Below, piece by piece: positions 1-64,000 of a stretch of DNA of 64,000 bases. The number at the start of each line of letters is the position of its first letter. The stretch's first letter is position 1. A model generated the notes under the pieces. The model saw only the letters and a list, made by a program, of their open reading frames with translations, did no database searches and was not told the DNA's origin. The stretch is taken from positions 3,548 through 67,547 of the forward strand of contig JBILWX010000003.1 in NCBI GenBank assembly GCA_044369655.1. The letters are read 5' to 3'. The position numbers were made by a program, and so were the translations under genes. This stretch comes from Pirellulales bacterium (GTDB lineage: Bacteria > Planctomycetota > Planctomycetia > Pirellulales > UBA1268).

Positions 1-139
1 GCTGGAAGAGATGACGGGCGGCAGAGGCGTGAGGTGCCAAGAAGCTGTTTTTCCATCCTGTGCGGCACGTGGCTTGCCATCCGTTCGCGCCGGTGTCCAC
101 AACCCGCAGGGAACCGGCTACCATGATGCTGCAATCGCC

Positions 140-817
140 ATGAGCACGACCACACGACCACCGCTCGATACCGTGGGCATCGTGCTGGCCGGAGGCGGCT
201 CGACGCGACTGACCGGGCTCGCCCAGATGCCGACCGGTGGCAAGTCGGGTCTCCTGTTTCAGGGCCGCACGTTCCTGGAGCACGTCGTCGCTGCGGTGGC
301 GGCCGAGGTGGGCCGCACGGTCGTCGTGGCCGCGCCCGGCCAGACGCTGCCGGCGCTCGACGGCATGACTGTCGTGCGCGATCTCGCGCCCGGCTCGGGC
401 CCGCTCGCCGGCATCCGCGACGGATGGCGGGCGGCACTTGCTGCCGATCACGGCGACACGCCACCGCCCCGCCTCGCCGTCGTCGCCTCGTGCGACCTGC
501 CGCTCTTGCGGCCGGAGGTCGTCCGGCTGCTCGTCGCCGTCGCGCGTGCGTCCCACGCGCTCTGGACTCTTCCCGTCGTGCATGGCCACCGGCAGGTGCT
601 CGCGTCGGTGATGCACGTCGAGTTGCTCGCGCAGATCGAAGCCTGGCTGGCCACCGGCCGCCGCGATCTCCGCGGACTCGTCGACAAGATCGCCCAGGAT
701 GATCCACGGCACATCCACGCGGTGACGGAGGCGGAGGCGGCGGCCGTCGATCCGACGCTCGAATCGTTCGTCGACATCGACACGCCTGACGACCTCGAGC
801 GGCTGCAATCGCGGTGA
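140..817 (+). CDS. mobA: molybdenum cofactor guanylyltransferase (MobA-like)
   Basis: ORF 11..817. It carries the nucleotide-binding motif GIVLAGGGSTRL and a GPLAGI motif typical of MobA. The conserved part begins just after the in-frame ATG at 140, so I prefer that start over the ATG at 11. Confidence 0.7.
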   Translation: MSTTTRPPLDTVGIVLAGGGSTRLTGLAQMPTGGKSGLLFQGRTFLEHVVAAVAAEVGRTVVVAAPGQTLPALDGMTVVRDLAPGSGPLAGIRDGWRAALAADHGDTPPPRLAVVASCDLPLLRPEVVRLLVAVARASHALWTLPVVHGHRQVLASVMHVELLAQIEAWLATGRRDLRGLVDKIAQDDPRHIHAVTEAEAAAVDPTLESFVDIDTPDDLERLQSR

Positions 818-863
818 TATTCGCCTTCGCGGGGGGAACGGAGGCTTCTATACTCCGGGCCTT

Positions 864-3800
864 ATGGCGAGGCGACGTTCACGATCCGACGACGATTGGG
901 AGCCGCAGGAGGCGTGGCAGCCGAGGCCGCGGCGGCGCCGAGCCGTCTTCTCGCTGGCGGCGCTCGTCGTGCTCGGGGCGCTCGTCTGGCTCGCGCCGGC
1001 GGTGGTCGTGCTCACCGATCTCCGCGACCGACCGCTCGAGGCGATCTTCTCAGGCATCGACGGCCGCGTGACGAGCCGCGCCGCCACCTGGCAGTGGCTG
1101 GGCAGCATCGAATACCGCGACGTCGTGCTGCGCGACCGCGAGGGCCGGCCGCTGGTGGCCGTGCCCCGTGTCGTGATCGATCGCGGCCTGGCGAGCCTGC
1201 TTGTCAATCCTGCCGACCTGGGTGCGGTACGACTGATCGGTGGCGAGGCGATCGTGGAGGTCCGCCGCGGTGGCAGCACGATCGAGGACGTGCTCGCCCC
1301 GTGGCTGGCGACGGTCGTGCAGACGACGGCCGTGCCCGTGTCGTTCGAACTGGAAGTGGTCGATGCCGCCGTCGAAGTGGTCGATCTCGACCGCAACGAT
1401 GCCTGGCGGATCACCGATCTGTTGGCGGCAGGAACCGTGCGGCCCGATGCGACCCTCGCCGGTTGGACGATCTCGGGCCGCACGCGGCATACCGGCACGC
1501 CGCTCCGCGATCTCGATGCCGCCGCCAACCGCATCGCCTCCGACCGGGTGCTGGATTCGGCCGGACCGGCTGCCGCCGGACCCGGTGCCCGGTTGCCGAC
1601 AGATGGTCCTGCGCTGGGCGATCCATCCGCCGGCACCGGCCGCGCTCCTTCCGCGGTCAGGCTCGACCGCACGACGGTCGCCGCCGGAGCCACGGCGATC
1701 CTCGCGCGCGACGGCGGCTGGTCGGTGTCGTCGCCCGAGAGCCAGTCGGCCGCGCAGCCGCGGACGCTGGCGGTGGCCGCCACGCGACTGCCGCTGGGCA
1801 TCTCGAGCGTGCTGGCCACCCGGTTCGACGCGGCGCACGTGCTCGACGGACTGGCCGACGTGCGGCTCGACATCACGCTGCCGGCGCCGCGCGGCCACGT
1901 CGATGGCGACGACGATGCTGCACCGCGGCCGGCTGCCAGGCGGCCGGCGGCGTCCGGTGTCCGCGTGGCCGGTGTCGTGTCCGGATCACAGCTGGCGATC
2001 TGTCGGGCCGACAGCGTGGCGGAACTCATCACGCTCGATCGCGGCGAGATGCCGATCGATTTGTCGATCGACGGCGACCGCATCACGGTACGATCCCTGA
2101 AGGTGGCGTCGGCACTCTTCAAGGCCGAGGCGTCGGGTCGGATTCGTCTGCCTGCCGGGGGCACCTGGGACTGGGCCGAGGCGCTCGTCGGAGAAAATTT
2201 TGCCCTCGCCGCCGACGTCGATCTCGCCGCCGCCGCCCGGGCCATGCCCGGTGGACTCGCCGTGCGGCCCGATGTGCGGGTGACGGGCGGCCAGCTGCAA
2301 CTGTCGGCCGTCTCGCGTGCCGACGGCAATGAACGCGTGCTCGAAGTGCGGGCCGGTTCGCGGGACCTCGCCGCCGTGCAGAGTGTCGTCGCCGGCGGAG
2401 CGGATCGGCAGCACGAGGAACGGATGCTCCGCTGGAACGAGCCCTTCACGGCTTGGCTGCGGGGCCGCCGTGGTGCGGCCCGTGGCGACCGCCTCCGCAT
2501 CGAGGAGGCGCGGATCTCGTCGCCGGCGGTGGAACTGTCGGCCTTCGGCACCGCCGAGTCGTCGACCGTGCAGTGGACCGCCGATCTCGACCGGCTCGTC
2601 GCCGAGGCCGGCGAAGTGCTCGCGTTCGAAGGGGTGAAGCTGGCGGGCACCGCCCGTGGCCGGCTCGACCTCCAGCGGGTGCCCGCCACGGCGGCCGCGA
2701 CCGCGCAGATGTCGGCCAGCCTGTCGAATTTCGAACTCGCCGTGCCGGGCCGTCCCCCGTGGCGGGATGCCGAATGTTCCATCCAGGCGGAGGGTTCGGG
2801 CGGCATGGCCGGAGGCGCCTTGCTCATCGATCAGGGGCATGCGGTGGTGACCGCGGCCGACGACTCCTTCGAGGTCACGCTCGCCGGGGGAGCGATTGTG
2901 AACCTCTGGCCGCTCTTCTCGGGCGCAGCGGGACGGGATGGGCCGTGGCTGCGGGCGGCACCCGGTTCGCAGGCGATCGCGGCCGACTGCTCGCTGACGG
3001 GAGACCTGTCCCGCTGGCAGCCGCGCTGGGAAGGCATGCTGCCGTCGACCGTGCTCGACGGCGTGGAACTGGGAGGTGCGGCGAAGGTGTCGGCAGCCCT
3101 GGCGGCGCAGGGTGACAGCTGGCAGATCACGCGGGCCGGTGGCGAGGTGGAAAAGCTGACGGTGCAATACGCCGGTCGGCAGATCACCGAACCACGCGCC
3201 GTGGCGAGCGCCGCGGGCCGATGGAATCCTGCCAGCGGGCAGATCGAGATCTCGTCGGCCGAACTCCTCACGGCGACCCTCTCGCTGCGGACCGGCGGTC
3301 TCGTCGTCGAGCCCGAGCGGCAGCCGGCCGGGGGCGGCGCGGACACGATCATCGACCGGCTTCGCGGCAAGCTGCAGTGGCAGGCGGACCTGTCGCGGCT
3401 GGAACGCTGGCTCGTGCCGACACCGGTCGCCGAACGCTGGCCCGTGAGCGGCCGCGGCTGGGGCACCGCCGAAATCCTCGACACGCCGATCGGCGTGAAC
3501 GTGCTGGTGGAGGCCACCGGCAGCCAGCTCACGCTCTCCGGCCCGCCGACGGAGGCCGTCGCGGCGGGCGTGCCCAAACCGCGGGAACCCGCCCCGGCGG
3601 TCCAGCTCTGGAGTGAACCACGGGCCACGCTCGTGATGGAGGTCACCTGCCCGCCGGGGCAGCGCGCCGAACGGCTGACGGTCAACCAACTCAAGCTCGA
3701 GTCGTCCACCGTGGCCGTCGCGGCCGCGGGCGGCATCGGCGAACTGTCGTCGCGGCGGGTGGTGGAACTGGGTGGCAACGTGGCCTACGACTGGGAGCAG

Positions 3801-4976
3801 GTGTCGCGACTCCTGTCGCCCTGGACCGGCGGGCGGCTGCGGCTGGCCGGCGCTGGCGCCCGGCCGTTTACGCTGCGGGGGCCGCTTGGGCAGCTCGTGG
3901 CCACCGGCGGCACGACCGTCGACGATGCCGGTCGGTCCCTGCCGCTCCCCGAGGACTGGCTCTCGTCCGCCCGCGGCACACATCCGGAAAAGCTGGCCCG
4001 CGTCGCGCTGCCGCTGACCGCGCCGGCCCGTTCCGGCACCGATCTCTCGGATCGGCTGCGGGCGGTCTCGATCGATACCTCGGCCGCATGGACCGCCGCC
4101 GACATCGCCGGCTTCCAGTTCGCGCCGGGCGAGATGCCGGTGCGGTTCTTCGAGGGACAACTGGCGCTTGGGCCCTTCGACCTCGCCGCCTCAGGCGGCC
4201 GGCTGCGCGGCGCGCCGTGGCTGCGGCTCCTGCCGGCACCGGGCGAATTGATCGTGCCGCCCGGCCGCTGTCTCGACCGCGTCGTGCTCACGCGGCAGCT
4301 CTGCGATCGCTGGGTGAAATGGCTCGTGCCCCTGATCGGCCAGTCGACCCAGACGCAGGGGCTTGTGAGCGTCGATCTGGCCGGCGCGCGGCTGCCGCTG
4401 TCGGATCTCTTCGGCGGCGAGGCATCGGGACAAGTGATCTTCGAGAATCTCGAGTCCACGCCGGGCGAGCAGGTGCGGCCGCTGATGAACCTGATCGTGA
4501 AGCTGCAGTCGGCGATCGATCCGCGGTTCGCGTTCGGCGACAAGGCGGTGCTGTTGCGGGTGCGGCCCGAGCCGGTCAGCGTGCGGCTGGCCGATCGCCG
4601 GCTTTGGCACGAGGGGCTCGTGATGGACGCCGGTCAGCTCGTGATCCGCTCCGGTGGCAGCGTGGGCGCCGATGGGACGCTCGCGATGGTGGTGGAGGTG
4701 GCCTTCCGTGGCGACATCGCCGGCGCCACGCCGGTGGTGGGACAGCTGTTGCGGACGCCGCTGGCGATTCCCCTCAAGGGCACCGTGCACCGGCCGCAGT
4801 TCGACGCGCGATCGATCGACGTCATCCTGGGACGGATCGTGGAAAACACCGCCGAGGCGGTGATCGGCCCGAGCCTGAGCCGGGGGCTCGAGACGCTCTT
4901 CGGCAACCCCCAGCCGCCGGAAGCTGCCCCGCCGGCGAGCCAGCCGCCGCTCGAATTTCCACAGCCGGCCAAATAG
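864..4976 (+). CDS. giant membrane-anchored AsmA/TamB-like protein
   Basis: 1370-aa ORF with ATG at 864. It has an Arg-rich N-terminus, one TM helix (AVFSLAALVVLGALVWLAPAVVVL), a long repeat-poor periplasmic region, and a C-terminal segment (..PLKGTVHRPQFD..) resembling AsmA/TamB/YhdP-type proteins. The call is based on architecture only. Confidence 0.55.
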   Translation: MARRRSRSDDDWEPQEAWQPRPRRRRAVFSLAALVVLGALVWLAPAVVVLTDLRDRPLEAIFSGIDGRVTSRAATWQWLGSIEYRDVVLRDREGRPLVAVPRVVIDRGLASLLVNPADLGAVRLIGGEAIVEVRRGGSTIEDVLAPWLATVVQTTAVPVSFELEVVDAAVEVVDLDRNDAWRITDLLAAGTVRPDATLAGWTISGRTRHTGTPLRDLDAAANRIASDRVLDSAGPAAAGPGARLPTDGPALGDPSAGTGRAPSAVRLDRTTVAAGATAILARDGGWSVSSPESQSAAQPRTLAVAATRLPLGISSVLATRFDAAHVLDGLADVRLDITLPAPRGHVDGDDDAAPRPAARRPAASGVRVAGVVSGSQLAICRADSVAELITLDRGEMPIDLSIDGDRITVRSLKVASALFKAEASGRIRLPAGGTWDWAEALVGENFALAADVDLAAAARAMPGGLAVRPDVRVTGGQLQLSAVSRADGNERVLEVRAGSRDLAAVQSVVAGGADRQHEERMLRWNEPFTAWLRGRRGAARGDRLRIEEARISSPAVELSAFGTAESSTVQWTADLDRLVAEAGEVLAFEGVKLAGTARGRLDLQRVPATAAATAQMSASLSNFELAVPGRPPWRDAECSIQAEGSGGMAGGALLIDQGHAVVTAADDSFEVTLAGGAIVNLWPLFSGAAGRDGPWLRAAPGSQAIAADCSLTGDLSRWQPRWEGMLPSTVLDGVELGGAAKVSAALAAQGDSWQITRAGGEVEKLTVQYAGRQITEPRAVASAAGRWNPASGQIEISSAELLTATLSLRTGGLVVEPERQPAGGGADTIIDRLRGKLQWQADLSRLERWLVPTPVAERWPVSGRGWGTAEILDTPIGVNVLVEATGSQLTLSGPPTEAVAAGVPKPREPAPAVQLWSEPRATLVMEVTCPPGQRAERLTVNQLKLESSTVAVAAAGGIGELSSRRVVELGGNVAYDWEQVSRLLSPWTGGRLRLAGAGARPFTLRGPLGQLVATGGTTVDDAGRSLPLPEDWLSSARGTHPEKLARVALPLTAPARSGTDLSDRLRAVSIDTSAAWTAADIAGFQFAPGEMPVRFFEGQLALGPFDLAASGGRLRGAPWLRLLPAPGELIVPPGRCLDRVVLTRQLCDRWVKWLVPLIGQSTQTQGLVSVDLAGARLPLSDLFGGEASGQVIFENLESTPGEQVRPLMNLIVKLQSAIDPRFAFGDKAVLLRVRPEPVSVRLADRRLWHEGLVMDAGQLVIRSGGSVGADGTLAMVVEVAFRGDIAGATPVVGQLLRTPLAIPLKGTVHRPQFDARSIDVILGRIVENTAEAVIGPSLSRGLETLFGNPQPPEAAPPASQPPLEFPQPAK

Positions 4977-4998
4977 GTGACGCGGCGCCGGGCGTCGT

Positions 4999-6303
4999 TC
5001 AGGCCGCCGGCGTGCCGAGACGCTTGACGATGACCGCCGTGAGATCGTCCCCCTGCGGGGTGCCGGCGGAAAACTCGACCACCGCGCGGGTGAGCACGCC
5101 GATGAGCTCCTCCGCGGGCCGTTGATGATGCCTGCAGATGAGATCCCGAACCCGCTCCATGCCGAACTGCTCGCCGTCGGCTCGGGACCACTCGAAGAAG
5201 CCGTCGGTCAACAGTACGAGCAGATCACCCGGGGCGAAGGGCACCGTGGCCGGCGGATCATAGGGGGCCTCCGGCAGGATCCCCAACGGCAGGCCCTGTG
5301 TCTCCAGTTCGGCGACCGTGCCCGTCGCCGCCGAGTAAACGAGCAGCGGTCCCTGGCCGGTGCTGACATACCGGAGGGCATGCTCCGCGGGAGAAAGAAT
5401 GCCGAATAAGGCCGTGACGAACTTGCCCTCGGGCAGATCCTGACAGAGCAACTGGTGGACGCTGTCGACGGTCTGCCCGAGGTCGGCCGACCGCATCACC
5501 AGGGCGCGAAAGAGAGCCCGCACCTCGGCGACGACCAGCGCCGGGCCGATGCCGTGGCCGGTGACGTCGGCGATGGTGATCGCCAGCCCGCCGTCGGCGA
5601 GCGGCAGGAAATCGTAGAAGTCGCCGCCGGTCTCGTCGGCCGGGCGATTCCAGCCGGCGATGTCGAAGCCGGCCACCGTCGGCCGTTGCTTTGGCAGGAG
5701 GCCCTGCTGAATGTCGCGGGCGATGTTGAGATCACGTTGGATGCGCTGCTTTTCGGCAAAGTGCCCAAGCAGCATCTGCCGCTGGACCGCCACGCCGGCC
5801 TGGCTGCCGAGAAACATCGCCATCTGTTCGTCGCGGTCGCCGAAGGAGCCGATCCGCTTGTTGAGCACCTGCAGCACGCCCACGATCGTGCCGTCGTGGT
5901 CCGACAGCGGGACGGTGAGCAGGTTGCGGGTGCGGAAGCCGCTGCGGCGGTCGAACTCGGGATTGAAACGCGGATCGGCGTAGGCGTCGGGGAGATTCAC
6001 GACAGAGCCGCTGCGGGCCACCTCTCCGGCGATCCCGCGCGTGACCGGAAAGCGGATCTCGGAGATCGGCGAATCGGCGATCCCCGTCGCCAGCCGGCTG
6101 AAGAGTTCTTCGGCCGCGCGGTCGTACAAAAACACCGTCGCCCGTTCGCAGTCGAGCACCGAGGTGGCGGCTGCGGCGATCCCTTCCAGCAGCAGATCGA
6201 GGTCGACGGTGGCGCCCAGGCGGCGGGCGACCTCGAGCAGCTGTTCGAGGTCGGCGATCCGCCCGCGATCGTCATGCGGGCTGGCGGCTGAAGCGGTGCT
6301 CAT
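4999..6303 (-). CDS. GAF domain-containing PP2C/SpoIIE-family serine phosphatase
   Basis: The ORF extends to 6990, but the conserved sequence starts at ATG 6303 (MSTASAAS..). The N-terminal half is GAF-like. PPM/SpoIIE motifs are GGDFYDF, DVTGHG and QGDDLTAV. The start overlaps the upstream stop (ATGA at 6300..6303). Confidence 0.85.
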   Translation of the reverse strand: MSTASAASPHDDRGRIADLEQLLEVARRLGATVDLDLLLEGIAAAATSVLDCERATVFLYDRAAEELFSRLATGIADSPISEIRFPVTRGIAGEVARSGSVVNLPDAYADPRFNPEFDRRSGFRTRNLLTVPLSDHDGTIVGVLQVLNKRIGSFGDRDEQMAMFLGSQAGVAVQRQMLLGHFAEKQRIQRDLNIARDIQQGLLPKQRPTVAGFDIAGWNRPADETGGDFYDFLPLADGGLAITIADVTGHGIGPALVVAEVRALFRALVMRSADLGQTVDSVHQLLCQDLPEGKFVTALFGILSPAEHALRYVSTGQGPLLVYSAATGTVAELETQGLPLGILPEAPYDPPATVPFAPGDLLVLLTDGFFEWSRADGEQFGMERVRDLICRHHQRPAEELIGVLTRAVVEFSAGTPQGDDLTAVIVKRLGTPAA

Positions 6304-7694
6304 GATGATCGTTCCAGGGGAGGCAAGTGCCGAAACAAGGTCTGCGAGGTGTGCGCCGTGTCGGCCGTCGCGGCGGCAGCGCGGAGCCTGCGGTCCATGC
6401 CCGCGATCAGCCGCTCGAGCCTGCGAGCATACGAAAAATGCTCCACTTCGAGCCGGTGCCGGGGGGAGTCGACATAGCGAATCGCCGTGGACGGCAGCGG
6501 ACTGTGCCGCGCCCGATAGAGCCAGGCGGTCGCCCGCGGCGCAGCGCAAGCCGCCACCGCCATCCGTGCCACGAGGCGTGCCTGCAGATCGGTGAGCCCC
6601 CATTGGCCGCTGTCGGGCTGGATCAGCCCCACCACGGCGATGTCGTCGCGGGTGGGATGGAGCAAGTTCAGGAACAGCCGCGGCACGCCCTCGGCATCGG
6701 CGCCCAGGTGGGCCGGGTCGATGAACGGCAGCGAGACACGGTAGCCGGTCGCACAGATCACGACGTCGAACACCTCGCGGCTGCCGTCGGTGAAGACGAC
6801 CGTGTCTCCCTCGAAGCGGGCGACGTCGCCCGCCGGCCGGACCCGCCCGGCGTCGATCCGGCGGCAGAGGTCGGCGTTGATGATCGGATGGGTCTCCCAG
6901 AGCCGGTGGTCGGGCCGGGGCAGGCCATGTCGCCAGGGCAGGCCGATCGCGCGGTCGATCGCCCGCAGGCTCACGAGTCTTCGCAGCCATACCGGCAGCC
7001 CCAGCTTCAAGAGGCGTTCACCGCGCAGGTCGGCCGGCCGGCCGAGGATGAACCGCGGCACGAGGTAATACCCGCGGCGGAGCGAGAGCACCGTGCTGGC
7101 CGCGTGCGCTGCGGAGTCGACCGCGATGTCGCAGGCCGAGTTGCCGCCGCCGATCACCAGCACCCGCTTGCCGGCGATCGCCACCGGCTGTGTGGGCGAC
7201 TTGTACTGGCAGGCATGCAACAGCGTGCCGGAGAAGCTGCCGGGGATCTCCGGAAAGCGGGGGTCGCGATTGTGCCCCGTGGCGATCACGACGCCGGCGT
7301 AGTGTCTGGTGGGCCGGCCCGTCGCGCTCACCGTCCAGCCGCCGCCGGGGTGCGGCTCCATCCGCTCGACGGCCGCGTGGGTGCGGATGTGCGGCACGAG
7401 CTCGAAGTGTCGCGCGTAGCGGCGGAGGTAGTCGAGACACTGCGTGTGGTGGGGGTAGGCCGGCCACTCCGGCGGCATCGGGAAATCAGTGTAGGCAGTG
7501 AGCGACTTCGAGCTGATGAGCCGGGTCGATGCAAAGACGCTCGACGCGGCCGAGCCGTAATACCAGTTGCCGCCGACGTCGTCTTCGCGTTCGAGACACT
7601 CGGCGGGAACACCGGCGGCCAGCAGGTTTTTCAGCGCCGTAAGGCCCGACGGCCCGGCGCCGATGACGCACCACGTGTCTGGTTGTGGTCGCAT
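6300..7694 (-). CDS. flavin-containing monooxygenase (class B FMO-like, FAD/NADPH dependent)
   Basis: FAD fingerprint GAGPSGL, FMO motif FSGTLLHACQY (FxGxxxHxxxY) and NADPH fingerprint GGGNSACD. ATG at 7694 (MRPQPDTW), 8 nt after the bioF stop. The 854-aa track ORF is an upstream read-through. Confidence 0.85.
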   Translation of the reverse strand: MRPQPDTWCVIGAGPSGLTALKNLLAAGVPAECLEREDDVGGNWYYGSAASSVFASTRLISSKSLTAYTDFPMPPEWPAYPHHTQCLDYLRRYARHFELVPHIRTHAAVERMEPHPGGGWTVSATGRPTRHYAGVVIATGHNRDPRFPEIPGSFSGTLLHACQYKSPTQPVAIAGKRVLVIGGGNSACDIAVDSAAHAASTVLSLRRGYYLVPRFILGRPADLRGERLLKLGLPVWLRRLVSLRAIDRAIGLPWRHGLPRPDHRLWETHPIINADLCRRIDAGRVRPAGDVARFEGDTVVFTDGSREVFDVVICATGYRVSLPFIDPAHLGADAEGVPRLFLNLLHPTRDDIAVVGLIQPDSGQWGLTDLQARLVARMAVAACAAPRATAWLYRARHSPLPSTAIRYVDSPRHRLEVEHFSYARRLERLIAGMDRRLRAAAATADTAHTSQTLFRHLPPLERSS

Positions 7695-7702
7695 GGGAGC
7701 GT

Positions 7703-8941
7703 TCAGGAACCGGCGGGGTCGTGGAGCACGGAGGCGATGGTGCCGGCGAGCCGGGCGAGGTCGTCGGCCGTATGGTGCCAGGAAAGACTCACCCGCACGA
7801 GGCTCCTCCCCTCGGGCACGCTCGGCGGCCGGATCGCAGGCACGAACAGGCCGGCCTCGGCCAGCCGCGTGGAAACCGCGACTGCATCTGCCGCTGCGCC
7901 GACCACGATCGGCACGATCTGGGTCGTGTCGCCGGCGGTGTCGACGCCTGCTTGGAGCAGCGCCTGCCGGAAGCCGGCCGCCCGCATCAGCAATTCCCGG
8001 CGGCGGTGCGGCTCCTCGTCCAGCAGCGCGATGGCGCGGGTCGCCGCGGCGGCCACCGCGGGCGGATGGGCCGTCGAGAAAATCCAGGCCCGGGCCTTGT
8101 GCCTGAGCCAGTGGATCATCGCGGCATGGCCGGCGACAAACCCTCCTGCCGCCGCCAGGGCCTTCGAGAGAGTGCCGACCCGGATGTGCACGCCGTCGGC
8201 GCAGCCCGATTCCTCGACCAGTCCGCTGCCGCGGAGTCCGAACACGCCCGTGGCATGCGCCTCGTCCACCATGAGGATGGCCCCGTGCTTCCGGGCCAGC
8301 GCACAGAGGTCGGCGAGCGGCGCGACCGTGCCGTCCATCGAAAAGACCGTGTCGGTGACGATCAGCCGGCGGCGGGCGGGCGCAGCCTCGGCCAGCAGGA
8401 GGTCGAGCGCGGCCATGTCGCGGTGCGGATAGATGCCGACTCGTCCGCGGGAGAGTCGGCAGCCGTCGATGATGCTCGCGTGGTTGCGGGCGTCGCTGAC
8501 GATCACATCGTCGGGACCGGCCAGCGCCGCGATGGTGGCGGTGTTGGCGGCGAAACCGCTGGGGAACGTGAGCGCCGCTTCCACCGCGAGCAGGTCCGCG
8601 ACCGCCCGTTCCAGGAGGTCGTGGGCCTGGGAGTGGCCGCTCACCAGCGGGCTGGCCCCGGCCCCGAACCCCTCGGCGCAGGCCGCCTTCGACGCGGCCT
8701 TCGTGAGGCGGACATCGCCGGCGTAGCCGAGGTAATCGTTCGAGCCGAAGTTGAGGAGCGTTTGCCCGTCGAGGATGACCTCCCGCCCCTGCCTGCCCGA
8801 CCGCACGCGGTGGGGACGTTCGAGCCCCAGGCCACGGAGGTCCGCGAGGTCGTCCGCGATCCATTCGAGCGGCTCGGGCAACGGCGCAGCGTCACGGGGC
8901 GGCTGGGCGAGAGGCGCGGCGGCATCGAGGCGGCAGGGCAT
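7703..8941 (-). CDS. bioF: 8-amino-7-oxononanoate synthase (alpha-oxoamine synthase family)
   Basis: Motifs GSNDYLG, SGHS, DEAH and TLSKA (PLP lysine). ATG at 8941. No other bio genes are adjacent. Confidence 0.8.
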   Translation of the reverse strand: MPCRLDAAAPLAQPPRDAAPLPEPLEWIADDLADLRGLGLERPHRVRSGRQGREVILDGQTLLNFGSNDYLGYAGDVRLTKAASKAACAEGFGAGASPLVSGHSQAHDLLERAVADLLAVEAALTFPSGFAANTATIAALAGPDDVIVSDARNHASIIDGCRLSRGRVGIYPHRDMAALDLLLAEAAPARRRLIVTDTVFSMDGTVAPLADLCALARKHGAILMVDEAHATGVFGLRGSGLVEESGCADGVHIRVGTLSKALAAAGGFVAGHAAMIHWLRHKARAWIFSTAHPPAVAAAATRAIALLDEEPHRRRELLMRAAGFRQALLQAGVDTAGDTTQIVPIVVGAAADAVAVSTRLAEAGLFVPAIRPPSVPEGRSLVRVSLSWHHTADDLARLAGTIASVLHDPAGS

Positions 8942-8963
8942 GTGGCAATAGTATGCCGTCGGG

Positions 8964-9467
8964 TCAGGCCGGCCGATGGCCCGATTTTTCGCCAGGTCTT
9001 CCGGCGATTTTCTCGCCGAGTTTTTGGATGGTGCGAAACTCCGTCGCCGTGACGGGCGTCACGGAGAGCCGGCTGCCGCGCCGCAGCAGTTCCATGCCTG
9101 CCAGCGCCTTGACGGCCCGCAGTTCATCGAGCGGAATCTCCCGCGGAAAGATCGCCACGAGCTTCACGTCGACCATCGACCAGATCGGATTCTCGGGCGA
9201 TGCCTTGGGGTCGTGGTAGTCGCTCTGGGGATCCCAGGCCGTCGGATCGGGGTACGCGGTGCGGACGATCTCGACGACGCCGGCCACGGCCGACGGGGTG
9301 GCGTTGGAGTGGTAGAAGAGCGCCCGGTCGCCCACCTGCATCGACCGCAGGAAGTTTCGGGCCTGGTAGTTGCGGACGCCCTCCCAGTGGGTCGTCCGCC
9401 GTTTCGCCTGGGCGAGATCCCGGATGGAAAAGACGTCGGGTTCGCTCTTGATGAGCCAGTGGTTCAT
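8964..9467 (-). CDS. EVE domain protein (PUA-like, THYN1 family)
   Basis: MNHWLIKSEPDVFSI..WEGVRNYQARNFLR..GDRALFYHS.. is the typical stand-alone EVE pattern. ATG at 9467. Confidence 0.85.
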   Translation of the reverse strand: MNHWLIKSEPDVFSIRDLAQAKRRTTHWEGVRNYQARNFLRSMQVGDRALFYHSNATPSAVAGVVEIVRTAYPDPTAWDPQSDYHDPKASPENPIWSMVDVKLVAIFPREIPLDELRAVKALAGMELLRRGSRLSVTPVTATEFRTIQKLGEKIAGRPGEKSGHRPA

Positions 9468-9526
9468 GGTGCGGACGGATATGATGACGGGGGCGTTTCA
9501 CGGACGATGGTACTGGACGAGCCACC

Positions 9527-11428
9527 ATGCTGACGAATCATTCGTGGCCGATTCTTGTCGGAGCCATGCTGCTTCAGGCGTGGGGCGTGTCCACGGCCCG
9601 CGGGCAGGTGTCGATCCGAGAGCGGTTGACCACGAGCGGGACCGTGGAGGCGGTGGCGGCGGGCCGCCTGACGGTGCGGGACGAAACCGGCGTCCGCCTC
9701 GAGGTCCGTGTTCAGGGCGGGAACGAGCGGGGCGTGATGCTATCGGGGGGCGGCCTGCTCGCGTTCCCGGCGGAGGTGCTGGTCACCGGGGCGTTCGACG
9801 TGGCGAAGCTGAAGCCCGGACAGGTGGTCCGCTTCCGTGGCCGCTTGAACGCCGGTGGCCGGTCGGATGGCGAGGTCGATGCCCTCACGCTCATCGACGC
9901 CGAAGGTGCGACGCTTGGCGTGGCCTGTGCCGAGGAGCCACGGACGCCGTCGGAGTTCGTCGCCTGTGAGGTCACAGCCGCCGTCAAGCAGGCGGCGAAG
10001 GGCAGGTTGACGGTGCAACTGCCCGAGACGCAGGCGTTCCACCGGAAGACGGTGCTCTCCTTCAAACTCGCCCCGGACGTGAAACCCGGGCTGGCGAGCG
10101 GCGACCTGCGGCGGATCGAAGCGGGGGCGAAGGTGGTCAGGCTCGATGCGGTGAGGCTCGACACCGGCGACGTGCTGGCGAAACGGATCGTCGTCGAGAC
10201 CGCGGCGGGCGCGGCCGTGAAGGAACGGGGCGACGACCGGCTGGCCAACAAATATCGCGGCCTGTCGGATGAGCCGAAGGCGGAGCCCAGGCTGATCCGC
10301 TCGCCGCACTTTGCGTTCCTGACGGATGTCTCCGACCGCGAGGCCAAGATCATCCTCGACAAACTCGAGCGGATGACCGGCCTGCTCGAACGCTACTTCG
10401 GCCGCCGGCCCGCCGGCCTGGTCGAGGGATTCATCGTCCGCGATCTGAATGTCTTTCCGGCGGGCACTCTTCCCGAGCCCGCCGGCGTCGCCAAGATCCG
10501 GGAAGGGGCGGGCGTCTGCTTCAACGTCTCCCTGGGCAGCCAGCGGAAAGCCACGCTCTATTCCTGCGTCGACCACGGCGTGATCCAGCACGAGTGCACG
10601 CATGGCTTCTGCCACATGACGTTCGGATCGACGGGCCCCACCTGGCTGGCCGAGGGCGTGGCGGAACTGGGCAACTATTGGAGGGAAGGTGAGCAGGCCG
10701 TGGATATCGAACCGGTCGTGATGGCCTATCTCCAGCGGGTCCAGCCCAAGCGGTCGCTCATGGAGATTGCCACCCCCGGGCGGGAGACTGCCGGCAGCTG
10801 GCAGGATTACGCCTGGCGGTGGGCCCTCTGCCACCTGTTGGCCTACAACCCCAACTACGCCGACCGTTTCAAACCGCTGGCGATCGCGCTGATGGAGGGA
10901 CGGCCCGACGTGTCGTTCGAATCGGTCTACGGCTCGACGGCGCGCGAGATCTCCTTCGAATACGAACAGTTTCTCAGGAACGTCGGCAACGGCTACCGCG
11001 CGGACCTGACGGCCTGGCCCTGGAAGGTGAAGTTTCGGTCATTGCCGGCCGCGGGCGGGAGCATGAAGGCGACCGTCAAGGCGGCGGCGGGCTGGCAGGC
11101 GAGCGGACTGCGTGTCGAGAGGGGCGTCGTGTACGAGGTGGTGACCGACGGCACGTGGCGGACGGCACCGGCCGGTGCCCCGCGCGACGCCGACGGTGAC
11201 GCGGACGGCCGCGGTCGGCTCGTCGGCGCCGTGTTGCAGGGGGGAGAAAAGGATGGTGCCGCGACCGAGCGATTGGCGCTGGGAGACACGATTCCACTGG
11301 GCACACGGCAGGCCTTCGTCGCCACCGCCGACGGCCAGCTCTTCCTGCGGTGCGCGGATGACTGGACGCAACTGGCCGACAACGAGGGCGAGCAGATCGT
11401 GACCCTGCGGCGGGCTGCGTCAGAGTGA
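9527..11428 (+). CDS. secreted DUF1570-like zinc metallopeptidase with C-terminal PA-IL/LecA-like beta-sandwich
   Basis: Signal peptide (WPILVGAMLLQAWGVSTARG). HExxH site HECTHGF followed by AEGVAE. The last ~120 aa (..AAGWQASG..GTW..DNEGEQIV..) resemble PA-IL-type lectin folds, which is a tentative call. Confidence 0.6.
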   Translation: MLTNHSWPILVGAMLLQAWGVSTARGQVSIRERLTTSGTVEAVAAGRLTVRDETGVRLEVRVQGGNERGVMLSGGGLLAFPAEVLVTGAFDVAKLKPGQVVRFRGRLNAGGRSDGEVDALTLIDAEGATLGVACAEEPRTPSEFVACEVTAAVKQAAKGRLTVQLPETQAFHRKTVLSFKLAPDVKPGLASGDLRRIEAGAKVVRLDAVRLDTGDVLAKRIVVETAAGAAVKERGDDRLANKYRGLSDEPKAEPRLIRSPHFAFLTDVSDREAKIILDKLERMTGLLERYFGRRPAGLVEGFIVRDLNVFPAGTLPEPAGVAKIREGAGVCFNVSLGSQRKATLYSCVDHGVIQHECTHGFCHMTFGSTGPTWLAEGVAELGNYWREGEQAVDIEPVVMAYLQRVQPKRSLMEIATPGRETAGSWQDYAWRWALCHLLAYNPNYADRFKPLAIALMEGRPDVSFESVYGSTAREISFEYEQFLRNVGNGYRADLTAWPWKVKFRSLPAAGGSMKATVKAAAGWQASGLRVERGVVYEVVTDGTWRTAPAGAPRDADGDADGRGRLVGAVLQGGEKDGAATERLALGDTIPLGTRQAFVATADGQLFLRCADDWTQLADNEGEQIVTLRRAASE

Positions 11429-11451
11429 GCCGGAGACGCGGCGGGCGCGGG

Positions 11452-12909
11452 CTACGTGGGGCAGCGGGCGCCGAAATAGCCATGCCGGTCGATGTGCGCG
11501 GCGACCTCGGGAACCACGAGTTCTCGCCATGACGGGTCGCCGGAGCAGATCCGCGACCGGACCTCTTCGCTCGAGTAGGTGCGGAGCGCCGACTCGTCGC
11601 ACGGCAAGCCCCGGATCAGGCCGTTGACACGGAGATGCTCGAGCAAGTGCGTCAGGTGTGGGGCCACCGTCATCGTGTCGGCGGTGATCACCCGGCCGTC
11701 GAGCATGTCCCGCGTGGGATGGACATAGAGCCGGACCCGATGCGTGAACAGCCGGCCGAAAGCCTCGAGAATGCCCCCCTCGAGATGCCGGTAGTGGCTC
11801 TCGTTGAAGAGTTCCCGCAGCAGCGGCACGCCGAGCACCAGGCCGGTCTGCTCGACGTGGCGATCGGCGAGATATTCCCCGAGCGCATGGAAGGCACCGA
11901 TGTCGCTGACGAGCACCATCTTGCCGGCGGCGGACAGCAGGTCGACGCGGGCCAGGAAATCGGCGTCTTCCGCGGTCCCGCGGTCCCGCAGGTTGTGCAT
12001 GGTGATTTCCATGATTTCGCGGATCTTCCCCGGCGTGCCGGCCGGGGTGGTCGCCGACGGAGAGGCGGGCTCCGCCGTGTCGGCCTCGAAGCTCGCCCGC
12101 GCGCGGGCCATCATCTCGAGGTTCAGCCTGGTTACCGGGGCGAATCGTCCGCGCTCGATGAGGACCCGGCTCCGCCTGATCGACTCCGAAGCCAACAACG
12201 GCGTGCCGTCGACGTCGAAGAGCAGGGCCGGCGTGAAGCCGACCCGCACGAGGTGCAGGCCCAGCAGCCGGTTGTCGACGCCGCCGAAGGCGGGGCCGCG
12301 CATGTGGATCCAGTCGATCTCCAGCCGCTCACGGCCGATGGCGTCCAGCAGCGTCTCGATCAGCTTCCGGGGTTCCTGCCAGTGGTGGAAGGCTGCGTGG
12401 ATCAGGTTCACCCCCAGCCGGCCCACGGCGTCTTGTTGCAGGGCGTTGGTGGTATCGAGCAGCCGGACATGGAGCAGGATGTCGCTCGTCTGGGAACGCA
12501 CGGCATGCTGGAACCGCAATCCCATCCAGACGTGACACTCGTTGCCGCCCTTGAATGAACGGGCTGCCGCGGTGTCGGCAAAGACGAAGAATCGCGTCCG
12601 GTCGCCGCGCACGCCGTCCAGTCGTTCGTGCAGGAGCCGATACTCATGGTCGAGCATCTGCTCGATCCGATCCCGCGAGACATACCGCTGCGTCTTGCCG
12701 TAGATGGCATCGCTGACGGTCATGTCGTAGGCGGAGATCGACTTCGCCACCGTGCCTGCCGCGCCTCCCACGGCGAAGAACCAGCGGGCCACCTCCTGAC
12801 CGGCGCCGATCTCGGCAAAATTGCCGTAGATGGATTCGTCGAGATTGATCGCGAAGGCCCGCTGGGCGGTCGGATCGACGGCTTGGTTGGCGAGAGGGGT
12901 CGCGTGCAT
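11452..12909 (-). CDS. conserved protein of unknown function
   Basis: 485-aa ORF with ATG at 12909 and GC3-rich codons. The N-terminal block FAEIGAGQEVARWFF..GGAAGTVAKSISAYDMT.SDAIYG looks like a widely conserved uncharacterised family. I recognise no catalytic motif. Confidence 0.7.
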   Translation of the reverse strand: MHATPLANQAVDPTAQRAFAINLDESIYGNFAEIGAGQEVARWFFAVGGAAGTVAKSISAYDMTVSDAIYGKTQRYVSRDRIEQMLDHEYRLLHERLDGVRGDRTRFFVFADTAAARSFKGGNECHVWMGLRFQHAVRSQTSDILLHVRLLDTTNALQQDAVGRLGVNLIHAAFHHWQEPRKLIETLLDAIGRERLEIDWIHMRGPAFGGVDNRLLGLHLVRVGFTPALLFDVDGTPLLASESIRRSRVLIERGRFAPVTRLNLEMMARARASFEADTAEPASPSATTPAGTPGKIREIMEITMHNLRDRGTAEDADFLARVDLLSAAGKMVLVSDIGAFHALGEYLADRHVEQTGLVLGVPLLRELFNESHYRHLEGGILEAFGRLFTHRVRLYVHPTRDMLDGRVITADTMTVAPHLTHLLEHLRVNGLIRGLPCDESALRTYSSEEVRSRICSGDPSWRELVVPEVAAHIDRHGYFGARCPT

Positions 12910-13014
12910 GGCGGGTGGGTTGCCGGGCGATGCGGCTGAGCGAACGGTTGCCGATCATACGCTTTGACCGGGGACTTGGCAGCCGGCGTGGCGGCGCACG
13001 CCGGCAGCAAGCGA

Positions 13015-13044
13015 GCGGGCCGGGCGTTTGCACGCCCGGCCCGC
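13015..13044 (-). terminator. 12-bp perfect GC hairpin (middle of three consecutive hairpins downstream of the YTV gene)
   Basis: gcgggccgggcg-tttgca-cgcccggcccgc. It is flanked by hairpins at 12982..13005 (9-bp stem) and 13065..13083 (7-bp stem). It lies directly 3' of the minus-strand stop at 13093. No strong U-tract. Confidence 0.45.
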
Positions 13045-13092
13045 CTTTGCTTCCTCACGCGTCACCCCGACCGAGGGTCGGGGCGGGGCCGA

Positions 13093-14637
13093 CTAGCAGC
13101 CCTTCTTGCAGCCGAGGCCGTGGCCGAGGAGGCCACCCTTGCCAGCGGCGCGACCGCCGTTGCCGTTCGAGCAGCCGCAGCCGTTGTCGGCCGGGACCTG
13201 CTCTTCGACGCACTTGCGGACCTGGACGCACACCGACTTCGTGACCTTCTTGGGCACGCGGACGACGTACGACTCGGTCTTCGTCTCCGAGACGTTGTCG
13301 CTGACGCACACGCTGTAGGTGGCGGTCTTCTCGACCGGCACCATCACCGTGTAGGAGACTTCCTTGGTCCGCGTCTCGGGCACGCACTTGTTCACCGTGT
13401 ACTCGCGGGTGCGGGTCTCGGTGCGGCACTTCTTCACGCACACCGTGCGGGTCCGGGTCTCCGGAACCATCTTGGTGACGCAGTAGGTGGCCGACCGATC
13501 CTCGCAACGCGACTTCTTCACGCAGATCGTCCGGGTCCGGGTCTCCGGCACCATCTTCGTGACACAGTAGTTGCGGGTCCGCTCCTCGCAGCGCGACAGC
13601 TTCACGCAGTAGTTGCGGGTCCGCTCCTCACAGCGGGTCTTGTGGACGCACACCGTCCGCGACCGCTGCTCGCAGCGGCTCTTCTTCACGCAGTAGGTGT
13701 AGGGAACCTGCTCGCACTCGTGCTTCCACATCGTGACCTCGACCTCCTTGGTCTCGCACGTGGGCACCCAGCGACGGCAGCAGACGACCTTCGGGCAGCA
13801 GGGATTGCCGGCGGCGTCATACTTGCCGTTGGCGGAAATCTCCTTGGCCTCGGTCACCCAGTGGCCGCCACGGACCGTCACGGTCTTCGTGCTCTTGACG
13901 GGCACGCGCTTCGACACCGTGCGGAAGCCGGTCATCTGCTCGGTGTAGGGCACGTTCACCATGTAGGTCTGCTCGACCTGCTCGGTGTAGGGCACGTTCA
14001 CCTTGTAGGTCGCCGTCCGCTCCTCGGTGTAGGGCACGTTCACCTTGTAGGTGGCCGTCCGCTCCTCCTTGACCGGCACCATCACCGTGTAGGTCTGCTC
14101 GACCTGCTCGGTGTAGGGCACGTTCACCTTCCACGTCCGGGTCCGCTCTTCCTTGACCGGCACGCGCACCGTGTAGGACTCTTCACGGCTCTCGGTGTAG
14201 GGGATGGAGACGTTGTACGTCGCCGTCCGCGTCTCCGGAACGTTCACGTTGACGGTGTAGTCCACCGACTTCGTGCGCTGTTCCGGCACCTTAACCGTGT
14301 AGTTCCGCGTCCGCTCCTCGACCCGCGGCACCTTCTTGGTAACCGTGAAGGACCGCTCACGCACCTCGGTCGTCCACTCCGTGCTCTCCACCTCCCGGAT
14401 TTCCGGGACCATCTTCCACACCTTGACCGTCTTCATGCAGGCGTCGGCGGCAGCCGCACCCTCGGTCACCACGGCGTCGGCCGGGGCGGCCGCAGCGGCA
14501 TCGGCACCACCAACGAGGACCGAGCCCTCGGCCGGGACACTCTTCGCGGCATCCTCGCCACGAACGAAACCACCGGCAACACACACGCCAGCAGCGGCAA
14601 CCCACGGCAGGAAGCCAAACGTCAATCGCTTCTTCAC
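13093..14637 (-). CDS. secreted Cys-rich YTV-repeat protein
   Basis: GTG start at 14637, 5 nt after a GGAGG SD (the track ORF starts further upstream at 14739). Signal peptide KKRLTFGFLPWVAAAGVCVAGG. About 12 VP-x-E-x-RT-x-x-YTV units are followed by about 8 Y-C-V/RCEERTRNY units. The tail is Gly/Cys rich (GCGCSNG..GCKKGC). Confidence 0.85.
   Translation of the reverse strand: MKKRLTFGFLPWVAAAGVCVAGGFVRGEDAAKSVPAEGSVLVGGADAAAAAPADAVVTEGAAAADACMKTVKVWKMVPEIREVESTEWTTEVRERSFTVTKKVPRVEERTRNYTVKVPEQRTKSVDYTVNVNVPETRTATYNVSIPYTESREESYTVRVPVKEERTRTWKVNVPYTEQVEQTYTVMVPVKEERTATYKVNVPYTEERTATYKVNVPYTEQVEQTYMVNVPYTEQMTGFRTVSKRVPVKSTKTVTVRGGHWVTEAKEISANGKYDAAGNPCCPKVVCCRRWVPTCETKEVEVTMWKHECEQVPYTYCVKKSRCEQRSRTVCVHKTRCEERTRNYCVKLSRCEERTRNYCVTKMVPETRTRTICVKKSRCEDRSATYCVTKMVPETRTRTVCVKKCRTETRTREYTVNKCVPETRTKEVSYTVMVPVEKTATYSVCVSDNVSETKTESYVVRVPKKVTKSVCVQVRKCVEEQVPADNGCGCSNGNGGRAAGKGGLLGHGLGCKKGC
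13250..14350 (-). repeat. intragenic coding tandem repeats, 42-nt (14-aa) period
   Basis: The 22-mer ctcggtgtagggcacgttcacc occurs at 13939, 13981, 14023 and 14107. The 23-mer cagtagttgcgggtccgctcctc occurs at 13565 and 13607. Confidence 0.9.
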
Positions 14638-14661
14638 AGGAACCTCCAGAGGAAAAAACAG

Positions 14662-14675
14662 GCAAAACGTTTTGC
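14662..14675 (-). promoter_or_regulatory. AT-rich 14-bp perfect palindrome in the YTV gene leader
   Basis: gcaaaacgttttgc. On the mRNA strand it is followed by cTGTTTTTTCC, then GGAGG and the GTG start. It could be an operator or a small attenuator hairpin. Confidence 0.35.
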
Positions 14676-14868
14676 GAACACGCCTGCCAGGCATCACGTG
14701 GAGACCACCCCCAGTCGGTGACCGTCCGCCGCGATTCATCCCGGCCGAGCTGTCAGCCGCCCATCCCTGGCAGGCCGCGGAGCCGTACGTGGCATTCCAC
14801 CGCGACCGACAGGGTTTGCGCGACAGGCAAACTCACAGCAGAAGATCGATCTTTCCCTGTCGAAAAAC

Positions 14869-15060
14869 TCACCCGGCACGAGATTCGTCGGGTGGCGCCG
14901 ATGGTGCCGGTGATGCCGGCGGCTGCGGGCAGGAAACCCCCGTTCCCATGGGTCCGCCTTCGCAGCAGGTTTCAAGGATCATGCCGCAGCCGCGGCAGAT
15001 CAGTTTCGCCCGAATCTCGATGGTTTCGCCCTGGCAGACAGGGCAGCGAGGCGATGTCAT
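14869..15060 (-). CDS. small zinc-ribbon protein (63 aa)
   Basis: ATG at 15060, 30 nt after the lutC stop. It has CPVC..(14 aa)..CRGC pairs and GC3-rich codons, followed by a Pro-rich tail. Confidence 0.45.
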   Translation of the reverse strand: MTSPRCPVCQGETIEIRAKLICRGCGMILETCCEGGPMGTGVSCPQPPASPAPSAPPDESRAG

Positions 15061-15090
15061 GGCCGCAATCGTAGCAGTGTCCGCCGTGGT

Positions 15091-15900
15091 TCAGCCCGTG
15101 GTTGATCCCACGAGGATCAGGATCAGCTCCTTCGGGCCGTGGGCGCCGAGCACGAGAATCCGCTCGATGTCGCCCGTGCGGCTGGGGCCGGTGATGAAGG
15201 AGAGCATGCTCGGCATGCGACCGTCGTGCCGGGCCTGGGCGGCGTGCAAGGCATCGGCGAGGGTCGCCACAATCTGGTCGGCGGTGGCCACGACCACGTG
15301 GACATGCGGCAGGATCGATAGTGCCCGTCCGCCCGAGGTGGCGCTTGAGACGAGGATCGAACCGGTCTGGGCGACGAGCGCCTCACACGACGTCATACCT
15401 GCATCACACGATTCGAGGGCATTCTTGTCGAAATCCGCGGCATCGACGCGATAGGTCGTGCAGGGCATGCCCGCGAGCAGGGGCTCCACGAGCGCATGGG
15501 GATGCCAGGCCACCTTCTGCCAGCCCCGTTCCCGCGCGATCGCGACGAGGGTGGCGCTCGCGGCGGTGAGGTCGGGGGCTTGATGGACGATCGCCCGGAG
15601 CTTGCCGAGATTGGCCAGGAGCAGCGCGAGGCGTTCCGCCGGCGTCTCGCCGCCATCGGGCAGCCACGGACGGGCGACCTCCTCGGGTAGCACGGTGAGC
15701 ATGGGAAGGCCGTGGGCGGCGTGTGCAGACCCGAGACTCGGAGCCGATGCGCCGCTGGTCGTCGCCGTCGCCCGTTGATCCCGCTGGCTTCCCTGCACCT
15801 GCTCGGTAAGGCCGTGCGGGAAGGGCGCCGGCACGCGGAGTGCCTCCTTGATCCGCTTCAGGATCACGTCGCGGGCCGAGAGGCCGGTTTCGCCGCTCAT
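15091..15900 (-). CDS. lutC: lactate utilization protein C (LUD domain, YkgG family)
   Basis: ATG at 15900 (MSGETGLSARDVILKRIKEAL). The ATGA overlap with the lutB stop is at 15897..15900. LUD-domain C-terminus. The track ORF reaching 16371 is an extension. Confidence 0.8.
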   Translation of the reverse strand: MSGETGLSARDVILKRIKEALRVPAPFPHGLTEQVQGSQRDQRATATTSGASAPSLGSAHAAHGLPMLTVLPEEVARPWLPDGGETPAERLALLLANLGKLRAIVHQAPDLTAASATLVAIARERGWQKVAWHPHALVEPLLAGMPCTTYRVDAADFDKNALESCDAGMTSCEALVAQTGSILVSSATSGGRALSILPHVHVVVATADQIVATLADALHAAQARHDGRMPSMLSFITGPSRTGDIERILVLGAHGPKELILILVGSTTG

Positions 15901-17381
15901 GCCCGAACCTCTCCGGCGTGAACGTGCTTGTCCGAGCGGCGGCGATGCCACTGCCGCCGGAAGCTCTGCCGCGGGGCTGCCGGGAGATCCCGGGAGGCCA
16001 GCCAGTCCCGCAGCAGCGGCGGCCGCAGAGCCTTCAGCAGCGGCAGCGTGCAGCGGAAGACCGCCCCGCCTACCGCAAAGAGCCAGGGGCGGCGGGCCAC
16101 CACGACGAACAGCCGGTGCCCCAGTCGCTCCCAGGCGTTGGGAGCGGTCCGGGCGGCATTGCGGCGGTTGTGCAGCAGGTGGTGGTGGATGTCGATCCGC
16201 ACCGGACAGGCGTCGGTGCAGGCGCCGCAGAGCGAACTGGCGGCGGAGAGGTGGTTCCAGTCGGCCAGACCGCGGAGATGCGGCGTGATCACCGAGCCGA
16301 TCGGTCCCTGGTAGGTCGTACCGTACGTGAAGCCCCCCACGTTCTTGAAGATCGGGCAGACATTCAGGCACGCACCACAGCGGATGCAGTGGAGGCTGTC
16401 CCGCTGCTCGGGATCGGCGAGGAGGGCCGTCCGCGAGTTGTCGAGGAGCACGAGGTGCATCTCCTCCGGGCCATCGGCTTCGCCGGTCTGCCGTGGCCCC
16501 GCGTAGAGGGTGTTGTAGCAGGTCATGGGCTGGCCAGCCCCGGCCGTGGCCAGCATCGGCAGGAGCACCGCCAGGTCGTCGAGGTGTTCCACCACCTTCT
16601 CGATGCCGGAGATCGCGATGTGCACGCGCGGCAAGGCCGCCGTCAGCCGGGCATTGCCTTCATTCTCGGTGATCGAAATCTGGCCGGTTTCGGCAACGAG
16701 GAAATTCGCCCCGGTGATCCCGACGTCGGCATCGACGTAGAGCCGGCGCATGTGCCGGCGGGCGATCATCGTGAGTTCCTCGGGGCTGTCCGTCGGCGCC
16801 GTGCCGAGATGCTTTTCGAACAGATTGCTGATTTCGTCGCGGCGGACATGCATGCACGGGAAGACGAAATGATAGGGAGGCTCGCCACGAAGTTGCTGGA
16901 TGAACTCGCCCAGATCGCTTTCCACCACGCCGTAGCCGTCAGCCTCGAGCGCCGCGTTCAAGTGGATCTCTTCGCTGGTCATGCACTTGCTCTTGATGAC
17001 CGCCTTCGCCCGGGCGTCCCGGACGAGCTGGAGCACGATCGAGCGGGCCTCTTCGGCGCTCCGGGCCCAGTGGACAAGTCCGCCATTGGCCTCGAAGTTG
17101 GCGACGAACCGGGGCAGGAGTTCGTCCAGCCGGTTCACGGCCGACCATTTTGCCAGGCTCGCCGCGTCGCGGGCGTGCTCCCAGTCGCGGAAGCGGGCTT
17201 TTTGGACGTCGCGGCTGGCGTAGTAGCCGCTGAGGGCCTTGCGGACGAACGCCCGGTGTCCGGTATCGCGGACATGTTCGGTCGCGTCGTGCAGAAACCG
17301 CTTTTTAGCTTCCCGCGCCTGTTCCCCGCCGGGGTCGGCGGGGTGGCTGGCGGCCGGAGCGGAAGCGTCGGTGGCGATCAT
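15897..17381 (-). CDS. lutB: lactate utilization iron-sulfur protein B (YkgF family)
   Basis: LUD domain plus two 4Fe-4S motifs, CIRCGACLNVCP and CGACTDACP. Start is at ATG 17381 (MIATDA..) or at 17504. Confidence 0.85.
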   Translation of the reverse strand: MIATDASAPAASHPADPGGEQAREAKKRFLHDATEHVRDTGHRAFVRKALSGYYASRDVQKARFRDWEHARDAASLAKWSAVNRLDELLPRFVANFEANGGLVHWARSAEEARSIVLQLVRDARAKAVIKSKCMTSEEIHLNAALEADGYGVVESDLGEFIQQLRGEPPYHFVFPCMHVRRDEISNLFEKHLGTAPTDSPEELTMIARRHMRRLYVDADVGITGANFLVAETGQISITENEGNARLTAALPRVHIAISGIEKVVEHLDDLAVLLPMLATAGAGQPMTCYNTLYAGPRQTGEADGPEEMHLVLLDNSRTALLADPEQRDSLHCIRCGACLNVCPIFKNVGGFTYGTTYQGPIGSVITPHLRGLADWNHLSAASSLCGACTDACPVRIDIHHHLLHNRRNAARTAPNAWERLGHRLFVVVARRPWLFAVGGAVFRCTLPLLKALRPPLLRDWLASRDLPAAPRQSFRRQWHRRRSDKHVHAGEVRA

Positions 17382-17588
17382 CCAGTCATGATAGCCGACG
17401 GAGAGCCCACGGCCGCAGTCGCCTCCGACCGCCCCGGGATCGTGGTTCTGTGGAATTCTGCCGGGACAGACGGTAAAAATTGTGGAATACTTCTGAAAAG
17501 CCACGAGGTGGACGCCGACCCCCCCGGGGGGCCGCCCGAAGCATCGGGCTGTGCGTCAGCGGCAGGCCGGTTTGGAAAGGTGACCCGA

Positions 17589-19220
17589 ATGATCTCAGCG
17601 GCCGCGATCGATCGCCTGATCTGGCTGGGATCGGCCTGGATTGTGCTGGCCACCGCCTGGACGGCCTTCTGCATGTGGGTCGACACCGATTTCCGGGAGA
17701 TTCTGGGCGAAGACTTTCCCTGGTCGTTGGTGTTCGTCGCCGCAGGCGCGGTCTGGTTCTTCTTCACCTACCAATACGGCCTTGGCATGCTGCCGTTGTT
17801 CCTGGTGGTCATGCCCGCCTCGTTTTTCGGGTATGTGGCGTATCGGGACAGCAAAGCCCCGTCGACCAGGAAGATGCTGACCCGACGGTTCGCCCGCAAG
17901 ATGATCTTTCTGGCAGCCACGAAACTGGGCATGGAGAAGACGGTCGAAAAGTGGCTGCCGGCGCGGAGCGGACCCGCTGCTCCCGAAAACATCGCGGTCA
18001 TCATTCTCAAAAAGGACGGTACACCTGTCGAAGGCCAGGTGGGCGATCTGGACCGCGAGGCCTCGAAGGCGCTCAAGACCGTGCAGCAGATCTTCGAGAA
18101 GGCGATCGAGATGCGGGCCACCGACGTGCACCTCGAACCCAAGGAGGGAGAGGAGTTGGTTGTCCGCTGCCGGATCGACGGCATCATGCAGAACGTGCTC
18201 GCGCTCAAGGGATCGGCCGGAAAAGCCGTGGTATCGGCGATCAAGGTCTGCGCCGACATGGATATCGCAGAGCGCCGCCGGCCGCAGGACGGCACGTTTG
18301 CCCTGCTCAAGGCGGGCAGAAAGTTCGACGTCCGCGCCGCCTCCGGCCCGACGAGCTTCGGTGAGAAGATGGCGCTGCGACTGCTCGACGCCGACAGCGG
18401 CGTCATCAAGGGGGGGCTGGCTTCGCTCGGTATGCGGGAGTCGATGCTCAAGACACTGCAATCGATCGTCCAGCAGCCCAATGGCATGCTGATCGTCTGC
18501 GGCCCCACCGGGTCGGGCAAGACGACGACCCTCTACGTTGCCCTCGGCGAGATCGACGTGCTTTCCCGCAACATCGTCACCATCGAGGATCCGATCGAAT
18601 ACCGGCTCGAAAACATCTCGCAGACGGCCGTCAACACGGCGGCGGAACTCACGTTCGCGAAGATCCTGCGGTCGGTGCTGCGGCAGGATCCGGACGTGAT
18701 CCTCGTGGGCGAGATCCGCGACAAGGAGACGGCCGAGATCGCGATGCAGGCAGCGCTCACGGGCCATTTCGTGTTCACGACGCTGCATGCCAACGACACG
18801 GCCACGACCGTCACGCGGCTGCTCGACATCGGCATCGACACGACGCTCCTGCAGTCGGCGGTGACCGCGGTGCTCGCCCAGCGGTTGGTGCGGGTGCTCT
18901 GCCCCAAGTGCAAGGAGCCCTATCCGGCGCCCCCTGAATTCCGGCAGAAGCTCGGCGTACCGCCCGAGAAAGAGGTCACGATCTATCGGGAAAAGGGCTG
19001 TCCAGCCTGCCACGGCACCGGCTACAAGGGCCGCACGGGAGTGCATGAACTGCTCGTGTTCGACAACGCCATCCGCGACCTGTTGGTCGGGCAGCCGTCG
19101 ATCCAGGCCATCCGCGCGGCGGCCCGCAAGGCGGGAACGCGCACGCTCCAGGAGGCGGGGATCGCCAAGGTTCTGGCCGGCATCACGAGCCTCAACGAGA
19201 TTGTGCGGGTGACCAAGTGA
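17589..19220 (+). CDS. GspE/PilB-family secretion ATPase with N-terminal 3-TM membrane anchor
   Basis: ATG at 17589; the upstream part of the 1100-aa track ORF is antisense to lutB. TM helices are LIWLGSAWIVLATAWTAFCMWV, WSLVFVAAGAVWFFFTY and LGMLPLFLVVMPASFFGYVAY. ATPase motifs: Walker A GPTGSGKTT, Asp box IEDPIE, Walker B DPDVILVGEIRD, His box TTLHAN, tetra-Cys CPKC..CPAC. Confidence 0.85.
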   Translation: MISAAAIDRLIWLGSAWIVLATAWTAFCMWVDTDFREILGEDFPWSLVFVAAGAVWFFFTYQYGLGMLPLFLVVMPASFFGYVAYRDSKAPSTRKMLTRRFARKMIFLAATKLGMEKTVEKWLPARSGPAAPENIAVIILKKDGTPVEGQVGDLDREASKALKTVQQIFEKAIEMRATDVHLEPKEGEELVVRCRIDGIMQNVLALKGSAGKAVVSAIKVCADMDIAERRRPQDGTFALLKAGRKFDVRAASGPTSFGEKMALRLLDADSGVIKGGLASLGMRESMLKTLQSIVQQPNGMLIVCGPTGSGKTTTLYVALGEIDVLSRNIVTIEDPIEYRLENISQTAVNTAAELTFAKILRSVLRQDPDVILVGEIRDKETAEIAMQAALTGHFVFTTLHANDTATTVTRLLDIGIDTTLLQSAVTAVLAQRLVRVLCPKCKEPYPAPPEFRQKLGVPPEKEVTIYREKGCPACHGTGYKGRTGVHELLVFDNAIRDLLVGQPSIQAIRAAARKAGTRTLQEAGIAKVLAGITSLNEIVRVTK

Positions 19221-19260
19221 GCAGCCAGGCATTCCCGGCGACGGTGCAGACGAGGCAACC

Positions 19261-20247
19261 ATGGTGAAGCTTCTGGTGACGCTGGTGGCCACGAGCGTGC
19301 TGCAGCGGTTCGGCGATTTGATCGTGGGCGGGATCGTGCTTGCGCTGGTGGCCTACGGTGCGCAGAACGGTCTGTTCCTGGCGGTGCTGGCGGGGATGCA
19401 CGCGCTTGCGTCGCTCGTGGTAGCGTTGGCGTTTGCCGAGCCGCTGGCGGCAGTGCTCGTGAGCTTCGAGTTGCCGGCGATCTATGCCTTTCCGGCTGCC
19501 TTTGGTCTGCTCCTCATCGGCACGGCCGTGGCGATCCGGATGGCCGTGGGCGGATATGTTCCGGCGGAGGTGGTGCGGTTCGCGCCCATGATCGACAAAC
19601 TTGGTGGCGGTCTCATGGGCGCGGTGGCCGGGATCATCGTCGCCGGCACCGTCCTGATCGCCTGTTCGATCCTGCCGGTGCCCGAGGCGTTCCGGATCGA
19701 CGGTTCGAAGCTCGGCTACGACATGGGAACGCGGATGCTGCGGACCTTTGCCCGCTGTGTCGAGCCCGACGAGGCCAAACGGTCGATCCTGCTCGACGGT
19801 GAGCCCGGGACCGTGCCGGAGCCTGTGCCCGAACCGCGGCAGAGCGATGACGCAAAGGACGAGAGCAACGGCCAGGATTCCACACGCAAGAAGCGGGACA
19901 AGCCCCATGACGAAGGCTCGCAATCCAAGCCCGAGCCTCCCGCCGCTCCGCCTGTTCCCCATTGGAGCGAGCCCTTTGCCGATCTCAATGGCAACAAGGC
20001 CCATGATGAGGGAGAGCCGTACCTCGATACCGACCACGACAAGGCGTTTACGCCGAAGTTGGTCCTCAACGATCCCAATGGCAACACCAAACGGGATGTC
20101 GGCCTCCTCGAGCGGTACCGGATGCACGCCTGGGGGCACCATGTGATCTCGGTCGTGGCGATCGACGAGGTGATGGACGTGCCGCCCGCAGAGCCCACGG
20201 CGCCGGCTGACGCAGCGGCACCGGCCGCGGCTCCGGCGACGAAGTAG
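19261..20247 (+). CDS. CvpA-like polytopic membrane protein with long acidic/Pro-rich tail
   Basis: About 4 TM helices. The segment IDKLGGGLMGAVAGIIVAGTVLIA resembles the CvpA DRxLGxxFGxxRG block. The C-terminal ~170 aa are low complexity with two D-x-N-G-N motifs. Confidence 0.5.
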   Translation: MVKLLVTLVATSVLQRFGDLIVGGIVLALVAYGAQNGLFLAVLAGMHALASLVVALAFAEPLAAVLVSFELPAIYAFPAAFGLLLIGTAVAIRMAVGGYVPAEVVRFAPMIDKLGGGLMGAVAGIIVAGTVLIACSILPVPEAFRIDGSKLGYDMGTRMLRTFARCVEPDEAKRSILLDGEPGTVPEPVPEPRQSDDAKDESNGQDSTRKKRDKPHDEGSQSKPEPPAAPPVPHWSEPFADLNGNKAHDEGEPYLDTDHDKAFTPKLVLNDPNGNTKRDVGLLERYRMHAWGHHVISVVAIDEVMDVPPAEPTAPADAAAPAAAPATK

Positions 20248-20271
20248 TCCGCCGGGCGGGACGCCGACCCG

Positions 20272-21000
20272 CTACTGCTCGTCCACCATGCCGGCCAGCA
20301 CCTCGGCCAAATGCACCGTGCGGGCCTTGCGCCCGTTGCGGCTGAGCCAGCCGTCGAGTTGCAACTGACAACTCGGATCACTCGAGACGATATAGTCGCA
20401 CTCGGTGCGGGCCAGCGAACCGCCCTTCACCTCGGCCATCGCCGTGGAGATCATCGGAAACTTCACGCTGAACAGCCCGCCAAAGCCGCAGCAGCTCTCC
20501 GGCTCGTCACATTCGACCAGTTCGAGGTCGCGAACGGCCCGCAGCAGTTGCCGGGGTTCGTCCTTGACCCGGAGTTCGCGGAGCCCGTGGCAGCCGTCAT
20601 GGTAGGTGACGCGGTGCGGGAAGCGGGCGCCCACGTCCGTGACGCCGAGTTTCTTGACGAGAAACTCGCCGAATTCGAAGGTCCGAGCCGCCAGGTCGAG
20701 GGCGGCCGTCTCGTGGGGCGTGTCCGCGAGCAGCTCCGGGTAGAAGACCCGCATCATCGCGACGCAGGAGCCGCTTGGGCCCACCACCGCGTCGGCGTCC
20801 GCGAAGACCTCCAGACTATGGATGGCCACGGCGCGGGCTTCATCCCAATAGCCGGCGTTGAAGCTCGGCTGGCCGCAACAGGTTTGCGCGGAGCGGAACT
20901 CGACCGTGTGGCCGAGCCGCTCGAGCACGCGGGCCACCGCCAGCCCCACCTGCGGGGTCATCTGATCAACGAAGCAGGGAATGAACAGGCTGACGTTCAT
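20272..21000 (-). CDS. lutA: lactate utilization protein A ((Fe-S) oxidoreductase, YkgE family)
   Basis: Two CCG-domain motifs (TCCGQPSF and SCCGFGG). ATG at 21000. Confidence 0.85.
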   Translation of the reverse strand: MNVSLFIPCFVDQMTPQVGLAVARVLERLGHTVEFRSAQTCCGQPSFNAGYWDEARAVAIHSLEVFADADAVVGPSGSCVAMMRVFYPELLADTPHETAALDLAARTFEFGEFLVKKLGVTDVGARFPHRVTYHDGCHGLRELRVKDEPRQLLRAVRDLELVECDEPESCCGFGGLFSVKFPMISTAMAEVKGGSLARTECDYIVSSDPSCQLQLDGWLSRNGRKARTVHLAEVLAGMVDEQ

Positions 21001-21204
21001 GACACCAGTGTAGATCAGTCACCCTTCTTTTCCACAAAGGCCTGGACGGCGGGGCATGTGGATGTGCCTTGAGGAAGGATCGAGCAACCGGAAGCCGAGG
21101 CGAGGCGGTCGGCGAACGCTCGAGGAGCATTGGGCCGCCGCGGCCCACGCGACGAGACTTTTGCCGCCACCGAAGCCGGTACCACACCCAAAGGTCGATG
21201 CAGC

Positions 21205-22083
21205 CTAGCCCCGCCGCTTGATCGCGCGCACCAGTGCCTGCCCCATGTCGGCCGGGCTTTCGGCGATCTCGATGCCGGCATCCCGCAAGGCCTCGAGCTT
21301 GGCCTCGGCCGTGCCCTTGCCCCCGGAAATGATCGCGCCGGCGTGGCCCATCCGCTTGCCCGGCGGCGCGGTGCGCCCGGCGATGAAGGCTGCCACCGGC
21401 TTGGTCACATGTTCTTTGACGAAGGCCGCCGCCTCCTCCTCGGCGGAGCCACCGATCTCCCCCATCATGAGGATGGCGTGGGTGTCGGGATCGGCCTCGA
21501 AGAGCGAGAGGATGTCGATGAAGCTCGAGCCGACGAGCGGATCGCCGCCGAGGCCGACGCACGTGCTCTGGCCGTGGCCGAGCTGCGTGAGTTGCCAGAC
21601 GGCCTCGTAGGTGAGCGTGCCCGAGCGACTCATCACGCCGACGTGACCGGGCGTGTGGATGTAGCCCGGCATGATGCCGATCTTGCACTGTCCCGGTGTG
21701 ATCACGCCGGGACAGTTGGGGCCGATCAGCCGGCTCTTCGACGCCTGTACGACCGGCATCACGCGGGCCATGTCGAGCACGGGGATGCCCTCGGTGATCG
21801 CGATCACCAGTTCGATGCCGGCGCCGACCGCCTCCAGGATCGCGTCGGCGGCGAACGCTGGCGGCACGAAGATCATCGTCGCATTGGCTCCGGTCGCATC
21901 GCGGGCCTCGGCGACGGTGTTGAAGACGGGCAGGCCGACGACGGTTTCGCCGGCTTTGCCGGGCGTCACGCCACCCACCATCCGCGTGCCGTATTCGAGG
22001 CAGCCGCGGGTATGGAACTCACCCACCTTGCCGGTGATGCCCTGACAGATGACGCGGGTGTCGCGATTGACGAGGATGCTCAT
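21205..22083 (-). CDS. sucD: succinyl-CoA synthetase alpha subunit
   Basis: Full-length match to the SucD pattern: [15 protein letters not shown] and the phosphohistidine loop [11 protein letters not shown]. Confidence 0.95.
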
Positions 22084-22153
22084 AAGGGCCTTCGAAAGTG
22101 GAAAGCGGAGAATGAAAAGCGGAAAGCGGGTTCAACTGCGTCGGCGGTCGGCG

Positions 22154-23341
22154 TCAGGCGGCGTTGGCGGCGGCGACCACCTTCTTGGCGGCGTCGGTCA
22201 GGCCGTCGGCGGTGATGATCGTGGTGCCGCTGGCGGCGAGAATCTTCTTCCCCTCCTCCACCTCCGTGCCCTCGAGCCGGACGACCAGGGGCACGGTGAA
22301 GCCGACGGTCTTGGAGGCCTCGACGACGGCGTTTGCGATCGTCGTGCACCGCATGATGCCGCCGAAGATGTTGACGAGGATCGCCTTGACGTGCGGGTCG
22401 GAGAGGATGATGCGGAAGGCCTCGGTCACCTGATTGACGTCGGCACCGCCGCCTACGTCGAGGAAGTTGGCCGGCTGACCGCCGTGGTATTTGACGAGAT
22501 CCATCGTGCTCATGGCGAGGCCGGCGCCGTTGACGAGGCAGCCGATCGTGCCGTTGAGCTTCACGTAGGAGAGGCCCGTGGCGGCGGCCCGCGTCTCGGC
22601 TGGTTCCTCCTCCGACTCGTCGCGGAGCGCGGCGAGATCCTTGTGGCGGAAGAGCGCGTTGTCGTCGAACGTCATCTTGGCATCGAGCGCGACGAGGGCA
22701 CCGTCTTTCGTGAGCACGAGCGGATTGATCTCGAGCAGCGAGGCGTCGAGCGAGACGAACGCCGCGCAGAGCTTGCGGAAGAAGGTCTCGGCGTGCCGCC
22801 AGCTGGCCGTGGGCAGGCCGAGCTTCGCGGCCAAAAGCCGCGCCTGGTAGCCGGCGAGGCCCCGGTCGGGATCGAAGGGCTCGCTGAGGATCAGTTCAGG
22901 CGTGTTGTGGGCAACCTCCTCGATATCCATGCCGCCGGCGGTGCTGGCGATGAGCACCGGTGAGCCGACGCGGCGGTCGACGAGGACGGCACAGTAGAGT
23001 TCGCGGTCGATCGCGCAGCCGCTCTCCACGAACACCTGCCGCACCACCTGCCCCTCGGGGCCGGTCTGGATCGTGACGAGCGTGTTGCCAAGCAGGCCCT
23101 TGGCGATTCGCGCCGCGTCGTCGGCCGTCTTCGCCAGCTCCACACCGCGTTGGCTGGATCCCTTCACCTGCCCCTTGCCGCGACCGCCGGCATGAATCTG
23201 GGCCTTGACGGCGCACACAGGCGTGCCGAGCGCGGTGAAGGCGGCGGCGGCCTCCTCGGGCGAGCGGGCGACGCGGCCGGCCAGAACGGGTACGCCGGCG
23301 GCCCGGAGCAGATCCTTGGCCTGATACTCGTGGATTTTCAT
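22154..23341 (-). CDS. sucC: succinyl-CoA synthetase beta subunit
   Basis: Starts at [12 protein letters not shown] (ATG 23341). ATP-grasp and ligase-CoA domains follow. The track ORF extension to 23689 is non-homologous. Confidence 0.95.
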
Positions 23342-23611
23342 GCGAGGTTGTGGTCCGAAAGACGCGGTTGACGAGCCATGCCGGCAATCCAGGGGACTGC
23401 TCACGGCCAACACTATGGCAGGAACCTCCCCGGCTTCCAAGTCGCGGCCCACGGGCGGCCGACACGTCGCAGGGGGGCCCGGGCCGACGACGGATTTCCG
23501 CCGTTCCACGACGGGGACACCGCCTCCCGGGGAAAGGCTGGGCTGGGCAGCGGCGAGGGCAGTCGGGAAGATAACCGAGGATTTGTCGGGTGACCTGGTG
23601 TCTCGCTCCCC

Positions 23612-24736
23612 ATGAACCTGCCGCGCGTCGTCATCGACCTGGAAAAGCTCCGCCACATCAACTGTGGTCTGGGTCGGTATTCGCTGCACCTGGGGCGGGA
23701 GATCCTCGCGGTGGCCGACGGCCGGTTCCAGCCGGTGTTTCTGCTGCCGCGCGGCGCGGCGCGGTTTTTTCCCGAGGGTGGATTCGAGTCGATCGCCGTA
23801 TCACCCTGGAACAAGGAGGCCGTCCGCAAGTTCTACCGGCCGCTCGTCCAGCCGCTGATCACGATGCTGCGTCCGGCCCCGCCGGTCGCGCTCTGGCACG
23901 TCACGAGCCAGATGTCGAAATACCTGCCGCTGGATGACCGCGTGCCGGTCGTGCTCACGATCCACGACCTGAACTTTCTGCACGAATCACCCGCCGACGG
24001 CCGCACCGACGAGATCGACCGCAAACTGGCCGACATCCAGCGCAAGGTGAGGCGTGCGTCAGCCATCGTGGCCGATTCGGCCTATGTGGCCGAAGACGTG
24101 GCGAAGAACGTCGATCTGGGGGGCCGCCCGGTGCATGTCGTGCCGCTGGCCGTGTCGACCCCGCCCATGGCGGCGGCCACACGGCCGGCCTTCGCGCCGG
24201 CCGGGCCGTTTCTGCTCACGATCGGCAACTGCCTGCCGCACAAGAATTTTCATGCCCTGTTTGGCCTGCTCGCCCACGTGCCCGACATGCGGTTGGTGAT
24301 CGCCGGCAAGAAGACCACGCCGTACGGCGAGTACCTGGAGCGGGAGGTAGCCAAGCTCGGGCTGGCTGGGCGGGTGATCCTGCCGGGCGAGGTTTCGGAC
24401 GGAGACCGCCAGTGGCTCTACGAGCACTGCGAGGCGTTTTTGTTTCCGTCGCTCACCGAAGGGTTTGGGTTTCCCGTGCTCGAGGCGATGCAGTGCGGCA
24501 AGCCTGTATTTGTATCGCGTCGGACGAGCCTTCCCGAGATCGCCGGCGATCTGGGCTTCTATTTCGACGGCTATGAGCCGCCGGCAATGGCGGCGGTCTA
24601 TCGGGGCGGCCTGGCTCGGTACCAGGCCGATCCGGACTTCGCGACACGACTGAAGGACCATGCAGCCGGCTTCTCCTGGGCGGCCACGGCCCGGGGGTAT
24701 GCCCGCGTCTACGAGGGCATCCTGCGCGGTTTTTGA
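23612..24736 (+). CDS. glycosyltransferase family 4 (GT-B), island copy 1
   Basis: C-terminal GT4 motif [21 protein letters not shown]. Paralog of 42359..43537. Confidence 0.85.
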
Positions 24737-24867
24737 CGCGGCAAACTGCCGTTTCGTCGTGTGTCCTGCCTTGCTACCGTTCCCCGTCGATACGGGACCG
24801 ACAGCGCTCTCACCCGTGAGGGAAGGCGTGTGTCGTGTGCAACAGTCAAAAACGCAGGGAGAAGTGA

Positions 24868-25905
<1,038 letters not shown>

Positions 25906-25938
25906 GGCAGCCCCGCTCTTGCCACCGCGTTGAGCCGC

Positions 25939-26799
25939 TCAGGCAGCCCTATCGTCTGCGGCGTAGACGCCGAACGCAGGGCCGTTTGGATGGTCGGGGG
26001 TCTCGAACGACACCTCGATGGTGCGGTATCCGAGATGCTGGAGTAATCCGAGGATCGAGCCGCGTGTCAGCCACAGACTCGTTGCTGCCGAGCCGCCGCA
26101 AAAGCCTCCCCAGCCAAGCGCCTCCTTGTACGACTGCTCGACGAACTGATAGCGAAAGCCATCGATCGCGGCCTCTTCGAGCCGGCCGAACTTGTGCGCG
26201 AGTGCAGGCGTTCCCCGAACGATGGGTTCGTCGAAGTAGTGTGTCCAGAGAAATACCCGAGGCGCCATTCGCGGCAAGAGCGAGAGAAACCGGGCTGGAT
26301 CCTTCATGTGATAGAGAATGCCGCTGGCGAACACCATGTCCCAACCCCCCGCATCCTCGGCCATGAATGCCATGCAGTCGCCGAGCAGAAAACGCACCTT
26401 CGTGAGGCCGAAAATCTCCTTGACACACAGACACTTGAGAAAAGAGCGGACATTGGCCTCGACGGCGAGCACCTCCGCTGCGCCGGCTTGTTCGAGCATG
26501 TAGGAATGCCCGCCCTCGAGTGGTCCGAGTTCGAGAATGCGGCGGCCACGCACACCGCCACACCGTGCATCCGCCCACGTCACCCGTGGATCTTCGAAGA
26601 GTCCGGCGTGTCCCGGGGTCGTCTTGAGGCTGCTCGCGGAAGGCAAAGCCGACGACCATTCACCTTGGAAGATGTCGAGCACCTGTTGCGGGCCCGGCCT
26701 CTCCATGCAGTAGGCATCGAGGATGCCGGCGCCGGTCGCGACGGGGCTCACGGAAGGGGAGGGGACAGCTTTACGTGCGCGGCCGGTGAGTCCAAACAC
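25939..26799 (-). CDS. class I SAM-dependent methyltransferase
   Basis: Motif I-like ILELGPLEGGHS and post-I/II blocks (..VLAVEAN.., DMVFASGILYHM). GTG start at 26799 after a GAGAGG SD; the alternative is ATG 26706. Confidence 0.65.
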   Translation of the reverse strand: MFGLTGRARKAVPSPSVSPVATGAGILDAYCMERPGPQQVLDIFQGEWSSALPSASSLKTTPGHAGLFEDPRVTWADARCGGVRGRRILELGPLEGGHSYMLEQAGAAEVLAVEANVRSFLKCLCVKEIFGLTKVRFLLGDCMAFMAEDAGGWDMVFASGILYHMKDPARFLSLLPRMAPRVFLWTHYFDEPIVRGTPALAHKFGRLEEAAIDGFRYQFVEQSYKEALGWGGFCGGSAATSLWLTRGSILGLLQHLGYRTIEVSFETPDHPNGPAFGVYAADDRAA

Positions 26800-26820
26800 G
26801 GGTGTGCCCTCTCGAGGTTT

Positions 26821-27624
26821 CTATGCCGCCGCCTGGCTGCCAGTCGTCGGCTTTGCGAGCGTCACGAAGAACTCGCAGCCGCGGGTGGGATGGAAGTGCT
26901 GTTCCCGGAGTCCTGTGAACTGCAGGTCGTGCAGGTCGCGGATGATCTGGCGAAAAGAATCAGGCGTGAACACCCAGGAGTGCAGGTCGAAGTAATGCCC
27001 CTCACGAACCTTCGCCATCGCTTGGACCGCATCCTCCAGGCCATGCACCGGCTCGAGTGTTCCCTGATGACGTTCGTTCCAGGCGATGAGGCCGCCCTTC
27101 CGCCGCACCTTCAGGAAATACTCCGCTGCCGTCCCCGGCGAGTGATTGGTCGACTGCGCCTGGGCGACGTCGATGATTCGGCCGAGAGAACTGTTCTCCC
27201 GTTCGCAATCGAAGCAGTACCGCTTGTCGGGCACGGCAAGCGAGAGCACGCCGCCAGGGGCGAGAATCGCCTCGCACGCATTGAGAAATCCCACCAGGTC
27301 GGGCACGTGTTCGATCACGTGGCTGGCGATGATCCAGGTGAAACGGTCACGGCCGACGAGTGCGTCGAGCGGCTGTCCCGACCAGACGTAGTCCACCTCT
27401 TCAATCGCATCGATATCGACGCCATGCGTCGCATATTTCGCCCGGAGCGCTGCGGCGTCGAGATGGTCCAAGATGTGGACATGGAAGCCATCCCGCTTGG
27501 CCGCGACCGGGCGGTGGCTGGGGCCGATCTCGAGTCCGGGTGTCGCCTTGTCGATTCCGCGGAGGATGATGTGTTCCCGGGATTCCTGCCGCATGGTAGC
27601 GGTGATCTTGCGGAAAAGGCTCAT
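26821..27624 (-). CDS. class I SAM-dependent methyltransferase
   Basis: GLEIGPSHRP, IIASHVIEHVPD and GGVLSLAVPD. ATG 27624 overlaps the upstream GT2 stop (ATGA at 27621..27624). Confidence 0.7.
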   Translation of the reverse strand: MSLFRKITATMRQESREHIILRGIDKATPGLEIGPSHRPVAAKRDGFHVHILDHLDAAALRAKYATHGVDIDAIEEVDYVWSGQPLDALVGRDRFTWIIASHVIEHVPDLVGFLNACEAILAPGGVLSLAVPDKRYCFDCERENSSLGRIIDVAQAQSTNHSPGTAAEYFLKVRRKGGLIAWNERHQGTLEPVHGLEDAVQAMAKVREGHYFDLHSWVFTPDSFRQIIRDLHDLQFTGLREQHFHPTRGCEFFVTLAKPTTGSQAAA

Positions 27625-29471
27625 GCAGCTCTCCATCTTGTTCCTTGCGGCAGGCTCTCGAGCGAATAATCGCCCGCCCGCATGGAAAGGTTCGGATTGT
27701 AAAACGGATCGCAGGCGAGCACGGTTCCCCAACGCTCGTGCATGAAGCGGACCTCCCGCTGGAATCGCGCGATTTTTTCCGGATTATCTTCCAGGCCCCG
27801 CGATGCCGATTCGTGGTGGATCAGTTCGGCGAAGGGTGTCCAGATGTTGCGATAACCGGCGGCCCTCAACCGCAGGCAGAAGTCGATGTCGTTGAAGGCC
27901 ACGGCGATCTGTTCGTCGAGTCCCCCGACCTCTTCGAACACCGCCCGCCGCACCATCAGGCAGGCGCCCGTCACGGCCGAAAGTTCCTGCTGCAGCACCG
28001 CGCGAGAGAAGTATCCCTGACTTCCCTTTGGCAGGCGAGGGTGGGCGTGCCCGGCAACACCGCCGATGCCGATGATCACGCCGCCGTGCTGGAGCGTGCC
28101 GTCGGGATACCACAGCCTGGCTCCGACGGCCCCAACATCCGGCTTGATGGTGAAAGAGACCATTTCCTCAAGCCAGTCAGGCGTGATCACCTCGATGTCG
28201 TCGTTGAGGAGGCAGACCAGTTCGCCCCGGCAATGAGCGACTGCGCGGTTGTTCAGGCGGGAGTAGTTAAACGGCGAATCGTCACGGATCACCCGGATTC
28301 CAGGCTGCTGAGCCAGCGAGTCGAGATAGGCAACCGCTTGCGGATCTCGGCTGCCGTTGTCGACGATCACGAGTTCGTAGTTCGCGTAGGTCGAACGTGT
28401 GCGGATCGACGTGACTGCCGTCCGCAAGAGGGCTTCATGATCGCGGGTGCAGATGACCAGCGACACGAGCGGGAGTCTGGCGGGCTGCGGATACCGGATG
28501 CGATGAAACGCCGGTGCTTCAGGAGCCATTTCGACAGCGCCGCCGCCGAGTGATTGCAGGTGTTCGGCGACAGCCCGCCGGGCCGCATCCTCGCAGAAAT
28601 CCTTCTGGTTCCTGGCAAGGGCGACGCTGCCGGCAATTGCCCGCCAGTGGTAGAGAATCCGCGGGATGTGCACGATCTGGCTGTGTGGGATCGCAGCGAC
28701 GACCCGTAACGCGAGATCGTAGTCCTGGGAGCCGTCGAAACCGGCGCGAAAACCGCCCAAGGAGCAGATGAGATCGCGGCGATAGACACCGAGATGGCAG
28801 ACCATATTTTGGGCGAGGAACAGCTCGTAGTTGAAATCCGGCTTGAAGTAGGGTTCAAAACGCCTGCCCTCGGCGTCAATCTTGTCTTCGTCTGAGTAGA
28901 GCAACTGCACATCCGGGTGCCGGTTGATCGATTCCGCGACCCAGTAGAGGGCGTCTGGCGGCAGAATGTCGTCATGGTCGAGCAGGGCGACGAATTCCCC
29001 GGTGGCCATGGCCAGGGCCGTGTTCGAGGCGGCTGCAATATTTCCGCGGGATTCGCGAAATTCCACTTTGATGCGGGAGTCTGCGGCCGCGTGCCGTTCG
29101 AGCAGCTCGCGCATGCCGGCCGTGGAGGAGGCATCGTCGGCAATGCACAGTTCCCAGTTCGTGTAGATCTGCTTCCGAAGAGAGCAGATGGAGGCGTCGA
29201 GAATCTCTCGGGGGGTGTTGCAGACGGGCATGACGATAGAAATGACGGGCTGCAGTGCCAGCCTCTGGGCCGCCGCCCGCAGCATCGTCAGGTCGCGAGT
29301 GGAGGGCGTCTCGTGATCGCGTACCCACTTCCGGTAGCGTGCCGTGGCCCGCTGCTGCGGTCTGTGCCTTCCTTCTCGAAGCTGGCGACAGATCTTCCGC
29401 AGCCGGTCAGTGGGCCCAGCAGCCAATGGAAAGCGAGCGACTGCATTACCTAGCAGTTTGCCGATCTTCAT
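27621..29471 (-). CDS. two-module family 2 glycosyltransferase
   Basis: Two GT-A modules. The first is ISIVMPVCN..ADDASS..LDHDD. The second is VSLVICTRD..VDNGS..LLNDD. ATG at 29471. Confidence 0.85.
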   Translation of the reverse strand: MKIGKLLGNAVARFPLAAGPTDRLRKICRQLREGRHRPQQRATARYRKWVRDHETPSTRDLTMLRAAAQRLALQPVISIVMPVCNTPREILDASICSLRKQIYTNWELCIADDASSTAGMRELLERHAAADSRIKVEFRESRGNIAAASNTALAMATGEFVALLDHDDILPPDALYWVAESINRHPDVQLLYSDEDKIDAEGRRFEPYFKPDFNYELFLAQNMVCHLGVYRRDLICSLGGFRAGFDGSQDYDLALRVVAAIPHSQIVHIPRILYHWRAIAGSVALARNQKDFCEDAARRAVAEHLQSLGGGAVEMAPEAPAFHRIRYPQPARLPLVSLVICTRDHEALLRTAVTSIRTRSTYANYELVIVDNGSRDPQAVAYLDSLAQQPGIRVIRDDSPFNYSRLNNRAVAHCRGELVCLLNDDIEVITPDWLEEMVSFTIKPDVGAVGARLWYPDGTLQHGGVIIGIGGVAGHAHPRLPKGSQGYFSRAVLQQELSAVTGACLMVRRAVFEEVGGLDEQIAVAFNDIDFCLRLRAAGYRNIWTPFAELIHHESASRGLEDNPEKIARFQREVRFMHERWGTVLACDPFYNPNLSMRAGDYSLESLPQGTRWRAA

Positions 29472-29821
29472 GCTCGTGAAGGTCCTGACCGACGACGGTT
29501 CGTCCTGCGTGTGACGAAAGCAGTGGCTCGCGCCACGGATCCGCGGCGGGGATCAAGTTGCCTGCTCTTCCACGCACCCACGCACTGGCGCGTGTGGTTG
29601 GGGAGGCTAGGCGACGTGGCCGGGATGCCGCCAGATCAGTTTTCGGGGGCGATTTGGGAGGGTGGGGGTAGCCTGGAAACGCGGGGATCGGTCACTGTCC
29701 GCCAGGCAGCTCGTCGGGAGACAACTGTGCAGAACGCACACTGTTCTTGCCGAAAACTAACACGCGCACCCCTCTCTGGAGGGGTTCTCCAAAGCTCGAA
29801 GAAACCTGAGCCCAAACACAT

Positions 29822-30727
29822 ATGAGCCGCCTTACCCGCATGATCCAGTCGGTCTGTTCGCTCCGCGATGCTTTGGGGGATCACAGCCTCCTGCCGCTGC
29901 AACAGCCCGATTTTCCCGTCGCCGTCTGCTGGTCGGCGAAAAGCGGCTGCACGACAGTGCTGAAATGGTTCCTGTCACACAACCGACTGCTCGACCAGGC
30001 GCTTGCCTACAGCAGGTGGGTCCACGACTACCGGCAGCAGAAGTTGTTTCAGGCGCCCGGCTATCGCCGGCAGTGCGAGCGGCTCTTCAAGAAACGGTCC
30101 AGAAATCGTTTCATCGTCAAGGTGATCCGCGATCCCGCCACCAGAGCCGTCAGCAGCTTTCTGCATTACCAGCGGTGTGGCTACGATCTGCAGCGGTTTC
30201 CGGATGCCGCGGTGGTGACGAAGTGGAAGATTGCCGTCGGCCTTGAACGCCAATCGGGCCTCAGTTTTCGGCAGTTTCTCATGTTTGTGACGAGCCAGAG
30301 GCTCAACGGCTGTCGGCTTAACCCGCATTTTCGTCCGCAATTCGACCCCCAGCAGGATCCCTGCATTGATGCTTGCATTCGTCTTGAAGATCTGGCCGAC
30401 GGACTGCGTGCGGTCGAAGACCGTGTCGGATTGCCCCATATCGCCCTTCCCGGCCTGAGCCAATCCGCTCACCACAATCCCGCGACCGCCGGCCACGCCT
30501 GGCCGACGCATGCCGCGGCGTTTCCCGCCGACCAGAACACGCTCAACGAGCTCGGTACGCCTCCTGCGCAGGCCTTCCTCGACCCCGAAACGAAAATGCT
30601 CATTCGGATGGCCTATGGGAGCGACTACGAGGCCTACGGCGAGTATTACGACGCGGCACCGGCCGCCCTGCGTATCTCTGCAGCCAGGCGAGTCACATAC
30701 GCCGAGGCTCGGCGGTCGGCGGCCTAA
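29822..30727 (+). CDS. sulfotransferase family protein (carbohydrate sulfotransferase-like), copy 1
   Basis: 5'-PSB-like loop WSAKSGCTTVLKWF and 3'-PB-like VIRDPATRAVSSF. Paralog of 41169..42080. ATG at 29822. Confidence 0.6.
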   Translation: MSRLTRMIQSVCSLRDALGDHSLLPLQQPDFPVAVCWSAKSGCTTVLKWFLSHNRLLDQALAYSRWVHDYRQQKLFQAPGYRRQCERLFKKRSRNRFIVKVIRDPATRAVSSFLHYQRCGYDLQRFPDAAVVTKWKIAVGLERQSGLSFRQFLMFVTSQRLNGCRLNPHFRPQFDPQQDPCIDACIRLEDLADGLRAVEDRVGLPHIALPGLSQSAHHNPATAGHAWPTHAAAFPADQNTLNELGTPPAQAFLDPETKMLIRMAYGSDYEAYGEYYDAAPAALRISAARRVTYAEARRSAA

Positions 30728-31805
30728 CGTCCGATGCGTGACGCATGAACGACAGGAAGTTCCGAAATGTAAACTTGCGACGTACCGCGACATCACGAAT
30801 GGAATCGCAACTCGCCTTCGCATCTCGTTGTTCAGTGGCTGCCACTCCGAGCGGGTCGGCGACGGACGTGATAGCGATGAATTTCTTGCAGGCTCGCCAA
30901 TCGGCCGTGTCTTGCATGGACTCGTAAAGCCACAAGAGTTCGGCAGCGCGAAATCCCCTTGGAAGTGGTTGCTCGTGCGGGGTGTTTAGCAGGCTTCCAA
31001 CAATCTCGTCTTGGCCAACAGCATGTACCCCAAGGACGGCCGCCATCTCTTCTGGATGTGACTGGAACGCTTTCCAGTGGAGAAGCATGTTTTCCGTTGC
31101 GCAGCGCATCCGCACGTCGAGCCGGTTGCCGCTTGCATTACGCTCGTGGTCGAGTACACGAAACAGTGTCAGCGGCTCTTGCACCACCCACAATTCTTGC
31201 TCGAGGAGGACTCGAACCCACATGTCAAGATCGGGAAGCTGGGCCATCCGTTGGTCATATAGACCGAGCGATTCGTACACCTCGGCACGCATGAGCACAC
31301 TCGGATGGCAGAGACAGTTTCCAGACAGAATGAGTCGCTTCAGCCAGTCTCGACGGGGGCGGTTTGGCTGATCGAATACGGCCTTGAGGCAATTGCTGTC
31401 GCCGAGATGGCGACCCCGCTCGTCGATGATGTCGGCGGTCGTGAAGATGGCCGCCGCTTCTGGGTGTTGCGCAAACGCGTCGAGTTGGAGGGCGAGCTTT
31501 TCCGGCAGCCACGCATCGTCGGAGTTGAGGACGGCGATGTACCGGCCTCTTGCCCGCCGTATGCAGTGGTTGAGGGCTACGCATGCCGACCTGTTCTCCG
31601 GAAACCGCTCGATCCGAATCCTGTCATCTCGGATGCCGTCGAGGGCTTCGATCGTGCCATCGCTCGATCCGTCATCGGTGATCACGAGTTCCCAGTCGGC
31701 GAACGTTTGATTCAGCACGCTCTCGACGGCGATCCGGATGAACGGGGCGTGATTATACGACGCCATACAGACAGAGATGACGGGTGAGGCGGAGACCGCT
31801 GTCAT
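30693..31805 (-). CDS. family 2 glycosyltransferase
   Basis: VISVCMASYNHAPFI..ITDDGSSDGT..LNSDDAW. ATG 31805 overlaps the upstream stop (ATGA at 31802..31805). The 3' end overlaps the convergent sulfotransferase by 35 nt. Confidence 0.85.
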   Translation of the reverse strand: MTAVSASPVISVCMASYNHAPFIRIAVESVLNQTFADWELVITDDGSSDGTIEALDGIRDDRIRIERFPENRSACVALNHCIRRARGRYIAVLNSDDAWLPEKLALQLDAFAQHPEAAAIFTTADIIDERGRHLGDSNCLKAVFDQPNRPRRDWLKRLILSGNCLCHPSVLMRAEVYESLGLYDQRMAQLPDLDMWVRVLLEQELWVVQEPLTLFRVLDHERNASGNRLDVRMRCATENMLLHWKAFQSHPEEMAAVLGVHAVGQDEIVGSLLNTPHEQPLPRGFRAAELLWLYESMQDTADWRACKKFIAITSVADPLGVAATEQRDAKASCDSIRDVAVRRKFTFRNFLSFMRHASDVRPPTAEPRRM

Positions 31806-32404
31806 GGACACCTTCCAGTACGGGAATGACACGCTTCGGCGGCGACGCGACTCTGATGCAGGTTTTCGAGCTCGAGGATTCGGCGACTGCGGTCGCGGAG
31901 CCGTCGCAACGGATTGCCTGCATAGATGGTGAACGCCTCGCAGTCCCGTTTCACGAGGCTGAGGGCTCCAATGGCCGCCCCCTCCCCGATGGTGACCCCG
32001 GGCAGCACAACGGATCCCGATCCGACGATGGCATGGCGACCGATCGTGACCGGCGCGCTGGATATGCCCGTGTAGATTCCGGGAATAGTCGGGTTCGTGA
32101 GGTGTTCGCCGGAGTAGTCATCGTTGCTTGAAAACACAGAGACGCGTGACGAGATGTTGCTGTAGTCCTCGAGCGTGATACGTCCGGCCCCGATGAGCGA
32201 CGAGTAGACGGCGACGTGGATGAAACTGCCGATCGCAACGCCGCCAGGCCCTGCCGAGAGCACGCAGAAATCATCGATGCGGACATCGTTTCCCAGTGAG
32301 ATGGCGGACGGGTTGTAGAGCGACGCCTTTGTCGACAGCCGTACGTTGCGGCCGTAGGATGCGAGCCCCAGGCCGGCCAATTCCGCCTCCGTGTAGTAGG
32401 CCAT
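31802..32404 (-). CDS. hexapeptide-repeat (left-handed beta-helix) acetyltransferase
   Basis: Hexapeptide repeats (LGNDVRIDDFCVLS, IGRHAIVGSGSVVLPGVTIGEGAAIGALSLV). ATG at 32404 (MAYYTE..). Confidence 0.8.
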   Translation of the reverse strand: MAYYTEAELAGLGLASYGRNVRLSTKASLYNPSAISLGNDVRIDDFCVLSAGPGGVAIGSFIHVAVYSSLIGAGRITLEDYSNISSRVSVFSSNDDYSGEHLTNPTIPGIYTGISSAPVTIGRHAIVGSGSVVLPGVTIGEGAAIGALSLVKRDCEAFTIYAGNPLRRLRDRSRRILELENLHQSRVAAEACHSRTGRCP

Positions 32405-32444
32405 GATGGAGTTCCTGAGCGGGCGCAACGGCGAGCGCCGCAGG

Positions 32445-33110
32445 TCACGCGGACGCCTCGACGATCAAGTCGCCATGGTAGGGCCGTGTTTCCAAACCAG
32501 TCAGCGGCTCGTGGGTTGACTGCCGCCAGGCGCAGCGGGTCACTGAGCGAAAACCAGTTTCCCTGAGCAGCGCGGTGAGTTTCGACTCGTCGTAGACATA
32601 TTGGTGGCCCCAGCACCGCATTCCTTCGTTGACCAGGTCGCACGGCGTCAACGGCTCCCAGCCCATATCAGCCCACTCACGAACATTTCCGTCAACGTAC
32701 ATCCGCGCAAGCATTACGAGATCCGGTGTGCTCATCCGGAGCACACCATTGTGCATTAGCAGCCGGCGGCATTCGGAGAGCAATAGTCGTCCCTCGGCGA
32801 GTGACAGATGCTCGATGAAGTGCTCGGAATAAATAAATTGCACGCTGGCATTCGGGAGCGGCAGCGGCGTGGCCAGATCCCACGCGAATGTCGTGAGACC
32901 GTTGCCTTCGATGTCGATGTTTGTCCAGTTGTCGTAAATCTTCGCACCGTGTCCGAGTCCGGCTATTCCGCACCCGAGATGAAGGCGCCGGGTTGACAGA
33001 GCGCTCGCCTTCAATCGCTCTCCGTCAGGTCGACTACGTGCGGGAACAAGCGATTCGGCGACGCCGCCGAAGACTCTGGAAACTGTCGCTGAAAGGAACG
33101 ACTCTGCCAT
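32445..33110 (-). CDS. class I SAM-dependent methyltransferase (type 11-like)
   Basis: LHLGCG, SEHFIEHL and GVLRMSTPD. ATG at 33110, preceded on the mRNA by GGAG plus C8. Confidence 0.75.
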   Translation of the reverse strand: MAESFLSATVSRVFGGVAESLVPARSRPDGERLKASALSTRRLHLGCGIAGLGHGAKIYDNWTNIDIEGNGLTTFAWDLATPLPLPNASVQFIYSEHFIEHLSLAEGRLLLSECRRLLMHNGVLRMSTPDLVMLARMYVDGNVREWADMGWEPLTPCDLVNEGMRCWGHQYVYDESKLTALLRETGFRSVTRCAWRQSTHEPLTGLETRPYHGDLIVEASA

Positions 33111-33118
33111 GGGGGGGG
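33111..33118 (-). repeat. homopolymeric G8 (C8 on the mRNA strand) between SD and start codon
   Basis: The plus strand reads cat-gggggggg-ctcc. The mRNA reads aatcGGAGccccccccATG. Confidence 0.9.
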
Positions 33119-33157
33119 CTCCGATTGATGGTGTGAAGTGCGAGGGCCATGCGTGCT

Positions 33158-34396
33158 CTAGGCCGCGGTCCGCAGTCTTGGGGTCGCCGATAGCGCCGAG
33201 CGTACGGCAGCGACGGCGCCGAAAGTCGACAAGAGGATGTCGCCGATCAGAGCAATGTCGGTGGTGGTCACGCCAGCACCTGTTGGGAGAGCGAAGATCG
33301 TGTCGCAGAGCGTGTCGGTGTGCGGAAGGTGCGGCATCATTGCCGGCGGCACGTTGCGGTATGGCATGCTTCGGTGACAGCCGGGGTGAAAGTACCGCCT
33401 CGCGATGACGTTCTCGGCCTGTAGAACCTGTACGAGTTCATCGCGGGTGAACGGGCAGGCGTCGCGATCCACCTGGACGATGACGTATTGATAGTTGTTC
33501 TGCTCGAACTCGTCGTATTCGTAAAGCGACAGGCCAGGGAGGTCGGCGAGCACCCGACGATACGCTGCCCGATTCGTCGTGTTGGTTGCGATCAGGGCCT
33601 CAAGATGCTCGAGACTGCCGATACCGACCACGGCCGAGAACTCATCGAGTTTCGCGTTGGTGCCCAGGGCGACCACATTATCGAAGCCCGCGAACCCAAA
33701 GTTTCGCAGCAGACGGAGCCGTTGTGCGAGCTGCTTGTCCGGCGTCAGGATGGCCCCGCCCTCGAGGCTCTGGATGAATTTCGTCGCGTGGAAGCTTACG
33801 ACTGAAGCCGTGCCGAGGCGGCCCATGGGGATTCCACGGTACGTGCAACCCAGTGCGTGTGCGGCGTCGAAAATCAGCGGAAGATGGTGTCTCCTGGCCA
33901 CAGATTCCAGCTCCGCGACATGACACATGCGGCCCCAAAGGTGCACCCCGACAATGGCAGCGGTCTGTGCGGTCACCTGCTCCGCCACCCGCGCCGGGTC
34001 GATAGTGTGTGTCTGCGGGTCGACATCGACGAAGACGGGCTCCAGTCCTTCCCAGAAACAGGCGTGGGCGGTGGCAATGAAGGTGTAGGAAGGGAGAATC
34101 ACAGTCCCGGACACGCCGAGTGCCTTGAGCAGGAGTTGCATGCCGATCGTGGCATTGCAGACCGCGACTACCTCGACCTCGCCGTTGAGTGCGCTCAGCC
34201 GGCGTTCGAAGTCCTGCACGAAAGGACCGTCATTGGTGAGGCGTTTCGCGTCGAGCATCTGGTCGAGCCGAGCGTGAAGCGTTGCGCGGTCTGGAATCGT
34301 CGGTGTTCCGACGTATTTGGGTGTCGCGAAACGCGGCTCTCCTCCACATACCGCCAAGGTGCGGGTCGGAGAGCAGGCATGATTGCGTTCGGTCAT
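33158..34396 (-). CDS. DegT/DnrJ/EryC1/StrS-family sugar aminotransferase
   Basis: AVCNATIGMQLLL, FDAAHALG and SFHATKF (PLP lysine). ATG at 34396 (MTERNH..); the track ORF reaches 34507. Confidence 0.85.
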   Translation of the reverse strand: MTERNHACSPTRTLAVCGGEPRFATPKYVGTPTIPDRATLHARLDQMLDAKRLTNDGPFVQDFERRLSALNGEVEVVAVCNATIGMQLLLKALGVSGTVILPSYTFIATAHACFWEGLEPVFVDVDPQTHTIDPARVAEQVTAQTAAIVGVHLWGRMCHVAELESVARRHHLPLIFDAAHALGCTYRGIPMGRLGTASVVSFHATKFIQSLEGGAILTPDKQLAQRLRLLRNFGFAGFDNVVALGTNAKLDEFSAVVGIGSLEHLEALIATNTTNRAAYRRVLADLPGLSLYEYDEFEQNNYQYVIVQVDRDACPFTRDELVQVLQAENVIARRYFHPGCHRSMPYRNVPPAMMPHLPHTDTLCDTIFALPTGAGVTTTDIALIGDILLSTFGAVAAVRSALSATPRLRTAA

Positions 34397-34433
34397 CGTG
34401 AGCTTTCCAGAATGACGGTGGATTCCTGTGCCC

Positions 34434-35510
34434 TCAGTTGACGGCGCTGGTTGCGTCGACAAGCCCCAGACGGTGCCGTCGATAGCCACCGCTGGTGATG
34501 TTTTCAATCCACGGACCGTTGTCGAGATACCAGGCGACGGTGTGACTGATCGCCTCGTCGAAAGATAGGCTCGGCCGCCAGCCCAGTTCCGACTCGATCT
34601 TGCCGAAGTCGATGGCGTAGCGGCGGTCGTGGCCCGGCCGGTCCTTCACGAAGCTGATCAGCGACGTGCAGGGAGCGTGGGGTAATCCCGGCCGCAGCGT
34701 GTCGACGGCCTTGCAGATGGCGTGCACCACCTCCAGATTCCGTTTCTCACTGTCACCCCCGATGTTGTAGACCTCGCCGAGCCGTCCGCGGGCGAGCACC
34801 GCACGAATCGCACGGCAATGGTCGCCTACATAGAGCCAGTCGCGGACCTGCGCTCCGTCGCCATAGACGGGCAGGGGCTTGCCCTCGAGGCAGTTGAGGA
34901 TCATCACCGGGATGAGCTTCTCGGGAAACTGGTAGGGACCGTAGTTGTTGGAGCAGTTGGTCGTGAGCGTGGGCAGACCATAGGTGTGATGGTAGGCGCG
35001 GACGAAATGGTCGCTTGAGGCCTTCGAGGCCGAGTACGGGGAGTTGGGCGCATAGGCGGTCGTCTCGGTGAACTTGCCCGTCGGGCCCAGCGAGCCATAC
35101 ACCTCGTCCGTGGAGACATGCAGGAATCGGAACTCCCGTTGCTCGGCCTCCGGCAGGCTCTTCCAATACCGTCGCGCCTCCTCGAGCAGGCGGAACGTTC
35201 CAAGAACGTTGGTTTCCACAAACGCCGCCGGACCGTCGATCGAGCGGTCCACATGGCTTTCCGCGGCAAAATTGACGATCGCCCGTGGCCGATGGTTTGC
35301 CAGGAGCCGCGCCACCAGGTCGCTGTCGCCAATGTCGCCCTGCACGAAGATATGCCGCGGGTTCGCCGCCACGTCGCGGAGCGATTCGAGATTGCCTGCA
35401 TAGGTCAGTTTGTCGAGGTTGACGACAGCCGATCGCTCTTCGGCGATCCATTGCCGCACGAACTCGCCGCCGATGAATCCGGCTCCGCCGGTGACCACGA
35501 TGGGTTGCAT
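34434..35510 (-). CDS. rmlB: dTDP-glucose 4,6-dehydratase
   Basis: [12 protein letters not shown] and [10 protein letters not shown] (YxxxK). ATG at 35510 preceded by a GAGGA SD; the track start at 35528 is a TTG. Confidence 0.95.
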
Positions 35511-35714
35511 GCTGTCCTCGTCGCTCAAAACCCCACGGAAAATCTCTCGAAGAGATGGTGGAATACGCTTTTCGTGGTCTGTTCGCCAGACCGGAATGGG
35601 GCCTGGTCGAAGACGAACCGGTTTGATCTGGTGACTGGTACCGGGATGCGGTACCGTCCCGCGTCCATTTCCCAGGTTCCCTGCCCCTCCGCTCGACTCC
35701 GGAAATCAAGGCCG

Positions 35715-37616
35715 ATGGCAGCGCGGAAAAAACCCTCGGTGGTGCTCGCCCTTGGCAAGCACCTGGAGCGTGGTTTGCGACGGTTGAGGCATGGGATTCG
35801 CGACACGCGGGCCGCGGCTACGATTCTCCGAGCCGCCCGCCGTGCCGGGGCTGACACCCTTGCCCGTCTCGCGGCCGGCCTCAGTCCTCCCGACGTGATC
35901 CTCTGCGGGAGTGCCGACACGCCGGCGGCCGCTGACGAGTGCCTCCGCTGTCTTGACGCACTCGCACGTGGTCCGTTGCCACCGCAGCGAGTGTGGCTCG
36001 TCGCCAAGGCGGCAACGCTGGCGCGCGTGCGGCACGGTGTTGGCTCGGGGATTCAGCGGATGCCTGGCCGACAGGCACCTGATCTTCGTTTCGTGGAGGA
36101 TTTTGCAGACGGCGGGCAGCCATCGCTCGTGGGCCTCGCTACCGCCGTGGCCGCCGCCTCGTCCGGCCATGTGCTCCTCTGCGATGTCCGGGCGTCCGTC
36201 TGCAACGACGCGCTTTTGTGGATTGCAGCCGTGCTCGAACAGAAGAGTGGCCAGCATGGCGGTCGTGAGATTCTGGCGGTCTACGGCGACGATGCCGAGA
36301 CCGGCCCTGCCGACAGCCTGTGGACCGCCGCCACGATCGATCACAAGCCCGACTTTTCCTGGACATCGCTGCTCGCGGGCGGCTCTCTCGGCCCGGTCAT
36401 GGCCCTCAAGCGGTCGCTGGCCTTCGCGGCGCTCGACCGGCTCGTCTCCCGCGGCGTGGCGACCGTGTCAGCCGGTGAATCCCTCTACGCACTCGCCCTC
36501 GAGGCGCTTCGCGGTTGCTCGAACGAAGATGTGACGCATATCCAGCACCCCCTCGCGATTCTGCCGAATGGACACGCCGCTGCCGCGGGCGATGACACGG
36601 CTCGTATCGCCTGCGAGGTGCTCAAGGCCCACGGTGTCTCGGCTGCGGTCTCGGCGCATCCCCGGGATGCGTCGCTTCACCAGTTCGTCCTGCATCCGCG
36701 GCGGTCGCCCCAGGTGTCGATCATCGTTCCAACCAAGAATGCAGGAGCGCTCGTGAAGTCATGCGTGCACGATCTGCGCCAACGCGCCGGCTACGACCAC
36801 TATGATGTCACGGTGATCGATCACGAATCAGACGAACCCGAACTGCTCGACTTTCTCCGCCGCGAGTCGGCTGCCGACCGGCTGCGGGTGTTTCCTTACC
36901 GCGGAGCGTTCAATTTCGCGGCCATGAACAATGCGGCCGTGCGGTCCACCCAAGGCTCCCTGCTGCTCTTCCTCAACAACGACGTCGACGGCTTCTCGCC
37001 GCGGTGGCTGGAGCAGATGACGGCGACCTTCGAACTCGATGACCGCATCGGGGCCGTCGGCGCGCTGCTGCACTATCCGGAAGGCGACATCCAGCATGCC
37101 GGTGTCGTGCTCAACGCGAAACGGCTCTGTCAGCACGCCCATTACAACTGGCCGGCAGAGGCGCTTGGGTATCGAGGCCGGATCCGTCGGCTGCAGGAAT
37201 TCTCCGCGGTGACGGCTGCGTGCATGCTCGTCCGCAGAGACGCCTTCGAGGCCGTGGGCGGCTTCGACGAGCAGTTCCCCGACGACTATAACGACATCGA
37301 TCTCTGCCTCAGGCTGCGGGCCGCGGGGTTTGCGATCGTCTACCAGCCGCACGTCGAGGCCACGCACTGGGAGGGACGTACCCGCACCGCCAAGGAAACG
37401 GCGAAGGCCGCGTTCGTCGCCCGCTGGCAGCATGCTTTTCCCCGCGATCCGTTCTACCACCCGTACCTGGCGGTCATCGAATTCCGCCCCGACGGCCTGG
37501 GGCGATTCTGGCGTCAGCGGAAGACCGTGGCGCTCGCCCGTCTGCTGGCGGGCCGCGAGCCAGACGGCGGCGAACAGGTGCTGGTGCCGCCGCCGTGCCG
37601 CGGCCGGGCGGCCTGA
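35715..37616 (+). CDS. family 2 glycosyltransferase with ~330-aa uncharacterised N-terminal region
   Basis: ATG at 35715; upstream of that the track ORF is antisense to rmlB. The C-terminal GT-A module reads VSIIVPTKN..VIDHESD..FLNNDVD..DIDLCLRL. Confidence 0.8.
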   Translation: MAARKKPSVVLALGKHLERGLRRLRHGIRDTRAAATILRAARRAGADTLARLAAGLSPPDVILCGSADTPAAADECLRCLDALARGPLPPQRVWLVAKAATLARVRHGVGSGIQRMPGRQAPDLRFVEDFADGGQPSLVGLATAVAAASSGHVLLCDVRASVCNDALLWIAAVLEQKSGQHGGREILAVYGDDAETGPADSLWTAATIDHKPDFSWTSLLAGGSLGPVMALKRSLAFAALDRLVSRGVATVSAGESLYALALEALRGCSNEDVTHIQHPLAILPNGHAAAAGDDTARIACEVLKAHGVSAAVSAHPRDASLHQFVLHPRRSPQVSIIVPTKNAGALVKSCVHDLRQRAGYDHYDVTVIDHESDEPELLDFLRRESAADRLRVFPYRGAFNFAAMNNAAVRSTQGSLLLFLNNDVDGFSPRWLEQMTATFELDDRIGAVGALLHYPEGDIQHAGVVLNAKRLCQHAHYNWPAEALGYRGRIRRLQEFSAVTAACMLVRRDAFEAVGGFDEQFPDDYNDIDLCLRLRAAGFAIVYQPHVEATHWEGRTRTAKETAKAAFVARWQHAFPRDPFYHPYLAVIEFRPDGLGRFWRQRKTVALARLLAGREPDGGEQVLVPPPCRGRAA

Positions 37617-37815
37617 CATCAAGCACCGATCGGGTGTGCACGATGGCGATCGCCCCGCGCGGGCTCCCTGAGCGGACGAATTCTCGCCATGTGCTCTGGC
37701 GTCACTCGCCCGTGCGCTGGTATCCCCCCTCGAGGCGGTGGCTGGAGCAAGCCGTCACCAAGCAAGCCCGTAATCGAATCGTCGTCCACGTCTCCTCTCG
37801 GTGGCCAATCACGCT

Positions 37816-38745
37816 ATGACAGCTCATCCGATCGACACCACCCCGCTCAAGGGCATCGTCCTGGCGGGCGGATCGGGAACCCGCCTGCATCCCATGACGC
37901 TGGCGATTTCCAAGCAACTGTTGCCGGTCTACGACAAGCCGATGGTCTACTACCCGCTGTCGACGCTGATGCTCGCCGGCATCCGCGACATCCTCCTGAT
38001 CTCCACGCCCCATGACCTGCCGCATTTTCAGCGGCTGCTCGGCGACGGCTCACAGTTTGGCGTGGCGCTCTCCTACGCGGAGCAGCCGCAGCCCGACGGG
38101 CTGGCGCAGGCGTTCGTGATCGGCCGCGATTTTCTCGGAGGAGAGCGGGCAGCCCTCGTCCTCGGCGACAACATCTTCCACGGGCACGGCTTCCAGGCCG
38201 TGCTCCACGCCGCCGCGGCGCGGCAGCGGGGAGCCACGATTTTCGCCTATCCGGTCCGCGATCCCGAACGCTTCGGTGTGGTGGAGTTTGACGAGGGCGG
38301 CAGGGCCTTGTCGCTCGAGGAAAAGCCGCGACAGCCGAAATCTCATTTCGCCGTGCCAGGCCTCTACTTCTATGACGCCGACGTGGCCGACATCGCCCGC
38401 AGCCTGAAGCCGAGCAGCCGAGGCGAACTGGAGATCACCGACTTGAACAGGGTGTATCTCGAGCGCGGTGATCTCCGGGTAGAGAAGCTCGGCCGCGGCT
38501 TTGCCTGGCTCGACACGGGCACGCCCGACTCGCTCCTGCAGGCGACCTCGTTCGTGCAGACGATCCAGGAGCGGCAGGGGTTGAAGATCGCCTGCCTCGA
38601 GGAAATCGGCATGCACATGGGATACCTGTCGCCGGCTGAAGTCGCCGAACGGGCCCTCCGGATGAAGAGCGATTACGGGCGGTATCTCGCGGACATCGCC
38701 GCGGAATCGCTGGCCGAGACGTCGTCGCGGAAGGTGGCCGCGTAA
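37816..38745 (+). CDS. rmlA: glucose-1-phosphate thymidylyltransferase
   Basis: [46 protein letters not shown] at 37816; the track start at 37801 is a GTG. Confidence 0.95.
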
Positions 38746-38776
38746 GCCCCTGGAACCGATCCCAGGCAGACGCCTT

Positions 38777-39643
38777 ATGAACGCTCCATCACCGCCGACC
38801 CGTGCGCTGGTCTATGCCCACTGGGATCGCGACGGGATCGTGGATCCCTACGTGATCCACGCGTTGCGAGAATATCGGACCGTCGTCGACCGCATCGTGT
38901 TCGTCTCCACGCACTGTACGAGTGAAAGCCCTGCGCTCTCGTCGCTGGTGGACGACGTCATCGTGCGCGAAAACCTGGGCTTCGATTTCGCGAGCTGGCG
39001 AGAGGGGCTTCTGCGGCTCGACGTCCCGGCGTACGACGAGATTCTCTTCACCAACAGCAGCGTGTACGGACCGCTCTGGCCGATCGCGAGTTGTCTGAAC
39101 ACCGCGGTGGCCCACCAGAGCGACCTCTGGGGTATGACGGTGTCACTGGAGCCGGAGGAGCACTTGCAGTCCTACTTCATGGGCATGTCCCGGCGGCTGA
39201 TGACCTCCGACTGCGGCAGGCGGCTCTGGGAGGACGTACGGCCCGTGCCCACCAAACGAGACGCCATCGATGCCTACGAACTCCGCTGGATGCGGGACTG
39301 CTGCGCGAATGGCTTCGCCGTCCATGCGCTGTTCGACGGCCGCCAGCATCCGCAGGTGCCGGTACTTGAACAGCTTTCCAACATGGCCTGCTGGCCACCC
39401 TGGCAAAAGCGGGTGCGGCGGTATCGTCGCAGCATCCGCCGACCAACCTACAACCCGACGCATCTCCAGTGGAAGCAGGTGTTGGAAGCCGGCGTGCCGC
39501 TGCTCAAGGTGGACCTGCTGCGCGACAATCCCGTCGGCATCGATGCCCGACGCATCCATGATTGGCTGAGAAGCCACACCGGCTACCCGGTGGAAATCAT
39601 CCGCAGCCATCTTGATCGGATGTCCCGCGCAGCCGCGGCCTGA
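38777..39643 (+). CDS. RgpF-like (rhamnan synthesis protein F family) glycosyltransferase
   Basis: Blocks RENLGFDFASW, DLWGMT and LQSYFMGM recall the RgpF family. Recognised by eye only. Confidence 0.55.
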   Translation: MNAPSPPTRALVYAHWDRDGIVDPYVIHALREYRTVVDRIVFVSTHCTSESPALSSLVDDVIVRENLGFDFASWREGLLRLDVPAYDEILFTNSSVYGPLWPIASCLNTAVAHQSDLWGMTVSLEPEEHLQSYFMGMSRRLMTSDCGRRLWEDVRPVPTKRDAIDAYELRWMRDCCANGFAVHALFDGRQHPQVPVLEQLSNMACWPPWQKRVRRYRRSIRRPTYNPTHLQWKQVLEAGVPLLKVDLLRDNPVGIDARRIHDWLRSHTGYPVEIIRSHLDRMSRAAAA

Positions 39644-39843
39644 CATGCCGAAAGTGGGGGCCTGAGGGGGCCTGGCGAGGCTTGCGAAGCCCGTGGCGCC
39701 GCAGAATTTGCCGGATCGGCACAAAACCTCATGGGAGGAACAGGGGCCGTCCGATATCCCTGCCTAAGGGGGGATCGCGGATTGCGCGACGGAGTGTCGC
39801 TCGACGCTGTGCCTCGTCCAGTCATTTTCCTAGGCCTCTGCTC

Positions 39844-40941
39844 ATGAGTCGGCTCTCGAATCTCATCCGAACCCTCGTCAGGCGTGTGCCATACCGGCCG
39901 TTTCCATCGGCATGCGCTCGCAAACCTCCGCTCGTGTTGCACATTGGCCCGCACAAGACCGGCACCACTGCGATCCAGTTGTTCTGCGAGCGAAATCGCA
40001 AACTGCTCGCCAAGGCGGGGTTCTGGTATCCAGAAGTCGGTGCCGCCAGTGGACAGCACATGATCTTGCCGGGGTGCTATCTCAGACATCATCCGCACAT
40101 TCCGGAATCGTTGCTCGGAGGGTGTCCGGACGACTTGGTCGCCGCCATCGCCGCTGAAGTGCCTCGTGGGCTTACGCCGTTGATGAGCAGCGAGGTTTAT
40201 TGGGAACTCTTATGCAATCAGCCAGAGGCATTCGAATCGGCTTTGGGGGTGCTTGCCAGTCGATATCACGTGCACATCGTCGTGACTAAACGGCCAGTCG
40301 TGGAGCGCGTCTGGAGCGCCATGAAATTCAAATCACGGCTGGGATTTGCTTTTGAACCAGCCGTGGAGTTTGCGCGGTTACGAGACGTCAATAGCCGCGC
40401 GGAGGAAAGGCTCGTCAACGTAGGATACTCCGTGATCCGGGTTCCATACGACGATGCCGACTGCATTTCGCCATTCCTGAGATCTCTTGCGTCGCCACTC
40501 GTGCAGCAGCAGTCTGTTCGACTACGAGAGCTCGACGCCCTTGTTGAAAGATGCCGTGCAGCTTCACCGAAGCTACGGGAAAATGCCGCACCCGCAGAGC
40601 CTTGGTTCGTTGCCTTTACGTTGGAGTTGTCGAGGCGGTTACTGGCGGCGAAGGAAAGCAGCAGCCACTATCACAGTCGTATCGCTGTGTTTTTGCGAGA
40701 TGCCAAGGCGATCGGCTGCAGACTGGAGTCAATCCGTCTGCTACCCGCCGAGGAGACGGTCCTCAGCCGCATCGTCGAAGCAAGCCGTTCTCGTGCCGTG
40801 CTCCGTACGCCCATGGAAGTGCAGGCGTGGGAATCGATCTGCGGTCACCCGGCCGTCCAACAGGTGGCGCTGCGCACAGGCTGCGCGGACGAATTGAGAG
40901 CGGTCCGTCAGCCCTGGGGCCATTACCGACGGGCTGCCTGA
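39844..40941 (+). CDS. sulfotransferase-like P-loop protein
   Basis: ATG at 39844 (MSRLSNLIRTL). The loop LHIGPHKTGTTAIQLF resembles the PAPS 5'-phosphosulfate-binding loop. The remainder is unassigned. Confidence 0.45.
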   Translation: MSRLSNLIRTLVRRVPYRPFPSACARKPPLVLHIGPHKTGTTAIQLFCERNRKLLAKAGFWYPEVGAASGQHMILPGCYLRHHPHIPESLLGGCPDDLVAAIAAEVPRGLTPLMSSEVYWELLCNQPEAFESALGVLASRYHVHIVVTKRPVVERVWSAMKFKSRLGFAFEPAVEFARLRDVNSRAEERLVNVGYSVIRVPYDDADCISPFLRSLASPLVQQQSVRLRELDALVERCRAASPKLRENAAPAEPWFVAFTLELSRRLLAAKESSSHYHSRIAVFLRDAKAIGCRLESIRLLPAEETVLSRIVEASRSRAVLRTPMEVQAWESICGHPAVQQVALRTGCADELRAVRQPWGHYRRAA

Positions 40942-41168
40942 GGCTTCTGGCCTTGGCGGCCAGTGGTACCCATCACGGCCAGAGGCGGCGGTGGGACTGG
41001 GGTGGCTGGGGTGGCGCGGCGCCGCAATGTCTGTGCAACCGGTAAAAAGGCTCATTTGGAGGGGGGCGGTGGGTCGATACCCGCCGGAGGAGAGATAGGA
41101 GAGAGCAGACGACACCTCGTCTGTTCGCTGCTGGAACTCAACGATACTGTGACCGAGCGAGTATTTCC

Positions 41169-42080
41169 ATGAGCCGCCTCACCCGCTTTCTGCGTTCGGT
41201 CTGCACGCCGCGTGTGGATGGGCGCCTCCTGCCGCTGCAGCAACCTGGGTTTCCAGTCGCCGTCTGCTGGTCGGCGAAGAGCGGGTGCACGACGGTGCTG
41301 AAGTGGTTCCTTACCCAGAATGGCCTGCTCGACGAGGCGCTCGCATACAACGACTGGATTCACGCGTATCGGCAAGACAGATTGTTTGCCGCAAAGGGCT
41401 ACGCGCTTCAGTGCGAAAGGCTCTTCAAGCAAACCCATCGAAACACCCTCATCATCAGAGTGATCCGTGATCCTGCCTCGCGGGCTGTCAGCAGCTTCCT
41501 GCATTTTCTGCGATACGAGCATGATCGAGAGCGTTGGCCAGACGCCATCGAACTGACCCGATGGAAGGCAGCCGTCGGGCTTGCAGGACAGCAGGGACTC
41601 AGTTTCCAGCAATTTCTTCTGTACGTGGCAGCGCAGCAGGTGAATCACAGATTGATCGACCCTCATTTCAGGCCGCAGTACGATGCGCAACAGGATGCAA
41701 GGGTCGACACCTATGTCAGGCTGGAAGATCTGGCCGCCGGGTTGAGGTCGGTCGAAGACCGCTGCGGATTGCCTCACATGGATCTGGACGATCTGAGTCG
41801 TTCTCCCCACCATAACCCGGCCACGTCGAACCACGGCTGGCCAACGCGCGCCTCGCAGTTTCCTGCAGATCGCACCACCCTCCGCGAACTCGGGACGCCT
41901 CCAGTGCAGGCTTTTCTTGATGCTGAAACGAAGGTGCTTGTGCGTACGGCCTACTGGACCGACTACGAGGCCTACGGTCACTACTATGACGCCGCCCCGA
42001 CCACGACGCTGCCTTTGCCATCTGCAGACCGGGAAAAAACGGGCGAGGATCGTTCAGGCCGATTGCAGCGGGCGTCCTGA
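41169..42080 (+). CDS. sulfotransferase family protein, copy 2
   Basis: WSAKSGCTTVLKWF and VIRDPASRAVSSF. Collinear with 29822..30727 over nearly the full length. Confidence 0.6.
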   Translation: MSRLTRFLRSVCTPRVDGRLLPLQQPGFPVAVCWSAKSGCTTVLKWFLTQNGLLDEALAYNDWIHAYRQDRLFAAKGYALQCERLFKQTHRNTLIIRVIRDPASRAVSSFLHFLRYEHDRERWPDAIELTRWKAAVGLAGQQGLSFQQFLLYVAAQQVNHRLIDPHFRPQYDAQQDARVDTYVRLEDLAAGLRSVEDRCGLPHMDLDDLSRSPHHNPATSNHGWPTRASQFPADRTTLRELGTPPVQAFLDAETKVLVRTAYWTDYEAYGHYYDAAPTTTLPLPSADREKTGEDRSGRLQRAS

Positions 42081-42358
42081 GGGCTGTCTTGCCCACCGAG
42101 GCACCGACTCGCTGTGCCGGTGATCGAGTTGCCGCCGATCGAGCCTTGGGCGTCGGCGATTCTCCGCCTCCCAAGCTGGGTGGTGACGTCTCCATACTTC
42201 GGGCCGCCTGCGCGGGCCGCCTGTCGCCCGACACGGGGCCATGACTCTGCCGTTGGCGTTCAGTTTGCGGGCTCCGACGGCCGATAACACCTTGGTGGCG
42301 GGTGTGCGGGCCGGCTGGTTGCAGTCGGTCTCATCCATGGTCTTTGGGGTGTCTATCG

Positions 42359-43537
42359 ATGTTCACAAACCGGCTTTGCCCGCAGCGGATCACCCGGCCG
42401 GCCCCCGTCGACAGGCCCCGCGTCGTGCTCGATCTCGAAAAACTCCGGCACGCCAACTGCGGGCTGGGCCGGTTCTGCCGGCACCTGGCCGAGGGCATTC
42501 TGGCGCTTGGCGAACAGTCCTTCGCCCCCGTCTTTTTTCTGCCGCAGGCGCTGCCAAAGGAAACCGTTCGGCACTTCCGTTCCGAGGGCGTCGAGCAGAT
42601 CGAGGTGAGCCCCTGGCGAAAGGAGTCGTTTGCCAGTCTCTACCGGCCGTTCCTCGCGCCTTTCCAGCGGCGGCACCGCTATGACCTCTGGCACGTCACG
42701 AACCAGACCAGCAAATATCTGCCGCTCGATCCCACCGTGCCCGTCGTGCTCACGATCCACGACCTGAACTTCCTCCACGATGACCGGCACAAGGACAGGC
42801 CCCGGGCCGTGGCCCGCAAGCTGGCCGACGTGCAGAGAAAGGTGGATCGGGCGACGGCCATCGTCACCGATTCCCGCTACGTGGCTGATGACGTCGCCGC
42901 GCACCTCCGGCTCGGCGGCAGGCCGGTGCACGTGGTCGCACCGGGCCTCTCCGCGCCACCGGCCGCGTCGACGGTGGCCCCGGCATGGGCACCCCGCGGC
43001 CGCTTTCTCCTCTCGATCGGCAACTGCCTGCCCCACAAGAATTTTCATGCGCTCTTCGGACTGATTGAAACGCTGCCCGAGTTCACGCTCGTCATCGCGG
43101 GCAAAAGGGAGACGCCGTATGGCGAGCATCTCGGCCGCGAAGTGGCCGCCCGCAACCTCGGTGACCGTGTGATCCTCACGGGGCAGGTGTCCGACGGCGA
43201 CCGGCAGTGGCTCTACGAGCACTGCGAGGCGTTCGTGTTTCCATCGCTCACCGAGGGCTTTGGATTCCCGGTGCTCGAGGCGATGCAGTGCGGCAAGCCG
43301 GTGTTCATGTCCCGCCGCACGAGCCTCCCGGAACTGGGCGGGTCGCTGGGCTTCTACTGGGACTCCTTCGGGGCCGAGCACATGGCCGCGGTGTTTCGGT
43401 CAGGCATGGCGGCGGCGGCGGCCCTGCCGACCTTCGCTGCGGCGGCCCGCGCCCGGGCAGCCGAGTTTTCCTGGGAAAATGCAGCTCGTGGCTATTTGCG
43501 GGTCTACCGCTCCGTTCTCGATCCGGTAGCGGCCTGA
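42359..43537 (+). CDS. glycosyltransferase family 4 (GT-B), island copy 2
   Basis: Collinear with 23612..24736, with the same [17 protein letters not shown] motif. ATG at 42359 aligns with the copy-1 start; the track start at 42302 is a GTG. Confidence 0.85.
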   Translation: MFTNRLCPQRITRPAPVDRPRVVLDLEKLRHANCGLGRFCRHLAEGILALGEQSFAPVFFLPQALPKETVRHFRSEGVEQIEVSPWRKESFASLYRPFLAPFQRRHRYDLWHVTNQTSKYLPLDPTVPVVLTIHDLNFLHDDRHKDRPRAVARKLADVQRKVDRATAIVTDSRYVADDVAAHLRLGGRPVHVVAPGLSAPPAASTVAPAWAPRGRFLLSIGNCLPHKNFHALFGLIETLPEFTLVIAGKRETPYGEHLGREVAARNLGDRVILTGQVSDGDRQWLYEHCEAFVFPSLTEGFGFPVLEAMQCGKPVFMSRRTSLPELGGSLGFYWDSFGAEHMAAVFRSGMAAAAALPTFAAAARARAAEFSWENAARGYLRVYRSVLDPVAA

Positions 43538-43589
43538 GCGTCGCCGGTGGGGCAGAAGCTGCTCTTTCGACCACCCCGTGGGAAGTGCT

Positions 43590-44621
43590 ATGACTCCCGA
43601 GACCATGTCCATCGCGACGCTTCCAAAGCCTGCGTCCTCCCGAACCGCCCTTATCTGCGGGATGGGGGGCCAGGACGGCAGCTACCTGGCGGCGCACCTG
43701 CTCGATCTTGGCTACACGGTGATCGGCACCAGCCGCGACGCCCAGGCCAGCCGCTTCGACGGGCTCGTGCGGCTGGGCATCCGCGACCGCGTGCAGGTGG
43801 AGTCGATGTCGCTCGTCGACTTCCGTTCCACGATGCAGGTCCTCTCCCGCACACGGCCCGACGAGGTCTACAACCTCGCCGGCCAGACCTCCGTGGGGCT
43901 CTCGTTCAACCAGCCGGTGGAAACCTTCGAGAGTATCGTCATCGGCACGGTCAACCTGCTCGAGGCGATCCGCATGCTCGGCCGGCCGATCCGGCTCTAC
44001 AACGCCGGCAGTTCCGAGATGTTCGGCAACACCGGCGACCAGCCGGCCGGCGAAACGACCGTGCTCAGACCCTGCAGCCCCTACGGCATCGCCAAGGCGA
44101 CGTCGTTCTGGCAGATCGCGCAGTACCGTCAGGCGTACAAGATCGAGGCCTGCACCGGCATCCTCTTCAACCACGAAAGTCCGTTGCGTCCCGAGCGCTT
44201 CGTCACGCAGAAGATCGTGGCGGGCGCCTGCCGCGTGGCCGCCGGCGAGCAGGACGTGCTCAGCCTGGGCGACCTCTCCGTCCGTCGCGACTGGGGCTGG
44301 GCACCGGAGTATGTCGTCGCCATGCACCGCATGCTGCAGCTCGACACGCTCGAGGATTTCGTGATCGCCACCGGCCAGACGACGAGCCTCGAGGACTTTG
44401 TCCGCGAGGTGTTCGCCAGCCTCGGCCTCGACTGGCGGAAGCACGTCGTCCGCGATCCCGCGCTCATGCGGCCGAGCGAGATCCTCTCGGGCCAGGCCGA
44501 CACATCGCACGCCACCGCACAGCTCGGCTGGACGGCGCGATACCACATGAGGGATGTCGCGCGGATGATGGTGGAGGCGCGGCTCGCGGCGCAGGCCCCG
44601 GCGATACGCCGCGCGGCGTGA
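43590..44621 (+). CDS. GDP-mannose 4,6-dehydratase family protein (divergent paralog)
   Basis: [29 protein letters not shown] and [20 protein letters not shown]. Start at ATG 43590 or 43605; the track start at 43578 is a GTG. Confidence 0.8.
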   Translation: MTPETMSIATLPKPASSRTALICGMGGQDGSYLAAHLLDLGYTVIGTSRDAQASRFDGLVRLGIRDRVQVESMSLVDFRSTMQVLSRTRPDEVYNLAGQTSVGLSFNQPVETFESIVIGTVNLLEAIRMLGRPIRLYNAGSSEMFGNTGDQPAGETTVLRPCSPYGIAKATSFWQIAQYRQAYKIEACTGILFNHESPLRPERFVTQKIVAGACRVAAGEQDVLSLGDLSVRRDWGWAPEYVVAMHRMLQLDTLEDFVIATGQTTSLEDFVREVFASLGLDWRKHVVRDPALMRPSEILSGQADTSHATAQLGWTARYHMRDVARMMVEARLAAQAPAIRRAA

Positions 44622-44622
44622 G

Positions 44623-46212
44623 TCAGGCCGTCCGCCGTCGCCGCAAGCTTTCGAGGGCGACGGCGATCGCCAGCCCGCCGCACAGGAGAGGAAACGTCTG
44701 GCCGATTCGACTGGCCAGCGTGCGGGTGTCGAGCAGCGGCACCTCCGCGACGAGCACGTCCTCCACGTGCAGCGGCAGCCGCGCGGGGATCGTGCCCAGT
44801 GGCGAGACCACGCAGGTCTCGCCCGTCGCGGCGCAGCGCAGCAGGCAGCGGCGGTTTTCCACGGCCCGCAGCTGCGCGAGCAGCCGGTGCTGACGCAGCG
44901 TGAGCGGCGCCTTGAACGACGAACCGTTGATGAGCGAGAGCAGCACGTTGGCCGCATTGTCGACGAGCGATTCGGCGGCGCCGGGCACCATGTCCTCGTA
45001 GCAGAGCATCACGCCCAGCCTCGCCTGGTCGCCCAGCCTGAGCACGGTCGCGTCGGGCCCGACGTCGAGATCGTCTTCCATCGGGAAATAGTGCCGCAGT
45101 TCCGGCATCCATTCGCTGCCCGGCACGTATTCGCCGAATGGCATCAGGTGCCGCTTGTGGTAGCAGCCGATGATCCGCTCCGTGCCATCGACCAGGATCG
45201 CGGACTGATAGATGTCGTTTGGCCGTTCGGGATAGCCTGAGTAGATCTTGCCGCCAAACAGGAGCGGGCAGGCGGGCTCGGCCAGCGGCCGCAGACCCCG
45301 CTGCGGCTCGCGCGACTCCGCGAAAATCCGCTCGGGATCGGAGAACGAGAGAAGCGATTCCGCATAGGAACCGCCGCTGCATTCGGGCCAGCAGAGCAGG
45401 TCGACGGGGCGGTCGCGGTCCGCGCACGCCTGCCGCGAGAGCCGTTGCAGGCCGGCGATCGAATCGTCGCGGCTGGGATCGACCTGCACGAGCGCCACGC
45501 GCATGGTCGGCGCCTCTGCGATCCGCGCCGACCACGACCGCAGGGCCCACGTTCCGTAGGTGAGGTTGGCGATGCAGACGACGACCGCGGCCACGCCCAC
45601 GGGCGTCCACGTCGGGCCGATGTCATTGGTCCCGCCCCGCCAGCGGCGGCGGATCATCTCCGCGGCGAGCACGATCGCGCCGGCATGGGCGTAGAGCACG
45701 AACGTGGCAGTCTCCGGGCCGAGCAGATCGACCGATTGGACGAGCACGGGCCAGGCGTTCTGGCTGTAGCCCAGCTTCCAGGGAAACACGCTCGTGACGA
45801 ACGACTCGGTCGCGACGGCGACGAGGGCCGCCGGCAGCCAGGCGTTGCGCGGATCGTCGACGGTGCGGCTGACGAACCAGAAGGGCAACGCCAGCCGCAT
45901 GGCATCCCAGAGAACGACCGGCACCGTGAAGGCCAGACCGATCCAATAGCTCGTCTGCATGGCGTTGGCGAGCACCTCGGGCGACCAGTGAAACGCCGTG
46001 CCCAGGCTCGCCACCGCCACGGCGAGCACGAGCGTTTCGCCGCGCCAGCCGCGCAGGTGCGACAGGCAGGCGAGCGCGGCCGCCACGCCCAGCCAGGAGC
46101 AGGGCACGAGCTCCTGCCAGAGCCACGGTGCCGCGACGAGCAGGGAAATCGCCGCCGCCCCCAGAGCGTCCTTCCAGGGGGAGCCCGATTGTTGCCGCAC
46201 GCACACGTTCAT
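44623..46212 (-). CDS. lnt: apolipoprotein N-acyltransferase
   Basis: Polytopic N-terminal half plus a CN-hydrolase domain with the E-K-C triad contexts WPECSG, HKRHLMPFGEY and MLCYEDM. ATG at 46212. Confidence 0.85.
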   Translation of the reverse strand: MNVCVRQQSGSPWKDALGAAAISLLVAAPWLWQELVPCSWLGVAAALACLSHLRGWRGETLVLAVAVASLGTAFHWSPEVLANAMQTSYWIGLAFTVPVVLWDAMRLALPFWFVSRTVDDPRNAWLPAALVAVATESFVTSVFPWKLGYSQNAWPVLVQSVDLLGPETATFVLYAHAGAIVLAAEMIRRRWRGGTNDIGPTWTPVGVAAVVVCIANLTYGTWALRSWSARIAEAPTMRVALVQVDPSRDDSIAGLQRLSRQACADRDRPVDLLCWPECSGGSYAESLLSFSDPERIFAESREPQRGLRPLAEPACPLLFGGKIYSGYPERPNDIYQSAILVDGTERIIGCYHKRHLMPFGEYVPGSEWMPELRHYFPMEDDLDVGPDATVLRLGDQARLGVMLCYEDMVPGAAESLVDNAANVLLSLINGSSFKAPLTLRQHRLLAQLRAVENRRCLLRCAATGETCVVSPLGTIPARLPLHVEDVLVAEVPLLDTRTLASRIGQTFPLLCGGLAIAVALESLRRRRTA

Positions 46213-46392
46213 ACTCCGGTTCTAATCACCGGCCGGACGGCGGACAAACGGCCGCTGGACAGACAACCGTCCGGCGAAGGCGAAAAACGAGCGAGCCGGA
46301 CAGTTCGGCGGGGCCGAGGGCCACGCACGAGCTGTCCGGCCCGTGATCTCGTTTTCTTCCCGTCGGCATCCGGCAGGGGGGCCGGACAAGGA

Positions 46393-46776
46393 CTAGAAAA
46401 TCTTCCCCGGCGGGGAGAACGTCAGCGTGGAGGTGGTCGCGTCGGCCGCGGCCAACAGATACACGAACTGACTCCTGGGGAAACTGAACGGCAGCGTTTG
46501 CGACACATCGCCAGCCTGGTTCTGAACGAAGGCCTGGGCTGCCCCCTTCTTGACCAGGAACTGGGCGATGCCGTTGCCAGCCACCGTCTTACCGCCGGCC
46601 GCCGTTGCCGTTCCGTTGATCGCATTCACGAGCGCCGGCGCGGTGCCGGTGTTCTTGATGCGAACCCTTTGGATTTGGGCCTTACTGGCACCGCGGTTTC
46701 CGCCGCCCGCCACTGCGGCATCGACTGAAAACGCCATGGCGACGACGGCCATGGCGACGAACGCACTGCGAATCAT
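46393..46776 (-). CDS. small secreted protein (127 aa)
   Basis: ATG at 46776 after an AGAGG SD. Signal peptide MIRSAFVAMAVVAMAFSVDAAVA. Lies downstream of, and co-oriented with, the DUF1559 gene. Confidence 0.55.
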   Translation of the reverse strand: MIRSAFVAMAVVAMAFSVDAAVAGGGNRGASKAQIQRVRIKNTGTAPALVNAINGTATAAGGKTVAGNGIAQFLVKKGAAQAFVQNQAGDVSQTLPFSFPRSQFVYLLAAADATTSTLTFSPPGKIF

Positions 46777-46916
46777 GGGAACCTCTCTTCGAAGAAACAA
46801 TCGGTCACGACCGTACGGGGTACGGCCGACTGCGGGTTGCCCCGCAATGTTGGTGAGCCAGGCTGCCCCGGCGTGTGATTTGTGGTGGTCCTCGTTGGCG
46901 GTCCCAGTTGGGGGTC

Positions 46917-47762
46917 CTAGTTGGGGGTTTGGGTTTCGCCGCCTGCGCGGGTGCAGATGGCGATCAGCACCCGCACGTCGACTCGCTCGTCGAGGAACGA
47001 CACATGGCCGTCGCCGTACAGGCTGTTGATGCCCCCGGTATGCAGACTCCGGAAGCCGTCGACGCTGGGGTCGTTGACGACCCGGGAGTTGAGCGGAAAG
47101 CAGTTGGTGCCACAGGCCCAGCAGGCGTCGCCGTGCGTGTGGGAGTCGGCCCCGGAAGTGTCCCGGTCGACCGCTTCCGCGACCAGCAGCGTGCGCGACA
47201 GGCCATCCGAGACCGAGGCTGCCGTCGCCGCGTGCCTGTATTCGGCGTCGGTGGCATAGAGAATCCCGCCGTGCTCGTCTCCCGGGGAGAGTGGAACGAT
47301 GGCCTCGCCCGTCGGCTTGATGTAGACGCCGAGGATGCCGCCGTAATCCTGTTTGCCGGGGAACTGCTTGATGGCAGTGGGGCAGACATACGTGGGGATG
47401 GTGATGTCGACCTTGGACAGATTGCCGGCGGGATCGTCCCACGGCTTGCTGTAGTCGATGCGGTCCGACACCGCCGACTGCTCGAGGAACGGCAGGATGA
47501 ACGACGACCAGGCATGGAGACGGCCGCCAAGCTGATCGTTGCCCGGCGGAAATCGTTTCTTCGCCTGCTCGTAGTTGCCCAGGGCCACCCCCATCTGCCG
47601 GAGATTGTTCGAGCACTGTGCCAGGCGGCCGGCTTCTCGAGCCCGTTGGATGGCGGGCAAAAGCAGTCCGATCAGCGTGCCCAGAATTGCCAGAACCGCC
47701 AGCAACTCGACGAGCGTAAAGCCGCTGCGACGGACCGGACGGGAGTGGAAGGGAGAGATCAT
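46917..47762 (-). CDS. DUF1559 protein with prepilin-type N-terminal cleavage/methylation domain
   Basis: GFTLVELLAVLAILGTLIGLLLPAIQRAREAGRLAQCSNNLRQ is the hallmark planctomycetal DUF1559 N-terminus. ATG at 47762. Confidence 0.9.
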   Translation of the reverse strand: MISPFHSRPVRRSGFTLVELLAVLAILGTLIGLLLPAIQRAREAGRLAQCSNNLRQMGVALGNYEQAKKRFPPGNDQLGGRLHAWSSFILPFLEQSAVSDRIDYSKPWDDPAGNLSKVDITIPTYVCPTAIKQFPGKQDYGGILGVYIKPTGEAIVPLSPGDEHGGILYATDAEYRHAATAASVSDGLSRTLLVAEAVDRDTSGADSHTHGDACWACGTNCFPLNSRVVNDPSVDGFRSLHTGGINSLYGDGHVSFLDERVDVRVLIAICTRAGGETQTPN

Positions 47763-48114
47763 GTCGAACCGAGGGGCGGAGGGTCGCCGGGAGTTCGGCG
47801 AAGGACCGTTATTGTGAGTCGTCGCAATGCCGAGTCAAGAAAATCGCCGGCCGCGATCCCAGACTGCACGAAAGGCTTTAAAAACGTGCTTTTCCCGGCC
47901 TGTTCGCGGGGGGTGTCGTCGCTGGACACAAGGGGATCGGCAGTCGAGTCGGACCGGGATCTCGCCGCCCTGGCGGCCGTTTGCGGCCGCCGTGGGCCGC
48001 CGTATGATCACGCCGCGAAACGCTCCGCTTCGAGAGACCGGCAGGGAGAGGCCTGCAGGCTCAAGGGCCAACGGGGCTTTGCCCCGACTGCCTCCCGCTG
48101 GAAAATCCATCACC

Positions 48115-49092
48115 ATGCATGTTCTCGTCACCGGCGGCGCGGGATTCATCGGCAGCCACATCGTCGATGGCTTGCTGGCGGCGGGCCATCGCGTGGCCGT
48201 GCTCGACGACCTCTCCAGTGGCGCGCGCGACAACCTGCCGCCCGGAGTGCCGCTGCATCTGTGCGATATCGTCGATCCGCAGGCGGTGGCGCGGGTGTTT
48301 GCCGACGAGCGGCCCGATGCCGTCTGCCATCAGGCGGCGCAGATGTCGGTGAGCCGGTCGGTTCGTGAACCGCTCTTCGACGCGCAGGTCAACTGCATCG
48401 GTCTGATCAATGTGCTGGAGGCTGCGGCCAGGCACGACTGCCGCCGGTTCGTCTTCGCCTCGAGCGGTGGAGTGCTCTACGGCGACGTCACGTCACCGGC
48501 GCCCGAGTCGACGCCCGCCAATCCCGTCAGCCCGTATGGGATTACCAAGTGGGTGGGGGAACGGTATCTGCAATTCTTCGCGGCAGAGCACCGCATGGCG
48601 ACGGTGGCGCTGCGGTATTCCAACGTCTACGGTCCGCGCCAAAACCCGCACGGCGAGGCGGGCGTGGTCGCGATTTTCTGCCGCAAGCTCTTGGCGGGCG
48701 AACCGGCGAGAATCAACGGCGACGGCCGCTACGTCCGCGACTATGTCTACGGTGCCGATGTCGCCAGGGCCAATGTGCTGGCGCTCACGGCCGACCGGCC
48801 CGAGTTGATCGCGGGCAGCCTCACGAGCCTCAATATCGGCACCGGCTTGGGGACGGATGTCAATGAACTCGAGGCCAAGATCCGCTCGGCGGTCGCCGCC
48901 GCGCTGGCCCGTCGGGGCCGCGTGGCACCACTGCCCGAGCCGGAGCATGGGCCGGCCCGGGCCGGCGACCTGCGTTCAAACCTCGTCGACGCCACGCTGG
49001 CCGGGCGAGTGCTCGGCTGGCGGCCGGCGGTTGCGCTCGACGAGGGGCTGGCGGCGACGGCGGAGTGGTTCGCCGCACGCGTCACCGCGTAG
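48115..49092 (+). CDS. NAD-dependent epimerase/dehydratase (GalE-like)
   Basis: ATG at 48115 ([15 protein letters not shown]). The catalytic YGITK motif (YxxxK) is present. Confidence 0.8.
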   Translation: MHVLVTGGAGFIGSHIVDGLLAAGHRVAVLDDLSSGARDNLPPGVPLHLCDIVDPQAVARVFADERPDAVCHQAAQMSVSRSVREPLFDAQVNCIGLINVLEAAARHDCRRFVFASSGGVLYGDVTSPAPESTPANPVSPYGITKWVGERYLQFFAAEHRMATVALRYSNVYGPRQNPHGEAGVVAIFCRKLLAGEPARINGDGRYVRDYVYGADVARANVLALTADRPELIAGSLTSLNIGTGLGTDVNELEAKIRSAVAAALARRGRVAPLPEPEHGPARAGDLRSNLVDATLAGRVLGWRPAVALDEGLAATAEWFAARVTA

Positions 49093-49094
49093 CC

Positions 49095-50108
49095 TCAGTC
49101 TGCCGACAGGCCGTCCAACGCCCCCGTCGCAAGCCGTTGCCTGAGCGACGGCGACTCCAGGTAGGGGGGAAAGCGATGGCTTTTTCCGATGATCGGAGCG
49201 GCGTCGATCTGGACGAATTCAATCTCCGGCGGCAACCAGCGGGCGGGCATGTTTTCGTGTCCGAGAGCCTCGGTTCGCAGGTTGGGATCGATGAATTTGA
49301 AGAATCGCAGCGCCTGGTCTTCGGTGTTGTTCAGCAGCGTCAGCCGGTCGATGCAGCGGAGCACCCGTCGATATTCACCGCACGGGGCCAGGGCGTCGTG
49401 GCGGACCGCCGATGCCACGAGCACCAGATGGAAGCGGGCCGGCCGATCGATCCAGGGCTGCAGGTCGGCGCGTCCCGATCGCTCAGCCCCGACGAGATGG
49501 TCGAGCGCTTCCAGCGCGATCAGCCCGCCGTAGCTGTACGACACGATCGCCACCGGCTGCTCGGGCGGCACCCTGCCCAGGAGCCATGCCAGGTAGTGGC
49601 CTTCGGTCATCGCCCGTTCGTATTTGGACCGGCTGTCCCGCAGCAGCAATCCTTCCTGGGAACTTGGCCACGAGAAGATCACCGTGCGGATCGGCGGACC
49701 ATCAGGTCGGCAGGTTTTGCTGCAGCGGGCCAATAGCAGCCCCTGCGACTTCGCCGAGCCGGCGTCGTAGCGGTTCCCGTGGATGAAAATCAGGAGCGGC
49801 CGGTGCGGTTCGGCGAGCAGGCTCGGCAGGTCAGACGGCCTCCAGCGGCACGCGCCGGCGTCGCCGACCAGCCGCTCCACGCCGAACGTCACGTTCGTCG
49901 GCACGCAGCCGATGTCAGGCAACCGCCGCGTGCTCACCACCCAGACGTCGTCTTCGTCGGCCGGTTCCGCCGGTGAAGCCGCCTCCGCAGGGATCGCCGC
50001 GTCGGCCGCCGGCGACGCCGGTAGCGGCGTCGGGAAGCAGCACGCCGCCGCCAACACTGCCAGAGCCAGAAAGGGATGGAAGGCAGCGAGCAGACGCAAG
50101 GCAGGCAC
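49095..50108 (-). CDS. secreted alpha/beta-hydrolase-like protein (DUF900-like)
   Basis: GTG start with a signal peptide (LRLLAAFHPFLALAVLAAA). LLIFIHGNRY and a VSYSYGG nucleophile-elbow-like block. Weak assignment. Confidence 0.45.
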   Translation of the reverse strand: MPALRLLAAFHPFLALAVLAAACCFPTPLPASPAADAAIPAEAASPAEPADEDDVWVVSTRRLPDIGCVPTNVTFGVERLVGDAGACRWRPSDLPSLLAEPHRPLLIFIHGNRYDAGSAKSQGLLLARCSKTCRPDGPPIRTVIFSWPSSQEGLLLRDSRSKYERAMTEGHYLAWLLGRVPPEQPVAIVSYSYGGLIALEALDHLVGAERSGRADLQPWIDRPARFHLVLVASAVRHDALAPCGEYRRVLRCIDRLTLLNNTEDQALRFFKFIDPNLRTEALGHENMPARWLPPEIEFVQIDAAPIIGKSHRFPPYLESPSLRQRLATGALDGLSAD

Positions 50109-50428
50109 CGAACCTGAGGGAGATCAGTCCGCGCCGCTACGAAGCGGCGTGTCATCGGCTGTTTTCAAGCCTAGCACGCGCTTCTTGGTGGCGGGCGGGG
50201 CCGATCGCGCGGGTATGGCGGTCATCGGCCCGCATATTCGCGCCCGGCGGTCGTCGTCGGCAAGGTCGGCACGTGGGGGGCGGAAGGGTGCAGAATTTTT
50301 TTGAAAGGGCGCGCTTGCATCCGACCGTGTGCCGGATCGTGAGCTAGGGTTTGAAGGCGTCGTCGTGGACGACGCATCATGTCTGACCGCGGGTTCTATC
50401 CGACGCGACGGTGGTGGAGATGCCAATC

Positions 50429-50731
50429 ATGTCCCGGTCCCTGTGCCTTGTGATCGCCCTCGGCAGCCTGGCGGCCGCCCCGGGGTGCAGCAGTTGCTTC
50501 GGTGGTGCGAATAGCTGCCGCCGACCCTCGTTCATGGAGTTTCGCTCTCCCTGCATGGGCGGCGCCGCTCCTTGTGCGGCGCCGCAGCCACAGCCCTGCC
50601 AGCCCGCCTGCGGTGCTCCCATGCATGCGCCGGCCTGCGGTCCGGCCTGCGGCCCGTGCGGGGAAGGTGGGGCGGTGATCTCGTCCCCCTCTTCAACGCC
50701 GATCGTGGGCGAGCCGGGAACATTCAGCTGA
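50429..50731 (+). CDS. small Cys/Pro-rich putative lipoprotein
   Basis: MSRSLCLVIALGSLAAAPGC is a lipobox-like signal. The mature part is rich in C-x-x-x-C / ACGP repeats. Starts possible at 50411 (GTG), 50420 or 50429. Confidence 0.45.
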   Translation: MSRSLCLVIALGSLAAAPGCSSCFGGANSCRRPSFMEFRSPCMGGAAPCAAPQPQPCQPACGAPMHAPACGPACGPCGEGGAVISSPSSTPIVGEPGTFS

Positions 50732-51033
50732 ACGGCGTCCGGTTTCGGCCGTCCGCCCCTCCGGTGATGCGCCGCTCTTGCCGGCCAAGCGTCGGGCAAG
50801 CAGCACGCAGTGTGCCTGCTCCCGATTCGAGCGGCTCGTCACCGGCGGGGCTGGCGTGAGCCGTCAGCGGAAGCAGTGTCGGCCAACTCCCTGGCAGAAG
50901 CGGGTCGACTCCGGAATCGCCCGTCATCCCGCCGACCGGGTGGCTCGGGCCAGGCCCGGAAACGTCGGGCTTTTTGGCAGCCCTCCCGCGGCTCGTATAC
51001 TCCCGGCTCCCGTTTCCCCACCACGGAGCCGTC

Positions 51034-52500
51034 ATGTTTGAGTCGCTCACCTCCTCGCTGTCGTCGGCCCTGAATTCTCTGCGGGGCCGCGGCAAGCTCA
51101 CCGAAGCGAACATGCGGGAGGGGCTGGCGGGTGTCCGCACCGCGCTTTTGGAGGCGGACGTCGCCTACGACGTCGTCGAGACGTTCCTCTCGCGAGTGGT
51201 CGAGGATGCGGTGGGGGCGAAGGTGCTCGAGTCGCTCGATCCGGCCCAGCAACTCGTCGGCATCGTGCATCAGGAACTGGTCAACCTCATGGGGCCGGTG
51301 GACCACTCGCTCCACCTGCAGCCGGGCAAGACCACCATCCTGATGCTCTGCGGCCTGCAGGGCTCGGGCAAGACGACCTCCTGCGGCAAGCTCGCCAAGC
51401 GGATCAAGCAGCAGGGGCAGGGCGTGATGCTCGTCGCCGCCGACCTCCAGCGCCCGGCGGCCATCGAGCAGCTCGCGGTGCTCGGTCGGCAGATCGGGGT
51501 GCCCGTGCACGTGCCGGACGGGGTCACCGACCCGATTGCCGTCTGCCGTGCCGGTGTGGCCCGCGCCCAAAAAGAGGGGATCTCGGTCGTCATTCTCGAC
51601 ACGGCCGGCCGGCTCTCGATCGACGAGCAGCTCATGCAGGAGCTCACGAAGATCGACCGCACCGTGGGGCCTGACCAGGTCTATCTCGTGGTCGACGCCA
51701 TGACCGGTCAGGACGCGGTGAGGAGCGCCAAGGCTTTCAACGAGGCGCTCGAACTCGACGGCGTGATCATGACCAAGCTCGACGGCGACGCCCGCGGCGG
51801 CGCCGCGCTCTCGGTGAAGAGCGTGACCGGCGTGCCGATCAAGTTCATCGGCACAGGCGAACAGATCGAGGCCCTCGAGGATTTCCATGCCGAGCGGATG
51901 GCGGGCCGCATCCTCGGCATGGGCGACGTCGTCACGCTGGTCGAGGAGGCGCAGCGGAAGTTCGACCAGGACGAGATGAAGCGGCAGGAGGAACGTCTCC
52001 GCGCGGGCGAATTCACGCTCGACGACTTCAAGAAGGTGCTGCTGCAGACCCGGCGCCTGGGCCCGATGGGCAAGGTGCTGGGCATGATCCCGGGCATGGG
52101 CGGCATGCAGGAGATGCTGGCCGGCGCCGATCTCGACAAGGACGTGAACCGGCTGTTCGGCATCATCGACGCCATGACGCCCGCCGAGCGGCGCAACCCG
52201 TCGCGGGTGGTCGATCAGTCACGCCGCCGTCGGATCGCCGCCGGGGCCGGGGTCGATCCGCACGAGGTGGGTGATCTCGTGAAGCAGTTCGACGGCATGA
52301 GCGCGATGATGAAGGGCATGGCGGGACTCGGCATGCGGGATCGTCTCCGTGAAGTGCAGCGGCTGCAGGCGCAGATGACCAATCCCGCGGCGCGGCTCGG
52401 CCGACCGAAGGGCGACACGGGCAAGCGGCTCACCGCCGAGGAGCGGCGGAAGCAGAAAAAGCAACGTGAAAAAGAAGCCCGCCGCAAGAAGCGCGGATAG
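51034..52500 (+). CDS. ffh: signal recognition particle protein
   Basis: ATG at 51034 after a GGAG SD. G-domain motifs [20 protein letters not shown] and [10 protein letters not shown]. Met-rich M domain and a basic tail. Confidence 0.95.
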
Positions 52501-52693
52501 CTCGCGGCCGGCTTGGATGCACGGTGAGTGCCCATGCAAGCCCGAATCGCGAGCGAGGGAAATCCGGCGCCGCGGCGGCGGCGAATTGCGTAAAAACACG
52601 GGAAAAACCGGGGCCTGGAAGGTGGGCTTGGGTTCCGGCGCCGGTCGGGTACGCTAAGGGGCTCGATCAATCCTTTCCGAGGAGACTCTGAAC

Positions 52694-53161
52694 GTGGCTG
52701 TGGCGATTCGAATGAAGCGAATGGGCCGGAAGAACCGTGCCTTCTACAGGATCTGTGCGACCGACCGGCGGAGCCCGCGGGACGGCCGTGTGATCGAGGT
52801 GCTCGGCACCTACGATCCGTCCGTTCCCGATACCGACGCCCGCTGCCTGCTCGACAATGAGCGGGTGGCCTACTGGCTCGGCGTTGGCGCCCAGCCGAGC
52901 GATGCCGTGCGCGTGCTCATCAAGAAGTACGGCACGAATGGCACCCGGTTGAAGGAGATGGAGCAGGCCCGCGCCAAGCTGTCCATGCCCAAGGTCGTGC
53001 CCGAAGCAGGTGAGCCGGTGTTCATCCCCGAGCCGAAGGCGGAACCCGTTGCAGCGGCGCCGGCCGCTGCCGCTTCCGAGGTGGTGGCGGATGCCCCGGC
53101 GGCCGAAGCGTCCAGCCCCGCGGCCGAAGCCGGTGGGGAATCGCAGCCAGAGCAAGCCTGA
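52694..53161 (+). CDS. rpsP: 30S ribosomal protein S16 (with Ala/Pro/Glu-rich C-terminal extension)
   Basis: GTG start. [19 protein letters not shown] matches the S16 N-terminus. Confidence 0.9.
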
Positions 53162-53180
53162 TAATGCCTCTGCCGATCCC

Positions 53181-53876
53181 ATGCGCATCGACATCCTCAC
53201 TCTGTTCCCCGAGATGTTCGCGGGCTTCCTCGATGGAAGCCTGCTCGGTGAGGCGCGCCGTTCGCGGCTGATCGATGTCTGCCTGACGAATATCCGCGAC
53301 TTCGCCGAGGGCGTGCATCGGCAGGTGGATGACAGGCCCTACGGTGGCGGGCCCGGCATGCTGCTGATGCCCGGGCCGGTCGTGTCGTGCGTCGAGGCGG
53401 TGCAGCAGCAGGCCGATGCCCCCGGCCATCTCGTGATGCTGACGCCCGGCGGGCGGCGGTTGGATCAGGCTGGAGTCGAGGAGCTTGCCCGCAAGCAGCG
53501 GCTCGTGCTGGTGTGCGGCCGCTACGAGGGCTTCGACGACCGTGTCCGCGAAACGCTCAAGCCTGACGAGATCTCCATCGGCGACTACGTGCTCTCCGGC
53601 GGCGAGGTGGCGGCGATGGTGATCGTCGACGCGGTCGCCCGTCTGCTTCCCGGCGTGCTCGGCGACGAGGAGAGTGCCCGTCAGGATTCCTTCTCCGGCG
53701 CCGAGCGCCTGGTGGAAGGCCCCCAATACACCCGGCCGCGTGAGTTTCGCGGCCTGCGCGTGCCCGACGTGCTGTTGTCGGGCGACCATGGCCGGATCGC
53801 AACATGGCGGCACGAACAAGCCGTCGATGCGACCCGTCGCCGTGTCCCAGCCACCGTTTCCCCCAACCGTTCCTGA
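53181..53876 (+). CDS. trmD: tRNA (guanine37-N1)-methyltransferase
   Basis: [30 protein letters not shown] and [14 protein letters not shown] at 53181. Confidence 0.95.
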
Positions 53877-53886
53877 AGGAGCCGTC

Positions 53887-54294
53887 GTGAGCCAGAAGAT
53901 CCTCGCCAAGGTCGAAGCCTCCAGCCTCAAGTCGGAGGTGCCCCAGTTCGCCATCGGCGATACCGTCGACGTGCACACGCGCATCCTCGAAGGTGAGAAG
54001 GAGCGGGTTCAGATTTTCAACGGCGTGGTCATCGCCAGAGCCGGGTCGGGCAGTCGTGAGACCTTCACCGTCCGGCGGATCGTGGCGGGCGAGGGTGTCG
54101 AGCGAAAGTTTCCGATCCACTCACCGAAGATCGCCAAGGTCGAGGTGAAGCGATCGGGCGTGTCGCGGCGGGCCAAGCTTTACTACCTCCGCGATCGCGT
54201 CGGCAAGTCGGTGCGTCTCCGCGAGAAGCGCGACGACGTCGCCGAGGCGACGGCGAAGAAGACGGCTGGCAAGAAGGCGGCCGCCAAGGCCTGA
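53887..54294 (+). CDS. rplS: 50S ribosomal protein L19
   Basis: GTG at 53887, 5 nt after an AAGGAG SD. FAIGDTVDVHTRI.EG.KERVQ.F.GVVIA is the L19 pattern. Confidence 0.9.
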   Translation: MSQKILAKVEASSLKSEVPQFAIGDTVDVHTRILEGEKERVQIFNGVVIARAGSGSRETFTVRRIVAGEGVERKFPIHSPKIAKVEVKRSGVSRRAKLYYLRDRVGKSVRLREKRDDVAEATAKKTAGKKAAAKA

Positions 54295-54320
54295 CGAGCG
54301 TCGTCGCTCCGGTGGGTGGA

Positions 54321-54701
54321 ATGACATCGCCTGATCCACGGCACACGCTGGGCCGGCGCGGCGAGGCTGAGGCCGAACAGTTCCTCCGGGGTTTGGGCTA
54401 CCGGATCGTAGGCCGCCGGGAGCGGGTGCTCCGCGGCGACATCGATCTGGTGGCCCTCGACGGCCGCACGGTGGTGTTCGTCGAGGTGCGGTCGCGAAGC
54501 GACACCGCGCACGGGCATCCGGCCGAGACCGTCGGCTTGCAGAAGCAGCGGCGGATCGCCGAACTCGCCACCGCCTACATCCGCCGACACCGGCTCGAGG
54601 ACTGCCAGGTGCGGATCGACGTCGTGACCGTCACCTTCGGCAACGCCGGCTCCCGGCCGGTCGTCGAGCATTTTCAGAATGCCTTCGACAGCCCCTGGTA
54701 G
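54321..54701 (+). CDS. yraN: YraN-family (UPF0102) endonuclease-like protein
   Basis: GEAEAEQFL..GYRIV..GDIDLVA..VVFVEVRSR. Start at ATG 54321 or GTG 54312. Confidence 0.85.
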   Translation: MTSPDPRHTLGRRGEAEAEQFLRGLGYRIVGRRERVLRGDIDLVALDGRTVVFVEVRSRSDTAHGHPAETVGLQKQRRIAELATAYIRRHRLEDCQVRIDVVTVTFGNAGSRPVVEHFQNAFDSPW

Positions 54702-54716
54702 GCGGAAAATCGGCGC

Positions 54717-56060
54717 TTACGACAGATACCGCCCTCGGTTGACGGCGGCCTGCCAGCGGCCGGACTTCGTGATGTCGAGGATCTGAGACTGCGTGAAGAG
54801 TTCGCCGTGCTCGAGGACCGCGCGGCGGATCACCTCCTTGACGTCGGCGCCGCTCGCCCCTTCCAGCGACTGTGCCACCGCGTCGTAATCGATCGCCAGT
54901 CCGAGCGGTGTGAGGTGACGCTCGAGGATGCGGGCACGGGAAGCCTCGTCGGGCAGAGGCAGGGTGACGACCATGTCGAACCGCGACGACCGCTGGGCGG
55001 CGGGATCGAGGGCCTTGGGATCGTTCGTCGTGGCGATGGTGAGGATGTCCTCCCGTTCGAGCACGCCGTCGAGCGTGGCGAGGAAATCGGCGAGCGCCCC
55101 GTTGTCGCCATTGGAGTCGCGGTGGCCCAGGACCAGGTCGATGTCGTCGAGCACGACGAGCGTGGGGCCGAAGGTCTCCGACGAGGCGTAGAGTTCGGCG
55201 ATCATGTGCCGCATGGCGTTGGCATCGGCGAGGATCGTCGTGTAGCGGTCTCCCAGTTCGCTCGAGATCACCCGCACGAGGTGCGTCTTGCCGACGCCGG
55301 GCGGCCCGGCGACGAGCATGCCGCGGTTGGTACCCAGGCCCAGCCGCCGCATGATCTCCCGGCGGCTCGTGGCCGCGGCGAGGAATACGTCAACCTCCGA
55401 CCAGACCTCCGCAGGTAGGATCAGGCCGTCGCGCGGGTTGGTCAGCGTCGGCGTGATGCCCAGCTTCAGGCAGCCTTCGACGACCGTGGCCTCGAGCACC
55501 CGTCCCCGCAGTGGATTCTCCGCGGTTTTGAGCCGCTCGCAGAACTGCTTGAGTACCGCTTCGGCCACCGGCTTGCCGGCGGAACTGGAGAGGATGGCGA
55601 ACTCCCGGTTCCAATGCCGATCGTCGACGAGCACGCAGAGTGGCTCGGCGGAGAGCGTGCCGGCGGGGAAGAAGGCGATGAGACGGCCCGGCACCGAGAC
55701 CTTGTCGTCGGGCCCGAGGTCGAGCTGCGACCAGGTGGGCGGCAGGCCGTCGCCCGGCGAGCCGATGACGACGACCTCCGCATGGCGTTCCATCTCGATC
55801 CGCAGGAGGTTGCCCAGGATCGCCACCGACGTGCCGGGGCCCGAATACTTGGTGCTGGCGAGCCGCGTGCTCTCGACTCCGAGATGGAGAATCGCGAACG
55901 ACGTGGGCGACAGGGCCGACACCGGTTGTTGGCCGAGGATCTCCCCCAGCACCGCGATGGTCGCCCGCGTCTCCTCGCTCGCGTTGGCCAGGATGGCGTC
56001 GAGCGTGCGGCCGTCGAGCACGTGGTTATCGCGGGGCGTGCGGCCGGGTTCGTGTATCAT
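54717..56060 (-). CDS. classic-clade AAA+ ATPase with uncharacterised ~210-aa N-terminal domain
   Basis: Walker [10 protein letters not shown], Walker B LVVLDDID, sensor-1 TTN and SRH/Arg finger [13 protein letters not shown] at 56060. Confidence 0.8.
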
Positions 56061-56161
56061 CGAGGTGCCTGCGTGATGCGGTTGGCCGGCATGAGGACGG
56101 CCGATGGCGTGCGGAACGTGGTTCGCTCTCCAGAAGACCTGTGGCAGGAGACCTGTCGGCG

Positions 56162-56491
56162 ATGTCTTGGTTGTACCTGATGATCGCGATCGCGGCTGAA
56201 GTGCTCGGCACGAGTTTTTTGCGGGCTTCGCAGGGATTTACCAAGCCCCTGCCGAGCCTCGCGGTCGTGATCGGCTACGGGCTGGCGTTTTTCTTCCTGT
56301 CGCTGACGCTCAAGGACATTCCGGTGGGGATCGCCTACGCGGTCTGGAGTGGGGCGGGGGTGACGCTGATCGCCGGGATCGGCTGGCTCTTTCTGGGGCA
56401 GAAACTCGACGCCGCGGCGATCCTGGGCATGTCGCTGATCATCGCCGGCGTCGTCGTGCTCAACCTGTTTTCAAAGGCGGGCGGTCACTGA
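56162..56491 (+). CDS. SMR-family small multidrug efflux protein (EmrE/QacE-like)
   Basis: Four TM helices, the conserved membrane Glu (IAAEVLGTS) and [16 protein letters not shown] at 56162. Confidence 0.9.
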
Positions 56492-56516
56492 GACGGTTTC
56501 CAGACGATGTGCAAGC

Positions 56517-56539
56517 GCATGGGCCGGGGCTGCCCATGC
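56517..56539. terminator. 8-bp hairpin between convergent SMR and TauE genes
   Basis: gcatgggc-cggggct-gcccatgc. No U-tract, so weak evidence. Confidence 0.25.
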
Positions 56540-56671
56540 CCCGTCGCCGGACGTTCGCTCCGCCCATGCTGGGCTCCGCTCACTCGATGCTGACTGCGCT
56601 CCGGCATCCTGCCTGCGCTGGTCAGCAACGCCGGCTCTCGGAGCATGGGCAGCCCCTCGCGCACTCTCCGT

Positions 56672-57433
56672 TCACAGCCCCAGCGGTCGGCCCAATAGTT
56701 TGACGCTCGCAAACGCGAGGACGGCTGCCATCAGCAGCCGTAGCGTCGACGCCGGCAGGCGGAACGCGCCACAGTACGAGCCGAGCGTGCCGCCGAGCAC
56801 CGCCGCCGCGATCACCGGCAGGCCGGTAGCCGGAAACGGTCGGCCGGCGACCAGACCGCCCCCCAGGCCCGCGAGTGAGTTCACGAGGATGAACGGTGCC
56901 GTCACGGCGGCGATCGTCTTCAGCGGGGACGCACCGAGCGCCACGAGTGCCGGCGTCAGAAACACGCCGCCACCCACCCCGGTGAGCCCCGACAGGAGGC
57001 CGATGACACCGCCGATCGCCGCCCACAGGCCGGGCGAGCGGGCGGAGTGGAGCGGTTTTGCAGTCGAGGCGTCGTCGGACGGTTGCCTGCGGGCATCGAG
57101 CAACATCCTTGTCGATGACGCCAGCAGCACGCCGCCGAGCACGGCCTCGAAGGCGGCCGTCGGCAGGGTGATCGCGCCGCCGACGAACGCACACGGCACG
57201 CTCGCCACGGCGAGGGGCCAGAAGAGTCGGCCGCTGAAATGCCCGGCGCGGATAAATTGGATGGTCGCGATCGTCGCCACGATCACGTTGAGCACCAGCG
57301 CCGTCGGCCGAATGACCGGCGCCGTCAGCCCGAGCAATGTCATCACGGCGATGTAGCCCGTCGCACCGGCATGTCCGACGGACGCATACAGCAGCGCGAC
57401 CAGACCGATCGCCAATGGCAGGAGGGCGTGCAT
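56672..57433 (-). CDS. TauE/SafE-family (DUF81) anion exporter
   Basis: About 7 TM helices and the N-terminal ASVGHAGATGY block typical of the family. ATG at 57433. Confidence 0.8.
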   Translation of the reverse strand: MHALLPLAIGLVALLYASVGHAGATGYIAVMTLLGLTAPVIRPTALVLNVIVATIATIQFIRAGHFSGRLFWPLAVASVPCAFVGGAITLPTAAFEAVLGGVLLASSTRMLLDARRQPSDDASTAKPLHSARSPGLWAAIGGVIGLLSGLTGVGGGVFLTPALVALGASPLKTIAAVTAPFILVNSLAGLGGGLVAGRPFPATGLPVIAAAVLGGTLGSYCGAFRLPASTLRLLMAAVLAFASVKLLGRPLGL

Positions 57434-57446
57434 GCAGCGCCTGTGC

Positions 57447-57857
57447 TCAGACCGAAGTCACGGCGTGCTTCTTGAGCAGCTCGAACGGCACGACGTCGAG
57501 CGACTTTTCGTGCGTCGCCTCGAGCACCACCGGCGGGGCCCTGCCCTCCCGCGCCGCCTCCAACCACCGCGAGGCGCAGAGGCACCAGCGATCTCCCTCG
57601 ACGAGCCCCGGAAAGCCCCACTCCGGCCGCGGTGTCACGAGATCGTTCCCGGCGGCGACGGTGAATTTCAGGAAATCCTTCGTCATCACGGCACAGACGG
57701 TGTGCACGCCGACGTCGTCGGGCCCGGTGCGGCAGCAGCCGTCGCGGAAAAAACCGGTGAGCGGTTCGCTGGAACAGGGTGCCAGTGGCAGCCCCAGGAC
57801 GTTGCGGTCGGGCTTCTGCCCACGCGTGGGGCCGGAAGGGCGGTCGAAGGCGATCAT
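57447..57857 (-). CDS. DUF2237 family protein
   Basis: PLTGFFRDGCC.TGP.D.G.HTVCA..T..FL.F and WCLCASRW blocks. ATG at 57857. Ends 13 nt upstream of the TauE gene. Confidence 0.75.
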   Translation of the reverse strand: MIAFDRPSGPTRGQKPDRNVLGLPLAPCSSEPLTGFFRDGCCRTGPDDVGVHTVCAVMTKDFLKFTVAAGNDLVTPRPEWGFPGLVEGDRWCLCASRWLEAAREGRAPPVVLEATHEKSLDVVPFELLKKHAVTSV

Positions 57858-57954
57858 GGAGGGGGGTCCGGCGAGTCGGGATGGGAAAGCGGGAGCGCAC
57901 GGGCGGGAGCCGGTATGATGCCCGCTTTCATCCCGTCCAGGCAACCACGCTCGC

Positions 57955-58530
57955 ATGCTCAGCCTGCAATCCGCCTCCGACGCCCGCTGGCTCGCCCAGG
58001 TCGACGCCCACCTCGACGACGTGCTCATCGACCATGCCCACTGCGAAAAAAAAGCGGCGGGTGTCGCCATGAACCTGCTCTTTTCCTACGTCGACCACGT
58101 GCCGCTGGCCCGCGCCATGACGGAGATCGTCAACGAGGAACTGGAGCATTTTCGGCTGGTCCTCGACCTGCTCGAGCGGCGCGGCATTCGCTTTCGCAAG
58201 CTCTCCCCCTCCAGTTACGGCCAGCGGTTGCACGCACTTGTCCGCAAGGAGGAGCCGGCCAGGGCCGTCGACCGGCTGCTCGTGGGGGGGCTGATCGAGG
58301 CCCGCAGCTGCGAGCGGTTTGCACTGCTGCGCGACCATGTGGCCGACCCGGAACTGCGGGAATTCTACGGGAGCCTGTTCGAATCGGAGGCCCGGCATCA
58401 CGCCACGTATGTCCGTCTGGCCTGCGACATGGCCCCCGAGGACACGGTGCGTAACCGTCTCGAGTGGCTGGCGGCCGCAGAGGCCGCGATCATTGCCGAG
58501 GGCGACCCGGTCGCCCGCATGCACAGCTGA
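57955..58530 (+). CDS. miaE: tRNA-(ms2io6A)-hydroxylase
   Basis: Diiron ligand motifs EELEHF and [18 protein letters not shown]-terminal block. Confidence 0.85.
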
Positions 58531-58591
58531 CTGCGATCCGCGCGCTCGGCAGACACGCACGACACCGGCTCGAGAAACCGGCTCGCATCCC

Positions 58592-60565
58592 ATGAAACAC
58601 CCCACGATCTCCCGCCATCCGGTCGCCCCCGCGTCCCGCCAGCTGCCGATCAACGAAGTGATCGCGGTGGGGGCTCTGCTCGCGCTTGTGTCCTGGGCCC
58701 TGATCATCTGGTCGGGACGGGGCGGAGAACCGGTGTCGCTCGGGCCGGTCGATCCCGGCCGCTGGTTTCCCGGTCGCGGCCTCACCCTTGCCGAGCTGCC
58801 GTTGGTGGTGATGCTCGTGGCGGGGGGCGTGCCGCTCGTGTGGGGTCTCTTCGTCAAGCTCTGCACCGGCACGTTCGGCTCCGACCTGCTGGCCGGCCTG
58901 TCGATCATCACGAGCATTCTCCTGGGTGAATACCTCGCCGGCGTGCTCGTCGTGCTGATGCTCTCGGGCGGCGAGGCACTCGAATCGCGGGCCGTCAGCC
59001 GGGCCGGCGACGTGCTCAATGCCCTGGCCCGCCGCATGCCCTCGCTCGCCCATCGCAAGACACCCGTCGGACTCACCGACATCGTGCTGGCGGAGGTTGC
59101 CGTGGGCGACCTGATCGTCGTCCTGCCGCACGAGATCTGCCCGGTGGACGGCACGGTGGTGGCGGGCCGCGGGTCGATGGACGAGAGCTATCTCACCGGC
59201 GAGCCCTACCGGATGGCCAAGGCGCCCGGCTCCACGGTGCTCTCCGGCGCGATCAACGGGCAGGCTGCCCTCGAGATCCGCACTGACCGCGTGGCCGGCG
59301 ATAGTCGCTACGCCAAGATCATGGACGTGCTGCGGGCCAGCGAGGAACAGCGACCACAGCTTCGCCGGATGGCCGACTCGCTCGGCGCGCTCTACACGCC
59401 GCTGGCGGTGGCCATCGCTGCCGCCGCCTGGTTGTGGAGCGGCAGCGCCACCCGCTTCCTCGCCGTGCTCGTGGTTGCCACCCCCTGCCCGCTCCTGATC
59501 GCGATCCCGGTGGCGATCATCGGTGCCGTGTCGCTGGCGGCCAAACGCGGCATCGTGATCCGCGACCCGGCCATCCTCGAACGGCTCGACACCTGCCGGA
59601 TCGCCATCTTCGACAAGACTGGGACGCTCACCTACGGCAGCCCCAGCCTCACCGACGTCGTGCTCGTCGGCGGCTTGTCCCGCGCCGACGTCCTGACGCT
59701 GGCGGCCAGCCTCGAAACCTATTCGAAGCACCCGCTCTCCGCGGCCGTGGTGCAGGCCGCCGCGGAGGAATCGCTCCGCCTCCTCGAGGTCGAGGCCTTG
59801 GCCGAGAAGCCCGGCCAGGGGCTCGTCGGCCAGGTGAAGCACTTGAATGGCGTGGCGACTGCGCACGACGTGGTGATCACCAGCCGGCAGAAGCTTCCGA
59901 ATGTCGACGCCGCCGGAATCACGAAACTGCCGGCGGTGGCCGGTGGTCTCGAATGCGTGGTCGTGGTGGATGGGAAGACCGAGGCCCTGCTGCGGTTCCG
60001 TGATTCACCGCGGGCGGACGGCAAGCCGTTCGTCGGCCACCTGAAACCGGCCCACGGACTCACCCGCGTGATGCTCGTGTCTGGCGACCGTGAGAGCGAG
60101 GTGCGCTGGCTGGCCGACATCGTCGGCATCACGGAGGTGCACGCAGGCATTCAACCCGAGGGCAAGCTGAGGCTCGTGGAGCAGGCCACCGCCGAGGCAC
60201 CGACCTTGTTCGTGGGGGACGGCATCAACGACGCCCCGGCGCTCGCAGCGGCGACGGTCGGCATCGCGATGGGGGCGGCCAGCGACGTGACGAGCGAGGC
60301 CGCAGGCGCCGTGGTGATGGACACGGCGCTCGAACGTATCGATGAACTGCTGCACATCGGCCGCCGACTGCGGTCGATCGCCCTGCAGAGTGCCGTGGGC
60401 GGGATGGCAGCCAGCCTGATCGGCATGGGCTTTGCGGCGGCCGGCTTCCTGCCTCCCGCGCTCGGGGCGCTCTTCCAGGAGGCGATCGACGTCGTGGCGG
60501 TGCTCAACGCGCTGCGCGTGTCGTGGAATCCAGGATCGCTCTCCGACTACCGCGACCGCAGCTGA
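58592..60565 (+). CDS. P1B-type heavy-metal ATPase, TPCP-motif (P1B-5-like), no N-terminal HMA domain
   Basis: ATG at 58592. TGEP, transmembrane [16 protein letters not shown] and [10 protein letters not shown]. No CxxC metal-binding domain and no C-terminal hemerythrin-like extension. Confidence 0.85.
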
Positions 60566-61326
60566 CCCCGTACGATTCTCGTCGCCGCGTTCGTGGCCAG
60601 CCCGCCTCCCGCCCAGACCGCGGCCCCCGCGACCGCCCCGGCGATCACGCCGCCGGGGCCGGCCGGCAGGCCGGCCAGGCCGCAGGCTGCTGCAGAGGCC
60701 GCCAGACCGGCGGCCTCTCCGGCCCGGCGGCTGTCGGCGGCGGAACGCCCGGCATGATGGGCCGTCCACTCGGCGGCCAACGCCGCCGCCTCGCCGGCGA
60801 TGGCCGCGGGCACGAGCGCTCCGAGCCCCAGCCGCACCGTCGTGCGCACGGGAATGCCAACGGCCGTCCGCACCACGATCCGTTCGGCGGCACCGACCGC
60901 GGCGGTCGAGAGCATCCTGCGGGCCGATAGCGCGGCCATGACCCGCGCCGCCGTGCCGCTGATCCGCGACAGAACGATGTCGACCTGACGGCTGGACCGC
61001 TCGCCCGTCGCGCACCAGGTGGCGAAGTGCTCGCAGTTGTCGACCACCGGGCAGTAGCCCTCCCGGCCGACATGCGCGACCGCCCGGGCGACGATCTCGT
61101 GGGGTGGATAGGCGGCGGCAGGTTCCGTCGTCACGAGCACCGCGCCGCCGCCGGCAAACTCCACGAGGCTCGTGCGTTCCACCCGACCGCCAGCCAGCGG
61201 ATTGCGAAAGTCGTCCGGCCGCGCGTGCACGACGGTGCCGTCACCGGCATCGATCCCATGGTGCATGTACGCCACGGTCGATCCGGCCAGCCGTCGTTCC
61301 ACCCGCAGTCGATCGCCAGCCGCCAT
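60547..61326 (-). CDS. LRAT/PLAAT-like NlpC/P60-superfamily protein with C-terminal glycine-zipper membrane segment
   Basis: ATG at 61326. [16 protein letters not shown] (His pair) and [13 protein letters not shown] (catalytic Cys). The tail is [18 protein letters not shown]. Overlaps the convergent ATPase gene by 19 nt. Confidence 0.7.
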
Positions 61327-61579
61327 TCGTCGCCTCGTCTGCAGCCGGACGTGTGTCAACCGTCGCCGGCCATCCTCCAGTGTACCCAGCCCGGCCCGGC
61401 GCGGTTCAGCGATCCGCCGTCGCGGCCGCCGGCACACGCGCCGAATGCTCACATTATGAGAATTGCATGCGAATCCCTCGACTGCTTGTCTCGGGGAGGC
61501 TGTCCCCGTAGCTTCACCCGCGATCCCAACGGCAAGCCACCGCACTCGCTCAGGCCCGTCTCCGGAAGTTATCGACGTC

Positions 61580-63124
61580 ATGGAAGCCTTCAATACGCTC
61601 GGCACGGGGCAGCTCTTCCTGCTCCTGATCGCGCTGGCGATTGCCTTTGGATTCGAGGTGATCAACGGCTTCCACGACACGGCCAACGCGGTGGCCACCG
61701 TCATCTACACCAAGTCGATGAAGCCGACGCCCGCCGTCGTCTGGTCGGGTGTGTGGAACTTCATCGGCGTGCATGCCGGCGGCATCGGCGTCGCCTTCAG
61801 CATCGTGCACCTGCTGCCGGTCGACCTGCTGGTCAACATCAAGACGGGCCGCGGCCTGGCGATGGTGCTGTCGCTGCTCGGCGCGGCCATCATCTGGAAT
61901 TTTGCCACCTGGTATCGCGGCCTGCCGGCGTCGAGTTCGCATTCCCTGATCGGTTCGATCATGGGCGTCGGGATGATGAACGCCTGGATGGAGCATGGCT
62001 CGCTTGTCCGCGGCATCAACTGGCACAAGGCCACCGAGGTGGCGATCGCTCTGCTGCTCTCGCCGGCGATCGGATTCGGACTGGCCGCGGCACTGCTGCT
62101 GATCAGCAAGAAACTGATCCCGGCCAAGGAGCTGTATGAGCCGCCCCACGGCGATCGGCCGCCGCCGTGGTGGATTCGGGCGCTGCTCATCGGCACCTGC
62201 ACCGGCGTGAGCTTCGCGCACGGTTCCAACGACGGCCAGAAGGGGATGGGGCTGATCATGCTGGTGCTGATCGGCATCGTGCCGGCCGCCTACGCCCTCG
62301 ACATGAACTCCTCCACGGCCGATCTCAGCGCCACGGTCGCAGCGGCCCAGAAGCTGGAGGCGGAGCTTTCCGAGCCCCAGCTGGCCACCATGCTGGCCGC
62401 GCTCAAGGACCGGCATCTCGCCGAATCCCGGGTCGAGCGACTCTCGCGGAGCGAGGGCGTGTCGGCGGCGGAAGTCGTCGAATCGACGCTGGTGGACGAC
62501 GTGCTCGACCCCTTTCCCGCCGATGACGTCGTGCTGGCCACGCTCGATCCGTTGCCGCTGGCCAGGGACGTGATCAGAAGCCTCGAAGGCCGCACGAGCT
62601 TCGACGACCTCCATGCCGACGAACGCTGGCAGTTGCGGACCAATCTGGTGGAACTGGGCGCCTCCGTCCGCACGCTGTTGCGACAGTTCGGCGACACGCT
62701 CGCCGAGGATCGCCGTCAGGTGCTCAAGAGCCTGGCCGGGCAGCTGGCCAAGCCGGTGGAATACGTGCCGGAGTGGGTGGTGATGGGGGTGGCGCTGTGC
62801 CTGGGGATCGGGACGATGTTCGGCTGGGAGCGGATCGTGAAGACGGTGGGCGAGAAGATCGGCAAGACGCACCTCACCTATGCCCAGGGGGGCGCGGCCG
62901 AACTGGTCGCCGCCACCACGATCGCGATGGCCGACCATCTCGGCATGCCGGTGAGCACGACGCACGTGCTCTCGAGCGGCGTGGCGGGCACGATGTGGGC
63001 CAACAAGTCGGGCATCCAGCCGGAGACCGTCCGCGAGATCGCGCTGGCCTGGATCCTCACCCTGCCGGTGGCGATGGCCCTCGCGGGCGGCCTCTACTGG
63101 CTCGCGACCTGGTTCGTGGGCTAG
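61580..63124 (+). CDS. PiT-family inorganic phosphate transporter
   Basis: PHO4 signatures NGFHDTANAVATV and AHGSNDGQKGMG, with a second-half repeat VSTTHVLSSGVAG. ATG at 61580. Confidence 0.9.
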   Translation: MEAFNTLGTGQLFLLLIALAIAFGFEVINGFHDTANAVATVIYTKSMKPTPAVVWSGVWNFIGVHAGGIGVAFSIVHLLPVDLLVNIKTGRGLAMVLSLLGAAIIWNFATWYRGLPASSSHSLIGSIMGVGMMNAWMEHGSLVRGINWHKATEVAIALLLSPAIGFGLAAALLLISKKLIPAKELYEPPHGDRPPPWWIRALLIGTCTGVSFAHGSNDGQKGMGLIMLVLIGIVPAAYALDMNSSTADLSATVAAAQKLEAELSEPQLATMLAALKDRHLAESRVERLSRSEGVSAAEVVESTLVDDVLDPFPADDVVLATLDPLPLARDVIRSLEGRTSFDDLHADERWQLRTNLVELGASVRTLLRQFGDTLAEDRRQVLKSLAGQLAKPVEYVPEWVVMGVALCLGIGTMFGWERIVKTVGEKIGKTHLTYAQGGAAELVAATTIAMADHLGMPVSTTHVLSSGVAGTMWANKSGIQPETVREIALAWILTLPVAMALAGGLYWLATWFVG

Positions 63125-63175
63125 ACCACGTGATGCGAGCCGCAAGGGATGCGCGGGCGGCCATCCACGGCGACA

Positions 63176-64000
63176 TCACGCCCTGTTGCGTTGGCGGAAG
63201 TACTTCAGTCCCGGGACGAAGAAGCAGACGCCGCTCACGACGCCGAAGATGATGTGAGACACGTCTCTCGCCAGGCACATCACCAGCGCCGTGGCAAAGA
63301 GCACGGCCGCCTGGATGTAGAAGGCGCCGGAGAGGATCCCCGCCTTGGCGAAGAAGACGAGTCCGGCGATCAAAGCGAGCACCGGAGAAAGCGTGAGCGC
63401 GGGCAGGCCCAGCAGCGCCTCGACCCAGAAGAGCATCACGCTCGCGATCACGCTGCCCCCCCAGATGTGCGCGATCTGCCGTTCGACCGCGGTCACGGGT
63501 CCCGTTCGATGCCGCAACGCCCAAAAGATCGGCGCCCAGAGCGCGAGCCCCCCGGCCCACAGCACCAGATACGGCCAGCGGGTCGTGACGCCCTGCCAGG
63601 CCAGCACGTCGGTCGTCACGCACAGCGCAAGGACGACCACCGAGTGCCACATCCAGAGCAAACCCCAGTTTTCGAGCACGACCGCGTGGTGGGTTTCGCG
63701 GAACAGACGCGCGACGATGTCGGCGAACCCGCCCTGCCGCGCCGCCACCGGCTCGCCAGCCAGAAACGCCCGCAGATCGGCCGCCAGTTCGGCCGCGGAC
63801 CCGTAGCGAAGTTCCTGCGGCTTCTGCAGCGACTTCAGCGAGATCATCTCGAGGTCACGATCCACCTGCCGGTCGATCGATCGGGGCACGGGCGGATCCG
63901 ACTCGAGCACCGCCAGCAGTGTGTCCATCGGGCTCGAGGCCTGGAACGGCGGCCGGCCAGTGAGCATCTGGTAGAGGATCGCACCCAGGCTCCAGACATC
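63176..64000 (-). CDS. Ser/Thr protein kinase, C-terminal part (5' end beyond window) with polytopic membrane domain
   Basis: The frame stays open to the window edge. Translation from 64000 gives DVWSLGAILYQMLTGRPPF (kinase subdomains IX-X), followed by at least 5 hydrophobic helices. Confidence 0.85.
   Translation of the reverse strand, partial: DVWSLGAILYQMLTGRPPFQASSPMDTLLAVLESDPPVPRSIDRQVDRDLEMISLKSLQKPQELRYGSAAELAADLRAFLAGEPVAARQGGFADIVARLFRETHHAVVLENWGLLWMWHSVVVLALCVTTDVLAWQGVTTRWPYLVLWAGGLALWAPIFWALRHRTGPVTAVERQIAHIWGGSVIASVMLFWVEALLGLPALTLSPVLALIAGLVFFAKAGILSGAFYIQAAVLFATALVMCLARDVSHIIFGVVSGVCFFVPGLKYFRQRNRA

Follow-up and report, generated by a model that had tools for sequence, protein, structure and literature searches.

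A cysteine-rich YTV protein of freshwater Pirellulales whose two repeat arrays most likely pair as one long beta-hairpin

The YTV gene and its surroundings

The window, a stretch of 64,000 nt from the genome of a Pirellulales bacterium (contig JBILWX010000003.1, positions 3,548 to 67,547), carries on its minus strand a gene encoding a repeat protein of the YTV type (Table 1). The sequence CTGGAGG..GTG is invariant across nine aligned orthologous leaders, and GGAGG and GTG are unchanged in eight divergent orthologs. An in-frame ATG at 14739, 34 codons upstream, was considered as an alternative start and rejected. As this ATG is not conserved in the aligned orthologous leaders and both GGAGG and GTG are invariant, GTG is taken as the start codon, as already proposed in the preliminary description together with the strong Shine-Dalgarno sequence. 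A search of the gene and its flanks against Rfam gave no meaningful family.

Table 1. Features of the YTV locus. Positions are those of the window; residues are those of the YTV protein.
Feature	Position	Strand	Description	Basis
Conserved 5' leader or promoter region	14648..14745	minus	Invariant blocks ACTGGGG.TGG and GTGTT.GC.AA.CG; T-rich run	Ortholog alignment
Shine-Dalgarno sequence	14643..14647	minus	GGAGG, 5 nt before GTG	Sequence and aligned leaders
YTV protein CDS	13093..14637	minus	514 aa plus stop, GTG start	Pfam PF07639, dN/dS, GC3
Putative signal peptide	14560..14637	minus	Residues 1 to ~26 (MKKRLTFGFLPWVAAAGVCVAGGFVR), conserved Cys19	Inspection; conserved in 72 orthologs
Low-complexity spacer	14440..14559	minus	Residues 27–66, Ala/Gly/Asp/Glu-rich, then Cys67 (base of N arm)	pLDDT <50; variable among orthologs
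N arm	13837..14436	minus	Residues 68–267, ~13 YTV-type 14-aa units (xVPYTEERTATY[TK]V), Cys-free, ends RGGHW	Repeats; AlphaFold2 strand 69–266
Closed tip/linker	13789..13836	minus	Residues 268–283 (SANGKYDAAGNPCCPK)	Alignment, AlphaFold2
C arm	13192..13788	minus	Residues 284–482, ~13 14-aa units, Cys mostly at unit positions 5 and 13 (KKSRCEERTRNYCV)	AlphaFold2 strand 284–481
C-terminal tail	13096..13191	minus	Residues 483–514, Gly/Cys-rich (ADNGCGCSNG...GCKKGC), C(K/R)KGC end conserved	pLDDT <50
Three GC-rich hairpins 3' of the stop codon	12982..13085	minus	Stems of 10, 14 and 9 bp, without U tracts	Folding

A long open frame is also present on the plus strand (12964..14721, 585 aa), and the preliminary description had considered that it might be the translated one. 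That this ORF would be a real gene, or that the locus would not be expressed, is scarcely credible. The third positions of the sense frame are GC-rich (GC3 0.91), and the antisense frame shows a codon composition (GC1 0.88, GC3 0.58) that is the inverse of that of the real genes within the window. Its openness is explained by the sense codons, as only 7 of 515 end in A. The antisense product has no match in Pfam, and substitutions relative to orthologs concentrate at sense third positions (dN/dS 0.17–0.30). Furthermore, conservation of the YTV gene extends over at least 80 MAG loci, and Shine-Dalgarno sequence and GTG are invariant in nine aligned leaders. The minus-strand frame is thus the coding one, and the plus-strand ORF was rejected, on codon composition, dN/dS and Pfam results, as a GC3 artefact, i.e. 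a shadow of the minus-strand gene.

LutB- and LutC-like genes are located upstream of the YTV gene on the same strand. A LutC gene is found at this place in 52 of 80 loci and a LutB gene in 48 of 80; between them and the YTV gene lies an intergenic leader of ~450 nt that contains conserved blocks. No functional link between the LutB/LutC-like genes and the YTV gene is seen. On the other side, the three strong hairpins announced downstream are indeed present: the folded 151-nt stretch has a minimum free energy of -93.4 kcal/mol (z = -5.2 relative to shuffled sequences). The stem at 13015–13044 was also recovered by a second analysis.

Layout of the protein and of its repeats

The N-terminus (MKKRLTFGFLPWVAAAGVCVAGGF) combines a KKR n-region with a hydrophobic stretch of ~20 residues, both recognized by inspection and conserved in 72 orthologs, and therefore has the appearance of the export signal that had been proposed. 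The conserved Cys19 lies outside any canonical lipobox. The N arm harbours about 12–13 units of 14 aa (residues about 73–255). The 14-aa register of the protein is strict, with Y-x-V at residues 113, 127 and so on up to 225, and again at 315, (329), 343, 357, 371, 385, (399) and 413. The linker NPCCPKVVCCRRWVPTCE (residues 278–295) belongs to the non-repeat centre that follows RGGHW, and the distance from GGHW to WVP is constant (33 aa) across orthologs. The protein contains exactly 28 cysteines (5.4%): C19, C67 and 26 located from residue 280 onwards. The cysteine cluster of the tip comprises residues 268–283 together with the CC at 286/287 and C294.

The repetition extends to the DNA. An identical core of 22 nt is found at 13939, 13981, 14023 and 14107, with a spacing of 42 nt, and the sequences at 13565 and 13607 have 23 nt in common. 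Two repeat units lying 126 nt apart are identical at 41 of 42 positions and two units lying 84 nt apart at 37 of 42. The repeat layout, the linker, the approximately 28 cysteines and the GCGCSNG..GCKKGC tail given in the preliminary description are thus all recovered, as are its near-identical cores at 42-nt spacing, to which the copy at 14107 is added.

A member of the YTV family of wall proteins

The protein matches the Pfam YTV profile (PF07639) on six stretches, far above the cut-off (E = 3e-19, 69.2 bits for a cut-off of 21), which settles the family membership that had been claimed from the letters alone; a search of the protein against NCBIfam gave no family. Most of 120 homologs have 20–45 cysteines and Cys-rich ends. 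YTV matches were sought in 201 genomes sampled across the phylum and in 14 control genomes. They were found in 13 of the 201: 11 belong to the same class or order (the genome of the window included) and the two others, outside of it, give weak matches. Strong matches among the 201 genomes are therefore confined to this class or order, and none of the 14 control genomes gave any YTV match. The MAG that includes the window (4.1 Mb, 92% complete, from an uncultured organism) carries three YTV genes. The two paralogs have YTV repeats of ~15–16 aa; one has few cysteines and the other has a cysteine after most YTV motifs.

The preliminary description regarded the family as known only from hypothetical proteins, which the literature contradicts. 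Cys-rich YTV proteins were found in the cell wall of Rhodopirellula baltica (Hieu et al. 2008, as cited by later papers). In Gemmata obscuriglobus, walls boiled in SDS have YTV proteins as "the major constituents" (PMC5287468), and in walls of Tuwongella immobilis the two proteins with the highest scores are YTV proteins (PMC8567305). Cys-rich YTV proteins are reported as main constituents of SDS-boiled walls in all three species. One YTV protein of Planctopirus limnophila is among the few planctomycete-specific essential genes and was suggested to regulate wall rigidity via its cysteines (PMC10632474). YTV wall proteins are also treated in PMC12673574 and PMC3343278. These published proteomic data on homologs agree with the proposal, made at the outset, of a structural envelope protein. 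Judged by its sequence, the gene is an ordinary, further member of this known family of Cys-rich cell-wall proteins; for the protein itself, a wall location would follow by analogy, as it is taken from the papers on homologs. The literature on YTV wall proteins (PMC10632474, PMC8567305, PMC12673574, PMC3343278, PMC5287468) describes neither a structure nor an assembly principle, and the two-arm hairpin architecture considered below has no description there.

Two arms of matched length

A scan of species-representative genomes gave at least 80 orthologous loci, nearly all from freshwater MAGs labelled Pirellulales or Planctomycetaceae. The gene is complete in 72 of 80 loci and encodes proteins of 408–543 aa, all of which start with VKKR, VRKR or VKKF; the C(K/R)KGC end is found in 66 of the 72. 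Measured between conserved anchors in 68 orthologs, both arm lengths vary in steps of 14 aa and vary together, so that the number of repeat copies does differ among relatives, as had been suspected. Five matched classes are observed (N/C arm lengths): 129/144 aa (6 orthologs), 143/158 aa (20 orthologs), 157/172 aa (9 orthologs), 171/186–187 aa (29 orthologs) and 185/200 aa (a single ortholog). Only three of the 68 orthologs (L042, L080 and L086) have unequal arms. A tree built from the columns that exclude the variable units shows at least 12 changes of length class, the matched ones in scattered places and the mismatches on single tips. At least eight independent changes of unit number match in both halves.

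The deletions themselves are mirrored. A deletion of residues 142–169 in the N arm pairs with a deletion of residues 379–406 in the C arm (the exact mirror would be 381–408 if residues i and j pair with i+j = 550). In the same way, pairwise alignments place a deletion at 191–204 in the N arm together with one at 334–347 in the C arm, inside two near-identical units. The matching of the arms extends to the wider family, which has arms of about 70 to about 280 aa and linkers of 25–119 aa: in 52 of 61 apparently complete homologs, N and C arms differ in length by no more than 10 aa, for 15.6 expected by permutation.

Predicted register of the pairing

Covariation between N-arm and C-arm columns was computed from 73 ortholog sequences (effective number ~32) as APC-corrected mutual information averaged along anti-diagonals, gaps being treated as missing data. 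Peaks are found at i+j = 550 (z 4.8), 548 (z 4.6) and 552 (z 2.4). At the odd sums 549 and 551, the values do not rise above background, and no parallel diagonal has a comparable peak. This even-only pattern fits antiparallel strand pairing because cross-strand neighbours and the i±2 diagonals share a face. The anti-diagonal excess is found in all five arm segments (z 3.6–5.8), although the signal is clear only in the average, the top-scoring single pairs lying mostly off the anti-diagonal.

AlphaFold2 gives the same register. From the family alignment, it predicts near-continuous strands at residues 68–267 and 283–482, with breaks at mirror positions (mean pLDDT 66, pTM 0.26); from a separate ortholog alignment, it predicts two unbroken strands at 69–266 and 284–481 (mean pLDDT 61, pTM 0.22). 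In both models, the register read from the DSSP strand limits is i+j = 550, as found by covariation. The confidence of the models is moderate; pLDDT is higher near both ends and falls to ~50–56 in the middle, a region of indels in the alignments. AlphaFold2 is known for a tendency to draw long hairpins when given repeat proteins. In the PDB, no match was obtained with a sequence profile, and Foldseek gave nothing significant (best E 0.018, TM at most 0.14).

Taken together, the matched arms, the mirrored indels, the covariation and the AlphaFold2 models are four partly independent lines that point to one giant beta-hairpin. The N and C repeat halves would most likely pair as a single two-stranded antiparallel hairpin with ~198 residues per arm. 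If extended, at 3.3 Å per residue, the predicted ribbon would be ~65 nm long.

A single file of cysteines on one face

The C arm carries 17 cysteines ("ladder" cysteines), every one of which has an even residue number. This puts them on the same face, where they form a single file with spacings of 6, 8 or 14 residues. This placement is general among orthologs, whose C arms have on average 17.0 cysteines in even columns and 0.68 in odd columns (~96% on one face); additional cysteines that are specific to some lineages have likewise appeared on the even face. The Cys-bearing face of the ribbon is rich in Thr, Pro, Ser and Cys, and the other face is made of Val, Tyr, Arg, Glu and Lys.

In register 550, the cross-strand partners of the 17 ladder cysteines are E, Q, N, S, P, V, I and W, mostly Glu, Gln and Asn. 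As the N arm is Cys-free, no cysteine faces another one across the paired strands. A constant i+j was also sought for pairs of N-arm and C-arm cysteines in Cys-richer orthologs and distant homologs, and no common sum was found. This absence of mirrored pairs speaks against staples within the molecule but does not weaken the case for the hairpin. An intramolecular cross-strand disulfide ladder was thus rejected, every ladder cysteine being opposite a non-Cys residue of the N arm. Of the structures suggested in the preliminary description, a beta-ribbon is favoured by AlphaFold2 and covariation, whereas neither a beta-solenoid nor an intramolecular disulfide ladder fits.

Other observations concern the behaviour of the thiols during evolution. 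Twelve orthologs have C178 and K372 where the others have Q178 and C372: the thiol keeps its rung and switches strand, probably in a single evolutionary event. In their mature form, 38 orthologs have an even number of cysteines and 35 an odd number, i.e. the parity is random. As a full intrachain pairing of cysteines would favour even counts, this argues against it. Lastly, a Cys-poor sister clade (P0005–P0014 and P0017; 40–46% identity) keeps the two-arm architecture while nearly all cysteines of the ladder, linker and tail are replaced by Tyr, Glu, Ser and other residues. The ladder is therefore dispensable for the fold and can be viewed as an addition to it. The ladder cysteines are probably exposed thiols available for intermolecular cross-links.

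Other readings of the fold and of the cysteines

The two halves might instead be independent repeat domains, the C half being a beta-meander or solenoid stapled by C-x5-C and C-x7-C intramolecular disulfides and the N half a separate YTV domain; this corresponds to the Cys ladder of the preliminary description. The linker does part two halves of different composition, and the +6/+8 spacing of cysteines 316, 322, 330, 336, 344, 350 and 358 would allow hairpin-closing disulfides. However, this proposal leaves unexplained the joint changes in unit number (at least eight independent matched events), the mirrored indels and the anti-diagonal covariation between N and C halves at 548/550 along the whole length. 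AlphaFold2 draws no turn inside either half, the parity of cysteine counts is random and the Cys-poor clade shows the same architecture. Two separate domains are thus unlikely. A slightly smaller chance can be given to a lateral association of long hairpins into an oligomeric beta-barrel or tube, comparable to the stems of pore-forming toxins or to phage tail knobs, instead of free ribbons. Foldseek gave, as weak neighbours, only long-hairpin stems of pores or knobs (lysenin, MAC/C9, aerolysin, phi29 knob and binary-toxin pore), and the two open edges of a two-stranded ribbon could pair. Nevertheless, these matches are not significant, neither face of the ribbon is hydrophobic, which makes a membrane-spanning barrel unlikely, and a proline every 14 residues in the N arm would block regular edge pairing on that side.

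It is very improbable that the cysteines bind metal in the way of a metallothionein or a ferredoxin and that the protein is a periplasmic metal store or a redox protein with a non-structural role. One homolog (P0059) bears the name "ferredoxin" in its source, and the GCGC/CKKGC tail and the CCPKVVCC cluster resemble metal-binding motifs, but neither Pfam nor NCBIfam gives any Fer4 or metallothionein match. Along an extended strand, the ladder cysteines would be 20–27 Å apart, so that no clusters would be possible, and published proteomics places homologs in SDS-boiled walls.

Proposed assembly and its meaning

The preferred reading is that of an exported Cys-rich YTV wall protein of freshwater Pirellulales, folded as a two-arm beta-ribbon and joined by intermolecular disulfides into a detergent-resistant wall, to which a probability of roughly 0.65 can be given. 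The assembly of such a wall could be pictured in the following way. Once expressed and exported, the Cys-free N array (~68–267) would zip antiparallel onto the Cys-bearing C array (~284–482), unit against unit. The product would be one two-stranded beta-hairpin ribbon, one face of which would display the 17 C-arm cysteines in single file, with further cysteine clusters at its two extremities: CC..CC and C294 at the closed tip, C67 and the GCGC...GCKKGC tail at the other, open one. Since no cysteine lies opposite those of the ladder, intermolecular disulfides can be inferred: the cysteines of the ladder and of the end clusters would join one ribbon with another or with the two YTV paralogs. Ribbons cross-linked in this way would then make up a detergent-resistant protein wall such as that described for the YTV family.

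A broader and more tentative proposal, for which the odds appear somewhat less than even, is that YTV wall proteins in general would be free-standing beta-ribbons tens of nm long, the length of which would be set digitally by the equal number of repeats in two non-identical arms. In the freshwater clade considered here, ~17 exposed thiols on one face of one arm would zip the ribbons by intermolecular disulfides into a wall made of a covalent protein mesh, i.e. a fibrous protein without solved counterpart.

The composition and construction of the planctomycete wall have been debated for decades, and YTV proteins are its best-documented protein component. If the proposed architecture is true, the rods of natural orthologs should differ in length by ~4.6 nm per unit pair, and the cysteines of the ladder should take part in interchain bonds. 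The protein would also offer an uncommon example of two repeat arrays, distant from each other, whose copy numbers are held equal by selection on the fold. As a gene annotation, the locus adds only an ordinary YTV member; what is added is the structural model, which is well supported and still unproven as regards the giant hairpin, and the clade-specific, one-sided row of cysteines.

Comparison with known systems

Chlamydiae, relatives of planctomycetes within the PVC superphylum, have cysteine-rich envelope proteins, OmcB and OmcA, that stiffen the envelope by intermolecular disulfides. OmcB is built of globular beta-sandwich repeats, not of a continuous ribbon. The likeness is a functional analogy only; no sequence relationship is seen, no chlamydial outer membrane protein family being found among the Pfam matches of the YTV protein.

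With respect to the fold, the central sheet of Borrelia OspA and the stems of lysenin, aerolysin and MAC share with the modelled ribbon extended antiparallel strands that are rich in Thr, Val, Lys, Glu and Tyr and have no conventional hydrophobic core. However, the arms would be ~200 residues long here, for 10–50 residues in the OspA sheet and the pore stems, and the modelled arms lack a membrane-facing hydrophobic stripe.

The closest system is that of the YTV wall proteins of Planctomycetia. The protein shares with them the Pfam YTV repeats, a putative export signal, a high cysteine content and a Gly/Cys-rich C-terminus, as well as the presence of about three paralogs per genome and the restriction of strong matches to the same class or order. 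Nothing is different in kind; the ortholog group described here is set apart by arm cysteines that are limited to one arm and one face and by its 14-aa unit.

Leader, signal peptide and gene neighbourhood

The cysteine-rich YTV gene is preceded by a conserved leader: in the aligned leaders of its orthologs, the approximately 100 nt located 5' of its Shine-Dalgarno sequence contain invariant blocks (ACTGGGG.TGG, GTGTT.GC.AA.CG and a T-rich run), which are unchanged although the proteins encoded by the orthologs diverge by up to about 35%. A search of this leader against Rfam gave no match. The conserved stretch may act as a promoter or as a leader RNA. Within the protein, Cys19 is kept in all orthologs, surrounded by AAAGVC, AAAGAC or AAVAIC, and its context in the YTV protein differs from the canonical lipobox.

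The LutB/LutC neighbourhood of the gene is conserved, LutC being found upstream in 52 and LutB in 48 of the 80 orthologous loci (loci L014-L090), and no functional link is obvious. The 485-aa ORF on the other side has a GC3 of 0.87, which is normal for coding sequences, but no match in Pfam; it adjoins the YTV gene in only 6/80 loci.

Features of the YTV locus and YTV paralogs of the same genome
Feature	Location	Strand	Remarks
Conserved leader blocks	window 14648-14745	minus	alignment with L013-L084 leaders
Cys19 of YTV protein	window 14581-14583	minus	within signal-peptide hydrophobic region
LutB- and LutC-like genes	window 15091-17504	minus	upstream of YTV gene, same strand
485-aa ORF	window 11452-12909	minus	directly downstream of YTV gene
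YTV paralog 1	G000 contig C34, L095:3-1655	minus	
YTV paralog 2	G000 contig C295, L002/L094		units YTVCKPV(W/Y)ET

Orthologs, paralogs and a sister clade

Three orthologs (L042, L080 and L086) have N- and C-terminal arms of unequal length (171/158, 143/130 and 101/158 aa, respectively). These may result from the collapse of repeats in short-read assemblies or may be genuine alleles, either intermediate or defective.

This Pirellulales-type YTV gene also occurs in several MAG records (L022, L023, L031, L034, L035, L046, L050, L051, L059, L064 and others) whose titles read 'Candidatus Kuenenia stuttgartiensis', 'Kuenenia sp.', 'Chitinophaga sp.' or 'Planctomicrobium piriforme'. In these cases, freshwater MAGs have probably been mislabelled taxonomically. 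Early-diverging planctomycetes have been reported to be devoid of YTV genes (PMC8567305).

The MAG that contains the window (G000) harbors two additional YTV paralogs. The one on contig C34 is likewise two-armed; its centre reads RGGY.W, it has few cysteines, and its C terminus is extended by a long Pro/Ala-rich stretch. The one on contig C295, whose gene is interrupted by the contig end, has units of about 15-16 aa.

A sister clade (homologs P0005-P0014 and P0017; locus L093) shares 40-46% identity with the YTV protein. It retains the two-arm architecture, but nearly all cysteines of the ladder, linker and tail are replaced in the clade by Tyr, Glu and Ser. The clade represents a natural 'no cross-link' variant of the protein.

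Follow-up and report, generated by a model that had tools for sequence, protein, structure and literature searches.

PilB/GspE-type ATPases are described as soluble rings that are brought to the membrane by GspL or PilM and act on the platform proteins GspF or PilC. In GspE, the N1E domain binds the cytoplasmic domain of GspL. Ring ATPases held by N-terminal transmembrane helices, as is predicted for the enzyme described here, are familiar from VirD4/TrwB, FtsK/SpoIIIE, and FtsH, but these belong to other ATPase families, have DNA or protein substrates, and are not paired with CvpA. No transmembrane form of PilB appears in a 2024 review of how this ATPase is controlled, and our literature search found no description of a membrane-anchored GspE/PilB or of its pairing with CvpA. 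The CvpA family has been known since work on colicin V, and CvpA is needed for bile resistance in enteric bacteria, but a mechanism is lacking (bioRxiv 10.1101/2020.09.25.314492). No ATPase partner of CvpA is reported in the CvpA papers that we found.

Here, we describe a locus in a 64-kb stretch of DNA from a Pirellulales bacterium (hereafter, the window; 64,000 nucleotides) in which a GspE/PilB-type ATPase with a predicted three-helix N-terminal membrane anchor is encoded directly upstream of a CvpA-family protein (Table 1).

Table 1. Features of the ATPase-CvpA locus and related items in the window. Positions are those of the window; aa, residues of the encoded protein.
Feature	Position	Strand	Remarks
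lutC	15091 to ~15900	-	upstream neighbor, context only
lutB	15897-17504	-	upstream neighbor, context only; LUD_dom, Fer4, LutB_C matches
Divergent intergenic region, presumed promoter	17505-17588	.	84 nt; lutB start (-) to ATPase start
Membrane-anchored GspE/PilB-type ATPase gene (P0001)	17589-19220	+	543 aa
Anchor module, three predicted TM helices	17589-17858	+	aa 1-90; hydropathy, AlphaFold2
Linker	17859-18053	+	aa 91-155; AlphaFold2, alignments
N2 and C-terminal ATPase core	18054-19217	+	aa 156-543
Walker A, CGPTGSGKTTT	18498-18530	+	aa 304-314
Asp box, IVTIEDPIEY	18573-18602	+	aa 329-338
Walker B including catalytic Glu, QDPDVILVGEIRD	18684-18722	+	aa 366-378
His box, TGHFVFTTLHAN	18759-18794	+	aa 391-402
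Tetracysteine site, CPKC and CPAC	18900-19010	+	aa 438-441 and 471-474
ATPase-CvpA spacer	19221-19260	+	40 nt; GAGG 5 nt before CvpA ATG
CvpA-family partner gene	19261-20247	+	328 aa; Pfam Colicin_V, AlphaFold2
lutA (CCG domains)	20272-21000	-	downstream neighbor, context only
DUF1559/N_methyl prepilin-like ORF	46917-47762	-	27 kb away; sole related item in window

The ATPase core

The initial annotation had placed all hallmark motifs of secretion ATPases in the C-terminal two thirds of the protein, and Pfam, NCBIfam, and a table of motifs agree with this assignment. The Pfam T2SSE profile (PF00437) matches residues 161–540 with an E-value of 4.1e-121 (404.6 bits against a gathering score of 24.9), which makes the protein a member of the family. 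In our alignment, the Walker A and B motifs, Asp box, and His box are identical to those of canonical PilB/GspE proteins, and the four cysteines of the GspE-type zinc site (Cys438, Cys441, Cys471, and Cys474) occupy invariant columns. A sequence search of the PDB with the core retrieved GspE (4kss, E 7.6e-108) as the top match and also PilB (5zfr, E 1.1e-95), while the closest folds found with Foldseek were PilF (5oiu, TM 0.90) and PilB (5tsh, TM 0.88). The N2 and C-terminal core is 44–46% identical to GspE/EpsE of type II secretion systems (PDB 4pht, 4ksr, 1p9r). With PilB/PilF of type IVa pili (5tsh, 5oiu, 5zfr; 42% identity), the best structural matches, it shares the two-lobed, hexamer-forming N2/CTD unit, and the anchored ATPase may likewise assemble as a hexamer. 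Judged by its motifs, this is a complete GspE/PilB-type core that is predicted to be catalytically competent. The branch to which the window's ATPase belongs is widely diverged (the core is 65–96% identical, the anchor down to 27%), yet none of the catalytic residues varies in it, suggesting selection on ATP hydrolysis itself.

The ATPase nonetheless fits neither of the two canonical types. GspE is the top-scoring NCBIfam model, and no equivalog cut-off is passed: the score is 487.1 bits against TIGR02533 (GspE; cut-off 630.25) and 426.2 bits against TIGR02538 (PilB; cut-off 675.65). Residues 147–542 align with positions 96–486 of TIGR02533, so that the ATPase has no counterpart of N1E, which corresponds to the first 95 positions of the model; the TIGR02538 alignment begins at model position 175. 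No Pfam match to T2SSE_N (the GSPII/MshEN N-terminal domain) was found in the ATPase. Unlike GspE/EpsE, therefore, it lacks N1E and is predicted to be attached to the membrane by its own three helices rather than by GspL; unlike PilB/PilF, it lacks a GSPII/MshEN domain and a pilC/pilM neighborhood.

The N-terminal anchor and the start codon

Three hydrophobic helices had been proposed to take up the first ~95 residues instead of N1E, a description borne out by hydropathy, AlphaFold2, and the gap in the TIGR02533 alignment. Hydrophobic stretches lie at residues ~10–30, ~45–62, and ~64–84 (two of the three exceed the 1.6 threshold and the third was recognized by eye), and AlphaFold2 predicts helices at residues 4–39, 45–63, and 65–89 with pLDDT values of 68–83. 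Trp24, Trp30, Asp34, Trp45, Tyr82, and Arg86 are invariant alignment columns. Among the matches listed, residues 1–160 are retained at 48–94% identity in at least 100 sequence clusters, indicating that the anchor is no chance feature. The linker that follows is the least conserved stretch of the ATPase. It comprises a basic juxtamembrane stretch (STRKMLTRRFARK), short helices at residues 99–113 and 116–122, a disordered segment, and a strand with the conserved sequence LKKDGTPV(D/E)GQ.

Pfam searches with the isolated anchor of five members returned nothing above noise; no Pfam family covers it, and no homology to the anchors of VirD4/TrwB, FtsK/SpoIIIE, or FtsH was detected by Pfam. A survey of the architecture with an anchor-only profile gave 61 matches among 1.84 billion representatives, in which the anchor was found only fused to T2SSE: all full-length matches (525–622 aa) are such fusions, and the short matches inspected (12 of 12) are truncated T2SSE proteins. 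Distant anchored members carry a signal-peptide-like segment ahead of the first transmembrane helix, suggesting that the N-terminus lies outside and the C-terminus of the anchor in the cytoplasm. It is reasonable to suppose that an ATPase anchored in this way would not need a GspL/PilM tether.

The anchor would be lost if translation began 3′ of the transmembrane region, as the initial annotation had cautioned, but the annotated start holds. The codons of residues 1–90 have a GC3 of 0.83 and a GC2 of 0.46, and comparison with relatives gave 20–32 of 90 codons with synonymous differences only. The 84-nt region 5′ of the ATPase has GC1, GC2, and GC3 values of 0.79, 0.71, and 0.71 and no codon periodicity. 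Because the anchor is kept as a protein in at least 100 clusters and shows coding periodicity, we conclude that the annotated start is real; starts at Met96, Met105, or Met115 are ruled out on the same grounds. A Shine-Dalgarno-like site (GGAAAGG) lies ~9 nt 5′ of the ATG. No sigma-70-like match was found in the 84-nt region, and we therefore refer to it as a presumed promoter.

The CvpA-family partner

A CvpA-like membrane protein had been noted 40 nt downstream of the ATPase. The spacer is exactly that length, and the Pfam Colicin_V profile (PF02674) matches partner residues 19–149 with 39.4 bits, above the cut-off of 29.3, which places the protein in the CvpA family. AlphaFold2 predicts four transmembrane helices (residues 2–36, 38–68, 73–97, and 109–137). 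These are followed by a conserved juxtamembrane segment that extends to residue 183 (Asp154-x-Gly156 ... TFARC ... LLDGEPG), a disordered linker rich in Pro, Glu, and Lys (residues 184–227), a small Asp/Asn-rich repeat domain (residues ~230–300), and a disordered tail. In alignments, the repeat domain has the motif WSEPFxDxNGN...GEPYLDxDxNG...NGN..RD.GL.ERYR. A Foldseek search of the PDB with the partner model gave no match (best E 3.1). The four predicted helices and a variable C-terminal extension are shared with E. coli CvpA and with the CvpA-like membrane domain of MarP, but here the extension consists of Asp/Asn-rich repeats (cadherin/Big_9-like in some lineages) and is not a protease. 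The positive-inside rule is ambiguous for this protein. Given that distant partners end in a cadherin/Big_9-like domain and that the C-terminus of E. coli CvpA is predicted to be periplasmic (bioRxiv 10.1101/2020.09.25.314492), the Asp/Asn-rich C-terminal domain probably faces the periplasm.

The two genes are likely co-transcribed. The spacer contains no terminator-like hairpin, and in several related lineages the ATPase stop and CvpA start overlap or almost meet (an overlap of 4 nt in L081, a gap of 4 nt in L083). A single 179-nt metatranscriptome contig is identical to positions 19059–19237 and extends 17 nt beyond the ATPase stop codon, which is weak evidence and too little to establish co-transcription; other RNA matches from the same run are short, mismatched, and from other organisms.

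The initial annotation took the CvpA gene as a mere neighbor. The sampled loci correct this: among them, CvpA is an obligate partner of the anchored ATPase. A CvpA gene lies directly 3′ on the same strand at every anchored locus with downstream DNA (38/38), but within up to 10 kb of none of the canonical PilB/GspE loci (0/49), and the distant representatives that we looked up all have one (9/9). The paired loci span at least five unrelated gene contexts, including several without lut or suc genes (L081/L129/L134, L082, L085/L087, L086, and L088). The linkage, whose analysis the initial annotation had suggested, holds in both directions. When 49 metagenome loci were collected through the CvpA partner, using a profile built from a five-sequence CvpA alignment, a T2SSE-type core ended 5–98 nt before CvpA in 45 of the 45 evaluable cases, and the anchor was present wherever the contig reached far enough. 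An all-against-all ORF comparison, noisy because of high-GC shadow ORFs, found no third shared gene beyond clade-specific neighbors.

The evolutionary distances of the ATPase core and the CvpA transmembrane domain covary more than the neighboring SucD and LutA can account for (partial Mantel r 0.77, reached in 0 of 2000 permutations), a result that may partly reflect the use of two controls that are too conserved. Once the core is taken into account, the anchor shows no covariation of its own with CvpA (partial r -0.22). The covariation in rate suggests that the two proteins may be in physical contact.

Locus surroundings

The ATPase-CvpA pair separates lutA from lutBC and lies on the opposite strand. 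This lut context is typical of the clade of the window, in which about 30 species genomes and a large number of metagenome contigs keep the position, and absent from other lineages that have the pair. No platform, secretin, or pilin gene had been seen next to the ATPase, and Pfam searches extend this observation across the window. Among the likely genes of the 64 kb, no GspF/PilC, secretin, or prepilin peptidase was detected, and the one related item is the prepilin-like ORF listed in Table 1. Neither gspF nor gspC–M nor gspD was found in the window or as a conserved neighbor at related loci. In this respect, too, the ATPase differs from GspE/EpsE: its conserved neighbor is CvpA rather than gspF or gspC–M.

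Distribution and a degenerate sister branch

In a phylogenetic tree that includes 58 canonical PilB/GspE proteins, planctomycete ones among them, the anchored proteins branch outside all of these, and the active clade has a support of 97. The ATPase-CvpA module is found in genomes labeled Pirellulales, Gemmatales, and Planctomycetales. In their source records, the anchored relatives carry generic names such as "GspE/PulE family," "hypothetical protein," and "TadA." The concern that the architecture might be a well-described subfamily did not materialize, as we found none in the literature, Pfam, or NCBIfam, nor any published description of this planctomycete two-gene module. One candidate relative, L044 (matched from residue 50), was rejected because it proved to be a regular PilB whose N-terminal domain is soluble.

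A distant sister branch (L085–L088) has lost the Walker A lysine, Asp box, and His box but is still anchored, with the CxxC...CxxC site and a CvpA partner retained. In two contigs (those of L085 and P0137), a separate, soluble PilT-like ATPase of 381–386 aa is encoded directly upstream of the dead anchored protein. A word-based homolog search from a member of this branch found one relative only. The sister module of PilT-like ATPase, dead anchored GspE-like protein, and short CvpA thus resembles the window's module in four respects: its anchor is homologous (profile E about 5e-5 or better), and it has a T2SSE core, a tetracysteine site, and a CvpA gene directly downstream. In the window, by contrast, the anchored protein is the only ATPase and is intact.

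Proposed role and alternative explanations

We consider it somewhat probable that the anchored protein is a competent PilB/GspE-class hexamer that acts with CvpA in the inner membrane as a two-protein module of Planctomycetia. The three-helix module, occupying the place of the soluble N1 domain that docks on GspL or PilM, would fix the protein permanently at the cytoplasmic membrane, leaving its N-terminus on the outer side and its ATPase core on the inner side. Co-expressed with its four-helix CvpA partner, the ATPase would act with it: ATP-driven motions of the N2 and C-terminal domains could be passed through the linker and anchor helices to CvpA in or at the membrane and alter its state; CvpA would then respond as a channel or transporter, or else via its periplasmic domain. 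The direction of this coupling, from ATPase to CvpA, is the one that we infer. One point speaks against this reading. In current models, PilC/GspF fill the hexamer pore with their cytoplasmic domains, whereas CvpA, with its predicted topology, would expose only two short cytoplasmic loops and thus could not fill the pore in this way.

More tentatively, the ATPase and CvpA may constitute a self-sufficient, pilin-independent inner-membrane machine in which CvpA is driven in place of GspF/PilC, a possibility to which we give limited credence. The dead sister branch with its PilT-like ATPase would be a variant of such a machine.

It is rather unlikely, but worth weighing, that the anchored paralog continues to drive a type IV filament machine of the conventional sort (GspF/PilC platform, prepilin-like DUF1559 proteins, and peptidase) encoded elsewhere in the genome, with the anchor replacing the GspL/PilM tether and CvpA serving as an accessory or assembly factor. 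All its catalytic and zinc-site motifs match those of canonical extension ATPases exactly, the core fold matches PilB/PilF/GspE (TM 0.88–0.90), and the window contains a DUF1559/N_methyl prepilin-like gene, of a kind that Planctomycetes encode in large numbers. Set against this explanation, roughly 90 anchored loci (flanks of up to 10 kb, at least five contexts, genes scanned in part) have CvpA as their only conserved neighbor and no platform or pilin gene in such a role, canonical PilB/GspE loci never carry CvpA (0/49), and the anchored family lies outside every canonical ATPase sampled for the tree.

We regard as improbable a further explanation, that the anchored ring is not primarily a motor but gates or regulates CvpA, or some other partner, in the role of a scaffold or nucleotide sensor. 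The sister branch fits this idea, as its members keep the anchor, CxxC...CxxC site, and CvpA without catalytic residues and, in two contigs, adjoin a PilT-like ATPase. In the window's branch, however, the catalytic residues are invariant, and no PilT-like gene adjoins the window ATPase.

Finally, although the pair, flanked by lutA and lutBC on the other strand, has the look of an insertion, we put almost no weight on an annotation artefact (an untranslated N-terminus) or a recently inserted mobile or defense cassette, such as an anti-phage system, because the anchor shows coding periodicity and amino-acid conservation, the position is kept across the clade's genomes and contigs, the base composition of the pair equals that of its flanks, PADLOC gave no meaningful match (best E 6e-4, with no matched stretch), and no mobile-element gene is found among the identified neighbors.

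Implications

With an obligate ATPase partner, the function of CvpA can be framed as a specific hypothesis open to testing, at least in one branch of the family. A branch of PilB/GspE-type ATPases that sits in the membrane by itself and has another kind of polytopic protein as its partner points to redeployment of the motor and widens the range of tasks that type IV filament ATPases may perform. If the two proteins do form a pilin-independent machine, the widespread CvpA family would gain its first mechanistic assignment, and PilB/GspE-type motors a new class of output. Given its presence across Pirellulales, Gemmatales, and Planctomycetales, the module is likely part of the basic envelope biology of planctomycetes, which is poorly understood.

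The ATPase has an intact catalytic core and a genuine membrane anchor

Residues 161–540 of the ATPase match Pfam T2SSE (E 4.1e-121), and the N2 domain begins near residue 156. The best curated model is GspE TIGR02533, with residues 147–542 on model positions 96–486, and the PilB model TIGR02538 also matches; both scores fall under the equivalog cut-offs (487 vs 630 and 426 vs 676 bits, respectively). By sequence, the nearest solved structures are Vibrio GspE (4kss, 1p9r, 4pht; E about 1e-107), followed by Geobacter/Thermus PilB/PilF (E about 1e-95). From 22 relatives, AlphaFold2 produced a model (mean pLDDT 81) that superposes on PilF 5oiu and PilB 5tsh at TM 0.88–0.90 across about 385 residues. 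Walker A, the Asp box, Walker B with the catalytic Glu, the His box, and CPKC...CPAC are all intact in our motif table.

Ahead of this core, hydropathy analysis detects hydrophobic stretches at residues 10–30, 45–62, and 64–84, modeled by AlphaFold2 as helices 4–39, 45–63, and 65–89. After a basic stretch (STRKMLTRRFARK) and a pair of short helices, the chain passes through a disordered segment and then a conserved LKKDGTPV(D/E)GQ strand into N2. The initial annotation, which proposed a membrane-embedded motor, conceded that a true start codon downstream of the transmembrane region would undo this reading. However, residues 1–160 are 48–94% identical among the 100 clusters listed, and the anchor region aligns across orthologues without frame problems. 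Its codon composition is that of coding DNA (GC3 0.83 vs GC2 0.46), and 20–32 of its 90 codons differ only synonymously from those of relatives. The 84 nt that separate the ATPase ATG from the divergently oriented lutB start show no codon periodicity. Conservation, codon periodicity, and synonymous differences together indicate that the anchor region is translated, ruling out the downstream start.

A profile of residues 1–146 from 11 orthologues retrieved 61 matches from 1.84 billion representative proteins. In all full-length matches (525–622 aa) a T2SSE core follows the anchor, and the 12 short matches that were read all end within the N2 domain, which marks them as contig-end fragments. Among the full-length matches and the short ones read, the module occurs in no architecture other than the T2SSE fusion, and no Pfam family matches it. 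W24, W30, D34, W45, Y82, and R86 are invariant family-wide. Several distant members (e.g. P0142, P0149, P0134, P0150, P0136) carry a signal-peptide-like segment before TM1, which suggests that this segment lies outside the cell, so that three helices would put the ATPase in the cytoplasm.

The ATPase gene is paired with a CvpA-family gene

The initial annotation treated the downstream CvpA-like gene as a mere neighbor. It starts 40 nt past the ATPase stop; GAGG precedes its ATG by 5 nt, and the spacer contains no terminator-like hairpin. Freshwater Planctomycetota MAGs (about 30 species genomes) keep the gene order lutC-lutB (minus), ATPase-CvpA (plus), lutA-sucD-sucC (minus strand). Since conserved order within one clade could be plain synteny, we compared distant members. 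A CvpA-type gene lies directly downstream of the ATPase in 9/9 distant representatives (two are sub-threshold in Pfam and clear with a partner-derived HMM), and these pairs sit in unrelated surroundings, beside RND/M50/MOSC, hisF, CO-dehydrogenase, or other genes. With the partner HMM, CvpA adjoins the ATPase in 38/38 anchored loci extending past it and was found in 0/49 canonical PilB/GspE loci searched up to 10 kb. Conversely, 49 metagenome loci were fetched by the CvpA partner alone; in all 45 that were evaluable an ATPase core ends 5–98 nt upstream, and every contig that extends far enough also carries the anchor. The two genes overlap by 4 nt in one related locus (L081) and almost touch in some other lineages. 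Rather than a bystander, the CvpA gene is a constant partner of the ATPase, and the two very probably form a conserved functional pair.

Covariation was examined using pairwise distances for 39 loci with all five genes. The correlation between ATPase-core and CvpA membrane-domain distances is 0.95. Correcting for SucD and LutA distances by regression leaves a partial correlation of 0.77, a value reached by 0/2000 permutations; housekeeping neighbors gave 0.09–0.36. SucD and LutA are both very conserved, which makes them imperfect controls. The anchor showed no covariation with CvpA beyond that of the core (r -0.22, 39 loci). The correlation of core and CvpA distances is suggestive of a shared selective history for the pair.

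Topology of the CvpA partner

The AlphaFold2 model of the CvpA partner (pLDDT 69) contains four TM helices (2–36, 38–68, 73–97, 109–137), two juxtamembrane helices, a disordered Pro/Glu/Lys-rich linker (184–227), and a small domain (about 230–300) with the conserved repeats WSEPFxDxNGN, GEPYLDxDxNG, and NGN..RD.GL.ERYR. A PDB search with this model gave no match. In partners from other lineages, a cadherin/Big_9-like domain follows. Asp-rich repeats of this kind, and Ig-like domains, are typically found in extracytoplasmic proteins, and MarP, a CvpA-like protein, has a periplasmic protease domain. The C-terminus of E. coli CvpA is likewise predicted to be periplasmic (bioRxiv 10.1101/2020.09.25.314492). 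From these features we infer that both termini face outward; the positive-inside rule leaves the topology ambiguous. Only two short loops would then face the cytoplasm. PilC/GspF domains are thought to plug the ATPase pore. With this topology the CvpA partner, unlike PilC/GspF, could not do so, and any coupling to the ATPase would run via membrane helices or juxtamembrane segments.

Phylogeny of the anchored ATPases

We reconstructed a tree of ATPase cores, 16 from anchored and 58 from canonical proteins, with a PilT-like outgroup. In it, the anchored proteins with intact catalytic motifs group together (support 97), and long-branched anchored proteins make up another clade (support 95). Neither clade lies within the canonical set, in which other planctomycete PilB/GspE paralogues are represented; the node joining the three groups is unresolved. 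Throughout the window's branch all catalytic residues are kept despite wide divergence (core 53–96% identical, anchor down to 26–29%). In contrast, the second group (L085–L088) is without the Walker A lysine, Asp box, and His box in the motif table; it retains the anchor, the tetracysteine site, and the CvpA partner. Directly upstream in two contigs of this dead group is a soluble PilT-like ATPase of 381–386 aa with intact motifs. The motif contrast and this additional ATPase suggest that the window's protein is the active, self-contained form of a broader anchored ATPase-CvpA family. In L087, the dead protein and CvpA adjoin hisF and no PilT-like gene is found there.

Family members are labelled as Pirellulales, Planctomycetaceae, Gemmatales, and Planctomycetales MAGs. 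Six lake MAGs (L003, L009, L021, L022, L026, L027) are labelled 'Candidatus Kuenenia' yet carry the anchored module; these labels are probably wrong, because the genes are 64–89% identical to those of Pirellulales- or Planctomycetaceae-labelled MAGs. Canonical planctomycete loci (L061, L063, L064, L074, L075, L049, L068) often have a second PilB/GspE-type ATPase gene about 3 kb from the first, and the two kinds fall in separate, well-supported clades.

Genomic surroundings

No platform or secretin gene had been seen near the ATPase. This holds across all 64 kb, where Pfam scans of likely genes gave no hit to GspF/PilC, secretin, PilM/N/O, or prepilin peptidase. The window also contains lut and suc genes, a large polysaccharide-synthesis region, Ffh, TrmD, an AAA protein, and several transporters. 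Planctomycetes encode the DUF1559 family, present here once, in large numbers.

Features of the window and of the sister module
Feature	Location	Coordinates	Strand	Remarks
Anchored GspE/PilB-type ATPase gene	window	17589-19220	+	ORF, 543 aa
CvpA partner gene	window	19261-20247	+	passes Pfam Colicin_V (CvpA) threshold
DUF1559 protein, N-terminal methylation (prepilin-type) motif	window	46917-47762	-	sole type IV filament-related gene besides ATPase
ORF	window	864-4976	+	1370 aa; good coding statistics, no Pfam match
ORF	window	9527-11428	+	633 aa; good coding statistics, no Pfam match
ORF	window	11452-12909	-	485 aa; good coding statistics, no Pfam match
Cys-rich protein	window	13093-14739	-	548 aa; at least 4 YTV repeats, signal-like N-terminus
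lutB-lutC	window	15091-17504	-	
lutA	window	20272-21000	-	
Polysaccharide-synthesis region	window	about 23600-49100		G+C 0.60-0.65 vs 0.67-0.72 elsewhere
Sister module: PilT-like ATPase, dead anchored GspE-like protein, CvpA (about 210 aa)	L085	6123-9836		adjoins hisF; also on contig of P0137

The plus-strand pair parts lutA from lutB-lutC, an arrangement that recurs in many contigs from lake metagenomes as well as in about 30 species genomes; lutB is also upstream in L083 and L084, which have more divergent pairs. The Cys-rich protein, with repeats of a planctomycete-specific Pfam family (YTV), is kept beside the lut genes in relatives, and the 485-aa ORF is 89–92% identical in related MAGs (L005, L019). 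The polysaccharide-synthesis region holds several GT2/GT4 glycosyltransferases, two GDP-mannose dehydratase-type enzymes, sulfotransferases, methyltransferases, and DegT aminotransferase, RgpF, and RmlA-like genes, and may be a variable surface-glycan island.

Discussion

Our analysis bears out the anchored architecture and supports its reading as a membrane-anchored motor, with the role of CvpA as the main correction. We lean slightly toward a self-anchored, active PilB/GspE-type motor that works with, and is physically coupled to, a CvpA-family protein in the inner membrane. Operation of the pair without any GspF/PilC-type platform is conceivable and rather more doubtful. Literature on GspE/PilB with transmembrane anchoring, Planctomycetes, or CvpA yielded nothing on this architecture or pairing, and the word 'transmembrane' is absent from a 2024 review of PilB and its cofactors. 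The CvpA work we found ties the protein to bile resistance and the sigma-E response, speculates about a channel function, and names no ATPase partner. Overall, the ATPase-CvpA module is of real interest to research on type IV filaments, CvpA, and the planctomycete envelope.
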